NCBI GenBank assembly: GCA_038886535.1
Contig: JAVZXS010000001.1
Coordinates: 192,001 to 256,000 of the forward strand
Length of the DNA: 64,000 nucleotides
From: Candidatus Micrarchaeia archaeon
GTDB taxonomy: Archaea; Micrarchaeota; Micrarchaeia; CABMEP01
Reading direction: 5' to 3'
Both the position numbers and the translations under genes were made by a program. Positions 1 to 64,000 of this stretch are shown piece after piece (positions within the stretch are counted from its first letter, which is position 1; every line of letters starts with the position of its first letter). The notes under the pieces were generated by a model. It was not told the origin of the DNA. It saw only the letters and a program-made list of their open reading frames with translations, and made no database searches.

Positions 1-2
1 GA

Positions 3-1163
3 ATGAGATTTCATACTGCACGGGGTAGAATGATCGCCAGTTAAAACAACAACAGTATCCTTAAGTTTAGTTATAGGTTTTAATGATTTGTCTATTTTTT
101 CTATCATTTTCACTTTCGTTTTCCAATCCCCATCATGTCCGGCTATATCTGTTGCTTTTATATGTAAAAATACAAAATCATATCTTTCTAGGGCATTGAT
201 AACTGATTTTATTTTACCTTCTAGATCTGTATCATATCCAGCAGTAGCAGTCGGAACATTTATTATATCCATTCCAATATATTTTGCAACCCCTTTATAT
301 AATGCTCCTCCTGCAACGCAAGCAGCCTTCATTTCATATCTTTCAGAAAACGGAATTACTCTTACTGCCCATCCATATAATCCTCTATATTCTGCTCCTT
401 CTTCTATTCTTCCTTGCATTTTTTCTATCATACTAGCTCCACGTGTCATTATTGAATTTGCAACTTTCAAATTCTTTCTTTTTCTTTCTTCATTTAACTT
501 GTGTTTTTCAAGTATTCTGTTTATTTCTCTTATTGTTTCATTTAAAACTTCAGAAGTAATCTCTGCGCTTTCACTTTCGTCTAGTGGTTTAGCCCACTGC
601 ATTCTTCCTTCGTGGTGTGAATCTGTATCACTAATTAGAGGATTAAGTTTAAAATCTGGATCAAGACTTCTAATTACTAAAACACCTCTATGTGATTTAG
701 TATGATGGAATCTGGATTCAAATTCTCTTGTTTTTCCATTCTTATCTTTTATTTTGACTTTTATTGAAGAGATAGACTTGGAAATTTCTTTTGCTTCATC
801 ATTACTCATTCTGCCAGCTCTCCTATCAGTTATATACCACTCATTTCCTTTTTTTTCTACGGTGCAGAAATTAGATCGGAATGCGATCTCTCCAGGTCTA
901 ATTTCTATTCCAGCACCTAGAGCTTCAAGTATCCCTCTTCCAACATAGAATCTGAATGGATCATATCCAAAAATTGCTAAATGTCCAGTGTCGCTTCCAG
1001 GAACCCATCCAGGTCCAACAGGATAACTTATTCCAGTTATTCCTTCTTTTGCCATTCTATCAATATTCGGTTTTTTTGCAATTTCAAGAGGTGTCTTTCT
1101 ATTTTTTTCATTTATTGGTCTATCCCCAATTCCATCTAAAACAATGAAAACAACTTTAGTCAT
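3..1163 (-). CDS. apgM: 2,3-bisphosphoglycerate-independent phosphoglycerate mutase, archaeal type (3' end runs off the window)
   Basis: Not in the ORF track. Manual minus-strand translation from ATG 1163 gives MTKVVFIVLDGIGDRP...TPLEIAKKP...PGSDTGHLAIFGYDP...GRGILEALG and VLTGDHSTP at the window edge. Confidence 0.93.
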   Translation of the reverse strand, partial: MTKVVFIVLDGIGDRPINEKNRKTPLEIAKKPNIDRMAKEGITGISYPVGPGWVPGSDTGHLAIFGYDPFRFYVGRGILEALGAGIEIRPGEIAFRSNFCTVEKKGNEWYITDRRAGRMSNDEAKEISKSISSIKVKIKDKNGKTREFESRFHHTKSHRGVLVIRSLDPDFKLNPLISDTDSHHEGRMQWAKPLDESESAEITSEVLNETIREINRILEKHKLNEERKRKNLKVANSIMTRGASMIEKMQGRIEEGAEYRGLYGWAVRVIPFSERYEMKAACVAGGALYKGVAKYIGMDIINVPTATAGYDTDLEGKIKSVINALERYDFVFLHIKATDIAGHDGDWKTKVKMIEKIDKSLKPITKLKDTVVVLTGDHSTPCSMKSH

Positions 1164-1254
1164 TTACTCACTAAGAAGTAATCCTTAGCAATATTTTTTA
1201 ATATTACTTTCTTTATAACCTTTAAGGATTTACAATAATCCATGGAGCGGTTTT

Positions 1255-1725
1255 ATGAAGCCTGCAACACTATGTTTCTTTTTCAGGAAAAATAATGGAG
1301 AAGAAGAGATTCTTCTTGCAATGAAAAAGAGAAGGTTTGGAGCTGGAAAATGGAATGGATATGGAGGAAAGATAGAGGAAGGCGAACCTCTTTTAGAGGC
1401 GGCATGCAGAGAAATAAAAGAAGAGAGCGGTTTAGATGTTGAGCCTTCTTCGTTAATAAAGATTGGTGAGATTGATTTTAAAGTAAAAGATAAGCCAGAG
1501 TGGGATCAATTTGTACACGTATTCAAAGTAACTGAATGGAATGGAGAGCCGGTAGAGACGGAAGAGATGAGGCCAAAATGGTTTAAGATAAAAGATATTC
1601 CTTACGATGAAATGTGGGAAATGGACAGGATTTGGATTCCTTACATGTTAAAAGGAAAGTTTATAAATGCAAAATTCATATTAGATTCAGATGGAGAAAG
1701 GATATTGTATTATAATATAATTTAG
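1255..1725 (+). CDS. Nudix hydrolase, MutT/MTH1-like 8-oxo-dGTP diphosphatase
   Basis: Nudix box GGKIEEGEPLLEAACREIKEESG; MTH1-like KKRRFGAGKWNG and ETEEMRPKWF. Confidence 0.88.
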   Translation: MKPATLCFFFRKNNGEEEILLAMKKRRFGAGKWNGYGGKIEEGEPLLEAACREIKEESGLDVEPSSLIKIGEIDFKVKDKPEWDQFVHVFKVTEWNGEPVETEEMRPKWFKIKDIPYDEMWEMDRIWIPYMLKGKFINAKFILDSDGERILYYNII

Positions 1726-1748
1726 TTTATTTACTTAGGGGGGAATTT

Positions 1749-4700
1749 GTGGCTGGTTTAAATCTGAGAATATTTTTTATTTTTTTTATCGTTTTGTTCA
1801 ATATAAATTATGGTTTATCTTATCTCAATAACTGTAGTAATTTAAATATTAATGGTGAAACTTATATCCTGACAACTAACGTTTCTTCAACAACTATCTG
1901 CTTTAACATATCAGCCAATAATATAACTCTTGATTGCAATGGGAATACGATTTATAGCTATAATAATGCAGTAGCTAATGCTTCAATAATTACAAATGCT
2001 GCGTTAACAGGTATTGTCATTAAAAATTGTAATTTTATTGGAAATGATTCATACATTCTTTTTTTCCCATATGGTAATTTAAATTCAAAACTTATTAACA
2101 ATTCATTTAAAAACTGTTATTATTGTAGTTGGATACAATCTGATAATAACATTTCTATAATTAACAATTCTTTTTATAATTCTAGAAATGCGATTCATTT
2201 TGTTGGAACTAGTGGTTTCAACATCTCTAATAACCTTTTTTCAAACATCAGCTCCAGATCTATTTCTGCTGGTGGGTTAGATTCTAATCCAAGTTTAGTT
2301 AAAGTAATCGAGAACAATTTCTTCCTCAATACTTATAGAGGAATTTATAATGGTATGACTTTGACACATATCAATTCAAATGAATTCTATAATTGTGGAG
2401 AATATTGTATTTATTTAGCTTCTGCACAAAACAATTCAATTTTTAATAACAATATAAGTAATTATTCAATATATGGCTTAATTTTGGATTCATCGTTAGG
2501 AACTAATATATCTACAAACATATTTAATTCAACTGTAGGTAGTGCTATAGTTTTAAGAAGTAGTGATGTAATTTCTGTTTTTAATAATACGATATATGGT
2601 CCTTTGATATTAGAGAGCTCTCGGAATGATACTATATTCAACAATACAATTTTGACTGCAGGAATAGCATTACACGCCTATTCTCCCTATTATGAAAACG
2701 AGAATAATCAAATATTTAACAATTCAATAGTTAGTATTGATTCTTATGCTATTCGATTAGTTAGTTCTAAAAATAACTTAATCTATAATAATATACTGAA
2801 AGGATCTGTTCCAGTAGAAGTCGTTGACACTTTATATACTAATTATTGGAATACAACAATTAATTGTTCTGGCGCGAGAAATATAGTTGGCGGTCCGTGT
2901 ATTGGAGGTAATTTTTATTCTAACCTGAATGAGACAGGTTTTTCAGAAAACATTAATGTATGTTCACCACAGTCAAATAAAATATGTGGAAATTCATATA
3001 CCATACAAACTAACAATATTGATTATGCACCAATAACAAATCGTTTGTTAGCACCATCTTGTAGTTCACAATTAAATGAACCAAATACGATTTATATTAT
3101 GTGGAGTTCTCAAGTTACACCTGGGACGTGTTATACAATTACAGCAAATAACGTTACACTCGACTGTAAAGGATATACTATTACATATGCTACAGGATCT
3201 AATTATGCGTATGGAATATATTCTGGTGGCTATAATAACTCTGTAATTAAAAACTGCAAACTTATTCAAAATACAGCTCCAAGAAATAATGCACATGGAA
3301 TTTGGTTTGCAGGAAGTTCAAATAATAAAGTTGAAAATGTTTCTATAAATATTGTTGGAAATCAAAGCAACGGTATTTATTTAACTTATTCTTGGCCCAA
3401 TCCATCTAATTACAATTTTATTAAAAACACAACTATTACTATGTCAGGAGTGCAAGGTCATGGTATAGATATTTATGGATCTTATAATAACTTCTCAAAT
3501 ATTTCAATTGTAACAACTGGAATGTATGGAAATGGAATTAATTTCGATCCTTCTTCAGATTCAAATTACAACATATTTACAAACATGTCAGTAAAGGATA
3601 CAGGTTCTTATTCCTTTGCAATTCAATTGCGTGGTAATGATAATAGATTCTATAATAATTTAATTAATAGTAGTTCTACTTCTCCAGTTTCAGTAACATC
3701 TGGTTCTAATTCATTTAATACAACGCTTACAATGGGAACAAATATAATTGGCGGTAATTATATTGCCGGTAATTTCTGGGCAACTCCTTCAGGAAACGGT
3801 TTCTCTGAAACATGTACAGACAATGATGGAAACGGGATCTGTGATGCAACTTATACTATCAATTCAGATAACATCGACTATCTCCCGCTTGCAGTTCCTC
3901 CAATTCAGTTAACAAGTTGCGGTACTCTTGATAAGACAGGAAAAACGTACTTATTAATTCAAAACATTACTACCTCTAATGATTGTTTTATAATAAATAA
4001 AAGTTATATAACGCTAGATTGTCAGAATAATACTATTACAGCAAATAGAGGTGTTTTGATTGGCTTTCCAGGACGGGAAAGTTCTTCAAATATAACCGTT
4101 AAGAATTGTATAATAAACAGTGCTTATGATGGAATAGACTTAGGGGCTTGGAGTTATAATACTAATATTACTATTTTAGGAAATAAAATTATTAGTCAAT
4201 ATGCGAATGGTATCGCTTTTGGAACTGTAGCAGGTTCTAATATTAATATATCTAATAATATAATTTATTCCCCTAGATGGGGGATCTATATAGTCAGCGG
4301 TTCAGGTTATATAACAAACAATACAATTGTTCAAGTAGACTGCAATTATGGAGGATATCCTCCTTGTGGTGGTTTAATTTTATATGGTGGTTCAAATTTT
4401 AATATATTACATAATTTTATAAACTCAACAAACGCACACGGTATTGTTTTTGCAGATTACTTAGGAACTACAGCAGATAACAACTTAGTTATCAATAATC
4501 TTATTTATACTAATTATTGTGGTTTTCGTTTTCAACCTTATAGTAAATGTGGAGCAAGGAATAATATCATAGCTAATAGTACTATTATAGCAATTGGTAC
4601 AAACAGCTGTGGAATATATTCAGACTGTCCAATAAATACTACGTGGTCTAATATTACAATCAACTCTGAAGGAACAGATTTTATTTCATTATATTCAATA

Positions 4701-7700
4701 AATAATACTTATTTTAATGTAACATTCAATTCTTCTTTCTACCCAACTAAGGTAAGTTTTACTCATAATGGCAGCATTAAAATAAATTCAGCTGATGCAG
4801 TTCCTTCTTCAGGATACTACAATGTTTCCAAATACCTTAACATCACAAACTCAACACCTGCATGGGTATACATTAATTTCACATACTCAAACGATACAAT
4901 AGGAGAAAATGAAACAAAACTCAAACTCTATAGATGGGATGGGTCTGCATGGAATGAAGTTCCAGGAAGCGGAGTAGATACTGATAATAAGATAGTTTAT
5001 GGAAATATTACACAATTCAGCATATTTGCTCCACTTGCAGTTGCAGATGCGATTCCCCCATCAATTCAATTGATATCTCCTGAAAATGATACATATACAA
5101 ACCAAAACAGTATGACCTTCATTTTCAATGCAACAGATGATCAGAGTTCTACATTAAACTGCAGCCTTTACATAAATAATGAAATTAACCAGACAAACGA
5201 AAGTTTTGTAAATGGTTCAGTTACTTCGTTCTCATTGACAAATATTGCAGATGGATATTATACATGGTACGTTAATTGTTCTGACGCTTCTGGCAATAGC
5301 AATGTCTCAGAAACAAGAACATTTACAATTGACACAATTCCTCCATCAGTCTCTATCACATCTCCATCTTCAAATTCATATCTTAATTCAAAGATAATAA
5401 CAATAACTGGTACTTCATCTGATCTAAATTACAATTTCACAAACATCTCAATCTGGCAGGGAAGCACACTAATTAATTCAACAATCACAACTAGTACTTC
5501 ATGGTCAGTCCAGCTTGCAGCGCAGGATGACGGAGTATATAGCATAAGTGCTGTTGCATATGATCTTGCAGGTAATGAAAATTCAAGCAATATAACAGAT
5601 ATAACAATAGATACTACCATACCTCAGGTTACAATTATTTCTCCATCGCAATCATCCCCGATTTATTTGAGGAGCAGCGTTCCAGTCCAACTTAAATTCA
5701 ATTACAATGAAACCAATCCTGCAAACTATACAGCTCTACTAATAAACAGTTCAGGACAAAGAGTATCAAACATATCAGAGAGTTTAGCTATTAGTGGTGA
5801 TGTGAATATTACGGCATCACTGTCAACTACTGGACTGCCTAATGGAAACTATTCAATCAATGTTACAATTTTTGATAAAGTAGGACACACTGTAACTGTC
5901 TCAGAGATCAATAATGTAATTATAGATAATGAAATACCTGGTGTAATAATTAATTCGCCTTCATCTGGCCATTATATTATAGGAGACACAATAGTTTTGA
6001 ATCTTACAATATTTGATGACAATCTCAATTACACTCAAATCACGATCTATAACGCATCAGAATCTATTCTAAATTACACCACTAATCAGTCTGGAACATT
6101 TACAATAAACTTCACTCTTCCAGATGATATATATACAATAAATGTAACCTCCTTTGATCTGTCTGGAAACAATGCAACCGCAACTGTCACTGGTGTAGAA
6201 TTAGATTCAACATCACCATTCTATCTAAATAACTGCTTGGACATAACAATGCCAGGAGAATACTATCTTGTAAATAATATTTATTCAACTAATGTCACTT
6301 GTATATTCATAGATGCAGATAACGTGACTGTTGATGGTCAGGGATATGAAGTACGCAACCTTGGAAACCCAATTATTCCGGGAATATTTGTACAGGATAG
6401 GAAAAACATTACGATTCAAAACATAATAATCTCTCATTATGATCCAGATATTCAAATGATTAATGTAACTGATGCAAAGATTTACAACGTAACACATAAT
6501 GGAGGACAAATTGAAATTATATATACTGATGCAGAAATTAAGAATTCAAGATTTGAGAATAGCAGTTCAGAAGGTATGGTTGCAAATCTTTCAAACATTA
6601 TCATAAATAATACAATTATCAAAAATAGCCAATCTGATACATTATATATATCATCTTCTAATGTAAGCATTTTAGGCTCACATATTCAGAACTCTAATGG
6701 AGTAAAAGGCATTTCCATTTCTGGACAAAACAGCATAATATCAATAGCATCATCAAGTATTATTCTGCAAACAGCAGACAATGCAGATGTAATTGATGTT
6801 GATGTTTCATCAACAGATAACCTATATCTATCAATTTCAGATTCAAACGTAAGCAACCAAAACAGTTTCATACATTTAAGAAATTCAGCTGGTTTTGAAT
6901 CCAAGAATATTTCAATTAATGTTTTCAGAAACAATATTTTCAACTTCTCAAAAATTATATCTTCAGATTCACCAGTTAATGGATCAGGAAAGATCTTATT
7001 AACCAGTGATATTCATGGAAACTACTGGGGAAGATCATCTTACCCATATGTGAATTTATCAGACTTCCAAAATGTTTCAGATGTCTCAGATGAGCTTCCT
7101 TATAAAGAAGCAGATGGATGGAATAAGGAAGCAAGATTCAGATTAAATTCTTCAAGCTATAATTTTGCATCAAAAGATGGAAAGCTGTCAATTTTAATGC
7201 CATACAACCCATCCTCACCAAATGACAATCTTGTCTTAAGCAGGCTAGAAAATGAAGTCTTCGTAATAACAGATCTTCCTTTAATGCATTTAGCTGCTGA
7301 AAACTCAATAGTAAATGCAAGATTGCACTATTTATTTGGAACTTACGAATCTGTGTATTTGCCAGTTGAAGAAAGAGAAGGCCTACTTTTAGTAACTCCG
7401 TTACCTATTGAAATCAAGGTAAATCTTTCAGATGATTTCAACACAAGTGAAGCAGATGATATTTCCTCAATTGAATTCGATGAAAATGGATTTATAAAAG
7501 ATCTCGGTGGAAAATTCGTTTTTGACTCAAATGAAGAATCTTTCAAGCTAAAGCTTAACATCATTAATGGTTCAATTGATTTCTTAATAGGAAAGAAGGA
7601 ATCAGATCTTATACTTTTTGACAATGTAAGCCCAACAGTCTCTCTACGTCAATCCGGTTCTATAGTTATTGCAGATTATTTAGATCCATTACAACAAGTG

Positions 7701-9905
7701 ATTCAGAGAAATGATGGAAGAGGCAATGCTTATAAGGAAGTGAATTCAGATCAAATTATTCCATTGTTCCTGCCAAATGGGGCAATGGTCAGTAATGCAA
7801 CGATGACACTTTCACCTCTCTCAGGAACTCCTTCATTCAACGTTTCAATCTACTTAAGAAACAACGTGACTTCATTATCTTCAGCTGAAAGATATTACTT
7901 TAATGAAATCTCTTCTCTCTCTTCACCTATTACGTTAGACTTAACTTCAAGTATGCAATCAGCTCTTGGAAATTGCAGCCAATTGCATAATGGTTCATAT
8001 TGTTTATTCTATATCAGTATCAATGGTTTGAATGATGGAGAATTCAATATTTCAGAATTCAATTTCAATTATTCATATTCATCTGGAATCAAGTTGCCAG
8101 ATGTAAATACCAGTGGTACAATTACATCTCTTGTGGAAATACCAAAGCATGAACCAGATGTTTTCTATCTAAGCGATGGAGGAACTGATGTCCTAGTTAT
8201 TTCATTGCCTTTCAAGTCATACATAAAATCAGCACAGATAACATTAAGTGGAGAAGAGTGGGAAGGCTCTTATCCATCTAATGTCAATATGTGGATAGGA
8301 AACGGATCAACATCACCCAGAACGCCATTTGTTACATATTCTGGTGAATTCAATACTTCCATACAAATAATTGCACCATTTGTTTCTGCTTTAAGGAACT
8401 ATACATCAAGCGCAGATGCTGACCATAAAGGTAATGTCCTAATACCATTAACACTTAATTCATCAACAAAGGGTAAGGTCAGGATCAGTTCTATAAGTGT
8501 TGATTATGATTTAAGAAATGCATACGATTTAAACTCTCCATCGTATATCTATGGATTCAATGATGGAAGTGAAGTTAAAACAGTAACATTTACAAACTCC
8601 TCACCATCTACAATCCTCTATATAGATATTCCAAAGTATTCCAGAGTTTCAAACATCTCAATCATATCAAGCCCTTCAGAGAACATTACATTCAATATTG
8701 ACTTCCTAAACGATGGAGTTATAGAGATTGAGAATAGTACAATGATAAGGCAACTCAATCTTACTCAATACCTACAAAATTGTTCTCCATACAAATTTAG
8801 AATTCCATTTGGAAGATTGTGCAAGGTTGCAATTAACATAACAGCCAATCTTGATGCGTATCCAAATGTTTATTCAGATTTCGAAGTTACAAGTTCATTT
8901 ATCTCAATGCCTTGGCGATATGCCGGATCTGATTCAGAAATAATAAGAGAAAGCGAAAAGAGGTTTGACTTTCTTACTATCCCAACTGGAGCTGCCAAGC
9001 GTGCAAGGTCTCTATCATTAGAGCACCGTTCAATCTACTCATTACAATCAGGTGATATTGTTATCGGCTATGGATTAGATATGGCTGGAAATAGAGGAAG
9101 TGGCAATTATACATTTATAGTTGCCGGCCCACCCACTCCACCAGCAATAACTCCACCATTAACAAAGATTCCATTATCTGGATGGATGAATTGTACTAAT
9201 TCATTAGCATATGTAATAACAGAACCAGGTGCTTCAGTTACTGTTTTGTTTAGGTCAAGCGGCATGTTTGTTACAGGAGGAACAGCGGATTCAAATGGAA
9301 GATTTGAGTTTATGCCTTTATTGAGTGGAGACTATATTATCCGTGTATCTAAATCAGGATTTGAAGATAATCAAATTACACTTACTGCAAATATTTGTAT
9401 TGTTGAGACGCAAATTTCTACAAAGAAGTCACTCATCTGTTCTCAAGATAAGTGCAGTATTAATCTTTATCTTGCAACAAACAAGATTTCAGACTTCCAG
9501 TTCAGGCTTACAGACTTTATACCGTCGCAAGTAATAAAAACAGTTAATTCGATAGTTGACAGATTCGGAAAGGTGTTCTATAGTTATAGCTATACAGATT
9601 CTTTAATTTCTATTCCATCCACTCAGAAGATAACGAGTACATTCTCAGTTATATTAGATACGGTTTTGACCGCTATTCCAAACTACATTGAAAATGAAAA
9701 TAAATTCATATATTCAATAACTAATACTGCTGCAGACGTTGAACTTGATGAGATTATAATACCATTGCCTGAAAATGCAAAAGGAAAGGAAATTGCATCA
9801 ATCGAGTACATTGATGCAGACGGTTCAAAGATAAATATAACGGATTACACAGTGGAATATGACAGGATTATTATCCACCAGTCAGTGATTATTAAGAAAC
9901 AGTAA
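1749..9905 (+). CDS. Giant secreted surface protein with parallel beta-helix (NosD-like) modules, a PGF-pre-PGF-like domain and Ig-like repeats
   Basis: N-terminal signal peptide. Four C..L...G.TY.L..N....TC..I.A.NITLDC-type module starts, Asn-rich helix repeats, LYRWDGSAW..VDT..KIVYGNITQFSIFA, D..PP.V.I.SP Ig repeats, many N-x-S/T sequons. Confidence 0.8.
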   Translation: MAGLNLRIFFIFFIVLFNINYGLSYLNNCSNLNINGETYILTTNVSSTTICFNISANNITLDCNGNTIYSYNNAVANASIITNAALTGIVIKNCNFIGNDSYILFFPYGNLNSKLINNSFKNCYYCSWIQSDNNISIINNSFYNSRNAIHFVGTSGFNISNNLFSNISSRSISAGGLDSNPSLVKVIENNFFLNTYRGIYNGMTLTHINSNEFYNCGEYCIYLASAQNNSIFNNNISNYSIYGLILDSSLGTNISTNIFNSTVGSAIVLRSSDVISVFNNTIYGPLILESSRNDTIFNNTILTAGIALHAYSPYYENENNQIFNNSIVSIDSYAIRLVSSKNNLIYNNILKGSVPVEVVDTLYTNYWNTTINCSGARNIVGGPCIGGNFYSNLNETGFSENINVCSPQSNKICGNSYTIQTNNIDYAPITNRLLAPSCSSQLNEPNTIYIMWSSQVTPGTCYTITANNVTLDCKGYTITYATGSNYAYGIYSGGYNNSVIKNCKLIQNTAPRNNAHGIWFAGSSNNKVENVSINIVGNQSNGIYLTYSWPNPSNYNFIKNTTITMSGVQGHGIDIYGSYNNFSNISIVTTGMYGNGINFDPSSDSNYNIFTNMSVKDTGSYSFAIQLRGNDNRFYNNLINSSSTSPVSVTSGSNSFNTTLTMGTNIIGGNYIAGNFWATPSGNGFSETCTDNDGNGICDATYTINSDNIDYLPLAVPPIQLTSCGTLDKTGKTYLLIQNITTSNDCFIINKSYITLDCQNNTITANRGVLIGFPGRESSSNITVKNCIINSAYDGIDLGAWSYNTNITILGNKIISQYANGIAFGTVAGSNINISNNIIYSPRWGIYIVSGSGYITNNTIVQVDCNYGGYPPCGGLILYGGSNFNILHNFINSTNAHGIVFADYLGTTADNNLVINNLIYTNYCGFRFQPYSKCGARNNIIANSTIIAIGTNSCGIYSDCPINTTWSNITINSEGTDFISLYSINNTYFNVTFNSSFYPTKVSFTHNGSIKINSADAVPSSGYYNVSKYLNITNSTPAWVYINFTYSNDTIGENETKLKLYRWDGSAWNEVPGSGVDTDNKIVYGNITQFSIFAPLAVADAIPPSIQLISPENDTYTNQNSMTFIFNATDDQSSTLNCSLYINNEINQTNESFVNGSVTSFSLTNIADGYYTWYVNCSDASGNSNVSETRTFTIDTIPPSVSITSPSSNSYLNSKIITITGTSSDLNYNFTNISIWQGSTLINSTITTSTSWSVQLAAQDDGVYSISAVAYDLAGNENSSNITDITIDTTIPQVTIISPSQSSPIYLRSSVPVQLKFNYNETNPANYTALLINSSGQRVSNISESLAISGDVNITASLSTTGLPNGNYSINVTIFDKVGHTVTVSEINNVIIDNEIPGVIINSPSSGHYIIGDTIVLNLTIFDDNLNYTQITIYNASESILNYTTNQSGTFTINFTLPDDIYTINVTSFDLSGNNATATVTGVELDSTSPFYLNNCLDITMPGEYYLVNNIYSTNVTCIFIDADNVTVDGQGYEVRNLGNPIIPGIFVQDRKNITIQNIIISHYDPDIQMINVTDAKIYNVTHNGGQIEIIYTDAEIKNSRFENSSSEGMVANLSNIIINNTIIKNSQSDTLYISSSNVSILGSHIQNSNGVKGISISGQNSIISIASSSIILQTADNADVIDVDVSSTDNLYLSISDSNVSNQNSFIHLRNSAGFESKNISINVFRNNIFNFSKIISSDSPVNGSGKILLTSDIHGNYWGRSSYPYVNLSDFQNVSDVSDELPYKEADGWNKEARFRLNSSSYNFASKDGKLSILMPYNPSSPNDNLVLSRLENEVFVITDLPLMHLAAENSIVNARLHYLFGTYESVYLPVEEREGLLLVTPLPIEIKVNLSDDFNTSEADDISSIEFDENGFIKDLGGKFVFDSNEESFKLKLNIINGSIDFLIGKKESDLILFDNVSPTVSLRQSGSIVIADYLDPLQQVIQRNDGRGNAYKEVNSDQIIPLFLPNGAMVSNATMTLSPLSGTPSFNVSIYLRNNVTSLSSAERYYFNEISSLSSPITLDLTSSMQSALGNCSQLHNGSYCLFYISINGLNDGEFNISEFNFNYSYSSGIKLPDVNTSGTITSLVEIPKHEPDVFYLSDGGTDVLVISLPFKSYIKSAQITLSGEEWEGSYPSNVNMWIGNGSTSPRTPFVTYSGEFNTSIQIIAPFVSALRNYTSSADADHKGNVLIPLTLNSSTKGKVRISSISVDYDLRNAYDLNSPSYIYGFNDGSEVKTVTFTNSSPSTILYIDIPKYSRVSNISIISSPSENITFNIDFLNDGVIEIENSTMIRQLNLTQYLQNCSPYKFRIPFGRLCKVAINITANLDAYPNVYSDFEVTSSFISMPWRYAGSDSEIIRESEKRFDFLTIPTGAAKRARSLSLEHRSIYSLQSGDIVIGYGLDMAGNRGSGNYTFIVAGPPTPPAITPPLTKIPLSGWMNCTNSLAYVITEPGASVTVLFRSSGMFVTGGTADSNGRFEFMPLLSGDYIIRVSKSGFEDNQITLTANICIVETQISTKKSLICSQDKCSINLYLATNKISDFQFRLTDFIPSQVIKTVNSIVDRFGKVFYSYSYTDSLISIPSTQKITSTFSVILDTVLTAIPNYIENENKFIYSITNTAADVELDEIIIPLPENAKGKEIASIEYIDADGSKINITDYTVEYDRIIIHQSVIIKKQ

Positions 9906-11257
9906 TGGTGATTTGGATGGAGAATGAAATGGAGAAAATAAGTAAAAAAATTAGATTAGGCAAAAAGTTAAGTATTGCATTTATTCTCCTACTGATCCTT
10001 TCTCCATTGACGTATGCGCAAAACCAATTTGTAATAAATTTCGGAACACTTCCATTTGGAAATTGCACTTATAATTCTCAGTGTACATCAAATCTTTGTG
10101 TAGAAGGTCAATGTGTTGCATGCACGGCAGATAAAAATTGTTCTTCAAACCTATGTGAAAACGGAATCTGTATTTCATGTTCTTCAGATTCTCAATGTAG
10201 CAGATCAACTAATTACTGTTTGAACGGTGTTTGTACTGCTTGCTTGAGCGATTTGTCATGTTCTACAGGTCTTTGTTTGAATGGAGTATGTACAACATGT
10301 TCAAATGATATTCAATGTGCAGCAACAGGTTATCCTTGTATTTCAGGCAGATGTCAGCCATGCACGTCTGACGATCAATGCAGTGTTGGAATCTGCCAGG
10401 CTGGAGGAAGATGTAAATCCTGCAGTGAGATCGGATGTCCAAACAACTGGATTTGTAATGCGGATACTGGAAAGTGCAGCTGCAGAAGCAATGGCCAATC
10501 ATGTACATCAGGGTTAGAGTGTTGCACTGGTACATGTAGAGCTGGAAGCTGTGCCTTATGTATACTTAATCAAGAATGTCAATCTGGGCAGGTTTGCTTA
10601 AATGGATTCTGCGTTCCAGAATCCGAAGCACAACCATCACAACTGCCACCAGTTCCTACAACTACAAGTGGTGGAAGAAAATCTTCATCTTCAGATTATC
10701 AACAAGCGATCTCTATTCAGAGGGAAGTTGAAAGAGAGGCTGCAGCACCATTTATATACTCTATTTTCGGTGTAAGCAAAACAAAAATACAAGCAAGTGC
10801 TACATGTATAAAAGGTGCTTTATGTAGCACCAGCGCAGATTGCTGTGGTGCAGAATGTGTCAATGGCCAATGTTTATGTGCTAAAGGAGCATGTGTAACT
10901 TCAGGTGAATGCTGTACAGGTTATTGTGAAAACGGAGTATGTAGAAATCCACCTGTAATGAGTCTTTTCATTGCAGATGCCTTAAATAAACCGATAACAT
11001 CCCAATTTGCATGCAGCGGTTTGATTGAAGAATGCGATCCAACTGAAACGCAATGTATTTCAATATGCAATGGTTTAACTGGTCTTTTAGCTTTGGTTTC
11101 TATAGGGTTTGGATTCTTTGTCTGGAGGGAATTTAATCATCCAGTTCCCGGTTTGGTTGGTGTATTTGTTCCCATCTTAATAGGATTGATCACCTATCCA
11201 TTTGTAGGGATAATAGTGGGAATAATAATGTTAGGATTAATGCTTGCAAGACAATAG
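9905..11257 (+). CDS. Cys-rich repeat membrane protein
   Basis: Signal peptide, about 54 Cys in 4-Cys and 6-Cys repeats, C-terminal hydrophobic helices. Start overlaps the upstream stop (TAATG); the true start may be 9917 or 9929. Confidence 0.75.
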   Translation: MVIWMENEMEKISKKIRLGKKLSIAFILLLILSPLTYAQNQFVINFGTLPFGNCTYNSQCTSNLCVEGQCVACTADKNCSSNLCENGICISCSSDSQCSRSTNYCLNGVCTACLSDLSCSTGLCLNGVCTTCSNDIQCAATGYPCISGRCQPCTSDDQCSVGICQAGGRCKSCSEIGCPNNWICNADTGKCSCRSNGQSCTSGLECCTGTCRAGSCALCILNQECQSGQVCLNGFCVPESEAQPSQLPPVPTTTSGGRKSSSSDYQQAISIQREVEREAAAPFIYSIFGVSKTKIQASATCIKGALCSTSADCCGAECVNGQCLCAKGACVTSGECCTGYCENGVCRNPPVMSLFIADALNKPITSQFACSGLIEECDPTETQCISICNGLTGLLALVSIGFGFFVWREFNHPVPGLVGVFVPILIGLITYPFVGIIVGIIMLGLMLARQ

Positions 11258-11274
11258 TTTAAAAGAGTGATAAT

Positions 11275-11796
11275 ATGTCAAAATATTCATTAGTGTTGTT
11301 TACAATTTTATTAGTATCGTTTGTATTTTCTTTATCTGATCTTGGAGGTCCTTGTAAATATACTGGAGAGTGTAGACAAGGATTTTGTCTGAATAATACT
11401 TGTAGATTTCCTCAAGTTCTTGAAAAATATACAATAGGTGAAAATTGCAGTTACACTGCACAGTGTAAAGATGGCTTTTGTAAAGATGGAGAGTGCATAA
11501 TTCCATTGAGAGAGGAGACGCAGCTTCTTTCATTTGGAATTAAATCTGGCTGTGCAGGAATAATCGAGAACTGCACAGGTTATTTCTGTTTACTTTGTGA
11601 CTTTTCATGGATACTTCTGATTGTCTCTGCAAGTATTGCCTCATTCGTTGGAAGAAAGAGAGGAAGGTTACTGCCGGTCTTACTATTCGGTTTGCCTATG
11701 TTATTAGGTTTGATAGTTTTTCCAGTTCTTGGTTTTATGCTTGCACTTATAGAAATTTTAATTCTAGGAATAACAAAGAAAAAAGTATCTGGATAA
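11275..11796 (+). CDS. Short Cys-rich membrane protein, paralog of 9905..11257
   Basis: Signal peptide, two 4-Cys repeats, CAGIIENC..C..C then TM helices like the upstream gene; GTGAT SD-like motif. Confidence 0.75.
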   Translation: MSKYSLVLFTILLVSFVFSLSDLGGPCKYTGECRQGFCLNNTCRFPQVLEKYTIGENCSYTAQCKDGFCKDGECIIPLREETQLLSFGIKSGCAGIIENCTGYFCLLCDFSWILLIVSASIASFVGRKRGRLLPVLLFGLPMLLGLIVFPVLGFMLALIEILILGITKKKVSG

Positions 11797-11878
11797 AATA
11801 GAGGAATCAATTATCATCTGTCGTTTTTAAACGAGAATGAATATAAAAATTTGCTTATAATATTTATTGAGGCAGTAT

Positions 11879-12844
11879 ATGATAGGCGACAATATAAAAA
11901 GAGTGGAAGAGATAAGATATCTTATAAGCAAAAAGACATTTGAATTAATGAAATACAAACTTTTAGGTAGATCAAATTTAGAAGATTTAGAGTCAGAGTT
12001 AAACTTATTAAAACAAGAAATGGCAAATCATCTATCTTCCATTCAAGATGCAGGTTATGTATATATCTTAATTAATAAGAGAGAGATAGAAAAATTAAAA
12101 GAAGATTTCACAAAACTTTCTCAGGAGGAAAAGATAAATGCATTTAAAGAAATAGGAAAAGGTTATGAAATACTTTTTAAATCCAATTTACTTCTTAAGA
12201 AAAACTACGAAAATAGAGAAACTATAGCTACACTCATACTCTCTCTTCCGGCAGATGACAAGATAGTTCAGATCGTAAAGAATTATTTAGAAGGTTACTC
12301 TGATGGTGGAGAATTTAAGTTAGAAAGTCAACTTGCTTCCTCTAGGATTTCTTCACTTATTTCTTCTTTAGGTTTTATCTCTTCTTTCGAAGGTGAAAAT
12401 GTTATTTTAGGAAATTCATTTAACAAAAACAAATTAAAAGAAGAAATAGTTAAAGATGTTTTTCCAATAGATAATGATATAACGGAAACTGGTTCTGATT
12501 TAAGACGTCAAGAATTTCTTGATTCGCATATTAGAGCAGAAATAAATGATATAGAAGAAACAAAGCCAATACCAGCACAAATTTTAGATAAAAATGAAAA
12601 TAAAGAAAATTATAAGGAGAGTACAGGTCAAAGCCAATTATCTTCAGAAGATCTTCAACCAAATCTGACATATAATGAAGTATGTCAAAAGATAGAAGAA
12701 ATTATGAATAATTACAAGATGAAAAGATGGGTTCTAGGCGCATTTAAGGACGATGAAGAAAAAAAACAATACGAAAAAATACAATCACTTTTAATCAAGC
12801 TTATTCGTCTGAAACAGTCAATGGAAGAAAAAGGGGAGAAATAG
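11879..12844 (+). CDS. Hypothetical helical protein
   Basis: Long ORF with genome-typical composition and GAGG upstream of ATG 11879; no recognised motif. Confidence 0.65.
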   Translation: MIGDNIKRVEEIRYLISKKTFELMKYKLLGRSNLEDLESELNLLKQEMANHLSSIQDAGYVYILINKREIEKLKEDFTKLSQEEKINAFKEIGKGYEILFKSNLLLKKNYENRETIATLILSLPADDKIVQIVKNYLEGYSDGGEFKLESQLASSRISSLISSLGFISSFEGENVILGNSFNKNKLKEEIVKDVFPIDNDITETGSDLRRQEFLDSHIRAEINDIEETKPIPAQILDKNENKENYKESTGQSQLSSEDLQPNLTYNEVCQKIEEIMNNYKMKRWVLGAFKDDEEKKQYEKIQSLLIKLIRLKQSMEEKGEK

Positions 12845-12875
12845 GTAAAAAGAAACAAAAGACAAAAATAAAAGT

Positions 12876-14045
12876 TTAGAATTTTAATTGTGTACCTAGA
12901 ACTAATTTTGAATCCTGTCTGTTTTCTTCGTTGTAAAGTCTGATTATTTTCTGGAGCGTATGTGTATATCCGATCTTAATCGCAAAGTTTCTTATAATCT
13001 CTCTTTTATAATAGAAATTAATTGTGTCTATAACTTCTTTTTCTAGGAAGTTATTAAATGATCCGTCTGTATCATTATATTTTCTAGTTGTTTTGGTGTA
13101 CTCTCCTACAACTAAGTTCTTTCCTAATGTTATAGGTAATCTTACTCCAATTTCAGTTTTACTTGTCTTTATATCATTGTTTCTTTTGTGTGTTTCAAAT
13201 ACAAAATAATAAGCACCAGGTTGGCAGCTTCCAAGATAGCATATATCCCCTTGAATTGCATATTCATCAATATCGTCTAAGGAATGATTTATAGTTCCTT
13301 TAGCCTTGATAAACCAAATTATGGGAGTTATATTTTGATTTATTATATATTGTAAATAAAATTTGTTTCCCATATAAGATGCATTCATATCTTCATTTAA
13401 CATCTCGTTATTATTTTTATCTCCATATATAGTTATTGGGTTTCCATTTACATCATAACCTATGAGTAAACCTACATCCTTACGTAAAGAGTTGTATTTC
13501 ATAACCCACTTTTTCTGTATTTCTTCATTGTAGTAACCAATTCCAAATTTTATTTTTTCATTAACCCCATCTGGCGCTATACTTGTGCCAATACCAAAAA
13601 ATCCACCAGTTAATTTTGTTTCGTCATTATTTTTATAATCGGTGTAATCTCCATATATAGATTTACCTGTATATTTTGAATCTATGGATTCTTTTCCTCT
13701 GTTTATTTCGATCTGTAAAAATGTTCTTCCAACTACTTCATTCTTCCAATAAATAGAAACATTAGAATATGTATTTGAGACATTGTCTTTGCTATTAAAA
13801 TAGTTATCTTTTTGGATTTCAGAAATATTTTTATCATCTATATGATATTCGTATTCTATTACAGTTCCATTTTCATAATGCTCCTTTATGAATGGAGTTT
13901 TAATTGGATCTTCGGCCTTAATGTTCCTTCCAAAAACCATCAAACTAAGACCAAGAATCCCTATTTTTGCAGCTTTCCATATTCTATTTTCTTTTCCCAT
14001 ATTTTTAGGTCTAACATTCTCACAATTTTTTTCAATATTTTCCAT
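12876..14045 (-). CDS. Secreted protein with outer-membrane beta-barrel-like features
   Basis: GGAGG SD before ATG 14045; signal-like KIGILGLSLMVFGRNIKA; alternating amphipathic strands; ends LVLGTQLKF. Confidence 0.6.
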   Translation of the reverse strand: MENIEKNCENVRPKNMGKENRIWKAAKIGILGLSLMVFGRNIKAEDPIKTPFIKEHYENGTVIEYEYHIDDKNISEIQKDNYFNSKDNVSNTYSNVSIYWKNEVVGRTFLQIEINRGKESIDSKYTGKSIYGDYTDYKNNDETKLTGGFFGIGTSIAPDGVNEKIKFGIGYYNEEIQKKWVMKYNSLRKDVGLLIGYDVNGNPITIYGDKNNNEMLNEDMNASYMGNKFYLQYIINQNITPIIWFIKAKGTINHSLDDIDEYAIQGDICYLGSCQPGAYYFVFETHKRNNDIKTSKTEIGVRLPITLGKNLVVGEYTKTTRKYNDTDGSFNNFLEKEVIDTINFYYKREIIRNFAIKIGYTHTLQKIIRLYNEENRQDSKLVLGTQLKF

Positions 14046-14241
14046 ATTCCTCCCACCAATAATCAATTTACATTACTTTTTGGACACAAATGAGATATAT
14101 AAACTTTTCGTTTTAGTGGTTTATCAGCCATAAAAATCAGTTGTTTTAGGATCTTAATCCTGATCTAGCCTCTAATTAGCTTTATCTTGTAATAAAAATA
14201 GTAGCAGTCTAAGAGATTCAAATTAAATGAAAAAGAGTATT

Positions 14242-14718
14242 TCATTTCTTTGTTTTCTGGATAAGCTGTTTTTCAACATACTCAAGCTTGTTTGCAAGTT
14301 TTTCTATTTCTTTTCGTATCAATGAGATCTCACTAGAAATTTTAGTTTTAAATTCTGTAGTTTTTCCTGCTTCTTTTATTGATTCAAGACGTTCATTAAG
14401 TCTTTCTAATGTCTTTTTAGAAGCAGAAAGATCGTATAAAATCATGTTTTGGAATGCCTGTGTAGTTATCGGAATTATTACGGGTTTGAAGCCACTTATG
14501 CTTTCTATTTTTGCTTCTTCTATCTTCTCTGCCTGCGCGGTCTCTTTTGCAATCTTCTTTACCATTTTCTTAAGCGTACTAAGATTTAGCATTCTAATAT
14601 CTGTTTTTTTGAGTATTTCATCTTTAAGTTCTTCCATCTTTGCTTTACTTATTTTCTTTGTTTTTACTCCCTTAAGAAAAGCGACAATTATTTCACGAGT
14701 TTTTTGATCTATCTCCAT
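14242..14718 (-). CDS. Hypothetical coiled-coil protein
   Basis: K/E-rich heptad pattern; GAGGGT upstream of the start. Confidence 0.6.
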   Translation of the reverse strand: MEIDQKTREIIVAFLKGVKTKKISKAKMEELKDEILKKTDIRMLNLSTLKKMVKKIAKETAQAEKIEEAKIESISGFKPVIIPITTQAFQNMILYDLSASKKTLERLNERLESIKEAGKTTEFKTKISSEISLIRKEIEKLANKLEYVEKQLIQKTKK

Positions 14719-14818
14719 ATCGCTCTACCCTCTCAATCAATATATCTCCTGTCATTTATATTATATTTTAATATTGTCTGAAAAGATTTTTAAATTGTAT
14801 AAAGTGTAAACGATTTAA

Positions 14819-15988
14819 CTAACAGAAAAAAGAGTTTAGAGAGACCTGAATCCCTCTTTGCGATATTTCCTTTAAAAGTTTACTTTCTTTTATCCAATCT
14901 TTTATTTTAATAGTTAATCTACTATTAACATATCTTAATGTTTCTTTTAAAGTTTGGAATTTTACAGGCTCTTTCTTTAGTGCTTCTCTCACACATTCTC
15001 TTGTTAACCATACTCCAAGTGGTATGTAATCCTTGTATGCCTCTCTAAGGATTATTACAGCTGCCTGCTTTTTCTTTTTTTCAAGTAATTCACTTACTGC
15101 AAGTCTACAGCTGTAGTAACATCCTCCTATTAATGCGTATTCTTTTTTCTTATGATAAAGTTCATAATCGCTGAATATATCCACTTTAGTGCCATCTTCT
15201 GAATAAAACGCCTCCATAGATTCATAACTCCATTGCTGGGGAATAAATATTATAACAAATTTATTTCTCATATGTTCATATTCGTAAACAAGGTACTCCT
15301 CTAGTTGCGGATATTCTCTTATATTTTCCAGCATTCTTTCGCTTATTGTACTATCAACCGCTGTAATCGACCACCTAGTTGGAACGAGTTTTCTATTTTT
15401 CTTTAATCCAAATGCACCTACACTTAAGGCTCTTTGAATTGCACTAACGTTTACACCTTTTTTATACAATTCAAATACTGCATCAGATGCCTTTAGGTCT
15501 GTATCGTAATACATTTTCTCTATTTTTTCATCGTATTTACTGTTGCCAATGTACCAATTTTTTATTGGTGCGGAAGGACCAAAAGGCTGCAATTCTTCAT
15601 GGAAAAATCCTCCAGTAGGCTTCTTTGCAAATTCAAGTTCTACTTCAGTTGAAAATTTTGAAAGCGCAATATCTCTAATATTGTCAATGAATCTATTTTC
15701 TTCTTTTATTCCGACTAACTTTTTACCTCTTACAAGCTGAAGCCTTAGATTTACAATCTCTTCAGGATTTGACATTTTATTTAACCAACATTCCGGTAGA
15801 TCCATTATTTTTGTATCACCATGCAATGGTGGTGTCATAGGTCCGACATAAACTTTTGGATAACCATAACTGCCTATAAATACAGAAGGAGGAGTTGCTC
15901 CATCCATTTTTTCACTTACGTCTACTGATTTGAAGAATCTTGTCTTTTCGTATATTCTTGCAAGAAGTGCAGCCTTTCCCTTTATCAT
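14819..15988 (-). CDS. nreA: Nre family DNA repair protein
   Basis: TPPSVFIGSYGYPKV, RKLVPTRWSITAVD, GGCYYSCRLAV, YIPLGVW; C-terminal PIP box QVSLNSFF. Confidence 0.88.
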   Translation of the reverse strand: MIKGKAALLARIYEKTRFFKSVDVSEKMDGATPPSVFIGSYGYPKVYVGPMTPPLHGDTKIMDLPECWLNKMSNPEEIVNLRLQLVRGKKLVGIKEENRFIDNIRDIALSKFSTEVELEFAKKPTGGFFHEELQPFGPSAPIKNWYIGNSKYDEKIEKMYYDTDLKASDAVFELYKKGVNVSAIQRALSVGAFGLKKNRKLVPTRWSITAVDSTISERMLENIREYPQLEEYLVYEYEHMRNKFVIIFIPQQWSYESMEAFYSEDGTKVDIFSDYELYHKKKEYALIGGCYYSCRLAVSELLEKKKKQAAVIILREAYKDYIPLGVWLTRECVREALKKEPVKFQTLKETLRYVNSRLTIKIKDWIKESKLLKEISQRGIQVSLNSFFC

Positions 15989-15992
15989 AGAT

Positions 15993-16694
15993 TCACTCTT
16001 TATTAGAATGTATAAGCAGATATACTCTTTTTGCTTTTGCCTTTCCTATTACTCTCTCAATCTCCTTTATATCAGAAGTGAAGAATCTTTCTAAAGTTCC
16101 AAATTCCTGAAGTATCTTTTCTGCTGTCGATGGCCCTATTGATGGAAAGGATTGAAGAACCCTTAACTGTTCATCCCTAAATGAAAATGTTTTAGTCTTT
16201 ACCAAGAGTCTTAACGGTCGTGATTCTTGCATCTGTTCTTTTTTTGCTATTAAGGATATGTATTTTGCAGTTTCTTCAATATTTTTTGTGTTTATTACAT
16301 GAATTCCGTAATTCATTATAATCGAGAGATATGCACCTATAAATGCGTTTTGTCTTATTCTTTCTGCCTTCATATGTCCTTCTATTATAAGAATAGGGAT
16401 CTCATAGTTCTCACTCATTTTTGTTGCCTGTTCAAAAAGACGATTATCTATTATACTTGACTCGAAATCACTTGAAGTTTTTCTTTCTATTACTATTCGA
16501 TTCGATATGATAATATCTCCGATTTCTAATTGTTTTAAGTTAACTTTTATGTCATGTTTTTCTACTAATTCTATAAGTTCTTCAGATTCTCGAGAATCAA
16601 TAAAAATTTCAACATTCTTTTCTTTATAAAATTCAGATATTTGGGACTGTTCTACTCTTTCGTATTTACTTTGTTCATTCTGTTCTTTTTCCAT
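15993..16694 (-). CDS. xpf: Short XPF/ERCC4 structure-specific endonuclease (nuclease plus HhH)
   Basis: IFIDSRE, GDIII...IERKTSSDF (ERKX3D), HhH motif PSIGPSTAEKIL. Confidence 0.85.
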   Translation of the reverse strand: MEKEQNEQSKYERVEQSQISEFYKEKNVEIFIDSRESEELIELVEKHDIKVNLKQLEIGDIIISNRIVIERKTSSDFESSIIDNRLFEQATKMSENYEIPILIIEGHMKAERIRQNAFIGAYLSIIMNYGIHVINTKNIEETAKYISLIAKKEQMQESRPLRLLVKTKTFSFRDEQLRVLQSFPSIGPSTAEKILQEFGTLERFFTSDIKEIERVIGKAKAKRVYLLIHSNKE

Positions 16695-16756
16695 AGGTAA
16701 AATTTAGATTTGATATTATTAATCTTTTCTATACTAAACTTCTAGTGATCTGAGGA

Positions 16757-17482
16757 TTAAACTATTCTTGACAATTCCTCTATTTCTTCGAAGCTTATCG
16801 AACAGCCATTGAATTTTAGAGCATATAAAGCAGCTTTGTAAGCTTCTCTCTCAAGATCTCCAAATTTCTTGAAATACCCTTTAGATTTTGCAAGTGCAAG
16901 AATCTCACTGCTTCTTATTACATTTATTCCAGCTGTCATCTCTCTAAATCTTCTAAAAAGGAGGTCATTAATATTCATTTTAATTCTAAATTCATTTTCT
17001 ATGTGCTTTTTTAATTCAAATGGTGATTCTATGAGCATTCTTGTAGTTCTTTCATCCATCAACACAAATCCAACTTTATTATCTATTGCTGTAGCTAGCA
17101 TCTCTGCTTCCCCATGATTAACAAGATGAAAGGGTCTATCTGTGTAGAACATGTTATTTGTGACTCTGAGTATCTCATCATAAGTACTTTTTTCATACTT
17201 TCCAATTCTAAATGCTCCAGATTTGAGTGCTCTTTTTATTCTTATTGCTGAAAATGCATATTCTGGTTTTTTAATTGGAGTGTTTATACTTTCATCAATC
17301 ACCCCTTCAGTAATGATGAGATCTCCTTTTATCTCTTTTCTTAACATCATGAGTGCACCTAAAAGACCAGCATCCGTAAGAGAAATAAGCGAAGATGAAT
17401 CACAAACTACTGAATTTGGATTTATTCGCCTTTCTCTATCTTCTTTAAAATATTCTGTTCTATCAATATCTTCTCGTACCAT
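16757..17482 (-). CDS. PIN-domain protein (DUF3368/COG2405-like)
   Basis: Acidic PIN motifs VVCDSSSLISL, HGEAEMLATA, LMDERTTR. Confidence 0.7.
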   Translation of the reverse strand: MVREDIDRTEYFKEDRERRINPNSVVCDSSSLISLTDAGLLGALMMLRKEIKGDLIITEGVIDESINTPIKKPEYAFSAIRIKRALKSGAFRIGKYEKSTYDEILRVTNNMFYTDRPFHLVNHGEAEMLATAIDNKVGFVLMDERTTRMLIESPFELKKHIENEFRIKMNINDLLFRRFREMTAGINVIRSSEILALAKSKGYFKKFGDLEREAYKAALYALKFNGCSISFEEIEELSRIV

Positions 17483-18060
17483 TAAGATACCTCTTTCTTA
17501 TTTCTTTCTTTAAGAATTTTCTTTGCAATATTAAATCTTTCTTTAGCGCTTATTGTTCTTCCTACTCTATCAGACATCACTGTCTTACCTGAATAATTAA
17601 GTACTTCTTGTTTTTGTGCACCTGTTATTGAAATAGTTCTACTTAGTGACAGACCTTGTGCATATAGACTTGCAGCTATTTTTGTTCTTCCTTTTTCTAT
17701 TATACCGATTATATATCTTTTATCTTTTTCATCAAAATCTGTAATTGTTTCAAGTGTTTTCCATACAGAACTTATCAGTGCAATTTCATCCTTAGATTTT
17801 GCAAATTGAACCGCCTGTGTAAGATTAATGTCTATCTTTTGATATAGGGAAGCATTTCTAAATCTAGCCTTTACGAGAATCTTAGAAAGAGTATAGGAAA
17901 GTAAAGCTAGTGTAAAGAATAATTTTTCATCAAGAAGAATATTTTTTTCACATTTATTGTTAATTTCCCTTAATTTTTTTATATCATAATCCTTAAATGC
18001 GAGCTTGATCTGATTTATACATTCTATCATTTCTAGTTCCTTATTTATTTCTTTTATCAT
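17482..18060 (-). CDS. Hypothetical protein with a C-terminal UPF0175-like HTH
   Basis: AASLYAQGLSLSRTISITG resembles UPF0175; its stop overlaps the start of the PIN gene. Confidence 0.55.
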   Translation of the reverse strand: MIKEINKELEMIECINQIKLAFKDYDIKKLREINNKCEKNILLDEKLFFTLALLSYTLSKILVKARFRNASLYQKIDINLTQAVQFAKSKDEIALISSVWKTLETITDFDEKDKRYIIGIIEKGRTKIAASLYAQGLSLSRTISITGAQKQEVLNYSGKTVMSDRVGRTISAKERFNIAKKILKERNKKEVS

Positions 18061-18178
18061 GAATTGTTTTTGATGGTTATAATTTTAAATCTTCTTTTTA
18101 TGCATAAATTTGTAATCAAAATAGTTCCTATTTTTGGAAGCGAAAAATGTCGCTTCGACGTAAAAGAAAAAGCAAAGC

Positions 18179-18253
18179 TTTATAAATCTTAACTGTCATG
18201 ATAGTATCATGACACATAAATTAGAATCATGATTGGTATGGTTCCAATCGTGA
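18179..18253 (+). promoter_or_regulatory. TATA box followed by palindromic TCATGA operator-like sites
   Basis: TTTATAAA at 18179-18186; perfect inverted repeat TGTCATGATA-G-TATCATGACA at 18194-18214; further TCATGA at 18227 and TCGTGA at 18248. Confidence 0.6.
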
Positions 18254-18376
18254 TCTGTTTTGTGTGTCTTAATAGTATATGTTCATATGGGCTTAAAAAG
18301 CTTGCGGTATGGGCGACAAGGCGGAAATGCAAAACGCATGAATGCCGGCAGATCGCCAATATAGACAAGTGGGAAT

Positions 18377-18892
18377 ATGAAACCACAAGAAAACAAAAAT
18401 GAAGAGTTCGAAAATACGCTTGAATACAAGGTTGCGAATTTCAAGAAAGAGGCAAACGAAGAAATCGCAGCTCTTGAAAGAGAGATCGCTAAGCTAAGAG
18501 ATCCCACCGTCCATTCCGCTCTTATGTATCTTTCAGTTAAAGAAAAGGAGAACACTAATCGATTATTAAAAAATATATACGCGAGGCTTGACCAGCTCGA
18601 GGAAAAATTGAAGCAGATGGAACAGAAATTAAGCAGCGTTGGCACTGTACCCTCAAATTCAGCGCCAGCGCTCTTGCTCTCATCAGTTGATCAAAAGATA
18701 ATCGATTACATAAAAGAAAACGGTCCCTCCTCTGCAGAGACCATACAAAAGGTTTTTGCATACAAGGGAAGAAATGCCGCATCTGCAAGATTGAATAAAC
18801 TTGCAACATTCGGCTATCTTGTAAAGCAGAGGGCAGGAAAAGTAATTTATTATGCTTACCCAGATAATCAAAGCGAGGCGAATTTGAGGTAG
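18377..18892 (+). CDS. Coiled-coil plus C-terminal winged helix-turn-helix protein
   Basis: Heptad region followed by LSSVDQKIIDYIKENGPSSAETI...NAASARLNKLATFGYLVKQRAGKVIYY (wHTH pattern). Confidence 0.7.
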   Translation: MKPQENKNEEFENTLEYKVANFKKEANEEIAALEREIAKLRDPTVHSALMYLSVKEKENTNRLLKNIYARLDQLEEKLKQMEQKLSSVGTVPSNSAPALLLSSVDQKIIDYIKENGPSSAETIQKVFAYKGRNAASARLNKLATFGYLVKQRAGKVIYYAYPDNQSEANLR

Positions 18893-19025
18893 TGTGCGAG
18901 GCGACAAAGAGGCGGGGGTTATGACCAACCCCCAATCATACTTATGGGCGGGTGAGAACTCCCACACATTCCCGCCCTACTCTAATTTTATTTTATTACT
19001 TATTGCGATCATTGATAAAGGATTT

Positions 19026-19898
19026 TTAGTTATCTTTTTCGTTTGTTTTTCCATCTTTTTTTGATTCATCACTTTGAAATTCACCTTCGTTTTGTTTATT
19101 TTTATTTTTTTCCATTTCTATTTTTTTTGTCTTAATCAATCGTTCTTTACCGGTCTTTAAAACATGAAATAGATGTGTTATCCAATATAGATCCATGCAT
19201 TTGTTAACGAAACTTATTACTGTATTTGGTTCTTCCTTCATTAAAATATCAAATATAATAAATTCATTTTGTATTTCCTTTTTGTATTCTTTTGTCTTTT
19301 CAATTAATTCATTTATCCATTTTCTGGATTCGATACAAGTACATATCGTATTTTTACACATATACAAATGATTAATAAATTCATGTCCTTCCTTTGTATC
19401 AAGTATATTAAATAATGGATCTATTATTTCTATTTCCGATGCATATTTATTTTTGAGGCCGATGGCATTAAGCCATCCAATTTCTTCAGGAGTAATAGTG
19501 AAAAATTTACTTCCCATTATAGAATACATTGTTCTTGTAAGTTCCCAGTAGGGTTTCTCAATCTTCTTATTTTTTTTACCAAAGAATAAATTGAATATCA
19601 TCTTTGGGTTAGAACCAGAACGTCTAACTGCAGTTAATACATCTTCTGCCGCATTCATTTTTCTTTCCCATATAACAGAATTTGATTTAGCCTTTGATAA
19701 CACTTCAATAAGTTTTTCCTTTTCCAATTCTTTATAATTCACTTTAGAAAAAGTATCTCCTATACTTAGTATTATTTCTTCCACGGGAACTTGTTTTTTT
19801 AACTTCAGATAGATCTCCTTTTCTTTCGCACTTAATTTGAAAAAAACATTTTTATCAAGTTGTCTACTATATTTTTCATTGTCAAAATTAAATTTCAT
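19026..19898 (-). CDS. Hypothetical protein
   Basis: 290-codon ORF with no recognised motif. Confidence 0.55.
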   Translation of the reverse strand: MKFNFDNEKYSRQLDKNVFFKLSAKEKEIYLKLKKQVPVEEIILSIGDTFSKVNYKELEKEKLIEVLSKAKSNSVIWERKMNAAEDVLTAVRRSGSNPKMIFNLFFGKKNKKIEKPYWELTRTMYSIMGSKFFTITPEEIGWLNAIGLKNKYASEIEIIDPLFNILDTKEGHEFINHLYMCKNTICTCIESRKWINELIEKTKEYKKEIQNEFIIFDILMKEEPNTVISFVNKCMDLYWITHLFHVLKTGKERLIKTKKIEMEKNKNKQNEGEFQSDESKKDGKTNEKDN

Positions 19899-20017
19899 AG
19901 TCTCAAATTTTAAACGCAGTATATATTTTTAAATATTCTTATTTTGATACCAAAAACACAACTAATAGTATCAAATTTAGCTTAATAAGACAATCGATTC
20001 CACATAAAAGTAGATAA

Positions 20018-20092
20018 TGGGCCGGGGGAGATTTGAACTCCCGACCTCGTGATTATCAGTCACGCGCTCCAACCTGGCTAAGCTACCGGCCC
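20018..20092 (-). tRNA. tRNA-Ile(GAT)
   Basis: Reverse complement GGGCCGG..CGTGA-CT-GAT-AA-TCACG..TTCAAAT..CCGGCCCA folds as a cloverleaf; no intron, CCA not encoded. Confidence 0.96.
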
Positions 20093-20244
20093 TTTAAAGT
20101 GATCTATTAAAATAATTTTATTACATATTGTAGTGAAACTTAAAATATCTTTCTTTTTGAATCTCTATTTCTACCCATTGAACCTTTATAAATTTATTTA
20201 ATAATTATTTATCTGGCACCAATTGAATTATCAAGAGGCAGACG

Positions 20245-21225
20245 ATGAGAATAACACTTTCAGATGGAAGAGTATTAGGTATAGAAACATCTAAAGATGC
20301 AGATATAGTGTATATATCACATGCTCATTCTGATCATTCTAGAAAGGGAAACATATTTTCATCGCAGCAAACCTTCGATCTTCTTAATTTAGATGGAAAG
20401 ACGTCGATATTACATAAAATAGATAAAGATGTTAATCTATACCCTGCAGGACATATTCTTGGCTCTACTCAAATAGAATTTACAAATGGCCATTCGGTTG
20501 TATATACTGGAGATATGAAACTTAGAGAAGGTTTTACTAGTGAGAGAGCAGAAATAATAAGATGTGATGAGTTACATATAGATTGTACATTTGGCCATCC
20601 TGATTTTGAATTTGATTCAAAAGAGGTAATTGCTGATAGAATAGACAGATGGACAAGAACAAGGTTAATGGTCGGGAATAATGTAGTTTTTGGAGCCTAT
20701 TCAACAGGAAAGGCACAGGAGCTTATCTATATATTAAACAAGTATTCAAATATTACTCCTGTCGTTGATCAAAGCATAGAAGAAAAATGTAAAATATACG
20801 AAAAATATGGAATAAGGCTTGATAGAGTTGTTATTGGTAGTAAAGAAGCTGCTGAAATAATGAAAGATAAGTTTGTTTATATAATTCCATTTAATCTTGT
20901 TAATCCACAATCCGAAAAATGGTTAACTACTCAATATAAACAAGTTTCATTTGCAATTGTTACAGGTTGGGCTAAGAAATATAGATATAAGTATCATGCT
21001 TTTCCTTTAAGCGATCATGCAGGTTTCTCTGAAATATTAGCTTATATTGAGGAGTCTGATGCAAAAGAGATTATTTGTCATTATGGAAATGCTATGTTTA
21101 TGAGTAAATACTTACGCTCAAAAGGTTATAATTCATTCACAGATAAAGAATGGGAATACAGAAATAGATTTAATGAACCTTTAACAAAAAGTTCAATTAA
21201 AGAACAATTAACGATTTCAATTTGA
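20245..21225 (+). CDS. Metallo-beta-lactamase/beta-CASP nuclease
   Basis: SHAHSDH, AGHILGS, YTGD, DCTF, GKAQE and LSDHA motifs. Confidence 0.82.
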   Translation: MRITLSDGRVLGIETSKDADIVYISHAHSDHSRKGNIFSSQQTFDLLNLDGKTSILHKIDKDVNLYPAGHILGSTQIEFTNGHSVVYTGDMKLREGFTSERAEIIRCDELHIDCTFGHPDFEFDSKEVIADRIDRWTRTRLMVGNNVVFGAYSTGKAQELIYILNKYSNITPVVDQSIEEKCKIYEKYGIRLDRVVIGSKEAAEIMKDKFVYIIPFNLVNPQSEKWLTTQYKQVSFAIVTGWAKKYRYKYHAFPLSDHAGFSEILAYIEESDAKEIICHYGNAMFMSKYLRSKGYNSFTDKEWEYRNRFNEPLTKSSIKEQLTISI

Positions 21226-21250
21226 AGTTGATCTAACTTTACTCTTAAAT

Positions 21251-22297
21251 TTAGCAGCTCATATGTTTCCTTAAAAATTTGTAAGCATAAATTATTGAAC
21301 TTATTAATCCAATTGTTTCAATTATATTTTCTTTCCATTTTTTAAGGTCTCCATGTATGCCTTTTCCTGGTATTAAAACAAGCTCTACTTTTTTATTTTC
21401 TTGCTTTAGTGTTTTATATATCTTCAATGAACCAGTAACTGGAACTATATCATCCATGATACCATGTTCGATTAATAACGGTACTTTTAAATCCTTACAA
21501 TAAGTAATTGGTGATCCATTAGTAAACAGATAACTATCAGAAGTATCGGTTATTCCTAGACTTTCAACATATTTATTATAATCCGATAAAACTCTACGAG
21601 TATTTTCAGGTATATCTCTTTCTTTAAGTTTGTTTTTCATATAATTAAATTGCTCTGCTAAATCATCAAAAGGTGAAATAGATATTCCACATTTGATGTT
21701 ATGTCTTTCTACGAACTCTTGTGAAGAACAGGCTTTGTACACAATAATGTTTCCACCACTAAGTCCAATTATTGCACTTTTATTCTCTAGCAGTTCTTTT
21801 TCTTGATATTTAGTTTTAAGAAAATCAAATGCATCCATGTAATCTTCTGCCTCTGTGCTTTTTAGTTCATTTCTTGATCTTACGCTAAATACACGATAAC
21901 CAAGACAGGCAATAATTTTACCAACCATTGAAAAGTTAAAAAGATCTCTTTTATATCCGCTATCAAACGCAATTAGAGGTAAAGGATTTTTTGTATCTGA
22001 ACTGTATATTATTCCTTCTATGGCTTCTTTATTTCTATTGAGGTACCAGAACCGCTTAGATTTTATTTCATTTATTTTTCTTAACTTCAAGATTACACTT
22101 GGAAGATAAAATGTAGTTTGAAGAGTAAAGTTAATCAAAGAAGGAGTATCATTTATCACATATATATCTTCTATTTTTTTCTTTCTATATGTTTGATTAA
22201 AAAATTCGCCTATTTGTTCTATTGCTAATTTTATGATTTTAAATACATTTTGATTATTTTCATTGGAAATTTCATTTTTTAATTTGTATTTTGCCAT
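21251..22297 (-). CDS. Alpha/beta hydrolase (peptidase S9/esterase-like)
   Basis: GLSGG nucleophile elbow, HGIMDDIVP and GIHG give a Ser-Asp-His triad. Confidence 0.75.
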   Translation of the reverse strand: MAKYKLKNEISNENNQNVFKIIKLAIEQIGEFFNQTYRKKKIEDIYVINDTPSLINFTLQTTFYLPSVILKLRKINEIKSKRFWYLNRNKEAIEGIIYSSDTKNPLPLIAFDSGYKRDLFNFSMVGKIIACLGYRVFSVRSRNELKSTEAEDYMDAFDFLKTKYQEKELLENKSAIIGLSGGNIIVYKACSSQEFVERHNIKCGISISPFDDLAEQFNYMKNKLKERDIPENTRRVLSDYNKYVESLGITDTSDSYLFTNGSPITYCKDLKVPLLIEHGIMDDIVPVTGSLKIYKTLKQENKKVELVLIPGKGIHGDLKKWKENIIETIGLISSIIYAYKFLRKHMSC

Positions 22298-22434
22298 ATG
22301 AAAATAAAACATTTGGTATATATAAATATTATTTAAAGGCTACAATTTGGTTTGTTGAAAATTGTGTAATTAATCAGAAAAAATAAAAAAACAAAAAAAG
22401 AAACCCACAAGGATTTATTAACGCATTGTGAATT

Positions 22435-22680
22435 TTATATTTTTTCTCCTACTGCGCTTTTTCCACGAACTTGTGTTATTTTTACTTTACAAGATTCTCC
22501 TGCAGATGTTCCAGGGACGAATATAACAAATCCTTGGATTTTTCCTATTCCATCTCCCTTCCCACCAACAGCTTCTATTGTAAGGTCGACTTCGTCACCT
22601 TCCTTTACAGGTTTAGGTGCAAAATTTCCGCGGCCGCGGAATCTTCCGCGTCTGAATCCGCCACGTCTTTCTTCTTCCAT
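22435..22680 (-). CDS. Single TRAM-domain RNA-binding protein
   Basis: PVKEGDEVDLTIEAVGGKGDGIGKIQGFVIFVPG with an RG-rich N-terminus. Confidence 0.9.
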   Translation of the reverse strand: MEEERRGGFRRGRFRGRGNFAPKPVKEGDEVDLTIEAVGGKGDGIGKIQGFVIFVPGTSAGESCKVKITQVRGKSAVGEKI

Positions 22681-22929
22681 TATTTCACACTCCAGATTCT
22701 GTCTTTAGTGGGACGTATTCTTTTTCTCAATCAAGCAAAGCAAAATCAGCAATCATCTTAGATGTACTGTTTGTTTTCTTGTGAGAATTAGTATTTTAAT
22801 CCCACATACTTTGTAATATAATATCAGATAATGTTTATATATCTATGTATCTTTTATGTGCAGCCTGATTGTAATTATTAAGTTTTTAAATTTAATCTGA
22901 CATTAATTAATAGAAGATAGGGTGGTATT

Positions 22930-23613
22930 TTGCCAAATAACAAAAAAGATGAGAAACTAGATATTCAAGAGGAAACAGCTTCTTTTTTAGACATTAATCC
23001 AAAAGAGATGAAACGTTCTCTAATTTCAAATATAAAGAAACAATTAATTCTTTTTTCTATATCTCCCTTTACTACAGATGTCGTTCTTTCATATAAAATA
23101 GTCTATGATTTTCTAACTTCAAATCCAAATAAAAAGGCAGTATGGTTTTCAATCGACAAGCCAGTTAACAAAGTTGTTAAGGAATTCAAAGATAATGGAT
23201 TTGATATTCAAGACCATAGCGAAAGAATAATCTTTATTGATGCAATTAGTAAACCAATTGCAGATTCAAAGAATAATAAAAATTTTACTGTCAACTTTAT
23301 AGAAAATCCGGACAATCTAGTTGAGATCTCAATGACGCTTCAAGATATATTTTCCGATCCGGCAATTGAAATTGCAGTGATTGATTCTTTAAATGGACTT
23401 CTCGCATTCAACAGTGAAAAAAATGTGTTAAAATTTATGCGTTTCTTATCAACTATTGCAGAAGAAACAGACACAGCCATTATATCAGTTTTTTATAAAG
23501 ATGAATATCCTAAGGAATTAGAATCAGCATTTCAAATTCCTTGTGATGGATTGCTTCAAGTAAACGAAGATAAAATAGTCTTAAAAAAGAAATTAGAGAC
23601 AATAACAATTTGA
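22930..23613 (+). CDS. RecA/KaiC-fold protein, probably an inactive ATPase
   Basis: IIFIDAIS and AVIDSLNGLL Walker-B-like segments; no intact Walker A. Confidence 0.6.
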   Translation: MPNNKKDEKLDIQEETASFLDINPKEMKRSLISNIKKQLILFSISPFTTDVVLSYKIVYDFLTSNPNKKAVWFSIDKPVNKVVKEFKDNGFDIQDHSERIIFIDAISKPIADSKNNKNFTVNFIENPDNLVEISMTLQDIFSDPAIEIAVIDSLNGLLAFNSEKNVLKFMRFLSTIAEETDTAIISVFYKDEYPKELESAFQIPCDGLLQVNEDKIVLKKKLETITI

Positions 23614-23652
23614 CTTATATATGGTCATAGTTGTTATTGATAGAGTGATTTA

Positions 23653-24693
23653 ATGAAAAGATTTATTCTATTGCTTGCTTTTTGTATGATTTTTCTTCCA
23701 TCAATTCATTTACAAATAGCAAATGAGCAGCTCTTTGTAAGTATCAAATCAATAGACACGATTATTAATATAAATTCAACCACAAATTTAAGTAAAATAA
23801 TCCCTAATTACGAATATATTATTCCAATAACAATTAGTTGGAATGTTCCTGATACTTCTCTAAAAAATATAAATGCGGAAAATATTACTATATTTATTAA
23901 AGCCACAATTGAAAGCGGAAATGAATTTGTCTATTTTAAAGATGACAATAAAAGAGTTAATACTAGCTATATTATACTAGTTTGTCATCTAGATAAAAAA
24001 TCATTAAGTGAGTCATTATGTAGTTTTAATTCAAGCTTGACAAAATCAATAAATGCCTATGTTTATTTAAACAGTTCAAAATCAAATGAAATAAATTCAA
24101 CTATACTTTTTAGTGCAAGTTTAACTCCATTTGAGGATTTTATTCCAATATATCAAGAATCTCTGTCTCTTCGAAAAGAATTGGATGAAATTAAAAAGAA
24201 TGTAAACATTTCAGATCCAGTACTAGAAACTAAAATTAACGAAATAGAGGAAGCCATCAACGCTTTTCATGTAGAAGAAGCAAGAACAGGAATTACAGAT
24301 CTTAATTTAAAGACAGGAAATCTACTTGGTTTATTTTCTTTGATACCTGCTAAAATTAATTCACTTTTGATGTCGCTCTTTAGTTTCTTAGCTCCAACTT
24401 CAAAAGTTTATATTCCAATTTTCTTATCAATTATAATAATTATATCTGCTCTGATTCTAAATCTAAGAAGAGGATCAAAATACGGAATAATAATAGCTGC
24501 AATATTGGTTATTTTTGCATCTTTATTTTCATTATTAGACCAATTAATTTTGATTTTAATTGATTTATTACTAGTTATATTAATTCTTTCTATCATATAT
24601 GCCAGAAAAAATAACGGTAAGAGAAGATTCAGAGCAAGCGACAATTATTTAGATTCTGATTATGAGGAACTTATAAAGAGAAGAAATAGGTAA
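23653..24693 (+). CDS. Membrane protein with an extracellular N-terminal domain
   Basis: Signal peptide and about three C-terminal TM helices. Confidence 0.6.
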   Translation: MKRFILLLAFCMIFLPSIHLQIANEQLFVSIKSIDTIININSTTNLSKIIPNYEYIIPITISWNVPDTSLKNINAENITIFIKATIESGNEFVYFKDDNKRVNTSYIILVCHLDKKSLSESLCSFNSSLTKSINAYVYLNSSKSNEINSTILFSASLTPFEDFIPIYQESLSLRKELDEIKKNVNISDPVLETKINEIEEAINAFHVEEARTGITDLNLKTGNLLGLFSLIPAKINSLLMSLFSFLAPTSKVYIPIFLSIIIIISALILNLRRGSKYGIIIAAILVIFASLFSLLDQLILILIDLLLVILILSIIYARKNNGKRRFRASDNYLDSDYEELIKRRNR

Positions 24694-24714
24694 GTAAGAA
24701 TCTAAAAATATAAT

Positions 24715-25005
24715 GGAGCGGCAGACTATAGTCGATCTTTTGTATATGCAGCATTCGACTAAGCGGCTCAAAGGCCTTGCATCTCATCGTGTGATGTGAG
24801 TCGTTTCATTCAACTGTATCGTCTCCTTTCGTCATTCTCATCCTTTACAGTTGATTCGTTTCTAGTCTCACATCATGCCCTTAAAGCATTTTTTCACTCG
24901 ATGGATCGAACTTCCTCAGAAATAACAGAGTTTTTCGAACTCTTTAGCACATCTGCTATTTGAGATCGATAACTGTTATTTCCGTTAGCTGCAGTCCACC
25001 ACTCC
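24715..25005 (-). ncRNA. rnpB: RNase P RNA (reduced, type-M-like)
   Basis: Minus strand: P1 GGAGTGGTGGACT/AGTCTGCCGCTCC; P2 TGCAGC/GCTGCA; CR-I GAGGAAGTTCGATC pairs with CR-V ACAAAAGATCGAC (P4 with bulged U); CR-II/III-like AGAAAC and TGAAAC; CCGCTTAGTCGAATG. Confidence 0.88.
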
Positions 25006-25094
25006 AAAGTATTTACTAAATCAGAGTATATAAATCTAACTTTTAATCTAAAAATTGTAAGCAAAGATAAATAGAACAAATTAAAAAGAAATCG

Positions 25095-25286
25095 TTAATC
25101 TTTTGTACCTAGTGCTTTGGAGATTATATCTAAGATACAGAATCCAGTAAATGCACCCTGTATCATCATCAAAGCCACAAAAGCAGCGAGTGCAATACCT
25201 ATGGTTACATTACCACTATAAGCCAAAAACGCCCCTATAAGAATAAGTAATCCTCTTCCAAGGTCCCTAATTTGTGCCATTTTCAT
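25095..25286 (-). CDS. Small membrane protein, DUF2892/YgaP-like
   Basis: Two TM helices then GAFTGFCIL; GGTGGAG SD. Confidence 0.7.
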   Translation of the reverse strand: MKMAQIRDLGRGLLILIGAFLAYSGNVTIGIALAAFVALMMIQGAFTGFCILDIISKALGTKD

Positions 25287-25314
25287 ATTTTCTCCACCTT
25301 CGCAATGTTTTTAG

Positions 25315-25389
25315 CGGGCCCGAGGGGATTTGAACCCCTGACCTGCCGGTTAAAAGCCGGACGCTCTGGCCAAGCTGAGCTACGGGCCC
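25315..25389 (-). tRNA. tRNA-Lys(TTT)
   Basis: Reverse complement GGGCCCG..CCGG-CT-TTT-AA-CCGG..TTCAAAT..CGGGCCCG; no intron. Confidence 0.96.
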
Positions 25390-25929
25390 ATAAAGATATA
25401 AAAGAGATTAGTAAATATTATTGCCAGATTATTTTATTAAATGTTTCTATTTTAACTAAACGGACGTTAGAAATTTTTGTATATTATTTTTGTTATTTTT
25501 ATATGTAGTTTTCAAAGAAAGATGAAAGAATCAGCTAGTTTGGAAAAGGACATTAAATTTCAAAAATCAATTTCTGAGAATATCGATGATAAATTTAGTA
25601 AGATACTTCCTTTAGGAATAGTTGATTTTTGTTTAAAATCTGATGAGCCAATAGATTTTTCTTTTATTATATCTAATGGAATTGATAATATTAAAATTAT
25701 TCGATTAAATTCATACAAATGATAATTTTTTCCTTTGTTGCAAGAAAAACATGCAAGCAAATAAAAATAACTTTATAAGAAAGATATCTAAAACAGATGA
25801 ATTGTGCCACAATGCAGAAATTATGACTTTGAAAACGCTTTTAATTACTTATGCATATGCTTCTAGTCATGATCCATTTAAAATAGATTCAATTCAAGAT
25901 AAAATAAAATTAGAAGTTAGTTCAGTCTG

Positions 25930-27399
25930 TTATATTTCTATCTTCTTAAATAGCATTACTGCTTTTAATTCATGCCCTTCTTTTAGAACTGGTTTTTCAA
26001 CATCTTTCCATTCAGGTTTTATACCGAGTGATTCACATGCGATTTTTCCAGAATTTGGCATGAATGGATAATATAAAAGTACAGATGTCCTAAGAAGCTG
26101 AGCTCCGAAATTAAGGACTGAACCTGCCTTTTCTTTATCTTCCTTAATTATTTTCCAAGGTTCATTTTCTTGGATGTATTTATTTGCGATTGTTGAAACC
26201 TCTACTGCAGTTGAAAGCGCTTTTGTAAGTTCATATTCCTGCATTTCGCTTTCATATCTTTTTACAAGAGAGGAGATCTGATTAAGAATTTCATTTTCCT
26301 TTTCGCCATATTTTGCTGAAGGAAGCTTTCCATTATAGTTTTTCTGTATAAAGGAAGTTATTCTATAGAAAAGATTGCTATAATTTGCAACAACCTCGTT
26401 ATTTATTCTCTCTTTAAGTGCAACTTCTGAGAAATCTCCATCCTCACCAAGAGAAATGTCTCTTAACATGTAATATCTAATTCCATCAATTGTATATTTT
26501 TCAGAGAGACTAACAGGGTCTATTACATTTCCTAAAGATTTAGACATCTTTTGACCGTTTACTGTAAAGAATCCATGCACATACATAGTTTTTGGTAGAG
26601 GATATCCTGCAGACATCAGCATACCTATCCAAGTTATGCAATGGAATCTCGCAATATCTTTTCCAAGAAGTTGGACCTCTGGTGGCCAGTATTTTTCAGG
26701 TAATAGATAATTAATCAATGCATCAAACCATACCCAAAACTTGTGATCCTTGTCTATAGGAAGATCTATTCCCCATTTTAAACCTGGTCTTGAGATAGAT
26801 GTATCAATTAAACCTTGCTTAAGGAAGCTAATTATTTCATTTCTTCTTTTTTCTGGCTTTATGAAATCAGGGTTTTTTTCTATATGTTCCAATATCTTGT
26901 CTCTATACTTAGATAGTTTAAAATAGTAATTTTCTTCTCTTATCTTCTTTAGCTGTTTTTTGTGAATAGGACACAACCCATCTGGTGCATCTTTTTCCAG
27001 TTTAAACTCTTCACATCCGTCGCAATATAATCCTTCATACACTCCTTTATATATATCTCCCTTTTCATAGATTTTGGTAAAGAACTTGATAACATTTTTC
27101 TTATGTCTTTCCTCTGTAGTTCTTATGAAGTCATCATAAGTAAGATTTAGCTTCTGCCACGCGTTTTTCCATTTTTCAGCCATTTCATCTGTGTATTTTT
27201 GTATATCACTGTATCCCTTTGCCTCTGCAGCCTGAACCGTCTTTACTGAATTTTCATCAAGTCCAGTTAAGAAGAAAGTATCGTCCCCTTTCATTCTATG
27301 CCATATTGCAAGAATGTCTGCAATTATTGTAGTGTATGCGCTTCCAATATGTGGTAGATCATTAATATAATATATTGGAGTTGTAACATAGAATTTCAT
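25930..27399 (-). CDS. metG: Methionine--tRNA ligase (short, single-knuckle type)
   Basis: TTPIYYINDLPHIGSAY (HIGH), YCDGCE..CPIH, WVWFDAL, GKDI, KMSKS. Confidence 0.95.
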   Translation of the reverse strand: MKFYVTTPIYYINDLPHIGSAYTTIIADILAIWHRMKGDDTFFLTGLDENSVKTVQAAEAKGYSDIQKYTDEMAEKWKNAWQKLNLTYDDFIRTTEERHKKNVIKFFTKIYEKGDIYKGVYEGLYCDGCEEFKLEKDAPDGLCPIHKKQLKKIREENYYFKLSKYRDKILEHIEKNPDFIKPEKRRNEIISFLKQGLIDTSISRPGLKWGIDLPIDKDHKFWVWFDALINYLLPEKYWPPEVQLLGKDIARFHCITWIGMLMSAGYPLPKTMYVHGFFTVNGQKMSKSLGNVIDPVSLSEKYTIDGIRYYMLRDISLGEDGDFSEVALKERINNEVVANYSNLFYRITSFIQKNYNGKLPSAKYGEKENEILNQISSLVKRYESEMQEYELTKALSTAVEVSTIANKYIQENEPWKIIKEDKEKAGSVLNFGAQLLRTSVLLYYPFMPNSGKIACESLGIKPEWKDVEKPVLKEGHELKAVMLFKKIEI

Positions 27400-27646
27400 T
27401 CTATCCCCTGTTCATAATCACCAGAAATATGGTTATAAAAAATATATAAATTACACAATATATTTATCAGTTGATATATTTTATAATTTAACTGTTTAAT
27501 TCGTCTGTTCAAATAAGTTATTAATTTATTCGAATAAAGATTATTAGTAGTGGGGGGTCAGATTAAGTTTATTAAGATATCGCTGTTGAAATTTTAAATG
27601 TTTAAAGTATCTTTATTTTCTAGTCTGTGATATTTAATGTGATAAA

Positions 27647-29689
27647 ATGATTCAACCAGATCTTTCTCCAATAACTCAAAAATTCGAAGAATTCTTTACA
27701 GACAAATATAGTAAGGAGTTTCAGATCTTGAAGAATCTTTATCCGGAGAAAAGAAGTTTTTATTTTTCATATAAAGAATTGCACAAATATGACCATGAAT
27801 TCGCAGAGAAATTAATTGACAATCCAGATACATATTTAAAGGCAGCAGAATTAGCTCTCATTTCTATGGCTGGAGAAGAAAAGAAAAACTTTGAACCTCA
27901 TGCGAGAGTTGAAGAAGTTGAGACAGCTGAAAAAACAGTTCTAATTCAAGACATAGGATCAGAACATATTCATAAATTGATAAGTGTAACAGGTGTGGTA
28001 ACAAAACGTGCAGAAATAAGACCAAAAGTGAATGTTGCAATTTATAATTGTACAAACTGTGGAAATACTGAGAAGGTTGTAATGGAGAAAGGAGTATATA
28101 TTCCAGATACATGTAGCAACTGTAGAAAAAGAACTCTTGAACTTGATGAAAAAGCCTCAAAATTTATGAATATTCAGCGTGCAGAAATACAAGAACTTCT
28201 TGAAAGAGTAAGGAGCGGTTCTCCAGCAAGCCATATCGAGCTTTTCTTAGATGATGATCTTTGTAATACAATAATCCCTGGGGATACAATTGAAGTTGTA
28301 GGAATTGTAAGATTAAGGCACGTAGGTAAGGCAAAAGATCCTATCTATTCAAAGTATATAGATGTAGTTTCAATAAGAAATACTCAAAGAGAATTTGAAG
28401 AAGTTGAATTGACAAAAGAAGATATTAAAAAAATACAGGAATTTGCAAGGCAACCTAATGTATTTGAGATAATAACTAACTCAATTGCTCCTTCAATTTA
28501 TGGTCATAGAGAGATGAAGCAAGCAATTGCACTTCAATTATTTGGAGGGAATCCAGATAAAGTTCTTCCAGAAGGTGGAAGAATAAGAAGTGACATCCAT
28601 ATATTATTAATAGGAGATCCTGGTGCTGCAAAGACAAGGATGCTTCAATATGTGACTTCATTGGCACCTAAGAGCATTTATGTAAGTGGTAAGTCGGTAT
28701 CAGGGGTAGGTCTTACTGCGAGTGCAGAGAAAGACGATTTAGGAGAGGGCTGGACGCTCAAGGCAGGAGCATTAGTCCTTGCATCAGGAGGTCTTGCAGC
28801 TGTCGATGAGTTTGATAAAATAGACGATACAGAAAGAGCAGCTCTCCATGAAGTAATGGAGTCTGGAACCGTTTCAATAGCAAAAGCAGGAATTGTTGCT
28901 AAGTTCAAGGCAAAAACATCAATTCTTGCAGCTGCAAATCCTAAATTCGGAAGATTTGATCCTAATCAGCTTATTGCAATTCAATTCGATATTCCACCAA
29001 CTCTTCAAAGTAGATTTGATTTAATATTTCCAATTAGAGATGTAATAGATGAGAATTCAGATAGAAAATTAGCAAGATACCTTTTAGAAACACACAAAAA
29101 TGCAGCAGAGAATATAATTCCAGAGTCTAAAGAAGAAAAAGTTGATACTGATTTCTTGAGGAAGTATATTGCTTACGCACGGAAAAACATCAAGCCTAAA
29201 CTATCACCAGAAGCTCAGAATAGGATCGAGTCATTTTATGTTCAATTAAGAGAGATGGGTAAAAGACAGGGTGCAGTTCCAATTACTCCGCGTCAAATTG
29301 AAGGTATAATTCGTTTAAGCGAGGCAAGTGCAAAGTCAAGGCTGTCTGAAGTTGTTGAGCTTAGAGACGCAGAGCTTGCAATTAGCTTAATGGAATATGT
29401 ACTAAAAGAGATTGCTTTGGATAGAAGCACAGGTGCAATCAACATAGATATAATTGCAACAGGTCAACCTAAATCAAAACAGCAACAGTACTATGATTTA
29501 TATGGTGCTATGAGGGAATTAAGCAAGCAATTTGATCCAATACCTAAAGAAAAAATATACGAAGAAGGAATTAACAACCTGAAGCTTGAAGAAAGAACAA
29601 TAAGAATGATTTTGGATGAAATGCTTAAGAAAGGAGAGATCTTTGAACCTAAGCCAGGCCACTTTAAGATAGTGCACACGTATGAATAA
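27647..29689 (+). CDS. mcm: MCM replicative helicase
   Basis: Zn finger CTNC/CSNC, Walker A GDPGAAKT, Walker B VDEFDK, Arg finger SRFD. Confidence 0.97.
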   Translation: MIQPDLSPITQKFEEFFTDKYSKEFQILKNLYPEKRSFYFSYKELHKYDHEFAEKLIDNPDTYLKAAELALISMAGEEKKNFEPHARVEEVETAEKTVLIQDIGSEHIHKLISVTGVVTKRAEIRPKVNVAIYNCTNCGNTEKVVMEKGVYIPDTCSNCRKRTLELDEKASKFMNIQRAEIQELLERVRSGSPASHIELFLDDDLCNTIIPGDTIEVVGIVRLRHVGKAKDPIYSKYIDVVSIRNTQREFEEVELTKEDIKKIQEFARQPNVFEIITNSIAPSIYGHREMKQAIALQLFGGNPDKVLPEGGRIRSDIHILLIGDPGAAKTRMLQYVTSLAPKSIYVSGKSVSGVGLTASAEKDDLGEGWTLKAGALVLASGGLAAVDEFDKIDDTERAALHEVMESGTVSIAKAGIVAKFKAKTSILAAANPKFGRFDPNQLIAIQFDIPPTLQSRFDLIFPIRDVIDENSDRKLARYLLETHKNAAENIIPESKEEKVDTDFLRKYIAYARKNIKPKLSPEAQNRIESFYVQLREMGKRQGAVPITPRQIEGIIRLSEASAKSRLSEVVELRDAELAISLMEYVLKEIALDRSTGAINIDIIATGQPKSKQQQYYDLYGAMRELSKQFDPIPKEKIYEEGINNLKLEERTIRMILDEMLKKGEIFEPKPGHFKIVHTYE

Positions 29690-29805
29690 CTAATCTAACA
29701 ATTGATATGCTTCTAATTTTGAATATTATTTTAAATTTATCATTTCAAATAAAAAATAAGAGAATAATATGAGTTAATGTCAGATTAATTATTTAAGTGA
29801 TTAGA

Positions 29806-30687
29806 ATGAAGGCATTAGATATTGTTTTGATTTTGTTTCTGTTGGCGCAGCTAATTTCGTTAGGCGTTGGCGTTCTTCTTATTGAGGGAGCGAAAACAAA
29901 TCCGGCTCTTTCTGCATTGAACATTGCTCCAGACGAATCTTATTCAATATCAAATTCGTTCTATCTTTTAATCTCAATTCTTATAGGTGCAGCTTTGATA
30001 CTAATTCTATTATTAATGCCTTTCAAAAAATACTTGATACTCATAGTTGAATTTATCTCAGCTATGTTTGCTTCATTCGTCGTCTTTTTCGTTTTCCTAT
30101 CTGCATTTAATATAAGCTATGCAGATTTTATAGCACTTATACTTTCTTTATTATTGTTTATATTAAGGATGGTTTTCATTTCTTTCAGGAATCTTCTTGC
30201 AATAATTGCGGCAGCAGGCATAGGTGCAGTGATCGCATTCTCAATTGATCCGATTCCTTTATTTATATTCGTTATCTTACTTGCAATTTATGATATACTC
30301 GCTGTAAGATGGACGAAGCATATGGTAAAGTTCGCCCAGTACTTTATGAAAGAGAAGACATCTTTTTCAATTGGATTTGAAGGAATAAGACAAATAAAGG
30401 TCAGGGAAGAAGGAAAGATAATAACTAAGGAACAGCCTTGGCATATCGAACTGGGAACAGGTGATGCTGCTGTTGCGTCCATGATAACAGTAGTATCTTA
30501 TAAGCTTGGAGGCTTAATCTTTCCAACTGTTTCAATGCTTGCTGCAACATTTGGACTTTATCTAGTTTTTGTTAATGCAGCCAGAAGGAAAGAGATAATG
30601 CCAGCCCTACCATTCATTGTTGGAGCATCACTCATTGCAATATTAATAGTTTCAGGATTGCTGAGTATATTAAATATATCTTTTTAA
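29806..30687 (+). CDS. Presenilin/SPP-like GxGD intramembrane aspartyl protease
   Basis: Multi-TM protein with YDILAV, LGTGD and PALPF motifs. Confidence 0.88.
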   Translation: MKALDIVLILFLLAQLISLGVGVLLIEGAKTNPALSALNIAPDESYSISNSFYLLISILIGAALILILLLMPFKKYLILIVEFISAMFASFVVFFVFLSAFNISYADFIALILSLLLFILRMVFISFRNLLAIIAAAGIGAVIAFSIDPIPLFIFVILLAIYDILAVRWTKHMVKFAQYFMKEKTSFSIGFEGIRQIKVREEGKIITKEQPWHIELGTGDAAVASMITVVSYKLGGLIFPTVSMLAATFGLYLVFVNAARRKEIMPALPFIVGASLIAILIVSGLLSILNISF

Positions 30688-30786
30688 TTTACTTTGCTTA
30701 AATAAATGCAGCAGCACGGTAAGGCTTATTCTTTATAAACCTTCATAACAATATTATAATACTGTAAATATTTAGTTTGTGATTTT

Positions 30787-31209
30787 ATGAGCATCGATGT
30801 AAATGATTATGAAAAATTGCTAGATAAGGCATATTCAGAACTTCCAGAAAAAAGAGTTACAAAAGAACGTTTAGAAATTCCACTTCCAGAGACGCTTGTT
30901 CAAGGAAATAGGACTATAGTAAAGAATTTTGAATCAATAACCAACAAGATGAGAAGAGATCCAAGGCATGTTGGAAAGTTCCTTGCAAAGGAATTGGCAA
31001 CAAGTTTTAATATAGAAGGAGGAAAGCTTGTCTTAAATACAAAAGTTAATGATAAGCTCTTAAATGAAAAGCTCAAGCAATACATGGAGATATTCCTCTA
31101 CTGCAAGCAATGCAAGCTTCCAGATACAAGGTTAGAAGAGGTTGAAAGAGGCCTTATGTTAATGGTTTGCGAAGCATGCGGTGCTCGTTCGTCAGTTCCA
31201 AAAGTCTGA
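30787..31209 (+). CDS. eif2b: Translation initiation factor 2 subunit beta
   Basis: YEKLLDKAY, GNRTIVKNF, CKQCKLPDT..CEACGA. Confidence 0.95.
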   Translation: MSIDVNDYEKLLDKAYSELPEKRVTKERLEIPLPETLVQGNRTIVKNFESITNKMRRDPRHVGKFLAKELATSFNIEGGKLVLNTKVNDKLLNEKLKQYMEIFLYCKQCKLPDTRLEEVERGLMLMVCEACGARSSVPKV

Positions 31210-31252
31210 TTAATTATATTTATTAGTTTATTTCATTTAATATGGTGGTTTA

Positions 31253-31558
31253 TTGACAGAACAAAATCAAGGAGAACAGGTACTTAGAGTTAGAACGCCT
31301 AAAGATAAGGAGGTTTTGGGCCTTATTATCGGAAGAGTAGGTGGAAGTAGATTCATAGTGTTATGCTCAGATAAGAAAGAAAGACTTTGCAGGGTGCCAG
31401 GAAAAATAAAACATGACATCTGGGTTAAGGAAGGGGATTATGTTATAGTAGAGCCATGGGCAATTGAGAGCGATAAGAAAGGAGACATAATTTGGAGATA
31501 TACAAAGATTCAAGCAGATTGGCTTAGAAGACACGGATTTTTGAAGGATCTCGAATAA
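31253..31558 (+). CDS. eif1a: Translation initiation factor 1A
   Basis: RLCRVPGKIKHDIWVKEGDYVIVEPW, KGDIIWRY. Confidence 0.95.
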   Translation: MTEQNQGEQVLRVRTPKDKEVLGLIIGRVGGSRFIVLCSDKKERLCRVPGKIKHDIWVKEGDYVIVEPWAIESDKKGDIIWRYTKIQADWLRRHGFLKDLE

Positions 31559-31598
31559 TCTCATATCTTTGTTTCCTATTGTTAGATTTGGGATGATT

Positions 31599-32402
31599 AT
31601 GCCTCTTGATGAATTCGAATTTTTAGATAAGGCAATAAAAGCAAAGAAAGAAAAGAAAAAGATCGAGAGTGAAGTTTTTGATCCGAAGGTTTTAGACATC
31701 TTGATTCATCTTTTAAATAACAAGTATATAGAGAGCATAGACTTTCCAATTTCAAAAGGAAAGGAAGCATATGTTTTCAGAGCAACTAAGGGAAGCAAAC
31801 TCCTGAATCAAGATTTAAAGAAGAAAAAGTCTAAGTTTGCTGCTTTAAAGATATATATGATAGAAACATCTGACTTTAAGCACATGCAGAATTATATAAG
31901 AGGGGATCCAAGATTTAGAAAAGTACCGCATTCCAAGAAAGAGATAGTATATGAATGGACTAAAAAGGAATTTAGGAATCTAAGACTTTGCTATGAAGAG
32001 GGAATAAGTGTTCCAGAGCCATATTACTTTAGAAATAATGTTCTTTTAATGGATTTTATAGGAGATGAAAACGGCACTCCAGCCCCTTTGCTTAAAAAAG
32101 TAGGACCGCCAGAGCCAAAGAAAAATTTCAATCAAATAATAAAGGAAATAAAGAAGCTTTATTCGATTGGACTTGTACACAGTGATCTAAGCGAATACAA
32201 CATTCTTGTAACTACAGATTCAGAAGGGAAAAAAAGTAAGCTACATATAATAGATGTGGGACAAACTGTGTTATTAGATCATCCAATGGCTAACGAATTT
32301 TTTGAAAGGGATATTAGAAATCTAGTAAGATATTTCTCAGAATTTGGTGTTAAGGCAGATGCAGATAAAATAATAAAAGAGATAAAAGAAACAAAAAGAT
32401 AG
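31599..32402 (+). CDS. rio1: RIO1 family kinase/ATPase
   Basis: ISKGKEAYVF, VHSDLSEYNIL, IIDVGQ; adjacent to aIF1A as is usual. Confidence 0.93.
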   Translation: MPLDEFEFLDKAIKAKKEKKKIESEVFDPKVLDILIHLLNNKYIESIDFPISKGKEAYVFRATKGSKLLNQDLKKKKSKFAALKIYMIETSDFKHMQNYIRGDPRFRKVPHSKKEIVYEWTKKEFRNLRLCYEEGISVPEPYYFRNNVLLMDFIGDENGTPAPLLKKVGPPEPKKNFNQIIKEIKKLYSIGLVHSDLSEYNILVTTDSEGKKSKLHIIDVGQTVLLDHPMANEFFERDIRNLVRYFSEFGVKADADKIIKEIKETKR

Positions 32403-32417
32403 TTTTTAGTTATTTCT

Positions 32418-32738
32418 TTATTTTTTTAACCTCATTATTGCCTCTGCAACATCACCATTACTTTCTTCTAACGCCTTCCTTGCGGTTTCTTCATCTACTC
32501 CCGCTTGATTAGATACTAATTCTATATCTTCTTTTGACACCATCATTTCTTCTTTTATTTCTTCAGCACTTATCTGGAAAGAGATATCTCCTTTTGCATT
32601 TATCTTTATTATTTTTGGATTGTTAAGAATTATCTTTTTGTCATCCTGTTCAATTATAACTCGATTTGCAGATATTTCTTCCGTATCAATTCCCATCTGT
32701 TTCATCATTCTTTGAAGTTGTCTTGGATCTATTTGCAT
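32418..32738 (-). CDS. nac: Nascent polypeptide-associated complex protein
   Basis: DPRQLQRMMKQMGI; C-terminal UBA EDIELV..QAGV..ETARKALE..NGDVAEAIM. Confidence 0.93.
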   Translation of the reverse strand: MQIDPRQLQRMMKQMGIDTEEISANRVIIEQDDKKIILNNPKIIKINAKGDISFQISAEEIKEEMMVSKEDIELVSNQAGVDEETARKALEESNGDVAEAIMRLKK

Positions 32739-32816
32739 ATAATCACTTGCTTATAAATTATTTATGAAGGTTAAAAAACTTTTACTCTTATTTATATAGT
32801 ATCAATTCTTTTTGTT

Positions 32817-32887
32817 GCCAGGTTGGCAGAGCGGCGATGCACCCGCCTGCAGAGCGGGAAAGGGGGGTTCGACTCCCTCACCTGGCT
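32817..32887 (+). tRNA. tRNA-Cys(GCA)
   Basis: GCCAGGT..CCCGC-CT-GCA-GA-GCGGG..TTCGACT..ACCTGGCT; TTTATATA promoter about 20 nt upstream and a T-tract downstream. Confidence 0.95.
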
Positions 32888-32930
32888 TTTTCTTCTTGTA
32901 AGTTACTCAATTTATTCTATAGGTTTAGTT

Positions 32931-33254
32931 ATGGAAAAAGAGATGAATCACGTTTCAAACAAAATAAAAGCTAGAATAATAGTTTCTGGTTCTGTTCAGG
33001 GCGTAGGATACCGATTTAGGACAGCAAGGCAAGCTCGAAAATTAGGAATAAGAGGTTTTGTAAGAAATCTAGATAATAATGATGTTGAGATTTTTTGTGA
33101 AGCCGATTCAAAGGAGCAGTTCGATGAATTTATAAGACAGATTTCTTTGAATGAATTTTTAATAGTAGTCGAAGAAGTTAAGGTTTTCTTTCCTTCAGAT
33201 AAAAATTATATCGATTATAAGTTAAAAGAAGATCTATTCTACATTGAATACTGA
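32931..33254 (+). CDS. acyP: Acylphosphatase
   Basis: VSGSVQGVGYR and GFVRNLDNNDVEI; start moved downstream of tRNA-Cys. Confidence 0.88.
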   Translation: MEKEMNHVSNKIKARIIVSGSVQGVGYRFRTARQARKLGIRGFVRNLDNNDVEIFCEADSKEQFDEFIRQISLNEFLIVVEEVKVFFPSDKNYIDYKLKEDLFYIEY

Positions 33255-33337
33255 TTTTTTTTAATTATAATACCCGAAAAGTTTTTATATGTGTTTTGTT
33301 TCTTTATCAGTGTTATTTAAATTTTAGTGGTGGTAAG

Positions 33338-34174
33338 ATGGAAAACTTTAAAAAGGTAAAAGAGGAGAGATCTGAAAAAGAGATTGAATCATTTAAAGAC
33401 ATGAAAAAAGATGACATCTCTAAAATAGAGGATTATGATGAAAAAAGAGATCAAAAGCTGTGGGACTTCTATTACGCAATTGTAGACAATGATATAAAAA
33501 CGATAAAGGAATTTTTAAAGGAAGGTTTTAGTCCTAATGAAGAACTTCCATTTCCATCAGAAAATACAGTATTCTTTGAATCCCTTCCTTATGTGTCTTT
33601 GGAAGCACTTGAAATTCTGTACAATCATGGAGCACAAGTTGTAGAATATGATTCTGACGGAAACGTTTTTCATACAGCTTTTCAAGAATTGATAGCTTTA
33701 GACAGACCCGAAATAATTGAAAAATTGATTGATTTAGGTGCAGATTGGAAGGTTAAGAATTTGGGTTGCTCAATGTTATATTATGCATCTAGCTCCGCAA
33801 GTTCTCTAAAGGTATTTCTTGAGAAAACAGATCTTGATGTAAACGAAGAAGCAGAAGATGGCACTACCCCAATTTACATGGCAGCTGTTCATCATGATAG
33901 AGATGCAATTAAGATGCTATTAGAACACGGTGCTTTAATAAACAAACAAGATAAAAATGGATTCACTGCTTTGCACCATATCTTCAAATCTGATGATTTA
34001 AGAGATGAAAACAAAAGAATAGAAGCGATTAGGCTACTTCTTGAAAATGGCGCAGATCCAAATATAAAATCAAATGAAGGCAAAACACCTCTTGATTATG
34101 CTATCGAAAATAAGTTTCTAGAAGAGGCAGAGGTTTTGCGAAATAAAGGCGCAAAATTAGGGAAAGAAATCTAA
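33338..34174 (+). CDS. Ankyrin repeat protein
   Basis: GTTPIYMAA..LLEHGALIN, GFTALHH..LLENGADPN, GKTPLDYA. Confidence 0.88.
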   Translation: MENFKKVKEERSEKEIESFKDMKKDDISKIEDYDEKRDQKLWDFYYAIVDNDIKTIKEFLKEGFSPNEELPFPSENTVFFESLPYVSLEALEILYNHGAQVVEYDSDGNVFHTAFQELIALDRPEIIEKLIDLGADWKVKNLGCSMLYYASSSASSLKVFLEKTDLDVNEEAEDGTTPIYMAAVHHDRDAIKMLLEHGALINKQDKNGFTALHHIFKSDDLRDENKRIEAIRLLLENGADPNIKSNEGKTPLDYAIENKFLEEAEVLRNKGAKLGKEI

Positions 34175-34225
34175 TTTTTCTATCATCTTTTTATATTTTT
34201 TTGCTCATTTTTTATTTGTGATCCT

Positions 34226-35641
34226 ATGCTAGTTTATAATACATTATCAAGAAAACTTGAGCATTTCAAACCTTTGGAAGATAATCATGTAAAAATGTAT
34301 TGTTGTGGCCCAACTGTATATAACTATGCTCATCTAGGAAATCTTCGTGCATTTACATTTTATGATGTAGTAAGAAGAACTTTAATCCATAAAGGATACA
34401 AACTCACTTTTGTGATGAATCTTACAGATGTCGACGATAAAACAATAAAAGGTTCGCAGCAGGAGGGAATCTCTCTAAAAGAATTTACAGAAAGATACAT
34501 CCAAATTTTCTTTAAGGATCTTGAGACATTGAACATAAAGAAAGCAGATATCCATCCAAAGGCTACAGAACATATAAAAGAGATGGTAAATCTAATAAAA
34601 AGGTTGATGAATCTTGGAATTGCATACAAAGGCGCAGACGGTTCAATATATTATAAAGTTTCTGCATTTAAAGAATACGGTAAACTTTCTCATATGGATA
34701 TTTCACAGCTTAAGGCAGGGGCCAGTGGAAGAGTAAGTGCAGACGAATATGCAAAAGACCAAGTTTTTGATTTTGCACTATGGAAGGCATGGACTCCTGA
34801 AGATGGAGATGTTTATTGGGATACTGAAATAGGAAGAGGGAGACCTGGTTGGCATATAGAATGTTCAGCAATGTCAATGAAGTACCTAGGAGAGTCTTTT
34901 GATATACATTGTGGGGGAGTCGATCTGATCTTTCCACACCATGAAAATGAGATTGCACAGTCAGAGGGAGCAACAGGAAAGCCATTTGTAAAATATTGGC
35001 TACATAATGCACATATTCTCATAAATGGTCAAAAGATGTCAAAGTCATTAGGTAATTTCTGGACCCTTAAAGATGTTCTTGATAAGGGAGTAAAGCCAGA
35101 AGCAGTTAGATTCCTATTCATTTCATCCCACTATAGGGAACAATTAAATCTCTCAATGGAAGCACTCGAAGCTGCACAGAATTCAGTCAATAGGATTTTT
35201 GAATTCATGCGAAACCTTGATCGAGTAAAGAATGAATATAATAATCCAGATGTAAAGCAAATTATAGAAGACGCAAAGAATAAATTTGATATGGCATTGG
35301 AAAATGATTTCAATACTCCTCAAGCAATCGCAATAGTATTTGATTTTATCAAAGAAATAAATATTCTTATGAATGAAAAATTATTAGGAATCGATAATGC
35401 AAGAGAAGTAAAGAAGGCAATGTTTTATTTCGATGAGGTTTTAGGAATCCTTGACTATATGAAGAAAAAAGAAGAACAACTTCCTATTCCAAAGGAAGAA
35501 ATTGAAAGATTAATACAAGAAAGAAATGAGGCAAGGAAGCAAAAAGATTTTGCTAAGGCAGATGAAATAAGAAATAAGCTTAAAGAAAAGGGAATCCTGC
35601 TTGATGATACTAAAGAAGGAACAGTTTGGAAACTCGCTTAA
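34226..35641 (+). CDS. cysS: Cysteine--tRNA ligase
   Basis: [40 protein letters not shown]. Confidence 0.97.
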
Positions 35642-35716
35642 TCTATATTTTCGTTTTTTCGTTAGTTGCCGAATAGAGATAGAAATATTTATATATTTCA
35701 TCTGATTGTTTTAATC

Positions 35717-36904
35717 ATGGGAATGTGGGAGTTCTTTAAGAAGAGAAAGGAACAAGAAAGATTAGACAAGAAAGATAGAGATCCATTCCAGAATAGGATT
35801 TCAGATTCAACTAATTTCAATACTAATTACTATAATTTCGGCGTACCAAAAGAAGAGAGATATTATTTTTCAAATAATATTCCAACTCCAGAACAGATTG
35901 ATTCTGTCAACTTAAATATACCGATAGATATTTCTAAAATGATAACCACATCTTCAACTCTTGATCATAGGATAGGTTCTATGATCCTTTCAAATATATT
36001 TTTAATTCCAAAAAATATGAAGAGAGTAGAAGATTCTTGGCCTTATTATCATGAAAACATTGAGACTAATAAGAAAATTCAGATAGAACTTATGGAAAGA
36101 AAAGCAAAGGAAGATCTAATTGCATTGAAGGGTAAGGGAAAGAAAGTAAGAAATCAATTCTATCAATTATTAAGAGAAAAAAGAGAGATCATGAATAACT
36201 ATTATGAAGAATATTTAAAGATATTAAGTTCAAATATACAGAAAATAAGAGTAGAAATAATACCTATTGAAAAAGAAATTTCAGAATCAAAATACAAACT
36301 TAATGATATAAAACAGAAATTGAATGGAAATCGGGTAATGCAGTTGGAAAAGATCAAAGAATATAACCAGCTTTTAGATTCAAATGTTAAATCACTCACA
36401 AAAATAAAAGATGCCGTTAAAAATATTCTTTCTTTAAAGAAATTATGGCAGGCAGCACATATAGTTGCATCATATATAGTTGCATTTTTCGGTGCAACTG
36501 AATTGGTCAAGACAGAACAATTTAAATTATTTATCAAAGACAAACTAGCAAAATTTTCATTAGTTGGCGACTTTATATCAGCTAACTTTACCATAGTACA
36601 AGGTCTTGCTGCCGCATTAATCTTTTTAGTTACAGTTGGCATGTATGATAAATTTGTAATCGATTATCTAAAGAGAAGAGCTATTAAAAGAGAAATAAAT
36701 GAATTAGCAAAGAAAGAAAGGGAATATACAGAGGAACTTAATTCTATCGAACAAAAGATATCAGTACTAAAAGAAGAGAGAAATAATAAAGTAAAGTTAG
36801 AGATTCAAAGGACTGAACAAGATCTTGAATTTCTTTATGAAGAATACAAATCTCAAATGTCAGATATCCAAAAGCAGATGTCAGTGTTATTAAAAGAAGA
36901 ATAG
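35717..36904 (+). CDS. Coiled-coil protein with a central hydrophobic hairpin
   Basis: Long heptad stretches flank two hydrophobic segments; no signal peptide. Confidence 0.6.
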   Translation: MGMWEFFKKRKEQERLDKKDRDPFQNRISDSTNFNTNYYNFGVPKEERYYFSNNIPTPEQIDSVNLNIPIDISKMITTSSTLDHRIGSMILSNIFLIPKNMKRVEDSWPYYHENIETNKKIQIELMERKAKEDLIALKGKGKKVRNQFYQLLREKREIMNNYYEEYLKILSSNIQKIRVEIIPIEKEISESKYKLNDIKQKLNGNRVMQLEKIKEYNQLLDSNVKSLTKIKDAVKNILSLKKLWQAAHIVASYIVAFFGATELVKTEQFKLFIKDKLAKFSLVGDFISANFTIVQGLAAALIFLVTVGMYDKFVIDYLKRRAIKREINELAKKEREYTEELNSIEQKISVLKEERNNKVKLEIQRTEQDLEFLYEEYKSQMSDIQKQMSVLLKEE

Positions 36905-36937
36905 CAAAAAATGTATAACAAAACTTTTATGCTTTGA

Positions 36938-38023
36938 TTAGATTTCAATATAGTCACTTATTTTTACTTCAGAAACATCTTTTTTCTTATTTTTATTTTT
37001 TAAATTAGAGATTTTTAACCCAATAAGTCTAATCTTTTTTTCAAATGGATAAAATTCAGATAATAGATTCAATCCTATTTTCTTTATATCCTCTTTTCTT
37101 TTTGAATACTGATCTAAAGTTATACTTCTTGTATGCGTTTCAAATCCTTTGAATCTCACTTTCAAAGTAACAGTTTTGAATTCTACATTCTCTTTTATAC
37201 ATTCATCTTGTAATTCACTACATATGGCATCAATCACTTCAACTATCTCATCCATATTATCAGTATCTTTTTCAAAAGTATGTTCTCTGCTAAAAGATTT
37301 TGGAGAGTATTCAGTTATCAATTCAGAATCATCAATTCCTCTTGCATAATAATATACATCTTCTCCAAATTTACCTAGCCATTCTTTTAATGTTAATTTA
37401 CTAATCATCTTTAAGTCAGAGATCGTTTCTATATTTCTCTCTTTAAGAAATTCACTTGTCTTAGGTCCTATTCCAGGAATAACTCGCACGTTTAATGGAT
37501 TTAAGAATTCGTCAACTTCATTTGGTTTTACTATAGTTAAACCATCTGGCTTATTGTAATCAGATGCAATTTTTGCAATTAATTTATTTGGTCCTATTCC
37601 GATCGAACAAGTTAAGCCCATTTTTCTTATTTCGTTTTTTATATTTTCTGTAATTTTCTTAGCATCTTCGTAATCGCCCGCGTGGCTTATATCAATATAT
37701 GCTTCATCTATACTTGCTATTTCAATCTTGTTGCTGAATTTTTGCAATAATCTCATTACTTTATCTGAAATCTCTAAGTAGTATTCAAAGTCAACTGGAA
37801 GAAATATACATTGCGGACATTTACGATAAGCGATAGAGATAGGCATTCCTGATTTAATTCCGAATTTTCTTGCTTCATAAGAGGCAGTGCTCACGACACC
37901 TCTTCCTTTTCCTCCTTTTGGATCTGCACCTACGATTATAGGCTTTCCTTTGAGCTCTGGTCTTCTCAATACTTCACATGCTGTAAAGAAACTATCCATA
38001 TCTATATGCGCTATTATACGCAT
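36938..38023 (-). CDS. dinB: DNA polymerase IV (Y family, DinB/Dpo4)
   Basis: HIDMDSFF, STASYEAR, SIDEAYID, KPDG; PIP-like C-terminus KISDYI. Confidence 0.95.
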   Translation of the reverse strand: MRIIAHIDMDSFFTACEVLRRPELKGKPIIVGADPKGGKGRGVVSTASYEARKFGIKSGMPISIAYRKCPQCIFLPVDFEYYLEISDKVMRLLQKFSNKIEIASIDEAYIDISHAGDYEDAKKITENIKNEIRKMGLTCSIGIGPNKLIAKIASDYNKPDGLTIVKPNEVDEFLNPLNVRVIPGIGPKTSEFLKERNIETISDLKMISKLTLKEWLGKFGEDVYYYARGIDDSELITEYSPKSFSREHTFEKDTDNMDEIVEVIDAICSELQDECIKENVEFKTVTLKVRFKGFETHTRSITLDQYSKRKEDIKKIGLNLLSEFYPFEKKIRLIGLKISNLKNKNKKKDVSEVKISDYIEI

Positions 38024-38034
38024 TTTTTCATCCT

Positions 38035-38625
38035 TTATCTAATCGCCTTTAGAATTCTTTGTATTGCACTTATATTAGATAAGATCGCGAGTATTATAAT
38101 TAAATACTGAAAAATAGTCACATTAAACTGTGCTATAATTAAACTTAAAGTGTAAAGTCCTACTCTCTCAGCTCTTTCAAGTATTCCGCCTCTAAGTTCC
38201 TTTTTTAACTTCTTTTCTGCTGCAGCTGATTTTACATATGTAGTTATCATAGATCCAAATAAAAACAAAAAGATCCACGCTTGAAAATCAAATATGATAG
38301 GTTGCCACTGGATAAATACGAGTGGAAATATAAAGAGAAATTCATTATACCTGTCAACTACAGTATCTAAAAACGCACCGAATCTAGTAACTTTTTTAGT
38401 TTTCCTTGCAACTGCACCATCAATCAAATCTATTAAGCCAGAAACAGTTATTAAAAATGCACCAACTAAAAAATATCTATTGATTATGGAAAGAAATGCT
38501 GTAATTGCAACAGCTAGAGATGCAATAGTCCAAGTGTTTGGAGATATATTTAATTTTGCAAAATTTATTCCTATCCATTCTCTAATTTTTTTAAGTGTTT
38601 TATTTTCAGATTTTTCAAAAAGCAT
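38035..38625 (-). CDS. CDP-alcohol phosphatidyltransferase (archaetidylinositol phosphate synthase-like)
   Basis: DLIDGAVAR...GAFLDTVVDR signature; GILERAER. Confidence 0.88.
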   Translation of the reverse strand: MLFEKSENKTLKKIREWIGINFAKLNISPNTWTIASLAVAITAFLSIINRYFLVGAFLITVSGLIDLIDGAVARKTKKVTRFGAFLDTVVDRYNEFLFIFPLVFIQWQPIIFDFQAWIFLFLFGSMITTYVKSAAAEKKLKKELRGGILERAERVGLYTLSLIIAQFNVTIFQYLIIILAILSNISAIQRILKAIR

Positions 38626-38723
38626 TTTATCACTCATATAACTAATAACATTCATTAAGATAGTGTTCACTAGAAATGAAGTTAGAAAAGAAATATAAAA
38701 TGTTTCTTGTAAGAATTAATCTA

Positions 38724-38787
38724 GTGATGATACGAGGTATTGCTGAGCTGCAATTTTGCAAGCCGTGAAGATAAGAGGATAAGCTGA
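38724..38787 (+). ncRNA. Box C/D guide sRNA
   Basis: C box GTGATGA 38724-30, 12-nt guide, D' CTGA 38743-46, hairpin spacer, C' GTGAAGA 38765-71, 12-nt guide, D CTGA 38784-87; intergenic. Confidence 0.75.
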
Positions 38788-38826
38788 TCTTTAAAATCCT
38801 CTTGAATATCTCATGTGTGTGGGAAA

Positions 38827-39849
38827 ATGATCGATTTAAAAAAGTTAGATCAACTTAGATTTGCTGCTAGATATCCATTTTCAAAAACAGCAAAACAGAT
38901 TCTATCACAGGGCAGCTTTAAGATTGATTATGAAAAAATCCAATTTGCAAAGAAACGCGTAATGGAAGCTCTTTTTGAGGATAAAGTTTCAGTTTTGGTA
39001 ATCGGAGATGAATCACTCTATGAGAAATATCTTGTTTCATATCCACTATCAAGAATGATAATTTCACTTTTCGATTCACAAATAAGAAATAAGTTCATAA
39101 ACAATGAAGTCAAGCGTGCATTAGCAAATATAACTGCAGATAATGATGACTATATTGAAGAAGCTAAAAGAGTTGCAAGAGATATGGATATAGAATTGGA
39201 TGGTTTAAAGATATCTGTAGAGAAATATCTTCTCTATGTTCCCAAAACAGAAGAAGGAAGACTAGTTTTTCAAAATCTCAAGGATGGAATGGTATTACTA
39301 AATGAAGCTACATTCATGTCCTTTATTTCAGAAGTTATACGGCAAAACATAGAATCAGGTATCCCAATTCCAAAAGAGAATTTTCCTAAAGAGATATTGA
39401 GCGATATAGAACAGGTAGCAAAGGAAATAGAGGCAGAGGTTAACAGAAGAAGAGAGGCAAAGGAAAAAGTAGCAGTTATGTTTGCGAAGTCTACAGGAGA
39501 AATAGCTCCGTGTATGGCTAAGATTTTAGAAAGAGCGAGAAATGGAGAAAATCTTCCACATTTTGCAAGAGTTGCGATCGCATCTTATCTGCTTAAGAGA
39601 GGGAAATCTATAGATGAAGTAGTTGAAGTGTTTACCAATACCCCAAACTTTGATGAGAAGATAGCTAGATACCAGGTTGAGTTTATAGCAAAGAAGGGTT
39701 ATAATCCGCCTTCATGTCAGACGATGGAATCGTATGGTTTGAGACTTCCAGAATGTGGTTGCCTTGGTGAAAAAGGGCATAAGAACCCAATTCAATACGG
39801 TACAAGATTAATTAAAACAAGCAGATTAAGAACAAGTAAGAGGTCTTAG
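38827..39849 (+). CDS. priL: DNA primase large subunit
   Basis: ARYPF, APCM, NLPHFAR, PNFDEKIARYQVE, YNPPSC and ECGC Fe-S ligands. Confidence 0.9.
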   Translation: MIDLKKLDQLRFAARYPFSKTAKQILSQGSFKIDYEKIQFAKKRVMEALFEDKVSVLVIGDESLYEKYLVSYPLSRMIISLFDSQIRNKFINNEVKRALANITADNDDYIEEAKRVARDMDIELDGLKISVEKYLLYVPKTEEGRLVFQNLKDGMVLLNEATFMSFISEVIRQNIESGIPIPKENFPKEILSDIEQVAKEIEAEVNRRREAKEKVAVMFAKSTGEIAPCMAKILERARNGENLPHFARVAIASYLLKRGKSIDEVVEVFTNTPNFDEKIARYQVEFIAKKGYNPPSCQTMESYGLRLPECGCLGEKGHKNPIQYGTRLIKTSRLRTSKRS

Positions 39850-39857
39850 GTGTTTTT

Positions 39858-41006
39858 ATGGATGAAGAAACATTTATAACAGAGAAGTTTAGACATTATT
39901 ATTCTAATCATTGGACAAAAGCACCAAAAAAAATTCATAATAGAGAGTTTGGCTTTGGAGGTTGGTCTAAAAAGATTGAATCAAGACATTATTCATTTTC
40001 AAGCGAAAAGGAACTAAATGCTTATTTGGGAAGAAACGCACCACTTTTTATTTCATATTCGGAGGCGTATTATAAGTATCCGGCAGCTAGACCTATCGAA
40101 AAGAAGGAGTGGATTCAAGGTGATTTGGTTTTTGATATAGATGCAAATGAATTAGGAATGTCATGTACTGAGAAGCATGGTAAAGAATGGGTTTGCGAAA
40201 AATGTATGGATAGAGCTAAGGAATGTGCATTACGATTGATCGATGATTTTCTTGTGAAAGATTTCAACATACCAAAAGAAGAGATAGAAGTTAATTTTAG
40301 TGGAAACAGAGGTTATCATATCCATATATCAACGAGGTTTCAATCGTTAAAGACGTATGGGAGAAAAGAAATCGCAGATTATGTTAATGCCAACGGTTTG
40401 GAGTATGAACGTTTCTTTTATCCAGATCCAATTCATAAACGAATCATAGGTCCAAAAGTAACAGATGGTGGTTGGAAAGGAAGAATTGCAAATTTTGTAG
40501 TTAAGCATATAAAAGAAAGATCTCTTGAAAAAATAGGAATTCATAAAAAAACTGCTGAAAGATTTTATTCAAGAGTTGATGCAGCAGAACAAATATCAAA
40601 TGGAAACTGGGAGGCAGTTTATGTATCAGATAAGAAGAAGTTCTTTTCTCAGATTGTTGAGGCGATAAAGAAGGACCAGGCTGCATTTGTAGACGAAGGA
40701 GTAACATTTGACACAAGTAAGCTTATAAGAATGCCAGATAGTATTCACGGAGAAACTGGCTTACTCGCACAGAGATTCGATGTAAAGAGTTTTGACAAGT
40801 ACGATTGGACATCAATGCCAATTATATTTTCAGAAGATCCCATGAAGATTTATGTACATTCATGTAAAGAATTCATTCTTAAAAACCAAACATTTGGTCC
40901 TTATAATAACCAAGTTGTAGAACTGCCAGAATATGCAGCTATTTATTTAATATGTAAAAAAGTCGCAGTGCTTCTAGAAAATAAAGACAGACCAATATTT
41001 AATTAA
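39858..41006 (+). CDS. priS: DNA primase small (catalytic) subunit
   Basis: REFGF, DLVFDID, FSGNRGYH, DEGVTFDTSKLIRMPDSIHG. Confidence 0.95.
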   Translation: MDEETFITEKFRHYYSNHWTKAPKKIHNREFGFGGWSKKIESRHYSFSSEKELNAYLGRNAPLFISYSEAYYKYPAARPIEKKEWIQGDLVFDIDANELGMSCTEKHGKEWVCEKCMDRAKECALRLIDDFLVKDFNIPKEEIEVNFSGNRGYHIHISTRFQSLKTYGRKEIADYVNANGLEYERFFYPDPIHKRIIGPKVTDGGWKGRIANFVVKHIKERSLEKIGIHKKTAERFYSRVDAAEQISNGNWEAVYVSDKKKFFSQIVEAIKKDQAAFVDEGVTFDTSKLIRMPDSIHGETGLLAQRFDVKSFDKYDWTSMPIIFSEDPMKIYVHSCKEFILKNQTFGPYNNQVVELPEYAAIYLICKKVAVLLENKDRPIFN

Positions 41007-41063
41007 ATTCTAAATTTAAACTATAGCTTTATTTATTTCAAAGCTTCTTATTTTTGTGATAAA

Positions 41064-41689
41064 ATGATTTTTGATCAAAGAAATAGCTCTAATGGATTCT
41101 CTGGAAACGATGAAATTTGGAAATAATTTTTCATGCAGTAATGAATAGATAATATCCGCGTATAAACAGTATAATTATTCACTTGCACAATATGTAAAGA
41201 AAGGTCTAATAAGTGAAGATCAAATTCAATTAGTAAGAAATTTATTAAGGAAAAAAGATCCTGAATTGGCAAAAAGATTGAAGTGGCAGACATTGTCTTA
41301 TTTAATTAAAGATTCGAATCCAGGGGTTAGAAGAATTATATCGTATGCACTCAGATCGTACTCCGATTATGAAAAAGTTAGTCTTATACTAATTAGTTCA
41401 TTAAAGAGAGAGAAAGATTGGATTGTGAAGGAAGAAATGATAAATTCTCTATCTGAGGCATGTTTAAAATTTGAAAAAGAGAATCAAATAAGAGAAGAAA
41501 TCGAACTTTTTATAACCCATTTTCTTTTAGATAAGCGCCACGTTATTTGGATTGCGTCTAGTGAGGCAGTTTCAAACCTAAAAATAATAGAAGCAAAAAC
41601 TCAATTAGAACCAATTTCAATTAGATCCTGTATTGAGTGTTAGAGAGAAAGCATTGAATGTTTTGCAAGATCTTATAGATAAAAAGTAA
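41064..41689 (+). pseudogene. Disrupted HEAT-repeat protein
   Basis: In-frame TAG at 41146-48 upstream of the HEAT-like DSNPGVRR/EKDWIVKEE repeats; after a frameshift near 41610-41625 the other frame reads LDPVLSVREKALNVLQDL* to 41689. Confidence 0.6.
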
Positions 41690-41817
41690 GATGATAATTT
41701 CTAAGTTACAGTTAATTATTGTGAATAGTTGAACAACCTAAAGTAATAATTAATATATATTTCTATTTAATTTAATTTTACTTTCCTATAAGATTTTCTT
41801 ATCTTTAAGATGATTAT

Positions 41818-42366
41818 ATGGAAGAACTTACTTATGATGAACTTATGAGAATACATGCAAGAGAAAAAGGTTCGAGGCTTTCAGCTATACCTTCAAATTT
41901 CTATCAACTTGCAGGAAGATTGCTTGCATCTTATGATAAATCCGATCCAAGTGGGATGAGAGAATATAATAATGTATTGAAAATGATAAAGTACATTTAT
42001 CAGAGAAGATTGGAGAAGATATTTAATTATATTCTTAGTTATGATAAGGAAATTGAACTTCCTCCAGAAATGCTCGATAGAGAAAGAGAGATATATAATC
42101 AAATAGTTCCAATTATTAAAAAATTCAACAGTGAAACAGATCATGAGCTAGTTTGTCAGAAAAAAGAGTGCAATGATACAGAACAATTATCGGTTTTAAA
42201 GGCAAAGAGTAATAAGTTGAAGATAATACTTCTTAAAGATGTAGATGAGTTTGTAAGTGCCAACGGTTCAGTAATAGGTCCTTTTAAGCAACAAACAGAA
42301 GTAGAATTGACATATGAAGATGCAGAAATGTTAATTCAAATAGGGGTAGCTAAAAGGGTGGAATAA
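41818..42366 (+). CDS. GINS subunit (Gins51-type)
   Basis: LSAIPSNFY, RRLEKI, B-domain EFV..NG..IGPF..DAEMLI..GVA; located downstream of priS. Confidence 0.8.
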   Translation: MEELTYDELMRIHAREKGSRLSAIPSNFYQLAGRLLASYDKSDPSGMREYNNVLKMIKYIYQRRLEKIFNYILSYDKEIELPPEMLDREREIYNQIVPIIKKFNSETDHELVCQKKECNDTEQLSVLKAKSNKLKIILLKDVDEFVSANGSVIGPFKQQTEVELTYEDAEMLIQIGVAKRVE

Positions 42367-42516
42367 GATTCTACCACTAAAAATGCTAAGTCTAGCAAAT
42401 CTGCTGATATACCAATATTTTTATATTTATATGTAAATATTAATATAACAATCTCCTAATTGTGAACATTTCACTATGGAATTGTTGTATTTTTGCTACT
42501 TAAAGGAGCTGATATT

Positions 42517-42804
42517 ATGAAGATGGTTGATACGATTAGAACATATTGTCCAAGTTGTAATAAACATACCACACAAAAGGTTAAGCTTTACAAGAAAGGA
42601 AAGCAATCACCTTTTTCAGTAGGTCAGGCAAGATACGACAGAAAACTTACAGGTTATGTAGGTAAGGTCAAGGGTAAGAAATCTGTTAAGAAAATGGGTA
42701 AACATCAGAAAGTGATTCTTGAATGTACCGAATGCAAGAAGAAACAAGAGAGAGTAATTGGGACAAGAACAAGAAAAGTCCTTGAGATAACCAAGAAAGA
42801 ATAA
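42517..42804 (+). CDS. rpl44e: 50S ribosomal protein L44e (eL42)
   Basis: TYCPSCNKHT and LECTECKK. Confidence 0.93.
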   Translation: MKMVDTIRTYCPSCNKHTTQKVKLYKKGKQSPFSVGQARYDRKLTGYVGKVKGKKSVKKMGKHQKVILECTECKKKQERVIGTRTRKVLEITKKE

Positions 42805-42833
42805 TGGTTATTTCACACTTTTGAGGTGGTATA

Positions 42834-43007
42834 ATGAAGACATCATCAAATTCAAAATTCTTATTAGTTAAACACGAATGTGGAAATGAACAATACGTTT
42901 TTAATACCGCTAAAAGAACTGTTTTATGTAGCTTATGCAAGAAACCGCTTGCAAGACCTACAGGTGGCTATGCAAAGATACTTGGTAAAATAATGAAAGT
43001 GGTTTAA
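42834..43007 (+). CDS. rps27e: 30S ribosomal protein S27e
   Basis: Not in the ORF track (57 aa): SKFLLVKHECGNEQYVF..VLCSLCKKPLARPTGG; GAGGTGG SD; canonical position after L44e. Confidence 0.92.
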   Translation: MKTSSNSKFLLVKHECGNEQYVFNTAKRTVLCSLCKKPLARPTGGYAKILGKIMKVV

Positions 43008-43031
43008 TTTAAAATTATTAAAGGTAATTAG

Positions 43032-43814
43032 ATGGAGAAAAAGAAAAGTGTCCCAGAATTAGATGAGCTAGTTGTTGTAACTGTTACAAAAGTTTTTCCT
43101 TATGGGGCATTTTGCAAAATGGAAGACTATAACATGGATGCATTTCTCCATGTTTCCGAAGTCTCATCTGGGTGGGTAAAGAATATAAGAAACTTCCTTA
43201 AAGAAGGCCAGAGACTTGTGGTTAGGGTACATAGAGTGGTTCCTGAAAAAAACATGGTGGATGTATCTCTAAAAAGAGTTACAGAAGCAGAACAGAAAAG
43301 AAAACTTGAGGAAGTTAAAAGAGACAAGAGAGCATTAAAGCTCCTTGAAGTTGCAAAAGAAAAGATAAAAAATGCAAATAAAACCACAAAACTTTCAATT
43401 GAAGAAGTTAAATCTATTCTTGAATCACATTTTGATGATTCGTTTTCTGCATTTGAAGAAGTTGTTAGAGAAGGAGAATCTGTTCTAAAAAAGACAAAAC
43501 TTCCACAAGAATGGGTCGAAGCAATCGTTGAAACCGCAAATGAGAATATAAAGAAGCAAGTTAGGTTAATAAAAGGGAAACTATTATTAAGATGTACAAA
43601 GGAAGGTGGAATAAACATAATAAAAGATTTGCTTTCAGTAGATCCGAATTCAGGTATTCATGTTCACTATTTAGGAGCACCCTACTATCAGATAACTGTT
43701 CAAGATGATGATTTCAAAAAATGCGAGAAGAAATTAAAACAGTTTGTTGATAATATTACTAAATTAGCTTCGAAAAATGAATGTGAAGTCAAATTTGAAA
43801 GAGAGGAAGAATAA
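43032..43814 (+). CDS. eif2a: Translation initiation factor 2 subunit alpha
   Basis: S1 domain PELDELVV..LHVSEVSSGWVKNIR; YLGAPYY. Confidence 0.95.
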   Translation: MEKKKSVPELDELVVVTVTKVFPYGAFCKMEDYNMDAFLHVSEVSSGWVKNIRNFLKEGQRLVVRVHRVVPEKNMVDVSLKRVTEAEQKRKLEEVKRDKRALKLLEVAKEKIKNANKTTKLSIEEVKSILESHFDDSFSAFEEVVREGESVLKKTKLPQEWVEAIVETANENIKKQVRLIKGKLLLRCTKEGGINIIKDLLSVDPNSGIHVHYLGAPYYQITVQDDDFKKCEKKLKQFVDNITKLASKNECEVKFEREEE

Positions 43815-43877
43815 TTTTTTATTGGTTCATTCTTTCCGTTTCACTCAAAGAAAAATATCTTTAACGTGGCGATATAA

Positions 43878-44075
43878 ATGAAGAAAATAAGGAAATGTCA
43901 ATTATGCAATAAATATACTCTTTCAAACATTCACTGTAATAAAGATACAGTTTCTCCACATCCAATTGCGAGTGGAGTTGAAAAAAATATTAGAGAAAGG
44001 TTAAAATCAAGAATTAAGAATTTAGAAGAAAAAGAAATGCATAAACCGATAGAAAGGGAAAAGATACCTTACTAA
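43878..44075 (+). CDS. nop10: H/ACA RNP protein Nop10
   Basis: IRKCQLCNKYTL..C..TVSPHP; syntenic after aIF2a. Confidence 0.8.
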   Translation: MKKIRKCQLCNKYTLSNIHCNKDTVSPHPIASGVEKNIRERLKSRIKNLEEKEMHKPIEREKIPY

Positions 44076-44137
44076 ATCATTCTTTAATTCCTAATTTGTA
44101 TTGATTAATATTGATTAATAAGATCATTGGTGGTTTT

Positions 44138-45007
44138 ATGGTCAAAAGATCAGAATCTAAGAAGCAAATTTCACAAAAAGAAGAACAAAAATCAAATCAT
44201 ATACTAGAAAAAGCGTTTCTTTCAACTAAGCATGGAATAAAAACTAACATAGAAATACACGAAAAAGTTTCTGGATTAGTAAATCCAATACTTGTTGAAG
44301 GACTTCCAGGAATAGGTTTTGTAGGTAAACTTGCGGCAGAACATTTGGTTTCAGAACTAAAGGCTAAGAAAATAGCAACACTATATTCATATCATTTTCC
44401 ACATCAAGTTTTAATCAACAAAGATGGAACCATAAAGATGCTTGTAAATGAGTTTTATCTTTACAAAGATCCAAAAAAGAAAAACGATCTAATTATTTTG
44501 ATTGGAGACGTTCAACCAGTTAGTTCAAGAGCCCAGTTTGAAGTAATGAATATTATATTAGAATACTTCTCTCTTTTAGGTGGCAAAAGAATAATAACTC
44601 TTGGTGGGTATGGAATAGGCAAACTTGTAGAAAAACCTAGAGTTTTTGGTGCAGTTATAAATAAAGAAGACGTTGAATTCTATAGGAAATTTGGTGTTAC
44701 TTTTGGGGAAGTTGAAGGTTCTATAATTGGAGCTGCAGGTGTTTTGCTTGGACTTGGAAAATTAAAGGGAATGGATGGTATATGTTTAATGGGAGAGACG
44801 CATGGAACATATATTGACCATAAATCTGCTCAGAGGGTAATCGAAGTTCTATCTGAAATAACCGGAATTAAAGTTGATGTTTCTAAGCTTACAGAAAAAG
44901 CGAAAGAAAGCGAAGGTATAATTAAGAAATTAGAGGAAGAATTAAATAGAGGACAAATGCCAATTGAACTTCCAAAGAAACCTGACGAGCTTTCATACAT
45001 TAGATAA
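44138..45007 (+). CDS. PAC2 family proteasome assembly chaperone
   Basis: EGLPGIGFVGKLAA, IITLGGY, IIGAAG, CLMGET. Confidence 0.88.
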   Translation: MVKRSESKKQISQKEEQKSNHILEKAFLSTKHGIKTNIEIHEKVSGLVNPILVEGLPGIGFVGKLAAEHLVSELKAKKIATLYSYHFPHQVLINKDGTIKMLVNEFYLYKDPKKKNDLIILIGDVQPVSSRAQFEVMNIILEYFSLLGGKRIITLGGYGIGKLVEKPRVFGAVINKEDVEFYRKFGVTFGEVEGSIIGAAGVLLGLGKLKGMDGICLMGETHGTYIDHKSAQRVIEVLSEITGIKVDVSKLTEKAKESEGIIKKLEEELNRGQMPIELPKKPDELSYIR

Positions 45008-45041
45008 TTTTCGTATACATTTTAGTTTTGAAGGTTTTTTG

Positions 45042-45764
45042 ATGAAAATTAATAAGTTTAAATGTACTAATTGTGGATACTGTTGTAAAAATATGCAAAA
45101 TCTTGCACTGTTCGAATGGGAAAAAGATTTACTTCTTTCTTTAGATCCTTCCATAAAGATAATTCCTGGAAATAAGATAAAATATAAAGATACAGAAATA
45201 ATTCTTTATTGGGGTTTACAAACTAAACATCAATCACTATCTAAAACAAAAGCTACAAAATCTATTCAGAAAGTATCTAAGAATGATAAAATAAAGAAAA
45301 GAAGTTTAGAGGAAATGTGCCCTTTTCTTTCTTTTGAATATGGCGTATCTAAATGCAATATATATGAGAATAGGCCACTTGTTTGTCGTGCTTTTCCTCT
45401 CTTTCATTTAGGATTTAAATTTATGGAAGGAATGATATCTGTCGATTGTCCAGAACATATAATTCCATTTAATCAAGAGCAGACAATTAGTAGAGAAAAA
45501 TTTTATTCTTTACTTTATGCAATATATGGCATTGCATTCTTAGATGCATTTCGACTCGAACTTGCAAGAGTTTGGATATCTGATATCGCTGAACTTGTTT
45601 TAAATCATTTAAAAGAGAACGAAATTGAAATTTCAGAAAGAGAAATCGGTCTTCTTGAACTTGCAATTAAAATCGGAGTTCTTACCGAAGACGAGATAGA
45701 GAAAGAGATAAGCTTCATTTATTCAGAAGAGATTCAGGATATGCTAAATCAATTGAATCTCTAA
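45042..45764 (+). CDS. YkgJ family cysteine-cluster protein
   Basis: CTNCGYCC...CPFL...CNIYENRPLVCRAFP. Confidence 0.85.
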   Translation: MKINKFKCTNCGYCCKNMQNLALFEWEKDLLLSLDPSIKIIPGNKIKYKDTEIILYWGLQTKHQSLSKTKATKSIQKVSKNDKIKKRSLEEMCPFLSFEYGVSKCNIYENRPLVCRAFPLFHLGFKFMEGMISVDCPEHIIPFNQEQTISREKFYSLLYAIYGIAFLDAFRLELARVWISDIAELVLNHLKENEIEISEREIGLLELAIKIGVLTEDEIEKEISFIYSEEIQDMLNQLNL

Positions 45765-45797
45765 TTATAAATTTAATTTATCCAATAGTTAATTTTG

Positions 45798-46085
45798 TTA
45801 TTTTTTTATTTTACTCATCAATTCTGTTAAATCTTTCCCACTTTTTCCTTTTGGGAATACATTTCCATTAGGTGTAAATACAGCTATCTGAAGTTCTTCT
45901 GCGAGCCTAACTGCTTCTTTCATGTCTATTATCCTATCAGTAAATAGAACTGGATATTCGCCATAAGGTTCTTTTATTATTTTTACTGTAAATATTATCC
46001 TTTGAAACATTCCTTTTCTGTGCACTCTGTATTCGCCTTTTCCATTTCTTAGAACTTCATCTAAAGTTGGTTCACCCTTTTCCAT
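45798..46085 (-). CDS. Hypothetical protein
   Basis: 95-codon ORF with a GTGAT SD-like motif. Confidence 0.6.
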   Translation of the reverse strand: MEKGEPTLDEVLRNGKGEYRVHRKGMFQRIIFTVKIIKEPYGEYPVLFTDRIIDMKEAVRLAEELQIAVFTPNGNVFPKGKSGKDLTELMSKIKK

Positions 46086-46127
46086 AAAAAATCACATTTT
46101 ATAATTATTTAAATGCAAAACATCTAT

Positions 46128-46805
46128 TTATCTTAAACATGCATTTACATTCGCTTCTATTTCTTCTTTACTCGGCATGATCGTTCCATATCTTTGATTT
46201 AGATATGTAATATTTTCAATAACAAAATTTCTCTTCTTACATATTATTTCTATCATTACTGGTTCTGAGTACGATATAGAAATGATAAGTTCGGGACAAA
46301 AAATACCATCACATTTTTGATAATATAATTCAGATCTTGTAACTTCTCCTTCCTTTATTGTTGGGAAAAATATCGTAAAAGGAATGAATAACGGATTAAT
46401 TTTAACACTTTTTTGTGTAATATCTTTTAATTTCCATCCAGAAAAGTTATTATTATAAAACTCAATAACTGAACTGTAATTAATATTCGATATCATATAT
46501 CCAATCGAATATATGTAAGAAGTACCTGTATAAATGCTTTCCATTTTTTCTTCGTGAATATCACTAATATTTATATCATATATACCGATTGTCGACCATT
46601 TTCTTTCTGCATTTTTTATTATAGGAACATCTTTAAGGTCACCTTTAATTTCATCGATTGCTGTCGCATTTTCTTCGTATGCATTTATTTTATCGGTTTG
46701 ATCTTTTTCCATTTTATCTAATAAATTTTTGCTATTATCAGAAATAGATTTTCCTATACAACCAACAAAAAGAACTGCCAGTATAATAAAAATCAATTTT
46801 TTCAT
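46128..46805 (-). CDS. Putative lipoprotein
   Basis: Lipobox-like signal MKKLIFIILAVLFVG-C. Confidence 0.6.
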   Translation of the reverse strand: MKKLIFIILAVLFVGCIGKSISDNSKNLLDKMEKDQTDKINAYEENATAIDEIKGDLKDVPIIKNAERKWSTIGIYDINISDIHEEKMESIYTGTSYIYSIGYMISNINYSSVIEFYNNNFSGWKLKDITQKSVKINPLFIPFTIFFPTIKEGEVTRSELYYQKCDGIFCPELIISISYSEPVMIEIICKKRNFVIENITYLNQRYGTIMPSKEEIEANVNACLR

Positions 46806-46956
46806 GACAAATATTTTTTTATAAAAATTTATATTTTTTTCTTAAAGGATCGCGTATAAAAAAATAACAGGACACAGTATAAATTTTATTTACATACTTT
46901 AGCTGCTTAATGGAAAAGTATATATATTTAAATCGTTCCTTAATTTTGTGATTTTT

Positions 46957-48195
46957 ATGAAGAACATATCTATTTTAGGTTCTACAGGAAGTATAGGTAC
47001 TCAGACATTAGACGTTATAAGAAATCATAAGAATAAATTTAGAGTAGTGGGTTTAGCTGCATATGGTACTGATAAAGATATAGATCTTATGGTTGAGCAG
47101 ATACATGAATTTAAACCTAAAATCGTATCAATGTACAGAACCGATGCAGCGATTAAGCTTAAAGAAAGATTGATGCATGATAATTTAGGTTATGGTCAAA
47201 AGATAGTGATCCTATCTGGTAATGAAGGTCTTATTTCAGTTTCTACTTTCCCTATGGTTGATACAGTTGTAACTGCAGTTGTTGGAAGTGTCGGCTTAAT
47301 TCCTACACTAGAGGCAATAAAGAAAAAGAAAAATATAGCTCTTGCAAACAAAGAAACATTAGTGTGTGCTGGAAGCATAGTTATGGAAAATGCAAAAAAG
47401 TACGGAGTAAAAATTATGCCAATAGATAGCGAACATTCAGCAATTTTTCAGTCTTTACAAGGTAATAAAAAGGAGCAAGTAAAGAGAATAATATTAACAT
47501 GTTCAGGAGGTCCATTTAGAGATGAAAAATTATGGCCCGCAGAAAAAATAAATGAAGCGACTCGAGAACAAGCACTTAAACATCCAACCTGGAATATGGG
47601 TGGAAAGATTACTATTGACAGTGCAACACTCATGAATAAAGGTTTAGAGGTTATAGAAGCTCATTGGCTTTATAATATTCCTTATGAACAAATTTCAGTT
47701 GTAATACACCCTCAGTCTATAATTCATTCAATGGTTGAATATGTTGATGGTTCTATAATGGCTCAGATTGGTGTTCACGATATGCGTATTCCGATTCAAT
47801 ATGCGTTATCCTATCCAGATAGATTACCAAGCGGTGATTATGCATTTTTAGATTTGATTAAAGTTTGTAATCTTACATTTTTTGAACCAGATACAGTCAG
47901 ATTTCCAGCTCTATTATATGCATACGAAGCAGGCAAGATCGGCGGAACAATGCCTACAGTTATGAATGCAGCAAATGAAGTAGCAGTTGTAGAATATTTC
48001 TTACAAGGAAAGATTAAATTCGGTGACATAATAAGAGTAGTAAGACATACGATGGATGTCCATAAGCATACAGTTGTTCAGAATCCAAACCTTCAAGACA
48101 TTCTTCAAGCAGATATATGGGCAAGAGAACACGTTCGTTCGGTTTTAAATGTAGTTATACAAGATAAAAGTTGGAAAAATATAAATTCATTCTAA
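46957..48195 (+). CDS. dxr: 1-deoxy-D-xylulose 5-phosphate reductoisomerase
   Basis: ILGSTGSIG, LANKE, PIDSEH, HPTWNMGGKITIDSATLMNKGLEVIEA, HPQSIIHSMVE, NAANE. Confidence 0.96.
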   Translation: MKNISILGSTGSIGTQTLDVIRNHKNKFRVVGLAAYGTDKDIDLMVEQIHEFKPKIVSMYRTDAAIKLKERLMHDNLGYGQKIVILSGNEGLISVSTFPMVDTVVTAVVGSVGLIPTLEAIKKKKNIALANKETLVCAGSIVMENAKKYGVKIMPIDSEHSAIFQSLQGNKKEQVKRIILTCSGGPFRDEKLWPAEKINEATREQALKHPTWNMGGKITIDSATLMNKGLEVIEAHWLYNIPYEQISVVIHPQSIIHSMVEYVDGSIMAQIGVHDMRIPIQYALSYPDRLPSGDYAFLDLIKVCNLTFFEPDTVRFPALLYAYEAGKIGGTMPTVMNAANEVAVVEYFLQGKIKFGDIIRVVRHTMDVHKHTVVQNPNLQDILQADIWAREHVRSVLNVVIQDKSWKNINSF

Positions 48196-48275
48196 AGTTA
48201 TTAAAAATATAGCAAAAATCGATATAATTGAAATAATTAGAAAAGAAATAAAATAAAAAAGATTTATGTTCAGAA

Positions 48276-48656
48276 TTATTGTTCTTTCTTCCATAATCCA
48301 TGGATGTTACAGTATTCTCTTGCATTTATTTTCTTTGCATTTATTTTGAATTCAGCCTCAGGAGTTTGACCTGGTTTTAGGTAATTTCTATATATTTTAT
48401 CATCTGCAAGCACTTCTATAAATTCAATGTAATGTTCGGGTTCCATTGGATGTGGAATAGAACCTATTTTAACTTTAAAGCCACCTCTAATCTTTTCGAT
48501 TACAGGTACATGTTTTTCATACCCTTGATCTTCTGTTTTTTCTTCTAGTTTTTCCATATTCTTATTGCAACAGACCAAAGTTCCAACTCCTGCATGAGCT
48601 ATTTCAACTATATTTCCACATACACTGCATTTATATATCTGATTAAGTTCTGTCAT
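48276..48656 (-). CDS. dfx: Desulfoferrodoxin (2Fe superoxide reductase)
   Basis: [30 protein letters not shown]. Confidence 0.95.
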
Positions 48657-48682
48657 ATTATCACCATTTTAAATATTTATTT

Positions 48683-49285
48683 TCAATATTCTTCACACTT
48701 CAATTGATAGAAAGCTTTAGGATGGTCACAAGATGGACATTTTTCAGGAGGGAATTTTCCAAAGTGTACATAACCACACTCTCTACATACCCACCAAACT
48801 TTATCGTTCTTATTAAAGAATGTACCTTTTTCAAGCTGTTCAAGTATCTTTTTATATCGTTCTTCATGGTGCTCTTCAGCTTTAGCGATGGCCCTTAATC
48901 TCTGTGCTATTTCTTTTAACCCTTCCTTTTCAGCTATGTCAGCGAATTCAGGATACATTTTTGCATATTCATAGTTTTCTCCTGCGATTGCAGCTTTAAG
49001 ATTATCGATAGTATTTCCGAATACGGTTGGAGCGGATGCCTCAACTTTTATTTCATTGTACTTCTCTATCTTTTCTCCTCTCTCAGCAGCTTTTTTCTTC
49101 AGTTCATTTATCAGTTTAAATAGCCAACTTGCATGTTCTCTCTCATTATCTGCAGTTATAAGGAATATTTCTGCAATTTGCTCATATCCTTCATTTCTTG
49201 CCACTTTCGCATAGAAAGTATATCTATTTCTTGCTTGACTTTCACCTATAAATGCCTTCGCTAAATTTTCAATCGTCTTCTCCAT
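48683..49285 (-). CDS. rbr: Rubrerythrin
   Basis: AFIGESQARNRY, ExxH pairs, C-terminal CRECG..CPSC. Confidence 0.95.
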   Translation of the reverse strand: MEKTIENLAKAFIGESQARNRYTFYAKVARNEGYEQIAEIFLITADNEREHASWLFKLINELKKKAAERGEKIEKYNEIKVEASAPTVFGNTIDNLKAAIAGENYEYAKMYPEFADIAEKEGLKEIAQRLRAIAKAEEHHEERYKKILEQLEKGTFFNKNDKVWWVCRECGYVHFGKFPPEKCPSCDHPKAFYQLKCEEY

Positions 49286-49431
49286 TCCAACACCTCCAAA
49301 ATTAGACATATATATTTGATTGAAAATGTTCATAAATATATCTATAACTTAATTTGTGATGTTCCTGATGTAAAAGATAAATTAAGCGAGGTATAGTAAT
49401 ATTTATAAATCTAATATAATATTATATATTT

Positions 49432-49546
49432 AACGATTTTTAGATCGTTTCCCGGCAAAGCGGTCTCTGCGATCGATTAACGCGAGAGACTCACATATCA
49501 TTTGATATGTGACAGGTATACTGCATCTTTGATGCACTACCGCGCT
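49432..49546 (+). promoter_or_regulatory. Structured 5' leader of the L3 operon (candidate r-leader)
   Basis: TTTATAAA at 49402-09, then a cluster of hairpins including the perfect TCACATATCA-TT-TGATATGTGA. Confidence 0.55.
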
Positions 49547-49611
49547 ATAGAATTGAAAGCATTTCATATATAGTTTAGTATTCATATTCATAATTCAAAA
49601 AGTGATGGTAA

Positions 49612-50592
49612 ATGGGAAAAGTTATTAAGCCAAGAGCAGGTTCTCTTGCATTTAGACCAAGAAAACGTTCGAAAGACATTACTCCAAGAATGCGAACTTG
49701 GAGAATCACCGATAAAGTGCAGTTACTGGGATATCCAGTCTATAAAGTAGGAATGAAGCAAGCAGGAATAATAGATGATTCTAGATCTCCAACTAAGGGA
49801 ATGGAATTAACAGTACCAGTTACAATTTTAGAAGCACCAAAGATAACTATTTATGGAGCAAGGCTTTATCAGAAAACTCTCACTGGAACAAAGTGTTTGG
49901 GTGATGCTCTTTCAATCAATACAAAAGTAGCATCAATGCTAGGTATGTCAAAGAAAGATAAGAAAAGAAAGGATATAAAATGGCTAGAAGAAAAAATATC
50001 TTCATTTAATGATGAAGATAAAAAAGATCTTTATATTTCAGTTCTTGCCGTAACTAATACAAAGGAAGCAGGAATTCCAAAGAAGACTGGAGATACAGTT
50101 GAAATAGCAATAGGTGGAAATGATATTAAATCTCAATTGGAGTATGTCAAATCCATACTTGGAAAGGATATAACTCCAAATGAAGTATTTGAAGAAGGAG
50201 AATATGTTGATGCAATAGCAGTAACAAGAGGACATGGCTGGCAGGGAGTTATTAGAAGATTCGGTGTTCACAAACAAAGACCTAAGAATACTGGAAGAGT
50301 AAGACACAGAGGTACATTAGGTCCATGGCATCCAGCATATGTTATGTATACTGTTCCACAAGCAGGTCAACATGGATTCCATAGAAGAACTCAATATAAT
50401 AATAGAATACTTTTGATTGGAGATGATCCATCTAAAGTTAATATTCCTGGTGGTTACCCACACTATGGAGAAGTCAAATCTTCGTTTATATGTGTTAAGG
50501 GTTCAGTTCCAGGAACTCAAAAGAGATTTGTATTCCTTAGAAAATCCATAAGGAATACTTCTGTGCAGAAACCACAGATTTTATGGTTCTGA
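49612..50592 (+). CDS. rpl3: 50S ribosomal protein L3
   Basis: PRAGSLAFRPRKR, GHGWQGVIRRFG, PQAGQHGFHRRT. Confidence 0.96.
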   Translation: MGKVIKPRAGSLAFRPRKRSKDITPRMRTWRITDKVQLLGYPVYKVGMKQAGIIDDSRSPTKGMELTVPVTILEAPKITIYGARLYQKTLTGTKCLGDALSINTKVASMLGMSKKDKKRKDIKWLEEKISSFNDEDKKDLYISVLAVTNTKEAGIPKKTGDTVEIAIGGNDIKSQLEYVKSILGKDITPNEVFEEGEYVDAIAVTRGHGWQGVIRRFGVHKQRPKNTGRVRHRGTLGPWHPAYVMYTVPQAGQHGFHRRTQYNNRILLIGDDPSKVNIPGGYPHYGEVKSSFICVKGSVPGTQKRFVFLRKSIRNTSVQKPQILWF

Positions 50593-50618
50593 AATTCAAA
50601 AGATAATAGGTTGATCAT

Positions 50619-51398
50619 ATGGTAAGTATTTCATTATATTCTCAAAATGGTTCACCAACTGGAAAAATAGAGCTTCCAGAGATATTTAGAACAGAGATAA
50701 GAGAAGATCTTATCAGAAGAGCAGTTTTATCTGAGGAATCAGAAAAACTACAACCAAAAGGAGCTTTTCCAAGAGCAGGTTTGCAAACAACTGCAAGGTA
50801 TATTGGTAGGAAGGATGCTTATCACTCACTCAAAAACAGAGGAATTGCAAAGCTTCCAAGAGAACTCTATCCAAAAGGAAGAATCGGAAGAGTAAGGGTA
50901 GTTCCATGGGCAGTAAAAGGTAGGAGAGCTCATCCTCCAAAAGTAGAAAAAGTTCTTATTGAGAGGATAAATAAAAGAGAAAAAAAGAAAGCACTTCATT
51001 CTGCAATTGCAGCTACCGCTAATAAGGAAATGGTTGGCAAGAAACACATATTACCAAAGATAGACATCCCTATTGTTCTTGATGATTCGTGCGAATCTTT
51101 ATCAAAAACAAAAGAAGTTGTTTCTTTATTTGAACATCTTGATCTTATGAAGGATATTGAAAGAGCTGAACAAAGAACTAAAAGAAATAATGGAAGAAAA
51201 GGTGGGGTAAAAACACCTAAGTCAATTCTTTTAATCGCTGCGAAGGATTCTAAGCTTCTTAAAGCAGCAAAGAACCTTCCAGGTGTTACAGTTACAACGA
51301 TAGATAATCTTAAAGTTTCAGATCTTGCACCTGGTGGAGTACCAGGCAGATTAACAGTTTGGACAAAATCTGCAATCGAAAATTTAAGTAAGGTTTAA
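50619..51398 (+). CDS. rpl4: 50S ribosomal protein L4
   Basis: AVKGRRAHPPK, LAPGGVPGRLTVWT. Confidence 0.96.
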   Translation: MVSISLYSQNGSPTGKIELPEIFRTEIREDLIRRAVLSEESEKLQPKGAFPRAGLQTTARYIGRKDAYHSLKNRGIAKLPRELYPKGRIGRVRVVPWAVKGRRAHPPKVEKVLIERINKREKKKALHSAIAATANKEMVGKKHILPKIDIPIVLDDSCESLSKTKEVVSLFEHLDLMKDIERAEQRTKRNNGRKGGVKTPKSILLIAAKDSKLLKAAKNLPGVTVTTIDNLKVSDLAPGGVPGRLTVWTKSAIENLSKV

Positions 51399-51433
51399 CT
51401 ATATATTGAAATGTATAATAAGTGGGTGAAATT

Positions 51434-51679
51434 ATGATTATATATCCCGTAACAACTGAAAAGGCAATAAATCAAATTTCAAAGAACAATACTTTAGTAT
51501 TTAATGTTGATCCTAAACAAACTAAGAGATCAATAAAGGAGTATATCGAAAAAGAATATGGCGTTAAGGTTGCTTCAGTAAATGTACTAAATAATTTCTC
51601 AAATAAAAAAGTAGCATACGTTAAGCTTAAAAAGGAATATTCAGCAATGGATCTTGCGTCAAAACTTAAGATATTGTAA
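51434..51679 (+). CDS. rpl23: 50S ribosomal protein L23
   Basis: PVTTEKA, NTLVFNVD, KVAYVKL. Confidence 0.94.
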   Translation: MIIYPVTTEKAINQISKNNTLVFNVDPKQTKRSIKEYIEKEYGVKVASVNVLNNFSNKKVAYVKLKKEYSAMDLASKLKIL

Positions 51680-51716
51680 ATTATATTGATAGTTTAATGA
51701 TTAGATAGGTGTGTTT

Positions 51717-52454
51717 ATGGGTAAAATGTTAAATCAACAAAGAAGAGGAAAGGGAAGTCCAGCATTCTCTGCTCCATCGCATAAATTTAATGCAAAAGTT
51801 TCATTTAGATCTTACGATGAAAAAGAAAAGAATTCTGTAGTTAAAGGAAAAGTTATAGAATTCATCAATAATCCTGCCCACAGTGGTTTAATAATGAATG
51901 TAAAGACTGAAGATGGCCAGATAGTTTCACTTCTTGCCCCAGAAGGAATTGCAATAGGAGATGAGATAGAATTTGGGGCTAATGCAGGAATTAAATTAGG
52001 AAATGTTCTTCCTCTTGCAAAGATTCCAGATGGAATGTATGTTTATAATATAGAGTTAGTTCCAGGAGACGGTGGAAAGCTAATAAGAGCAGCTGGAACA
52101 TCAGGAACAGTAATATCTCATACAGATAAAGAGGTTTATGTTGCATTACCATCAAAGAAGGTTAAAATATTCAATGCTAATTGCAGAGCACAGATCGGAT
52201 TAATTTCAATGGGTGGAAGATTAATGAGACCTGTTTTCAAGGCAGGAAAGAAATATCACATGGTGGCTTCAACAGCAAGATATTGGCCAAAAGTCAGAGG
52301 AGTTGCAATGTCTGTATATGACCATCCATTCGGTGGAAAGCAGCACCACCCAGGTCGTTCAACGATTGTTGCAAGGAACGCACCACCGGGAAGAAAGGTT
52401 GGTCTTTTGGCAGCAGCTTCTGTTGGAAGAGGAAAGAAAAGAAAGAAAGTTTAA
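51717..52454 (+). CDS. rpl2: 50S ribosomal protein L2
   Basis: QRRGKGSP, WPKVRGVAM..DHPFGG. Confidence 0.96.
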   Translation: MGKMLNQQRRGKGSPAFSAPSHKFNAKVSFRSYDEKEKNSVVKGKVIEFINNPAHSGLIMNVKTEDGQIVSLLAPEGIAIGDEIEFGANAGIKLGNVLPLAKIPDGMYVYNIELVPGDGGKLIRAAGTSGTVISHTDKEVYVALPSKKVKIFNANCRAQIGLISMGGRLMRPVFKAGKKYHMVASTARYWPKVRGVAMSVYDHPFGGKQHHPGRSTIVARNAPPGRKVGLLAAASVGRGKKRKKV

Positions 52455-52485
52455 TATTTCGAGATGTTCATAAAGGAGTGATTAA

Positions 52486-52869
52486 ATGGCAAGGAAATTT
52501 ATATTTCGTGGAAAAACTCTTGAAGAGCTTCAGGCAATGTCTCTTGATGAATTTGCAAATTTAATTAAATCAAGAGCAAGAAGATATATTAAGAAGATGC
52601 CAATCAAGTACAAAAAACTTCTAATAAAGGCAGAGAAAATTGGCACCTCTAAACCAATTAAAACACATCTCAGAGAAGCAGTTATAATTCCTAAATGGGT
52701 TGGCATGAAATTTATGGTTCACAGTGGTAAGGAATTTAAGCAAGTGAACATTCAACCAGAGATGGTTGGATTTAGATTGGGAGATTTTGTCCATACAACT
52801 GGAAGAGTTATTCACAGTGGTCCAGGTATTGGTGCTACAAGAGGTTCGAAAGCAGTAGCTTTGAAATAA
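52486..52869 (+). CDS. rps19: 30S ribosomal protein S19
   Basis: FRGKTLEEL, IKTHLRE, HSGPGIGATR. Confidence 0.95.
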   Translation: MARKFIFRGKTLEELQAMSLDEFANLIKSRARRYIKKMPIKYKKLLIKAEKIGTSKPIKTHLREAVIIPKWVGMKFMVHSGKEFKQVNIQPEMVGFRLGDFVHTTGRVIHSGPGIGATRGSKAVALK

Positions 52870-52915
52870 TCATTAAAGTTAAGATATGTAGTTGAATGTT
52901 TGAAACGGTGTTTAT

Positions 52916-53611
52916 ATGGTTCATTACGAATATGGTTTCAATAAGAAATCACAATACAGCGAAAAGCAGATTGCAAAGGCACAACAGTACAACATAGATG
53001 CATCCTATAAGGATCTTTGTGCAGTTTGTGATAATATAAGAGGAATGTCTGCAGAAGAGGGAACCAAATATCTAAATGCAGTTCTTGAAGGCTTTCCAGT
53101 ACTTTATAGGAGATGGAATAAGAAGCTAGGTCATAGAAAAGAACTTGGAGGAAGAAAAGGAAGATATCCAATTAAAGCAGCTAAAATAGTTTTAGGTGTT
53201 TTAAAAAATGCAATCGCAAATGCAACTTCAAAAGGTCTTGATCAATTAATGATAATTCATGCTTCAGCAAATAAACAAGCCATTTATCCTCGTCTTCAAT
53301 CTAAAGGAAGACAGATGAGATCAAACTATGAAACTGCAAGAGTAGAAATAATTCTTGCAGGAAAAGAAAACGAAGAGCTTCTCAAGCAACAGAAGCAGAA
53401 AATAGAACAGAGAGCAAAAGCAAAGGCTGAAGCTGCTGAGATGGAAAAGAAAATAGAGAAAACAGTCGAAGAGAAGACAGAGGAAGTTGTTTCCGAAGTA
53501 AAAGAAAAACAAAAAGCTGAAAATGTAGAACAAAAATCAGCTGAAAAAACAGATAAGAAACCGAAGGAAACGAAAAAAGCAAAGACTGAAGAATCTAAAA
53601 ACAAGGGTTAA
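52916..53611 (+). CDS. rpl22: 50S ribosomal protein L22 with a K/E-rich C-terminal tail
   Basis: GRYPIKAAK..LKNAIANA; operon position. Confidence 0.93.
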   Translation: MVHYEYGFNKKSQYSEKQIAKAQQYNIDASYKDLCAVCDNIRGMSAEEGTKYLNAVLEGFPVLYRRWNKKLGHRKELGGRKGRYPIKAAKIVLGVLKNAIANATSKGLDQLMIIHASANKQAIYPRLQSKGRQMRSNYETARVEIILAGKENEELLKQQKQKIEQRAKAKAEAAEMEKKIEKTVEEKTEEVVSEVKEKQKAENVEQKSAEKTDKKPKETKKAKTEESKNKG

Positions 53612-53639
53612 TATTTATGCTTAATTAAGGAGTGATTCA

Positions 53640-54371
53640 ATGGCAATTGAAAGAAAATTCATAGAGGATGCAGTTACTAGGTATCAAATAGCGAATTTCC
53701 TAAGAGAAAAGTTAGAGAGAGTTGGATTTAGTAATGTTACAATACAGAGAACTCCAATGGTTACACGAATAACCGTTGAAGTTGCAAATCCGGGTAGATT
53801 GATTGGTAAAAAAGGAAAATCAATAAAGACATTAGCAGATACAATACAAAGAGAATTCGGAGTTAATGATCCACAGATTGCAGTGGTTCCAGTTGAAAAA
53901 GTTGAACTAGAACCAAGACTTGTTGCATATTCAATCGCAAAAAATATAGAAGCAGGTAAACCATTAAGAGCATTAATACACTCATCTTTAAAGAAAATAA
54001 TTGACGCAGGTGCACTTGGCGCTGAGATCGTTGTAGGTGGAAAGATTGCAGCAAAGGGAGCAAAGGCAAAGAGTATGCGTGTTGCTTGGGGATACTTACC
54101 AAAAGCAGGTGAAGTTGTTAAACAAATAAAGAAGGCCCAAGTAACAGCAAGACCAAAATATGGTGCAATAAATGTAAGAGTTTCAATTGCTCCACCTACT
54201 GCAGTATTTCCGGATAAAGTTTCAAAAGTTGAAGTTCCTAATATAATTAAATATTCTGAAGAAAATGAGAGTAAAGAGCAGCAGTTGGAGTCAAAGAAAG
54301 AACAGAAAAAAGAAATGAAGATGGAGCAGCTCCAACAAAAGAAACATTCTGCTCAAAAAAGAAGGAAATAA
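53640..54371 (+). CDS. rps3: 30S ribosomal protein S3
   Basis: KH motif PGRLIGKKG, GALGAEIVVGGK. Confidence 0.95.
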   Translation: MAIERKFIEDAVTRYQIANFLREKLERVGFSNVTIQRTPMVTRITVEVANPGRLIGKKGKSIKTLADTIQREFGVNDPQIAVVPVEKVELEPRLVAYSIAKNIEAGKPLRALIHSSLKKIIDAGALGAEIVVGGKIAAKGAKAKSMRVAWGYLPKAGEVVKQIKKAQVTARPKYGAINVRVSIAPPTAVFPDKVSKVEVPNIIKYSEENESKEQQLESKKEQKKEMKMEQLQQKKHSAQKRRK

Positions 54372-54405
54372 TTTCCGCACTTAGGCGGTTATGTGATGTG
54401 ATCAT

Positions 54406-54648
54406 ATGAAAGTAAAAGATATAAAAAATATGAGTACTGATGAAATGAAAGCTAAAATTGCTGATCTCGAAAAAGAATTAAGCATAGAATACGGAACAAG
54501 GTCTTCAGCAGCAGGAAAATCTAGAAACTACGGTAAGATAAGAACAATTAAAAAAACAATCGCAAGAATGAAGACCTTTATCAGAGCAAGAGAATTAGGT
54601 ATTCTCGGTAACGAAACTAACAAAGAAAAAATTCAAAATAAGAAATAA
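54406..54648 (+). CDS. rpl29: 50S ribosomal protein L29
   Basis: GKIRTIKKTIARMKT; operon position. Confidence 0.9.
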   Translation: MKVKDIKNMSTDEMKAKIADLEKELSIEYGTRSSAAGKSRNYGKIRTIKKTIARMKTFIRARELGILGNETNKEKIQNKK

Positions 54649-54697
54649 TAATTTTGTAATTAATATTAATTGATCGATAAATTATATTATATACGAG

Positions 54698-55060
54698 GTG
54701 AAGAAAACGGCTGAAAATACATGCCCTATCTGCGGGGTACACAAATTGATAGGTGACATATGTTCCGGTTGTGGACTTCCTAAGGACATATGTTCATGCG
54801 CTGCAATTGAGAAGGAAACAGCGCAAAAGATAAAAGTAACAATAACAAAAGCAAAATTCAGGAAACTTGTTACCATCGTATCCGGTGTTGAAAAGAATTC
54901 AATTGAGCGAGTTGCAAAGCAACTCAAACAATCACTGGCATGCGGTGGAACAGTTAAGAATGATGAAATAATACTTCAAGGAGACCACGGAGCGAAAATA
55001 AAACAATTGCTAATTAAGGCAGGTTATCCTGAAGAAAACATTTCAATAATCCGAAAATAA
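54698..55060 (+). CDS. sui1: Translation initiation factor aIF1/SUI1
   Basis: CGLPKDICSC, LACGGTVK..IILQGDH. Confidence 0.92.
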   Translation: MKKTAENTCPICGVHKLIGDICSGCGLPKDICSCAAIEKETAQKIKVTITKAKFRKLVTIVSGVEKNSIERVAKQLKQSLACGGTVKNDEIILQGDHGAKIKQLLIKAGYPEENISIIRK

Positions 55061-55077
55061 TCATTGATGATGATTAA

Positions 55078-55395
55078 ATGTCAGACCAAAAAAAATCGAT
55101 TCAAAGTATTTCAGTAAATTCAAAATTAAAAAATCTGAAATACTTAATCGAATATATTGGTTTGACTGTAGAAGTAATCAACAGCTCTTCCCCAGAGCAA
55201 ATAGGAATAAAGGGGTTGGTTGTTGATGAAACAAAAAATGCATTCAAAATTGAGAAAAAAGATGGAAAGGAGGTTTTGATACCTAAGAAAGGTTCTACCT
55301 TCCTCTTTGAAAAAGGAGGGGAGACCTTTACAGTTGAGGGATCAAAAATACTATATCCTCCTGAAGAGAGACTTAAAAAAATAAAATTCGAATGA
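55078..55395 (+). CDS. rnp1: Ribonuclease P protein component 1 (Rpp29)
   Basis: EYIGLTVEV, GIKGLVVDETKN, IPKKGSTFLF, PEERL. Confidence 0.9.
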   Translation: MSDQKKSIQSISVNSKLKNLKYLIEYIGLTVEVINSSSPEQIGIKGLVVDETKNAFKIEKKDGKEVLIPKKGSTFLFEKGGETFTVEGSKILYPPEERLKKIKFE

Positions 55396-55441
55396 TTTGG
55401 ATTAAAGATTGATATTAATAGTTTAATAAACGGTTGATCTT

Positions 55442-55756
55442 ATGGTAGGAAAAGAAGAAAACTGTGGAGATGCAAAATGTTTCATTCATGGTGATGTAAA
55501 AGTCAGAGGCCAAGTATTAACCGGTACGGTTGTTAGTACGAAGGCAAAAAAGACTGCAATAGTAGAGAGACAGAGAATGGTCTACATACCGAAGTATAAA
55601 AGGTATGCAAGAACTCGTTCAAGATATGCTGCTCACAATCCACCTTGCATAAATGCAAAAGTAGGTGATAAGGTTAAGATAGGAGAATGCAGAAAACTCA
55701 GCAGAACAAAAACATGGACAATAATAGAGATAATAGGTAAGGATGAAACTTTGTAA
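55442..55756 (+). CDS. rps17: 30S ribosomal protein S17
   Basis: CFIHG.VKVRG, PKYKRY, AHNPPC, ECRKLS. Confidence 0.95.
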   Translation: MVGKEENCGDAKCFIHGDVKVRGQVLTGTVVSTKAKKTAIVERQRMVYIPKYKRYARTRSRYAAHNPPCINAKVGDKVKIGECRKLSRTKTWTIIEIIGKDETL

Positions 55757-55789
55757 TTTGATGAATTTAATATTTATAAGGTGAAAATT

Positions 55790-56188
55790 ATGAAAGCACT
55801 ACAATCAAAAATTCCAAAATCTTTGCCAATAGGGGCGATCATAAATTGTGATGATAATAGTGGAGCAAAAGTAGTTCAAATAATAGGTATGTTGAAAGCT
55901 CCAACAAAGAGAAGAAGAAAACCAAGCGTTGGAATCGGAGATGTAGCTATAGTAGCAGTCAAGAAAGGTTCTCCACAGATGATCAAAAAGGTAGAAAAGG
56001 CATTAATAATAAGACAGAGAAAACCTTTCAGGAGAGCAAATGGTATACGAATAATGTTTGAAGACAATGCATGTGCATTGATAGATGATGCAGGATTGCC
56101 AAAAGGAACAGAGATCAAGGGTGTTGTAGCAAGAGAAATAGTAGACCGATATCCAAAAGTCGCTGGAATCGCATGGTCAATTATATAA
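55790..56188 (+). CDS. rpl14: 50S ribosomal protein L14
   Basis: DNSGAK, FEDNAC, PKGTEIKG. Confidence 0.95.
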   Translation: MKALQSKIPKSLPIGAIINCDDNSGAKVVQIIGMLKAPTKRRRKPSVGIGDVAIVAVKKGSPQMIKKVEKALIIRQRKPFRRANGIRIMFEDNACALIDDAGLPKGTEIKGVVAREIVDRYPKVAGIAWSII

Positions 56189-56206
56189 TCTTTGTAGGGT
56201 GGATTT

Positions 56207-56533
56207 ATGATAAGCTCAAGAAAACCGAGAACACAAAGAAAATTCAGATATACTGCTCCACTTCATTTAAGAAAGAACTTCGTTCATGTTCATCTAAGTA
56301 AGGATTTGAGAACAAAACTGAAGAAAAGAGCAGTTCAAGTAAAGAAAGGAGACAAGGTAAAAATACTAAGAGGTAAATTTAAAGGTAAAGAAGGAAAAGT
56401 AGCAAAGGTAATTCTTTCCGATGCAAAGATATTTGTTGAAGGTATTACGATTAAGAAAGCAAACGGAAAGGAAACATTTTATCCTATCGATCCTTCAAAT
56501 GTAATGATAATTGAAATGACTGAAAGAAAATAA
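56207..56533 (+). CDS. rpl24: 50S ribosomal protein L24
   Basis: PRTQRKFRYTAPLH, KGDKVKILRG, IDPSNVMI. Confidence 0.95.
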   Translation: MISSRKPRTQRKFRYTAPLHLRKNFVHVHLSKDLRTKLKKRAVQVKKGDKVKILRGKFKGKEGKVAKVILSDAKIFVEGITIKKANGKETFYPIDPSNVMIIEMTERK

Positions 56534-56544
56534 ATAGTGATAAT

Positions 56545-56721
56545 ATGCTGACTCAATTAAAAACAAATATTTTAGATAAGAAGAGTAATAAAATTAAGCA
56601 GTGCAATTTCCTTATCGAATCAAGATTGATAAGGAATTTAGATCTTAAAGCTAGAATTGAAAACATAATCGTTTCAAACAATTCAAAACCATCTATTAAA
56701 AATAAGAGAAGATTCGATTAA
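56545..56721 (+). CDS. Uncharacterised 58-aa basic ORF inside the r-protein operon
   Basis: AGTGATAAT-ATG start context identical to that of rpl5; stop-free for 58 codons. Confidence 0.4.
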   Translation: MLTQLKTNILDKKSNKIKQCNFLIESRLIRNLDLKARIENIIVSNNSKPSIKNKRRFD

Positions 56722-56747
56722 TATTTATCAATTAAGGTGTGATTTTT

Positions 56748-57434
56748 ATGGCGAAAAAAAGTGGTACAAAACATTTGAAAAGAATTGCAATGCCAAAATC
56801 TTTTGGTTTGCCTAGAAAAGAATTTACATGGTGCATAAATCCATTACCTGGAAGACATAAGAAAGAATTATCTCTTCCATTGTTATATGCGATTATATCA
56901 TTAGGATTTGCAAAAACAGCAAAGGAAGCAAAAGCAGTGCTTAATACCGGGCAAGTAAAAATTGATGGCATTGTAAGAACAGAACCAAAGCATTTAGTAG
57001 GATTAATGGATGTTATAACTATTGGAGAAAACAATTGGAGAGTTTTAGTTGACACAAAAGGGAAAATCAAATTTGAGAAAACATCTAATCCATCAGTAAA
57101 ACTCTGTCAGGTTAGAAATAAGACAAAAATAAAAGGAGGAAAAATCCAATTAACTCTCCATGATGGAAGAAACATATTAGATTTTGATGCAAAGGTAGGA
57201 GATACGATTGAGATTTCAATTCCAGAAGGTAAGCCAATAGGAAAGATTGAATTAAAGGAATCAGCATTATGTTTTATAATTGGTGGAAAGAAAATTGGAA
57301 ATTTGATTAAGGTCAAAGAAATTTCACCTGGATCTGCAACAAGAAACAGTGAAATACATGGAGAACTTCAGGACGGTTCTTCTGCAATTACACTTACTAA
57401 ATATGCATTTCCAGTAAAGGAGAATTTCATTTAA
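56748..57434 (+). CDS. rps4e: 30S ribosomal protein S4e
   Basis: HLKRIAMP, PGRH, VGLMDVI, QLTLHDGRN. Confidence 0.95.
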   Translation: MAKKSGTKHLKRIAMPKSFGLPRKEFTWCINPLPGRHKKELSLPLLYAIISLGFAKTAKEAKAVLNTGQVKIDGIVRTEPKHLVGLMDVITIGENNWRVLVDTKGKIKFEKTSNPSVKLCQVRNKTKIKGGKIQLTLHDGRNILDFDAKVGDTIEISIPEGKPIGKIELKESALCFIIGGKKIGNLIKVKEISPGSATRNSEIHGELQDGSSAITLTKYAFPVKENFI

Positions 57435-57470
57435 ATATCATGGTCTTTATCATGAATAAGAAGTGATAAT

Positions 57471-57977
57471 ATGGATATGCGGGAAGTAAAACTCGAAAAA
57501 GTGACAGTTAATATAGGTGCTGGAGAATCCGGAGAAAAACTAAAAAAAGCTAAAACAATCATTGAAAGAATTACTGGCAGAAAAGCAGCTTATACAAAGG
57601 CAAGGAAAAGAGTTCAGGCATTTGGAATAAGAAAAGGAGAAACAATCGGTGTAAAAGTAACACTAAGAGGAAAGGATGCAGAAAATTTCCTTAGAAATGC
57701 ATTTGATGCTGTAGACTTCAAACTCAATAGGAAATCGATTGATAAATATGGTAATTTTGCATTTGGAGTTAAAGAGTACATAGATTTTCCAGGTGCAAAA
57801 TATGATCCAACAATTGGTATAATCGGTTTTGATGTTTGTGGAACTATGACCAGACCTGGAAAAAGAGTAGAACTTAGAAGAAGAGCTAAATCAAAGATAA
57901 GACATACTCATCATGTTACTCCTGAAGAGACTGAGAAGTTTTTGAAAGAAAAGTTTAAGGTGAATATCTATGAATAA
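57471..57977 (+). CDS. rpl5: 50S ribosomal protein L5
   Basis: [28 protein letters not shown]. Confidence 0.96.
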
Positions 57978-58140
57978 AAAGAGTACAAGACCAGTAGAAG
58001 TAAGGTATAAAGGAAAGGGTATAAGAAAATGTAAAATTTGTGGTACTGCACGAGGTCTCATTAGAAAGTATAATCTTAACATTTGTAGAAGATGTTTTAG
58101 AGAGATTGGAGAGTCTATCGGTTTCAAGAAATTTGGTTAA
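57970..58140 (+). CDS. rps14: 30S ribosomal protein S14 (Zn-binding)
   Basis: Not in the ORF track (56 aa): [26 protein letters not shown]. Confidence 0.94.
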
Positions 58141-58195
58141 TAATCTCTCATGCTAATATATAATTAATTAATAAAAGATAAAAGAGTGTGATTGT

Positions 58196-58576
58196 ATGGA
58201 TATACTTGCAAATGCTTTGAATGTAATTCGTGTTCATAAAAATGCAGGAAAAAATGAATGTAAGGTAATTGCATCCAATTTTACTGGAGAAGTTCTCAAA
58301 ATTCTCCAGAGAGAAGGATATATTGAAGAATTCACAGAAGTAAAAGAAGGTCCAACAAGATATTTTATAATTAAAGGAATAGGACCTATAAATTACTGTG
58401 GTGTTATAAAGCCAAGATTTCCTGTAAAATACTCTGAAATAGGAAAGGTTGAAGAGCAATATCTTCCAAGCAAAGATTTCGGAATAATCATAATCACAAC
58501 ACCAAAAGGAGTTGTTACAAATAAAGAGATAAGGTCATTAAAGACAGGTGGAAGACTTGTAGCATATGTCTACTAA
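58196..58576 (+). CDS. rps8: 30S ribosomal protein S8
   Basis: DILANAL, GVIKPRF, LPSKDFG, GGRLVAYVY. Confidence 0.95.
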   Translation: MDILANALNVIRVHKNAGKNECKVIASNFTGEVLKILQREGYIEEFTEVKEGPTRYFIIKGIGPINYCGVIKPRFPVKYSEIGKVEEQYLPSKDFGIIIITTPKGVVTNKEIRSLKTGGRLVAYVY

Positions 58577-58620
58577 AATATTAATTATAATTTATTCAAT
58601 TTACTACTTAAGGTGTTAAT

Positions 58621-59115
58621 ATGGTTGAAACAATTATAGAAATTCCCTCTGGATTGGATGTTGAAATAGGAAATGATTCATTCACTGTATCTGGTCCAAA
58701 GGGAAAGGTATCATATAAATATAAAGATGTTTCTATTTCAAAAGATGCCGGAAAGATAAAGATTTCTGGTGAATCAAAAGCACTTGTAAATACAACTCAA
58801 GCACTTATGAAGTCAGCATTTAAAGGAGTTACAGAAGGTTATACAATAAAGCTTCAAATGGTATACGCACACTTTCCGTTTACCATTGAGCAAAAGGGCT
58901 CAGAGATTCTTATAAAGAACTTCCTTGGAGAAAAGAGTCCAAGAAAAGCCACCATAGTAGGAGACACAAAAATGAAAGTTGAAAAAGAATTCATAATATT
59001 AACAGGTCCAGATAAATATGCAGTAGGACAAACAGCAGCAAATCTTAAAAATGCAACATACATAAAAGAGAAGGATCCAAGGGTATTCCAGGATGGAATT
59101 TACGATCCATTATAA
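58621..59115 (+). CDS. rpl6: 50S ribosomal protein L6
   Basis: YAHFP, NFLGEK, DPRVFQDGIY. Confidence 0.95.
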   Translation: MVETIIEIPSGLDVEIGNDSFTVSGPKGKVSYKYKDVSISKDAGKIKISGESKALVNTTQALMKSAFKGVTEGYTIKLQMVYAHFPFTIEQKGSEILIKNFLGEKSPRKATIVGDTKMKVEKEFIILTGPDKYAVGQTAANLKNATYIKEKDPRVFQDGIYDPL

Positions 59116-59175
59116 AAATTTGCTTATGTTGCTTATAGTTATATGTTAATAAATTAATAATCAAGGTGTTATGTT

Positions 59176-59532
59176 ATGAGAAAACATCCAAAATTTCTTC
59201 CACCAAACTATGGAAGAAAGAAAAGAGTGAAGCTTAGGTGGAGAAAACCGAGAGGAATAGATAACAAGAAAAGAATAGGTAAGAAGATAATGGGCGCATC
59301 CCCTAATGTAGGATGGAGAAGTGCAAGAGATGATAGAGATTTTCATCCTTCAGGTTTTAAAGAGGTTCTTGTACGTTCATTAAAAGACATGGATGGAATT
59401 ACTGAGAAAGGAGTTGCGATAAGAATCGCAGCTGCAGTTGGTGCTAAAAAGAGAGAGTTAATCATTAAAAAAGCAAAAGAGATGAATATCCATGTTCTTA
59501 ATCCAGTAAGTTTAAAGCATCAAAAGCAGTGA
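59176..59532 (+). CDS. rpl32e: 50S ribosomal protein L32e
   Basis: WRKPRGIDNK, HPSGFKEVLV. Confidence 0.95.
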   Translation: MRKHPKFLPPNYGRKKRVKLRWRKPRGIDNKKRIGKKIMGASPNVGWRSARDDRDFHPSGFKEVLVRSLKDMDGITEKGVAIRIAAAVGAKKRELIIKKAKEMNIHVLNPVSLKHQKQ

Positions 59533-59553
59533 TAATATTTGTAGGTGAAATTT

Positions 59554-60027
59554 ATGTCAATGTCATCAATAAGAAGAATGGCATCCCAAATAACGGGAGC
59601 AGGAATAAGCAGGATAAAGTTCGATCCATCAAGATTATCTGAAATAGAGAAAGCAGTTACAAAAGACGATGTCCGTGCTCTTATAAAACAGAAGGCAATA
59701 CTGATTGAAAAAAAGAAAGGTGTTTCTAGAGCAATCGGAAGAATCCATGACGAAGAAAGAAGGTTAGGAAGAGCGCATAAAACTGCGAGAAGAAGAGGAA
59801 CACACTCTGCAAGAGCCGGAGGAAAGAAAGTTTGGATTAATAGAATAAGAGCACAAAGAGAATTGATTAAATCATTTAAGAAAAGAGGTTTGTTTATAAA
59901 TAATGCAGCATATAGAGAAACTTATCTAAAGATTAAAGGTGGAGCATTTCCAGATCGATCCAGAGTTCTACTTTATCTGACAGAGAAAGGTTATCTCAAA
60001 TCAAAGCCGACAAAAGAGAATAAATAA
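59554..60027 (+). CDS. rpl19e: 50S ribosomal protein L19e
   Basis: RIKFDP, KGVSR, WINRIRAQR, KGGAF. Confidence 0.94.
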   Translation: MSMSSIRRMASQITGAGISRIKFDPSRLSEIEKAVTKDDVRALIKQKAILIEKKKGVSRAIGRIHDEERRLGRAHKTARRRGTHSARAGGKKVWINRIRAQRELIKSFKKRGLFINNAAYRETYLKIKGGAFPDRSRVLLYLTEKGYLKSKPTKENK

Positions 60028-60096
60028 GCAATGCAAATTTAGTATTATTATGAGTATTATGAATATTAGATTATATTTAAAATAGAAGTGATAATT

Positions 60097-60714
60097 ATGG
60101 CAAAGGCAACAGGACCAACATACAAATTGGCTTTTAAGAGAAGGAGGCTTAATCTCACAAATTACAGAAAGAGATTGGCATTACTTAAATCTGGACTTCC
60201 AAGATTTGTTGTAAGGAAGTCAAATAGAAATGTAATTGCACAATGCATAGGTTTCACTCCAACTCATGATGAGGTAATTGCAAGAGCAGATGCAAGGGAA
60301 CTTACAAAATACGGTTGGAAGCAATCAACAAATCTTCCTTCAGCATATTTAGTTGGCTTTATGTGTGCAAAAAGAGCATTGGCTGCAGGAACAAAATCAG
60401 TTGTTCTTGATTCTGGTCTACACACACCTTCAAAAGGTTCATTCCTTTTCGCATGTGTGAAAGGAGCGATTGATGCAGGATTAGAGGTTCCTGTGGGTGA
60501 TATAGAATTCGATGAGGAAAGAATAAGCGGAAAGCACATATCTGATTATGCAAAGCAAATTGCAGGAACTGAAAAGTATAATAAACTATTCTCACAATAT
60601 CTGAAAAAGGGAATAAAGCCAGAAGAGATTAATTCTTTATTTGAAAAAGTAAAGGAACAAATCTCAAAAGAGAACTTTGGAGAAACTACCGCAAAGAAGA
60701 GTAAAAAGGCATGA
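60097..60714 (+). CDS. rpl18: 50S ribosomal protein L18
   Basis: RRR..TNYRKRL.LLKS, NLPSAYLVG, GAIDAGL. Confidence 0.95.
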   Translation: MAKATGPTYKLAFKRRRLNLTNYRKRLALLKSGLPRFVVRKSNRNVIAQCIGFTPTHDEVIARADARELTKYGWKQSTNLPSAYLVGFMCAKRALAAGTKSVVLDSGLHTPSKGSFLFACVKGAIDAGLEVPVGDIEFDEERISGKHISDYAKQIAGTEKYNKLFSQYLKKGIKPEEINSLFEKVKEQISKENFGETTAKKSKKA

Positions 60715-60775
60715 AATATGAACTTTGTTATTTATTAAGATATTAATTAAGTTTGTATTGTATGAGGTTGATTTG

Positions 60776-61438
60776 ATGAAACTTAGGAAAGGAAAGCAAA
60801 AAAGAGCTTCGGCAGTCGAGCAGTCTTTATTAGATTCATGGAATCCTAAGACAGAACTTGGAAGAAAGGTAAAGGCAAAAGAAATAGTTAGCCTTTATGA
60901 TGTCCTTAAATCAGGAAAACCGATATTAGAATCAGAGATAGTTGATGTTTTATTGCCAAATCTTATGCAGGAAACAATCGAATTGTCCTCAACCCAACGT
61001 ATGACTGACTCAGGTAGAAAAACAAAATATAGAGCAGTTGTTGTAGTTGGGGATGGAAAGGAATATATAGGTATTGGTCAAGGAAAGGCTGACGAAGTAA
61101 GGCCTGCAATAGAGGCAGCAGTAAGAGATGCGAAATACAATATAATTCATGTAAATCTTGGTTGTGGTTCATCACAATGCAACTGTGGTTCAAAGCACTC
61201 ACTTCCAATTCAGATCACAGGAAAGCATGGTGGAGTTAGAATTACATTAAAACCTGCACCTAGAGGAACTGGAATAGTAGCAAACAAAATAGTTAAGAAA
61301 GTTCTTCAGCTTGCAGGAATCAAAGACATCTGGACAAAGGCGGAGGGAAGAACGAAGAATAGGTTCAACACCTCCATGGCTGTAGTAGATGCTCTTGATC
61401 AGCTAAATAGAATAAGAGTTAAGAAAGAATTCAGTTAG
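60776..61438 (+). CDS. rps5: 30S ribosomal protein S5
   Basis: WNPKTELG, QRMTDSGR, PAPRGTG. Confidence 0.95.
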   Translation: MKLRKGKQKRASAVEQSLLDSWNPKTELGRKVKAKEIVSLYDVLKSGKPILESEIVDVLLPNLMQETIELSSTQRMTDSGRKTKYRAVVVVGDGKEYIGIGQGKADEVRPAIEAAVRDAKYNIIHVNLGCGSSQCNCGSKHSLPIQITGKHGGVRITLKPAPRGTGIVANKIVKKVLQLAGIKDIWTKAEGRTKNRFNTSMAVVDALDQLNRIRVKKEFS

Positions 61439-61499
61439 ATTCATGCGCATCTGAAAATAGAATTGAATTATATTATGTTAAAAATATGAAGTGATTGAT

Positions 61500-61922
61500 A
61501 TGGTTATAGCAATAGTTCGTGTTCGTGGTGTTGCAGGTATAAAACCTGACATAAGAAAGACAATGGAACTCCTTAGGTTAAACAAAAAACATCATTGTGT
61601 TGTTTATCCAAAAATGACAAAACAATTAGAAGGAATGCTAAAGGTAGCTAAGGATTATATCACATGGGGAGAAATAAGTCAAGAAACACTAAGAGAATTA
61701 GTTTTAAAAAGAGGACGACTCCCAGGGAATAAGAGAGTGGATGAAAAAGACGTTGATTCGATAGTTAAATCAATAGAAAAAGGAGAGGAAGTAAAGATAA
61801 AGCCTGTTTTCAGGCTTCACCCTCCAAGAAAAGGATGGGAAAGCATAAAACTCAGATATCCTGATGGTGCTCTTGGTCCAAGAGGAAAAGAAATGGATGA
61901 ATTAATATTAAGAATGGTGTGA
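61500..61922 (+). CDS. rpl30: 50S ribosomal protein L30
   Basis: AIVRVRG, DYITWGE, FRLHPPRKG. Confidence 0.95.
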   Translation: MVIAIVRVRGVAGIKPDIRKTMELLRLNKKHHCVVYPKMTKQLEGMLKVAKDYITWGEISQETLRELVLKRGRLPGNKRVDEKDVDSIVKSIEKGEEVKIKPVFRLHPPRKGWESIKLRYPDGALGPRGKEMDELILRMV

Positions 61923-61965
61923 TCGTTTATCTTGAAATTAAATTTGGATTAAATTGGTGATACTT

Positions 61966-62403
61966 ATGGTAAGAAGAGTTAAGAGCAAATATAAGAAATA
62001 TCTTGGAAGTAGAACATTTGGAGCAGGAAATACAAAGAATAGAAGAGGAAAGGGAAGCAGAGGAGGAAAAGGATACGCAGGGGCACACAAGCACAGATGG
62101 GCATGGATACTCAAATATGAACCAGATCACTTTGGAAAACATGGTTTCGTTAATAAAAACGCATCTCCAAAACTGGAATGTATAAACGTGAGAGAAATAA
62201 ACGATAAGGCAACTGCAGGAAAACTCGAGAAATCAGGTTCAATGTTTGTTTTCAACTTCCCTGGAAAAGTACTTGGTTCAGGTTCAATATCTGTTCCAGT
62301 TCATGTTAAAGCAGTAGCGGCAACAGAATCAGCAAAGAAAAAAATAGAAGCCGCCGGAGGTAAATTGGAAGCAAAGATAGTGGGTGCAGAAGAAAATCAA
62401 TAA
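61966..62403 (+). CDS. rpl15: 50S ribosomal protein L15
   Basis: RGKGSRGGKG, FGKHGF, KVLGSG, KIEAAGG. Confidence 0.95.
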   Translation: MVRRVKSKYKKYLGSRTFGAGNTKNRRGKGSRGGKGYAGAHKHRWAWILKYEPDHFGKHGFVNKNASPKLECINVREINDKATAGKLEKSGSMFVFNFPGKVLGSGSISVPVHVKAVAATESAKKKIEAAGGKLEAKIVGAEENQ

Positions 62404-62536
62404 TTTCATCGGTCAATCTAAGTTTTATAATTTCATTAATATAGTTAATTTGATTATCAGATTTGAGCGGTAGTGAATCATAATAACTATAACGATATAA
62501 ATATTCGAAAAATAAAACGATGGAGAGGTGTGTTAG

Positions 62537-63979
62537 TTGAAATTAAATTTTATTGAACCTGTAATTCCATTTCTTCCAGAAGTTAAAAATCCAGATCGTC
62601 CATTAGGCTTGAATGAAAAGATATTCTGGACACTTATCGTACTTATTCTGTATTTCACCATGTATCATATTGTTCCTTTTGCAGGAGAGCTGAAAGGAGG
62701 AACTTCCCTTGAATTCATTCAAACTGTTCTTGCAAGTAAAACAGGAACGTTATTGACAATCGGTATTGGTCCAATAATTCTTGCATCAATCTTTTTGCAG
62801 CTTTTTGCAGGAGCAAAGCTTATCGAGTTTGATCCGCATGATCCTGCTGATAAGAGAAGATTTAGTGCAACCCAGAAGGTTCTTGCAATAGTTCTTTCAA
62901 TAGTGGAGGCAGCATTGTTTGTAATCCCTGGAGTTTACGTTGGCCCAGATCCAAACTTCCCATCTGCATCTCTTGCAATAGGATTGATAATTACTCAGAT
63001 AGCATTTACATCCATACTTTTGATATTCCTAGATGAAGTAGTTTCAAGATATGGAATTGGCTCTGGAATTTCATTATTCATCGCAGCAGGAGTTTCATTG
63101 GCAGTTGTGCAAGGTAGCATCTCATTAATCTTTGGAGGCCATGGAATAGATCCTACACAGACAGTTCTTGGAAGATTGGCTGTTGGAGGTTCAGGTGCAA
63201 TCCCATCTGCACTCATAGCATTATTGCCGATCATATTTATGTTTGTTATAGTAGGTCTTTCAATATATGCAGAGGGTGTGAAAGTTGAAATTCCTTTGAC
63301 ATTTAGAGGATTTGGAACACGCTTCCCAGTGAAGTTTCTTTACGTTTCAGTTCTTCCAGTCATTCTTACATCAGCATTGCTAATGAATATTCAGCTTTTG
63401 TCAAGAGCTTTGCTTTACAACCACAGCTTTATGATAGGTGAGACAGATATAATACCTTACATCGGATTGGTAGATGCAAATGGACAGTTGAGAGATGGAA
63501 TTCTTTACATGATTTCACCCATAACAAACCCATTGTATGTTGGTTCTTATGAAGGTTATATAGCAACAATTTCAGGTTCAACTCCTTTGTTTGGAATTCC
63601 AGAGATAGTGCACATCTTGGTCTATCTTATCGTTTATGTTACATTGTGTGTTATTTTTGGAAGGTTCTGGATGGAGGCATCAAACATGTCTGCATCCGCT
63701 GTTGCAGAGCAGATAACACAAACAGGCCTTTCTATACCTGGCTTTAGATCTGATCCAAGAATTATTGAGCAGCTTCTTGACAAGTATATAACAACTATTG
63801 CAATACTTGGAAGCATGTTCGTAGGTTTCCTTGCAGTGCTTGCAGACCTTACTGGTGCAATAGGAACTGGAACAGGAATTCTTCTTACAGTTGGAATAAT
63901 ATCAAAGTTCTATGAAGATTTCAAGCAACAGAACCTTCTTGAAATGTATCCGGGAATTACAAAATTCTTGAAAGGTTAA
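62537..63979 (+). CDS. secY: Preprotein translocase subunit SecY
   Basis: LPEV..P, GIGPII, GIGSGISLFIAAGV, IPGFRSDPR, GTGILLTV. Confidence 0.97.
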   Translation: MKLNFIEPVIPFLPEVKNPDRPLGLNEKIFWTLIVLILYFTMYHIVPFAGELKGGTSLEFIQTVLASKTGTLLTIGIGPIILASIFLQLFAGAKLIEFDPHDPADKRRFSATQKVLAIVLSIVEAALFVIPGVYVGPDPNFPSASLAIGLIITQIAFTSILLIFLDEVVSRYGIGSGISLFIAAGVSLAVVQGSISLIFGGHGIDPTQTVLGRLAVGGSGAIPSALIALLPIIFMFVIVGLSIYAEGVKVEIPLTFRGFGTRFPVKFLYVSVLPVILTSALLMNIQLLSRALLYNHSFMIGETDIIPYIGLVDANGQLRDGILYMISPITNPLYVGSYEGYIATISGSTPLFGIPEIVHILVYLIVYVTLCVIFGRFWMEASNMSASAVAEQITQTGLSIPGFRSDPRIIEQLLDKYITTIAILGSMFVGFLAVLADLTGAIGTGTGILLTVGIISKFYEDFKQQNLLEMYPGITKFLKG

Positions 63980-64000
63980 TTGCTTTAATGCATTGCAAAT

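Follow-up and report, generated by a model that had tools for sequence, protein, structure and literature searches.

The dxr Locus and Its Archaeal Surroundings

The DNA analyzed here is a 64-kb stretch, called the window below, which corresponds to C1:192001-256000 in the draft genome of a Candidatus Micrarchaeia archaeon. The genome amounts to 1.137 Mb in 40 contigs, and is 88% complete with 0.25% contamination. The gene of interest is dxr, which encodes DXR (IspC), an enzyme of the MEP pathway of isoprenoid synthesis. Its features and those around it are listed below in window coordinates.

38035..38670, minus strand: CDP-alcohol phosphatidyltransferase (PF01066, 1.9e-17)
43032..45007, plus strand: aIF2-alpha, Nop10, and PAC2, archaeal informational genes used as the upstream marker (Pfam; syntenic in L023)
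45798..46085, minus strand: 95-aa protein without a Pfam match, conserved across the family as the upstream neighbor of dxr
46128..46805, minus strand: 225-aa protein with a lipoprotein-like N-terminus and no Pfam match, an insert of variable occurrence that separates dxr from the 95-aa gene
46806..46956, plus strand: AT-rich upstream intergenic region read from the sequence, a putative promoter region
46957..48195, plus strand: dxr (DXR/IspC), identified by its ORF, three Pfam domains, TIGR00243, similarity to 6mh4, conserved columns, and dN/dS
48276-48656, minus strand: desulfoferrodoxin (PF01880/PF06397), downstream flank of dxr
48683-49333, minus strand: rubrerythrin (PF02915/PF21349), downstream flank of dxr
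49612..51398, plus strand: L3 and L4 (PF00297, PF00573), first genes of the archaeal operon for ribosomal proteins, marking the downstream junction

The window is archaeal throughout, with Pfam matches to Nre, XPF, MCM, aIF2-beta, aIF1A, RIO1, NAC, PriL, and PriS. By the same searches, L44e, aIF2-alpha, Nop10, and PAC2 lie on the 5' side of dxr, and the operon running from L3-L4-L23-L2 to SecY, with L32e, L19e, S4e, SUI1, and RNase P p29, lies on the 3' side. A first-pass annotation made from the letters of the sequence had placed dxr between two archaeal informational clusters, and the aIF2-alpha/Nop10/PAC2 group on one flank and the L3-to-SecY operon on the other bear this out. It had also described the gene as host-like in composition, which agrees with a GC content of 0.344 for dxr vs. 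0.33 for the genome, and the CDP-alcohol transferase it reported at 38035 is recovered by Pfam. As it had further stated, dxr is the only MEP gene found in the window, in a scan of 72 ORFs of at least 70 aa and the 65-aa ORF of Nop10.

A Complete and Conserved DXR

The dxr reading frame, on the plus strand and ending at 48195, has two candidate starts, a GTG at 46948 and an ATG at 46957. The product from the ATG is a protein of 412 aa with the N-terminus MKNISILGSTGSIG; its residue 1 pairs with residue 1 of 6mh4, a DXR of solved structure, which makes 46957 the likely start. The sequence GTGAT at 46948-46952, 4 bases 5' of this ATG, may act as a Shine-Dalgarno element. The gene is presumably expressed; among the public runs, none that contains the dxr stretch is listed as an RNA run.

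The three-domain architecture of a DXR is complete, consisting of an N-terminal NADPH-binding, a central catalytic, and a C-terminal helical domain, and the three Pfam profiles are each matched over their full length: PF02670 at residues 4-139 (3.1e-43), PF08436 at residues 153-239 (1.2e-39), and PF13288 at residues 271-391 (4.9e-39). The protein passes two equivalog models, TIGR00243 (EC 1.1.1.267; 513.4 bits vs. a cut-off of 315.7) and NF009114 (522.8 bits vs. 461); its score on a third DXR equivalog model, NF003938, is below threshold at 434.1 bits vs. 515. The motifs DSEH, HPTWNMG, and KGLEVIEA, which the first-pass annotation had pointed out in its full-length DXR, are all in the translation, and together with the domain and TIGR00243 matches they leave that call standing.

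The best solved relative is 6mh4 (E-value 3.8e-108), followed by the sequences of 1q0q and 1k5h (~2e-90), and with these the archaeal protein has in common the three-domain architecture and the motif blocks GSTGSIG, LANKE, DSEH, HPTWNMG, and NKGLEVIEA. It differs from them in having an archaeon as its host, and from the profile in a C-terminal tail of about 15-20 extra residues, the TIGR00243 match stopping near residue 399 of 412. In an alignment with 67 bacterial DXRs, 56 columns are at least 97% conserved, and all except one of these (55/56) are retained; the sole departure is a conservative change of F to Y at residue 239. The retained residues include G8, G11, S12, G14, D157, S158, E159, H160, H209, W212, M214, N227, K228, E231, and H257, and the retained columns span the glycine-rich N-terminus, DSEH, HPTWNMG, the NK..E segment, and the later histidine. 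These are presumably the residues for nucleotide, metal, and substrate binding and for the flexible loop, roles that we take over from the E. coli literature. In comparisons with two congeneric genomes, the dN/dS of dxr is 0.065 and 0.059. The gene is thus intact and under purifying selection, and its product would be expected to have DXR activity.

The Locus in Related Genomes and the Rest of the MEP Pathway

Whether the position of dxr is a stable one was addressed by searching the DXR loci of related genomes with the neighbor proteins of the window (tblastn). Four further genomes from the genus (L014-L017) have the 95-aa gene, dxr, desulfoferrodoxin, and rubrerythrin in this order. A named record, L023, has the same order, the desulfoferrodoxin and rubrerythrin genes occupying the same position there as in L014-L017, and in addition has aIF2-alpha, Nop10, and PAC2 on one flank with L3 and L4 on the opposite one, L3 and L4 being 86-89% identical. 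The synteny is partial in L018, from the second genus of the family, where the 95-aa gene, dxr, and L3 are kept. The 95-aa gene adjoins dxr in all six of these (L014, L015, L016, L017, L018, and L023), at 60-99% identity. The 225-aa gene is the variable element: it is present in L015, is represented in L014 by a match to a 36-aa remnant, and has no match in L016, L017, L018, or L023. A 26.7-kb Logan contig from a public hot-spring metagenome (run X1, which may be the source sample) spans 45700-49700 with zero differences. A Logan contig from run X3, of a different study, links the 95-aa gene to dxr by joining 46228 to 46890, and thus omits the 225-aa gene, as do several of the relatives.

Outside the window, the MEP genes were called on the genome ORFs against the curated NCBIfam cut-offs, with the following results.

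dxs: C1:268849-270720, about 13 kb past the window end; 721.9 bits vs. 465.95
ispD and ispF: fused in one 413-aa protein on C2; ispD 182.3 vs. 181.3 and ispF 118.9 vs. 116.45, both narrow passes
ispE: on C4; 159.9 bits vs. 138.7
ispG: on C2; 442.9 bits vs. 345
ispH: on C2; 295.2 bits vs. 187.85
IDI2, type-2 IPP isomerase: 331.2 bits vs. 281.3

Besides dxr, therefore, the same genome holds five MEP genes for six enzyme activities, all past their curated cut-offs. They are dispersed over three contigs amid archaeal genes: dxs adjoins NMD3, ispDF adjoins PCNA, and dxr adjoins the ribosomal operon. Elsewhere in the class, several families have dxr directly beside ispG; in this genus, the two are on different contigs.

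Two simpler readings of the locus have to be considered against these data. One is that dxr is an artefact of assembly or binning, in which a bacterial fragment became fused to an archaeal contig. The draft state of the genome in 40 contigs and the otherwise bacterial nature of the gene family would leave room for such an error, and nothing positive points to it. The neighbors of dxr are the same in five other assemblies from the family, and dxr is thus not a chimera; the partial synteny in L018, the X1 contig over 45700-49700, the X3 contig bridging the 95-aa gene to dxr, and the host-like GC of the gene speak against a fusion as well, as do the presence of dxs on the same contig and the archaeal partners of dxs and ispDF. 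With conserved synteny in other assemblies and the Logan contigs in hand, we consider a chimeric assembly, the caveat raised by the first-pass annotation, to be ruled out for all practical purposes. The other reading, offered by the same annotation, is that of a solo DXR retained for some function outside the MEP pathway. A 64-kb window that has no further MEP gene is what would be seen in that case, but the remaining genes of the pathway are elsewhere in the genome and past their cut-offs, and IspG accompanies DXR in all of the DXR-positive genomes in the sample of the class described below (25/25). Given dxs, ispDF, ispE, ispG, and ispH in the same genome, we reject the idea of DXR as a solo or repurposed enzyme and would give it hardly any credence.

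Mevalonate Markers and the Distribution of the Two Routes

The canonical archaeal mevalonate pathway (HMGS, HMGR, MVK, and IPK) leads to the same end products, IPP and DMAPP, and serves the same lipid machinery, but it is non-homologous to the MEP pathway, and neither this genome nor its family yielded its markers. HMG-CoA reductase has no match in the genome, nor in the 8 other genomes of the family, and the archaeal HMG-CoA synthase model (TIGR00748) has no match in the genome. The genome search with the mevalonate kinase model (TIGR00549) gave only 24.1 bits on ispE itself and one 14.5-bit match, and that with isopentenyl-phosphate kinase (NF040647) picked up nothing but the archaeal UMP kinase (36.6 bits vs. 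a cut-off of 120). Thus the genome search that the first-pass annotation had called for returned dxs and ispD/E/F/G/H, and none of HMGR, HMGS, MVK, and IPK. It should be kept in mind that the genome is only 88% complete, so that missing mevalonate genes in this one genome are no proof of absence.

In a sample of 41 genomes, DXR is present in nine, namely this one, 6 of the 8 other genomes of the family, and 2 from other families of the class; HMGR is present in 27/41 and in 0/9 of the family. The survey was enlarged to a class sample of 201 genomes, this one included, which is smaller than the whole class and contains kin that are not independent of each other. DXR was found in 25 of the 201, from 13 of 110 genera and at least 8 families, and IspG passed its cut-off in 27, these being the 25 DXR carriers and two incomplete congeners. 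HMGR was found in 156/201, and 18/201 have the markers of neither route. Not one of the 201 genomes has an MEP marker (DXR or IspG) together with HMGR, a result obtained by comparing the genome lists by eye and with which the per-family tallies agree. Three further IspG matches in HMGR-positive genomes, with E ~5e-4, are below the cut-off and were treated as noise. Within this survey, the MEP and mevalonate routes are mutually exclusive throughout.

Taken together, these observations lead us to the view that the gene very probably encodes a functional DXR working in a complete, horizontally acquired MEP pathway, which would be the only recognizable route to IPP and DMAPP in this DPANN lineage, in place of the ancestral mevalonate route of archaea. 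The suggestion in the first-pass annotation that this lineage uses MEP for its isoprenoid and lipid precursors gains support from the other five MEP genes and from the mevalonate markers not being found.

Origin of the DXR

The nearest named DXR is that of L023, a record titled Candidatus Micrarchaeia archaeon, at 76% identity. Next come DXRs at 52-56% identity, from MAGs labelled Nanoarchaeota or Woesearchaeota and from some whose archaeal labels are doubtful; the best bacterial rows reach up to 55-56% identity. The DXRs of this genus and of the second genus of the family form one well-supported clade in trees of 84, 77, and 45 rows (SH-aLRT 94 to 98), which fits vertical descent within the family.

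Beyond the family, the trees disagree. In a first quick tree of 84 rows, which left out four redundant Megasphaera rows, L029 (truncated where its contig ends), and L022 (the second fragment matched in G007), the family clade fell inside a mostly DPANN group of 20 rows (SH-aLRT 96) that contains Woesearchaeota- and Nanoarchaeota-labelled rows together with two bacterial-labelled ones. A second tree of 77 rows was made by adding 16 DXRs of the class to the 84 and removing 23; its exclusions come to 28 in total when those of the 84-row tree are included, and are mostly redundant bacterial rows, along with L017, which is identical to L023. In this tree the 20-row grouping was lost and the backbone was unresolved. 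Other families of the class were placed elsewhere, including an f5/f10 clade among Bacillota rows with weak support. Since the grouping was lost when more DXRs were included, we do not claim a donor, be it Firmicutes, FCB bacteria, or other DPANN.

An AU test of 17 archaeal DXR rows held as one clade gave a p-AU of 0.028 against that topology, under LG+F+G4, a model prone to false rejection, and with unequal search effort, the constrained tree coming from a fast search and the free tree from an interrupted longer one. The 45 rows of this comparison were hand-picked, and the five longest branches (L020, L021, L117, L121, and L122) were excluded. On account of the unequal search effort and the behavior of the model, the test is only a weak hint that DXR may have been acquired more than once.

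Consumers of the Pathway and the Question of Ether Lipids

In the mechanism we propose, DXR would be the second enzyme in the series dxs, dxr, fused ispDF, ispE, ispG, and ispH, and would convert DXP to MEP by reduction and rearrangement, using NADPH and a divalent metal. The MEP pathway together with IDI2 would supply IPP and DMAPP to a trans-polyprenyl synthase, whose product would pass through GGGPS, a UbiA-type prenyltransferase, CarS, and an archaetidylinositol-phosphate-synthase-like enzyme into archaeal ether lipids; a branch through a cis-prenyltransferase would lead to carrier lipids.

Candidates for all of these downstream steps are encoded in the genome, identified with differing strength. 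GGGP synthase (TIGR01769, 211.2 bits vs. 161.55), the CDP-archaeol synthase CarS (NF003114, 194 bits vs. 148), and the cis-prenyltransferase UPPS (228.8 bits vs. 109.55) are all past their cut-offs. A trans-polyprenyl synthase and a UbiA prenyltransferase are recognized by their Pfam matches (polyprenyl_synt and UbiA), the best models for the latter being DGGGP-synthase-like and below cut-off; the polyprenyl synthase and UbiA proteins miss all NCBIfam equivalog cut-offs, with best scores of 232.9 vs. 468 and 235.6 vs. 269, respectively. For the CDP-alcohol transferase at 38035-38670, the best model is archaetidylinositol phosphate synthase (NF040950), with 144.5 bits below a cut-off of 180, and the enzyme is likely a user of CDP-archaeol. 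One step stands out. G1P dehydrogenase (PF13685) was found in 0/9 genomes of the family by a search that was positive in 13/14 reference genomes used as a control, which leaves the glycerol-phosphate backbone of the ether lipids with no recognized source. Apart from this one unexplained gap, it is reasonable to infer that MEP products feed the ether lipids.

The gap gives some weight to another destination for the products. The MEP pathway could be active and feed mainly isoprenoids other than membrane lipids, for instance polyprenyl-phosphate carriers of sugars from the cis-prenyltransferase, and the membrane lipids or their backbone could come from a host; uptake of lipids from a host has been proposed for many DPANN. 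This differs from our preferred explanation in the destination of the product only. The lack of a G1P dehydrogenase match throughout the family, the clear presence of UPPS, the sub-threshold equivalog scores of the UbiA and polyprenyl-synthase proteins, and the small genome (1.14 Mb) would all be in line with it, and the portions of Huang et al. 2021 (PMC8421398) drawn on here argue that MEP-bearing Woesearchaeota possibly do not make membrane lipids. Against it are GGGPS and CarS past their cut-offs and the archaetidylinositol-phosphate-synthase-like gene: the retention of these genes is hard to explain if ether lipids are not assembled, and GGGPS is found in all major Micrarchaeota lineages according to the relevant part of PMC12892359. 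We consider the carrier-lipid destination to be unlikely, though well worth keeping in mind, and continue to favor a MEP pathway that would serve the ether lipids. A more ambitious proposal would be that the family builds archaeal-type ether lipids from MEP isoprenoids with no G1P dehydrogenase, using an unrecognized backbone source or the other chirality, and that mevalonate was exchanged for MEP several times in the class; as a joint claim, it is speculative and we would not expect it to hold in full.

Relation to MEP Pathways Reported in Other DPANN

The MEP pathway in archaea has been described before, more than the first-pass annotation allowed when it called such reports rare. In the parts of the literature consulted here, Castelle et al. 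2021 (PMC8204110), who cite an earlier MEP report by Castelle and Banfield 2018, report 52 Woesearchaeota genomes forming a monophyletic clade in which the pathway is widespread. Huang et al. found it to be the sole route to isoprenoid precursors in Woesearchaeota subgroups F and J, with ispD and ispF fused and with dxr and ispG nearest to those of Firmicutes (PMC8421398). MEP enzymes in a few DPANN were ascribed to transfer from FCB bacteria in the section of PMC6107057 that deals with them. Closest to the present case, a study in Natl Sci Rev 2025 (PMC12892359) reports, in the text used here, that the Micrarchaeota orders Norongarragalinales, Zaosheniarchaeales, and Micrarchaeales have a complete transferred MEP pathway.

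There is a direct connection to the last of these works. The isolate name of L023 is a column in Dataset S7 of PMC12892359, with dxr = 1 and HMGCR = 0 in the portion of the table used here. L023 nests within the genus clade of the DXR tree, and its neighbor genes are 70-94% identical to those in the window; judged by this tree and these identities, the organism appears to be congeneric with the L023 MAG. With an apparently congeneric MAG named in the tables of PMC12892359, the MEP swap as such and the form it takes in this lineage are already in print. Those Micrarchaeota orders are likewise DPANN with a complete bacterial MEP pathway gained by transfer, and, as far as the parts of the study cited here go, they differ from the present case in nothing substantive. 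The fractions given for Zaosheniarchaeales in its supplementary tables (0.875 of genomes with dxr, 0.0625 with HMGCR) agree with the exclusion pattern described above, and in its per-genome rows that were consulted, the dxr-positive columns are HMGCR-negative. In the passages cited here, that study says that the orders "also" have MEP and does not state exclusion at the level of the genome, which is made explicit here by the 0/201 with both.

The comparison with the Woesearchaeota is one of likeness with several differences. Going by the sections of PMC8204110 and PMC8421398 drawn on above, both groups have MEP as the only IPP route, the ispD/ispF fusion, and small anaerobic genomes, and the DXRs labelled Woesearchaeota/Nanoarchaeota are the nearest to this DXR outside its own family (52-56% identity), also when measured by path in the 45-row tree. 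The Woesearchaeota, however, belong to a different phylum. Their subgroup J is described in PMC8421398, in the part referred to here, as having neither GGGPS nor DGGGPS, whereas the present genome has GGGPS past its cut-off and a UbiA prenyltransferase; and their MEP genes are co-located in the account of PMC8204110 used here, while here they are spread over three contigs. All the traits of MEP-bearing DPANN given in these portions of the published work are found in this genome: the archaeal context, the fused ispDF, mevalonate markers that were not found, and a DXR nearest to DPANN DXRs.

Significance

In the usual teaching, archaea use the mevalonate route and bacteria the MEP route, a divide at the level of the domain, and DXR is normally a bacterial enzyme. 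This genome is a clean case of an archaeon predicted to obtain its isoprenoid precursors, and with them any that go into its membrane, by the bacterial route. The swap of MEP for mevalonate is real, and it is already known: the point has been made for Woesearchaeota and for Micrarchaeota, and the dxr described here is therefore a well-documented instance rather than a discovery. What this analysis adds is small. No genome among the 201 has both routes; the MEP genes of this genus are dispersed and ameliorated; GGGPS and CarS are present, unlike what the cited part of PMC8421398 reports for Woesearchaeota subgroup J; and a recognizable G1P dehydrogenase is consistently lacking in a family that retains GGGPS and CarS.

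The case bears on how firm the mevalonate/MEP divide is, and on how easily central pathways may be swapped by transfer in the small genomes of DPANN. It could also be of practical use: an archaeon that depends on DXR should be sensitive to fosmidomycin, a compound that could be used for selection in enrichment cultures.

MEP Pathway Genes Elsewhere in the Genome and Family

Two further loci bear on the MEP pathway, one in the window's own genome (G000) and one in the genome of another genus of the same family (G007).

G000:C2:115348-116538 (L005:1465-2706), fused ispD and ispF, one 413-aa protein, adjoining PCNA
G007:C1:89961-91208, divergent DXR matched in two pieces (L021/L022), in one genus within the window's family

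The ispD/ispF fusion is the same as that described for Woesearchaeota subgroup J (PMC8421398). The G007 DXR, which is directly adjoined by ispG, shares 33% identity with the window's DXR, scores 194.7 plus 42.2 bits, below the cut-off, and forms the longest branch in the DXR trees. This divergent gene may have been acquired separately, or it may be a copy that evolves fast.

As for the lipid backbone, the G1P dehydrogenase family (PF13685) was found in none of the nine genomes searched (G000 and eight others of the family); despite this, G000 has GGGPS and CarS.

Other Open Reading Frames in the Window

1749-9905 (+), giant ORF of 2718 aa with domain matches
33296-34174 (+), ankyrin-repeat protein of 292 aa, flanked by an acylphosphatase-domain ORF and CysRS
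44964-45764 (+), CxxCxxCC-domain ORF, listed with a TTG start

With its NosD, right-handed beta-helix, bacterial Ig-like (Big_13, Big_7) and CarboxypepD_reg domains, the giant ORF probably encodes a large surface protein, a type that is common in DPANN. Ankyrin-repeat proteins are unusual in DPANN, yet not unknown. When read from the TTG, the CxxCxxCC-domain ORF shares 44 bases with the end of PAC2; its true start is probably a downstream ATG (MKINKFKC...).

Immediate Neighborhood of dxr

45798-46085 (-), 95-aa protein of no known family
46128-46805 (-), 225-aa protein without a Pfam family
48276-49333 (-), desulfoferrodoxin and rubrerythrin pair (Pfam), between dxr and the ribosomal-protein operon

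The 95-aa gene, which lies directly 5' of dxr in divergent orientation, is kept in all of the family loci examined, at 60-99% identity in the neighbor-protein comparison. What separates this conserved gene from dxr is a variable insert, the 225-aa gene, whose product begins with a signal-peptide-like sequence followed by a cysteine. Among six related loci compared, the 225-aa gene was found in one congener, left a 36-aa remnant match in another, and was missing in the remaining four; it is also missing from a contig that spans the dxr upstream region in a public hot-spring metagenome (run X3).

On the downstream side, the locus of the family's second genus (L018), where L3 comes next after dxr, gave no match to either desulfoferrodoxin or rubrerythrin. 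The presence of the pair in the window points to an oxygen-sensitive lifestyle.
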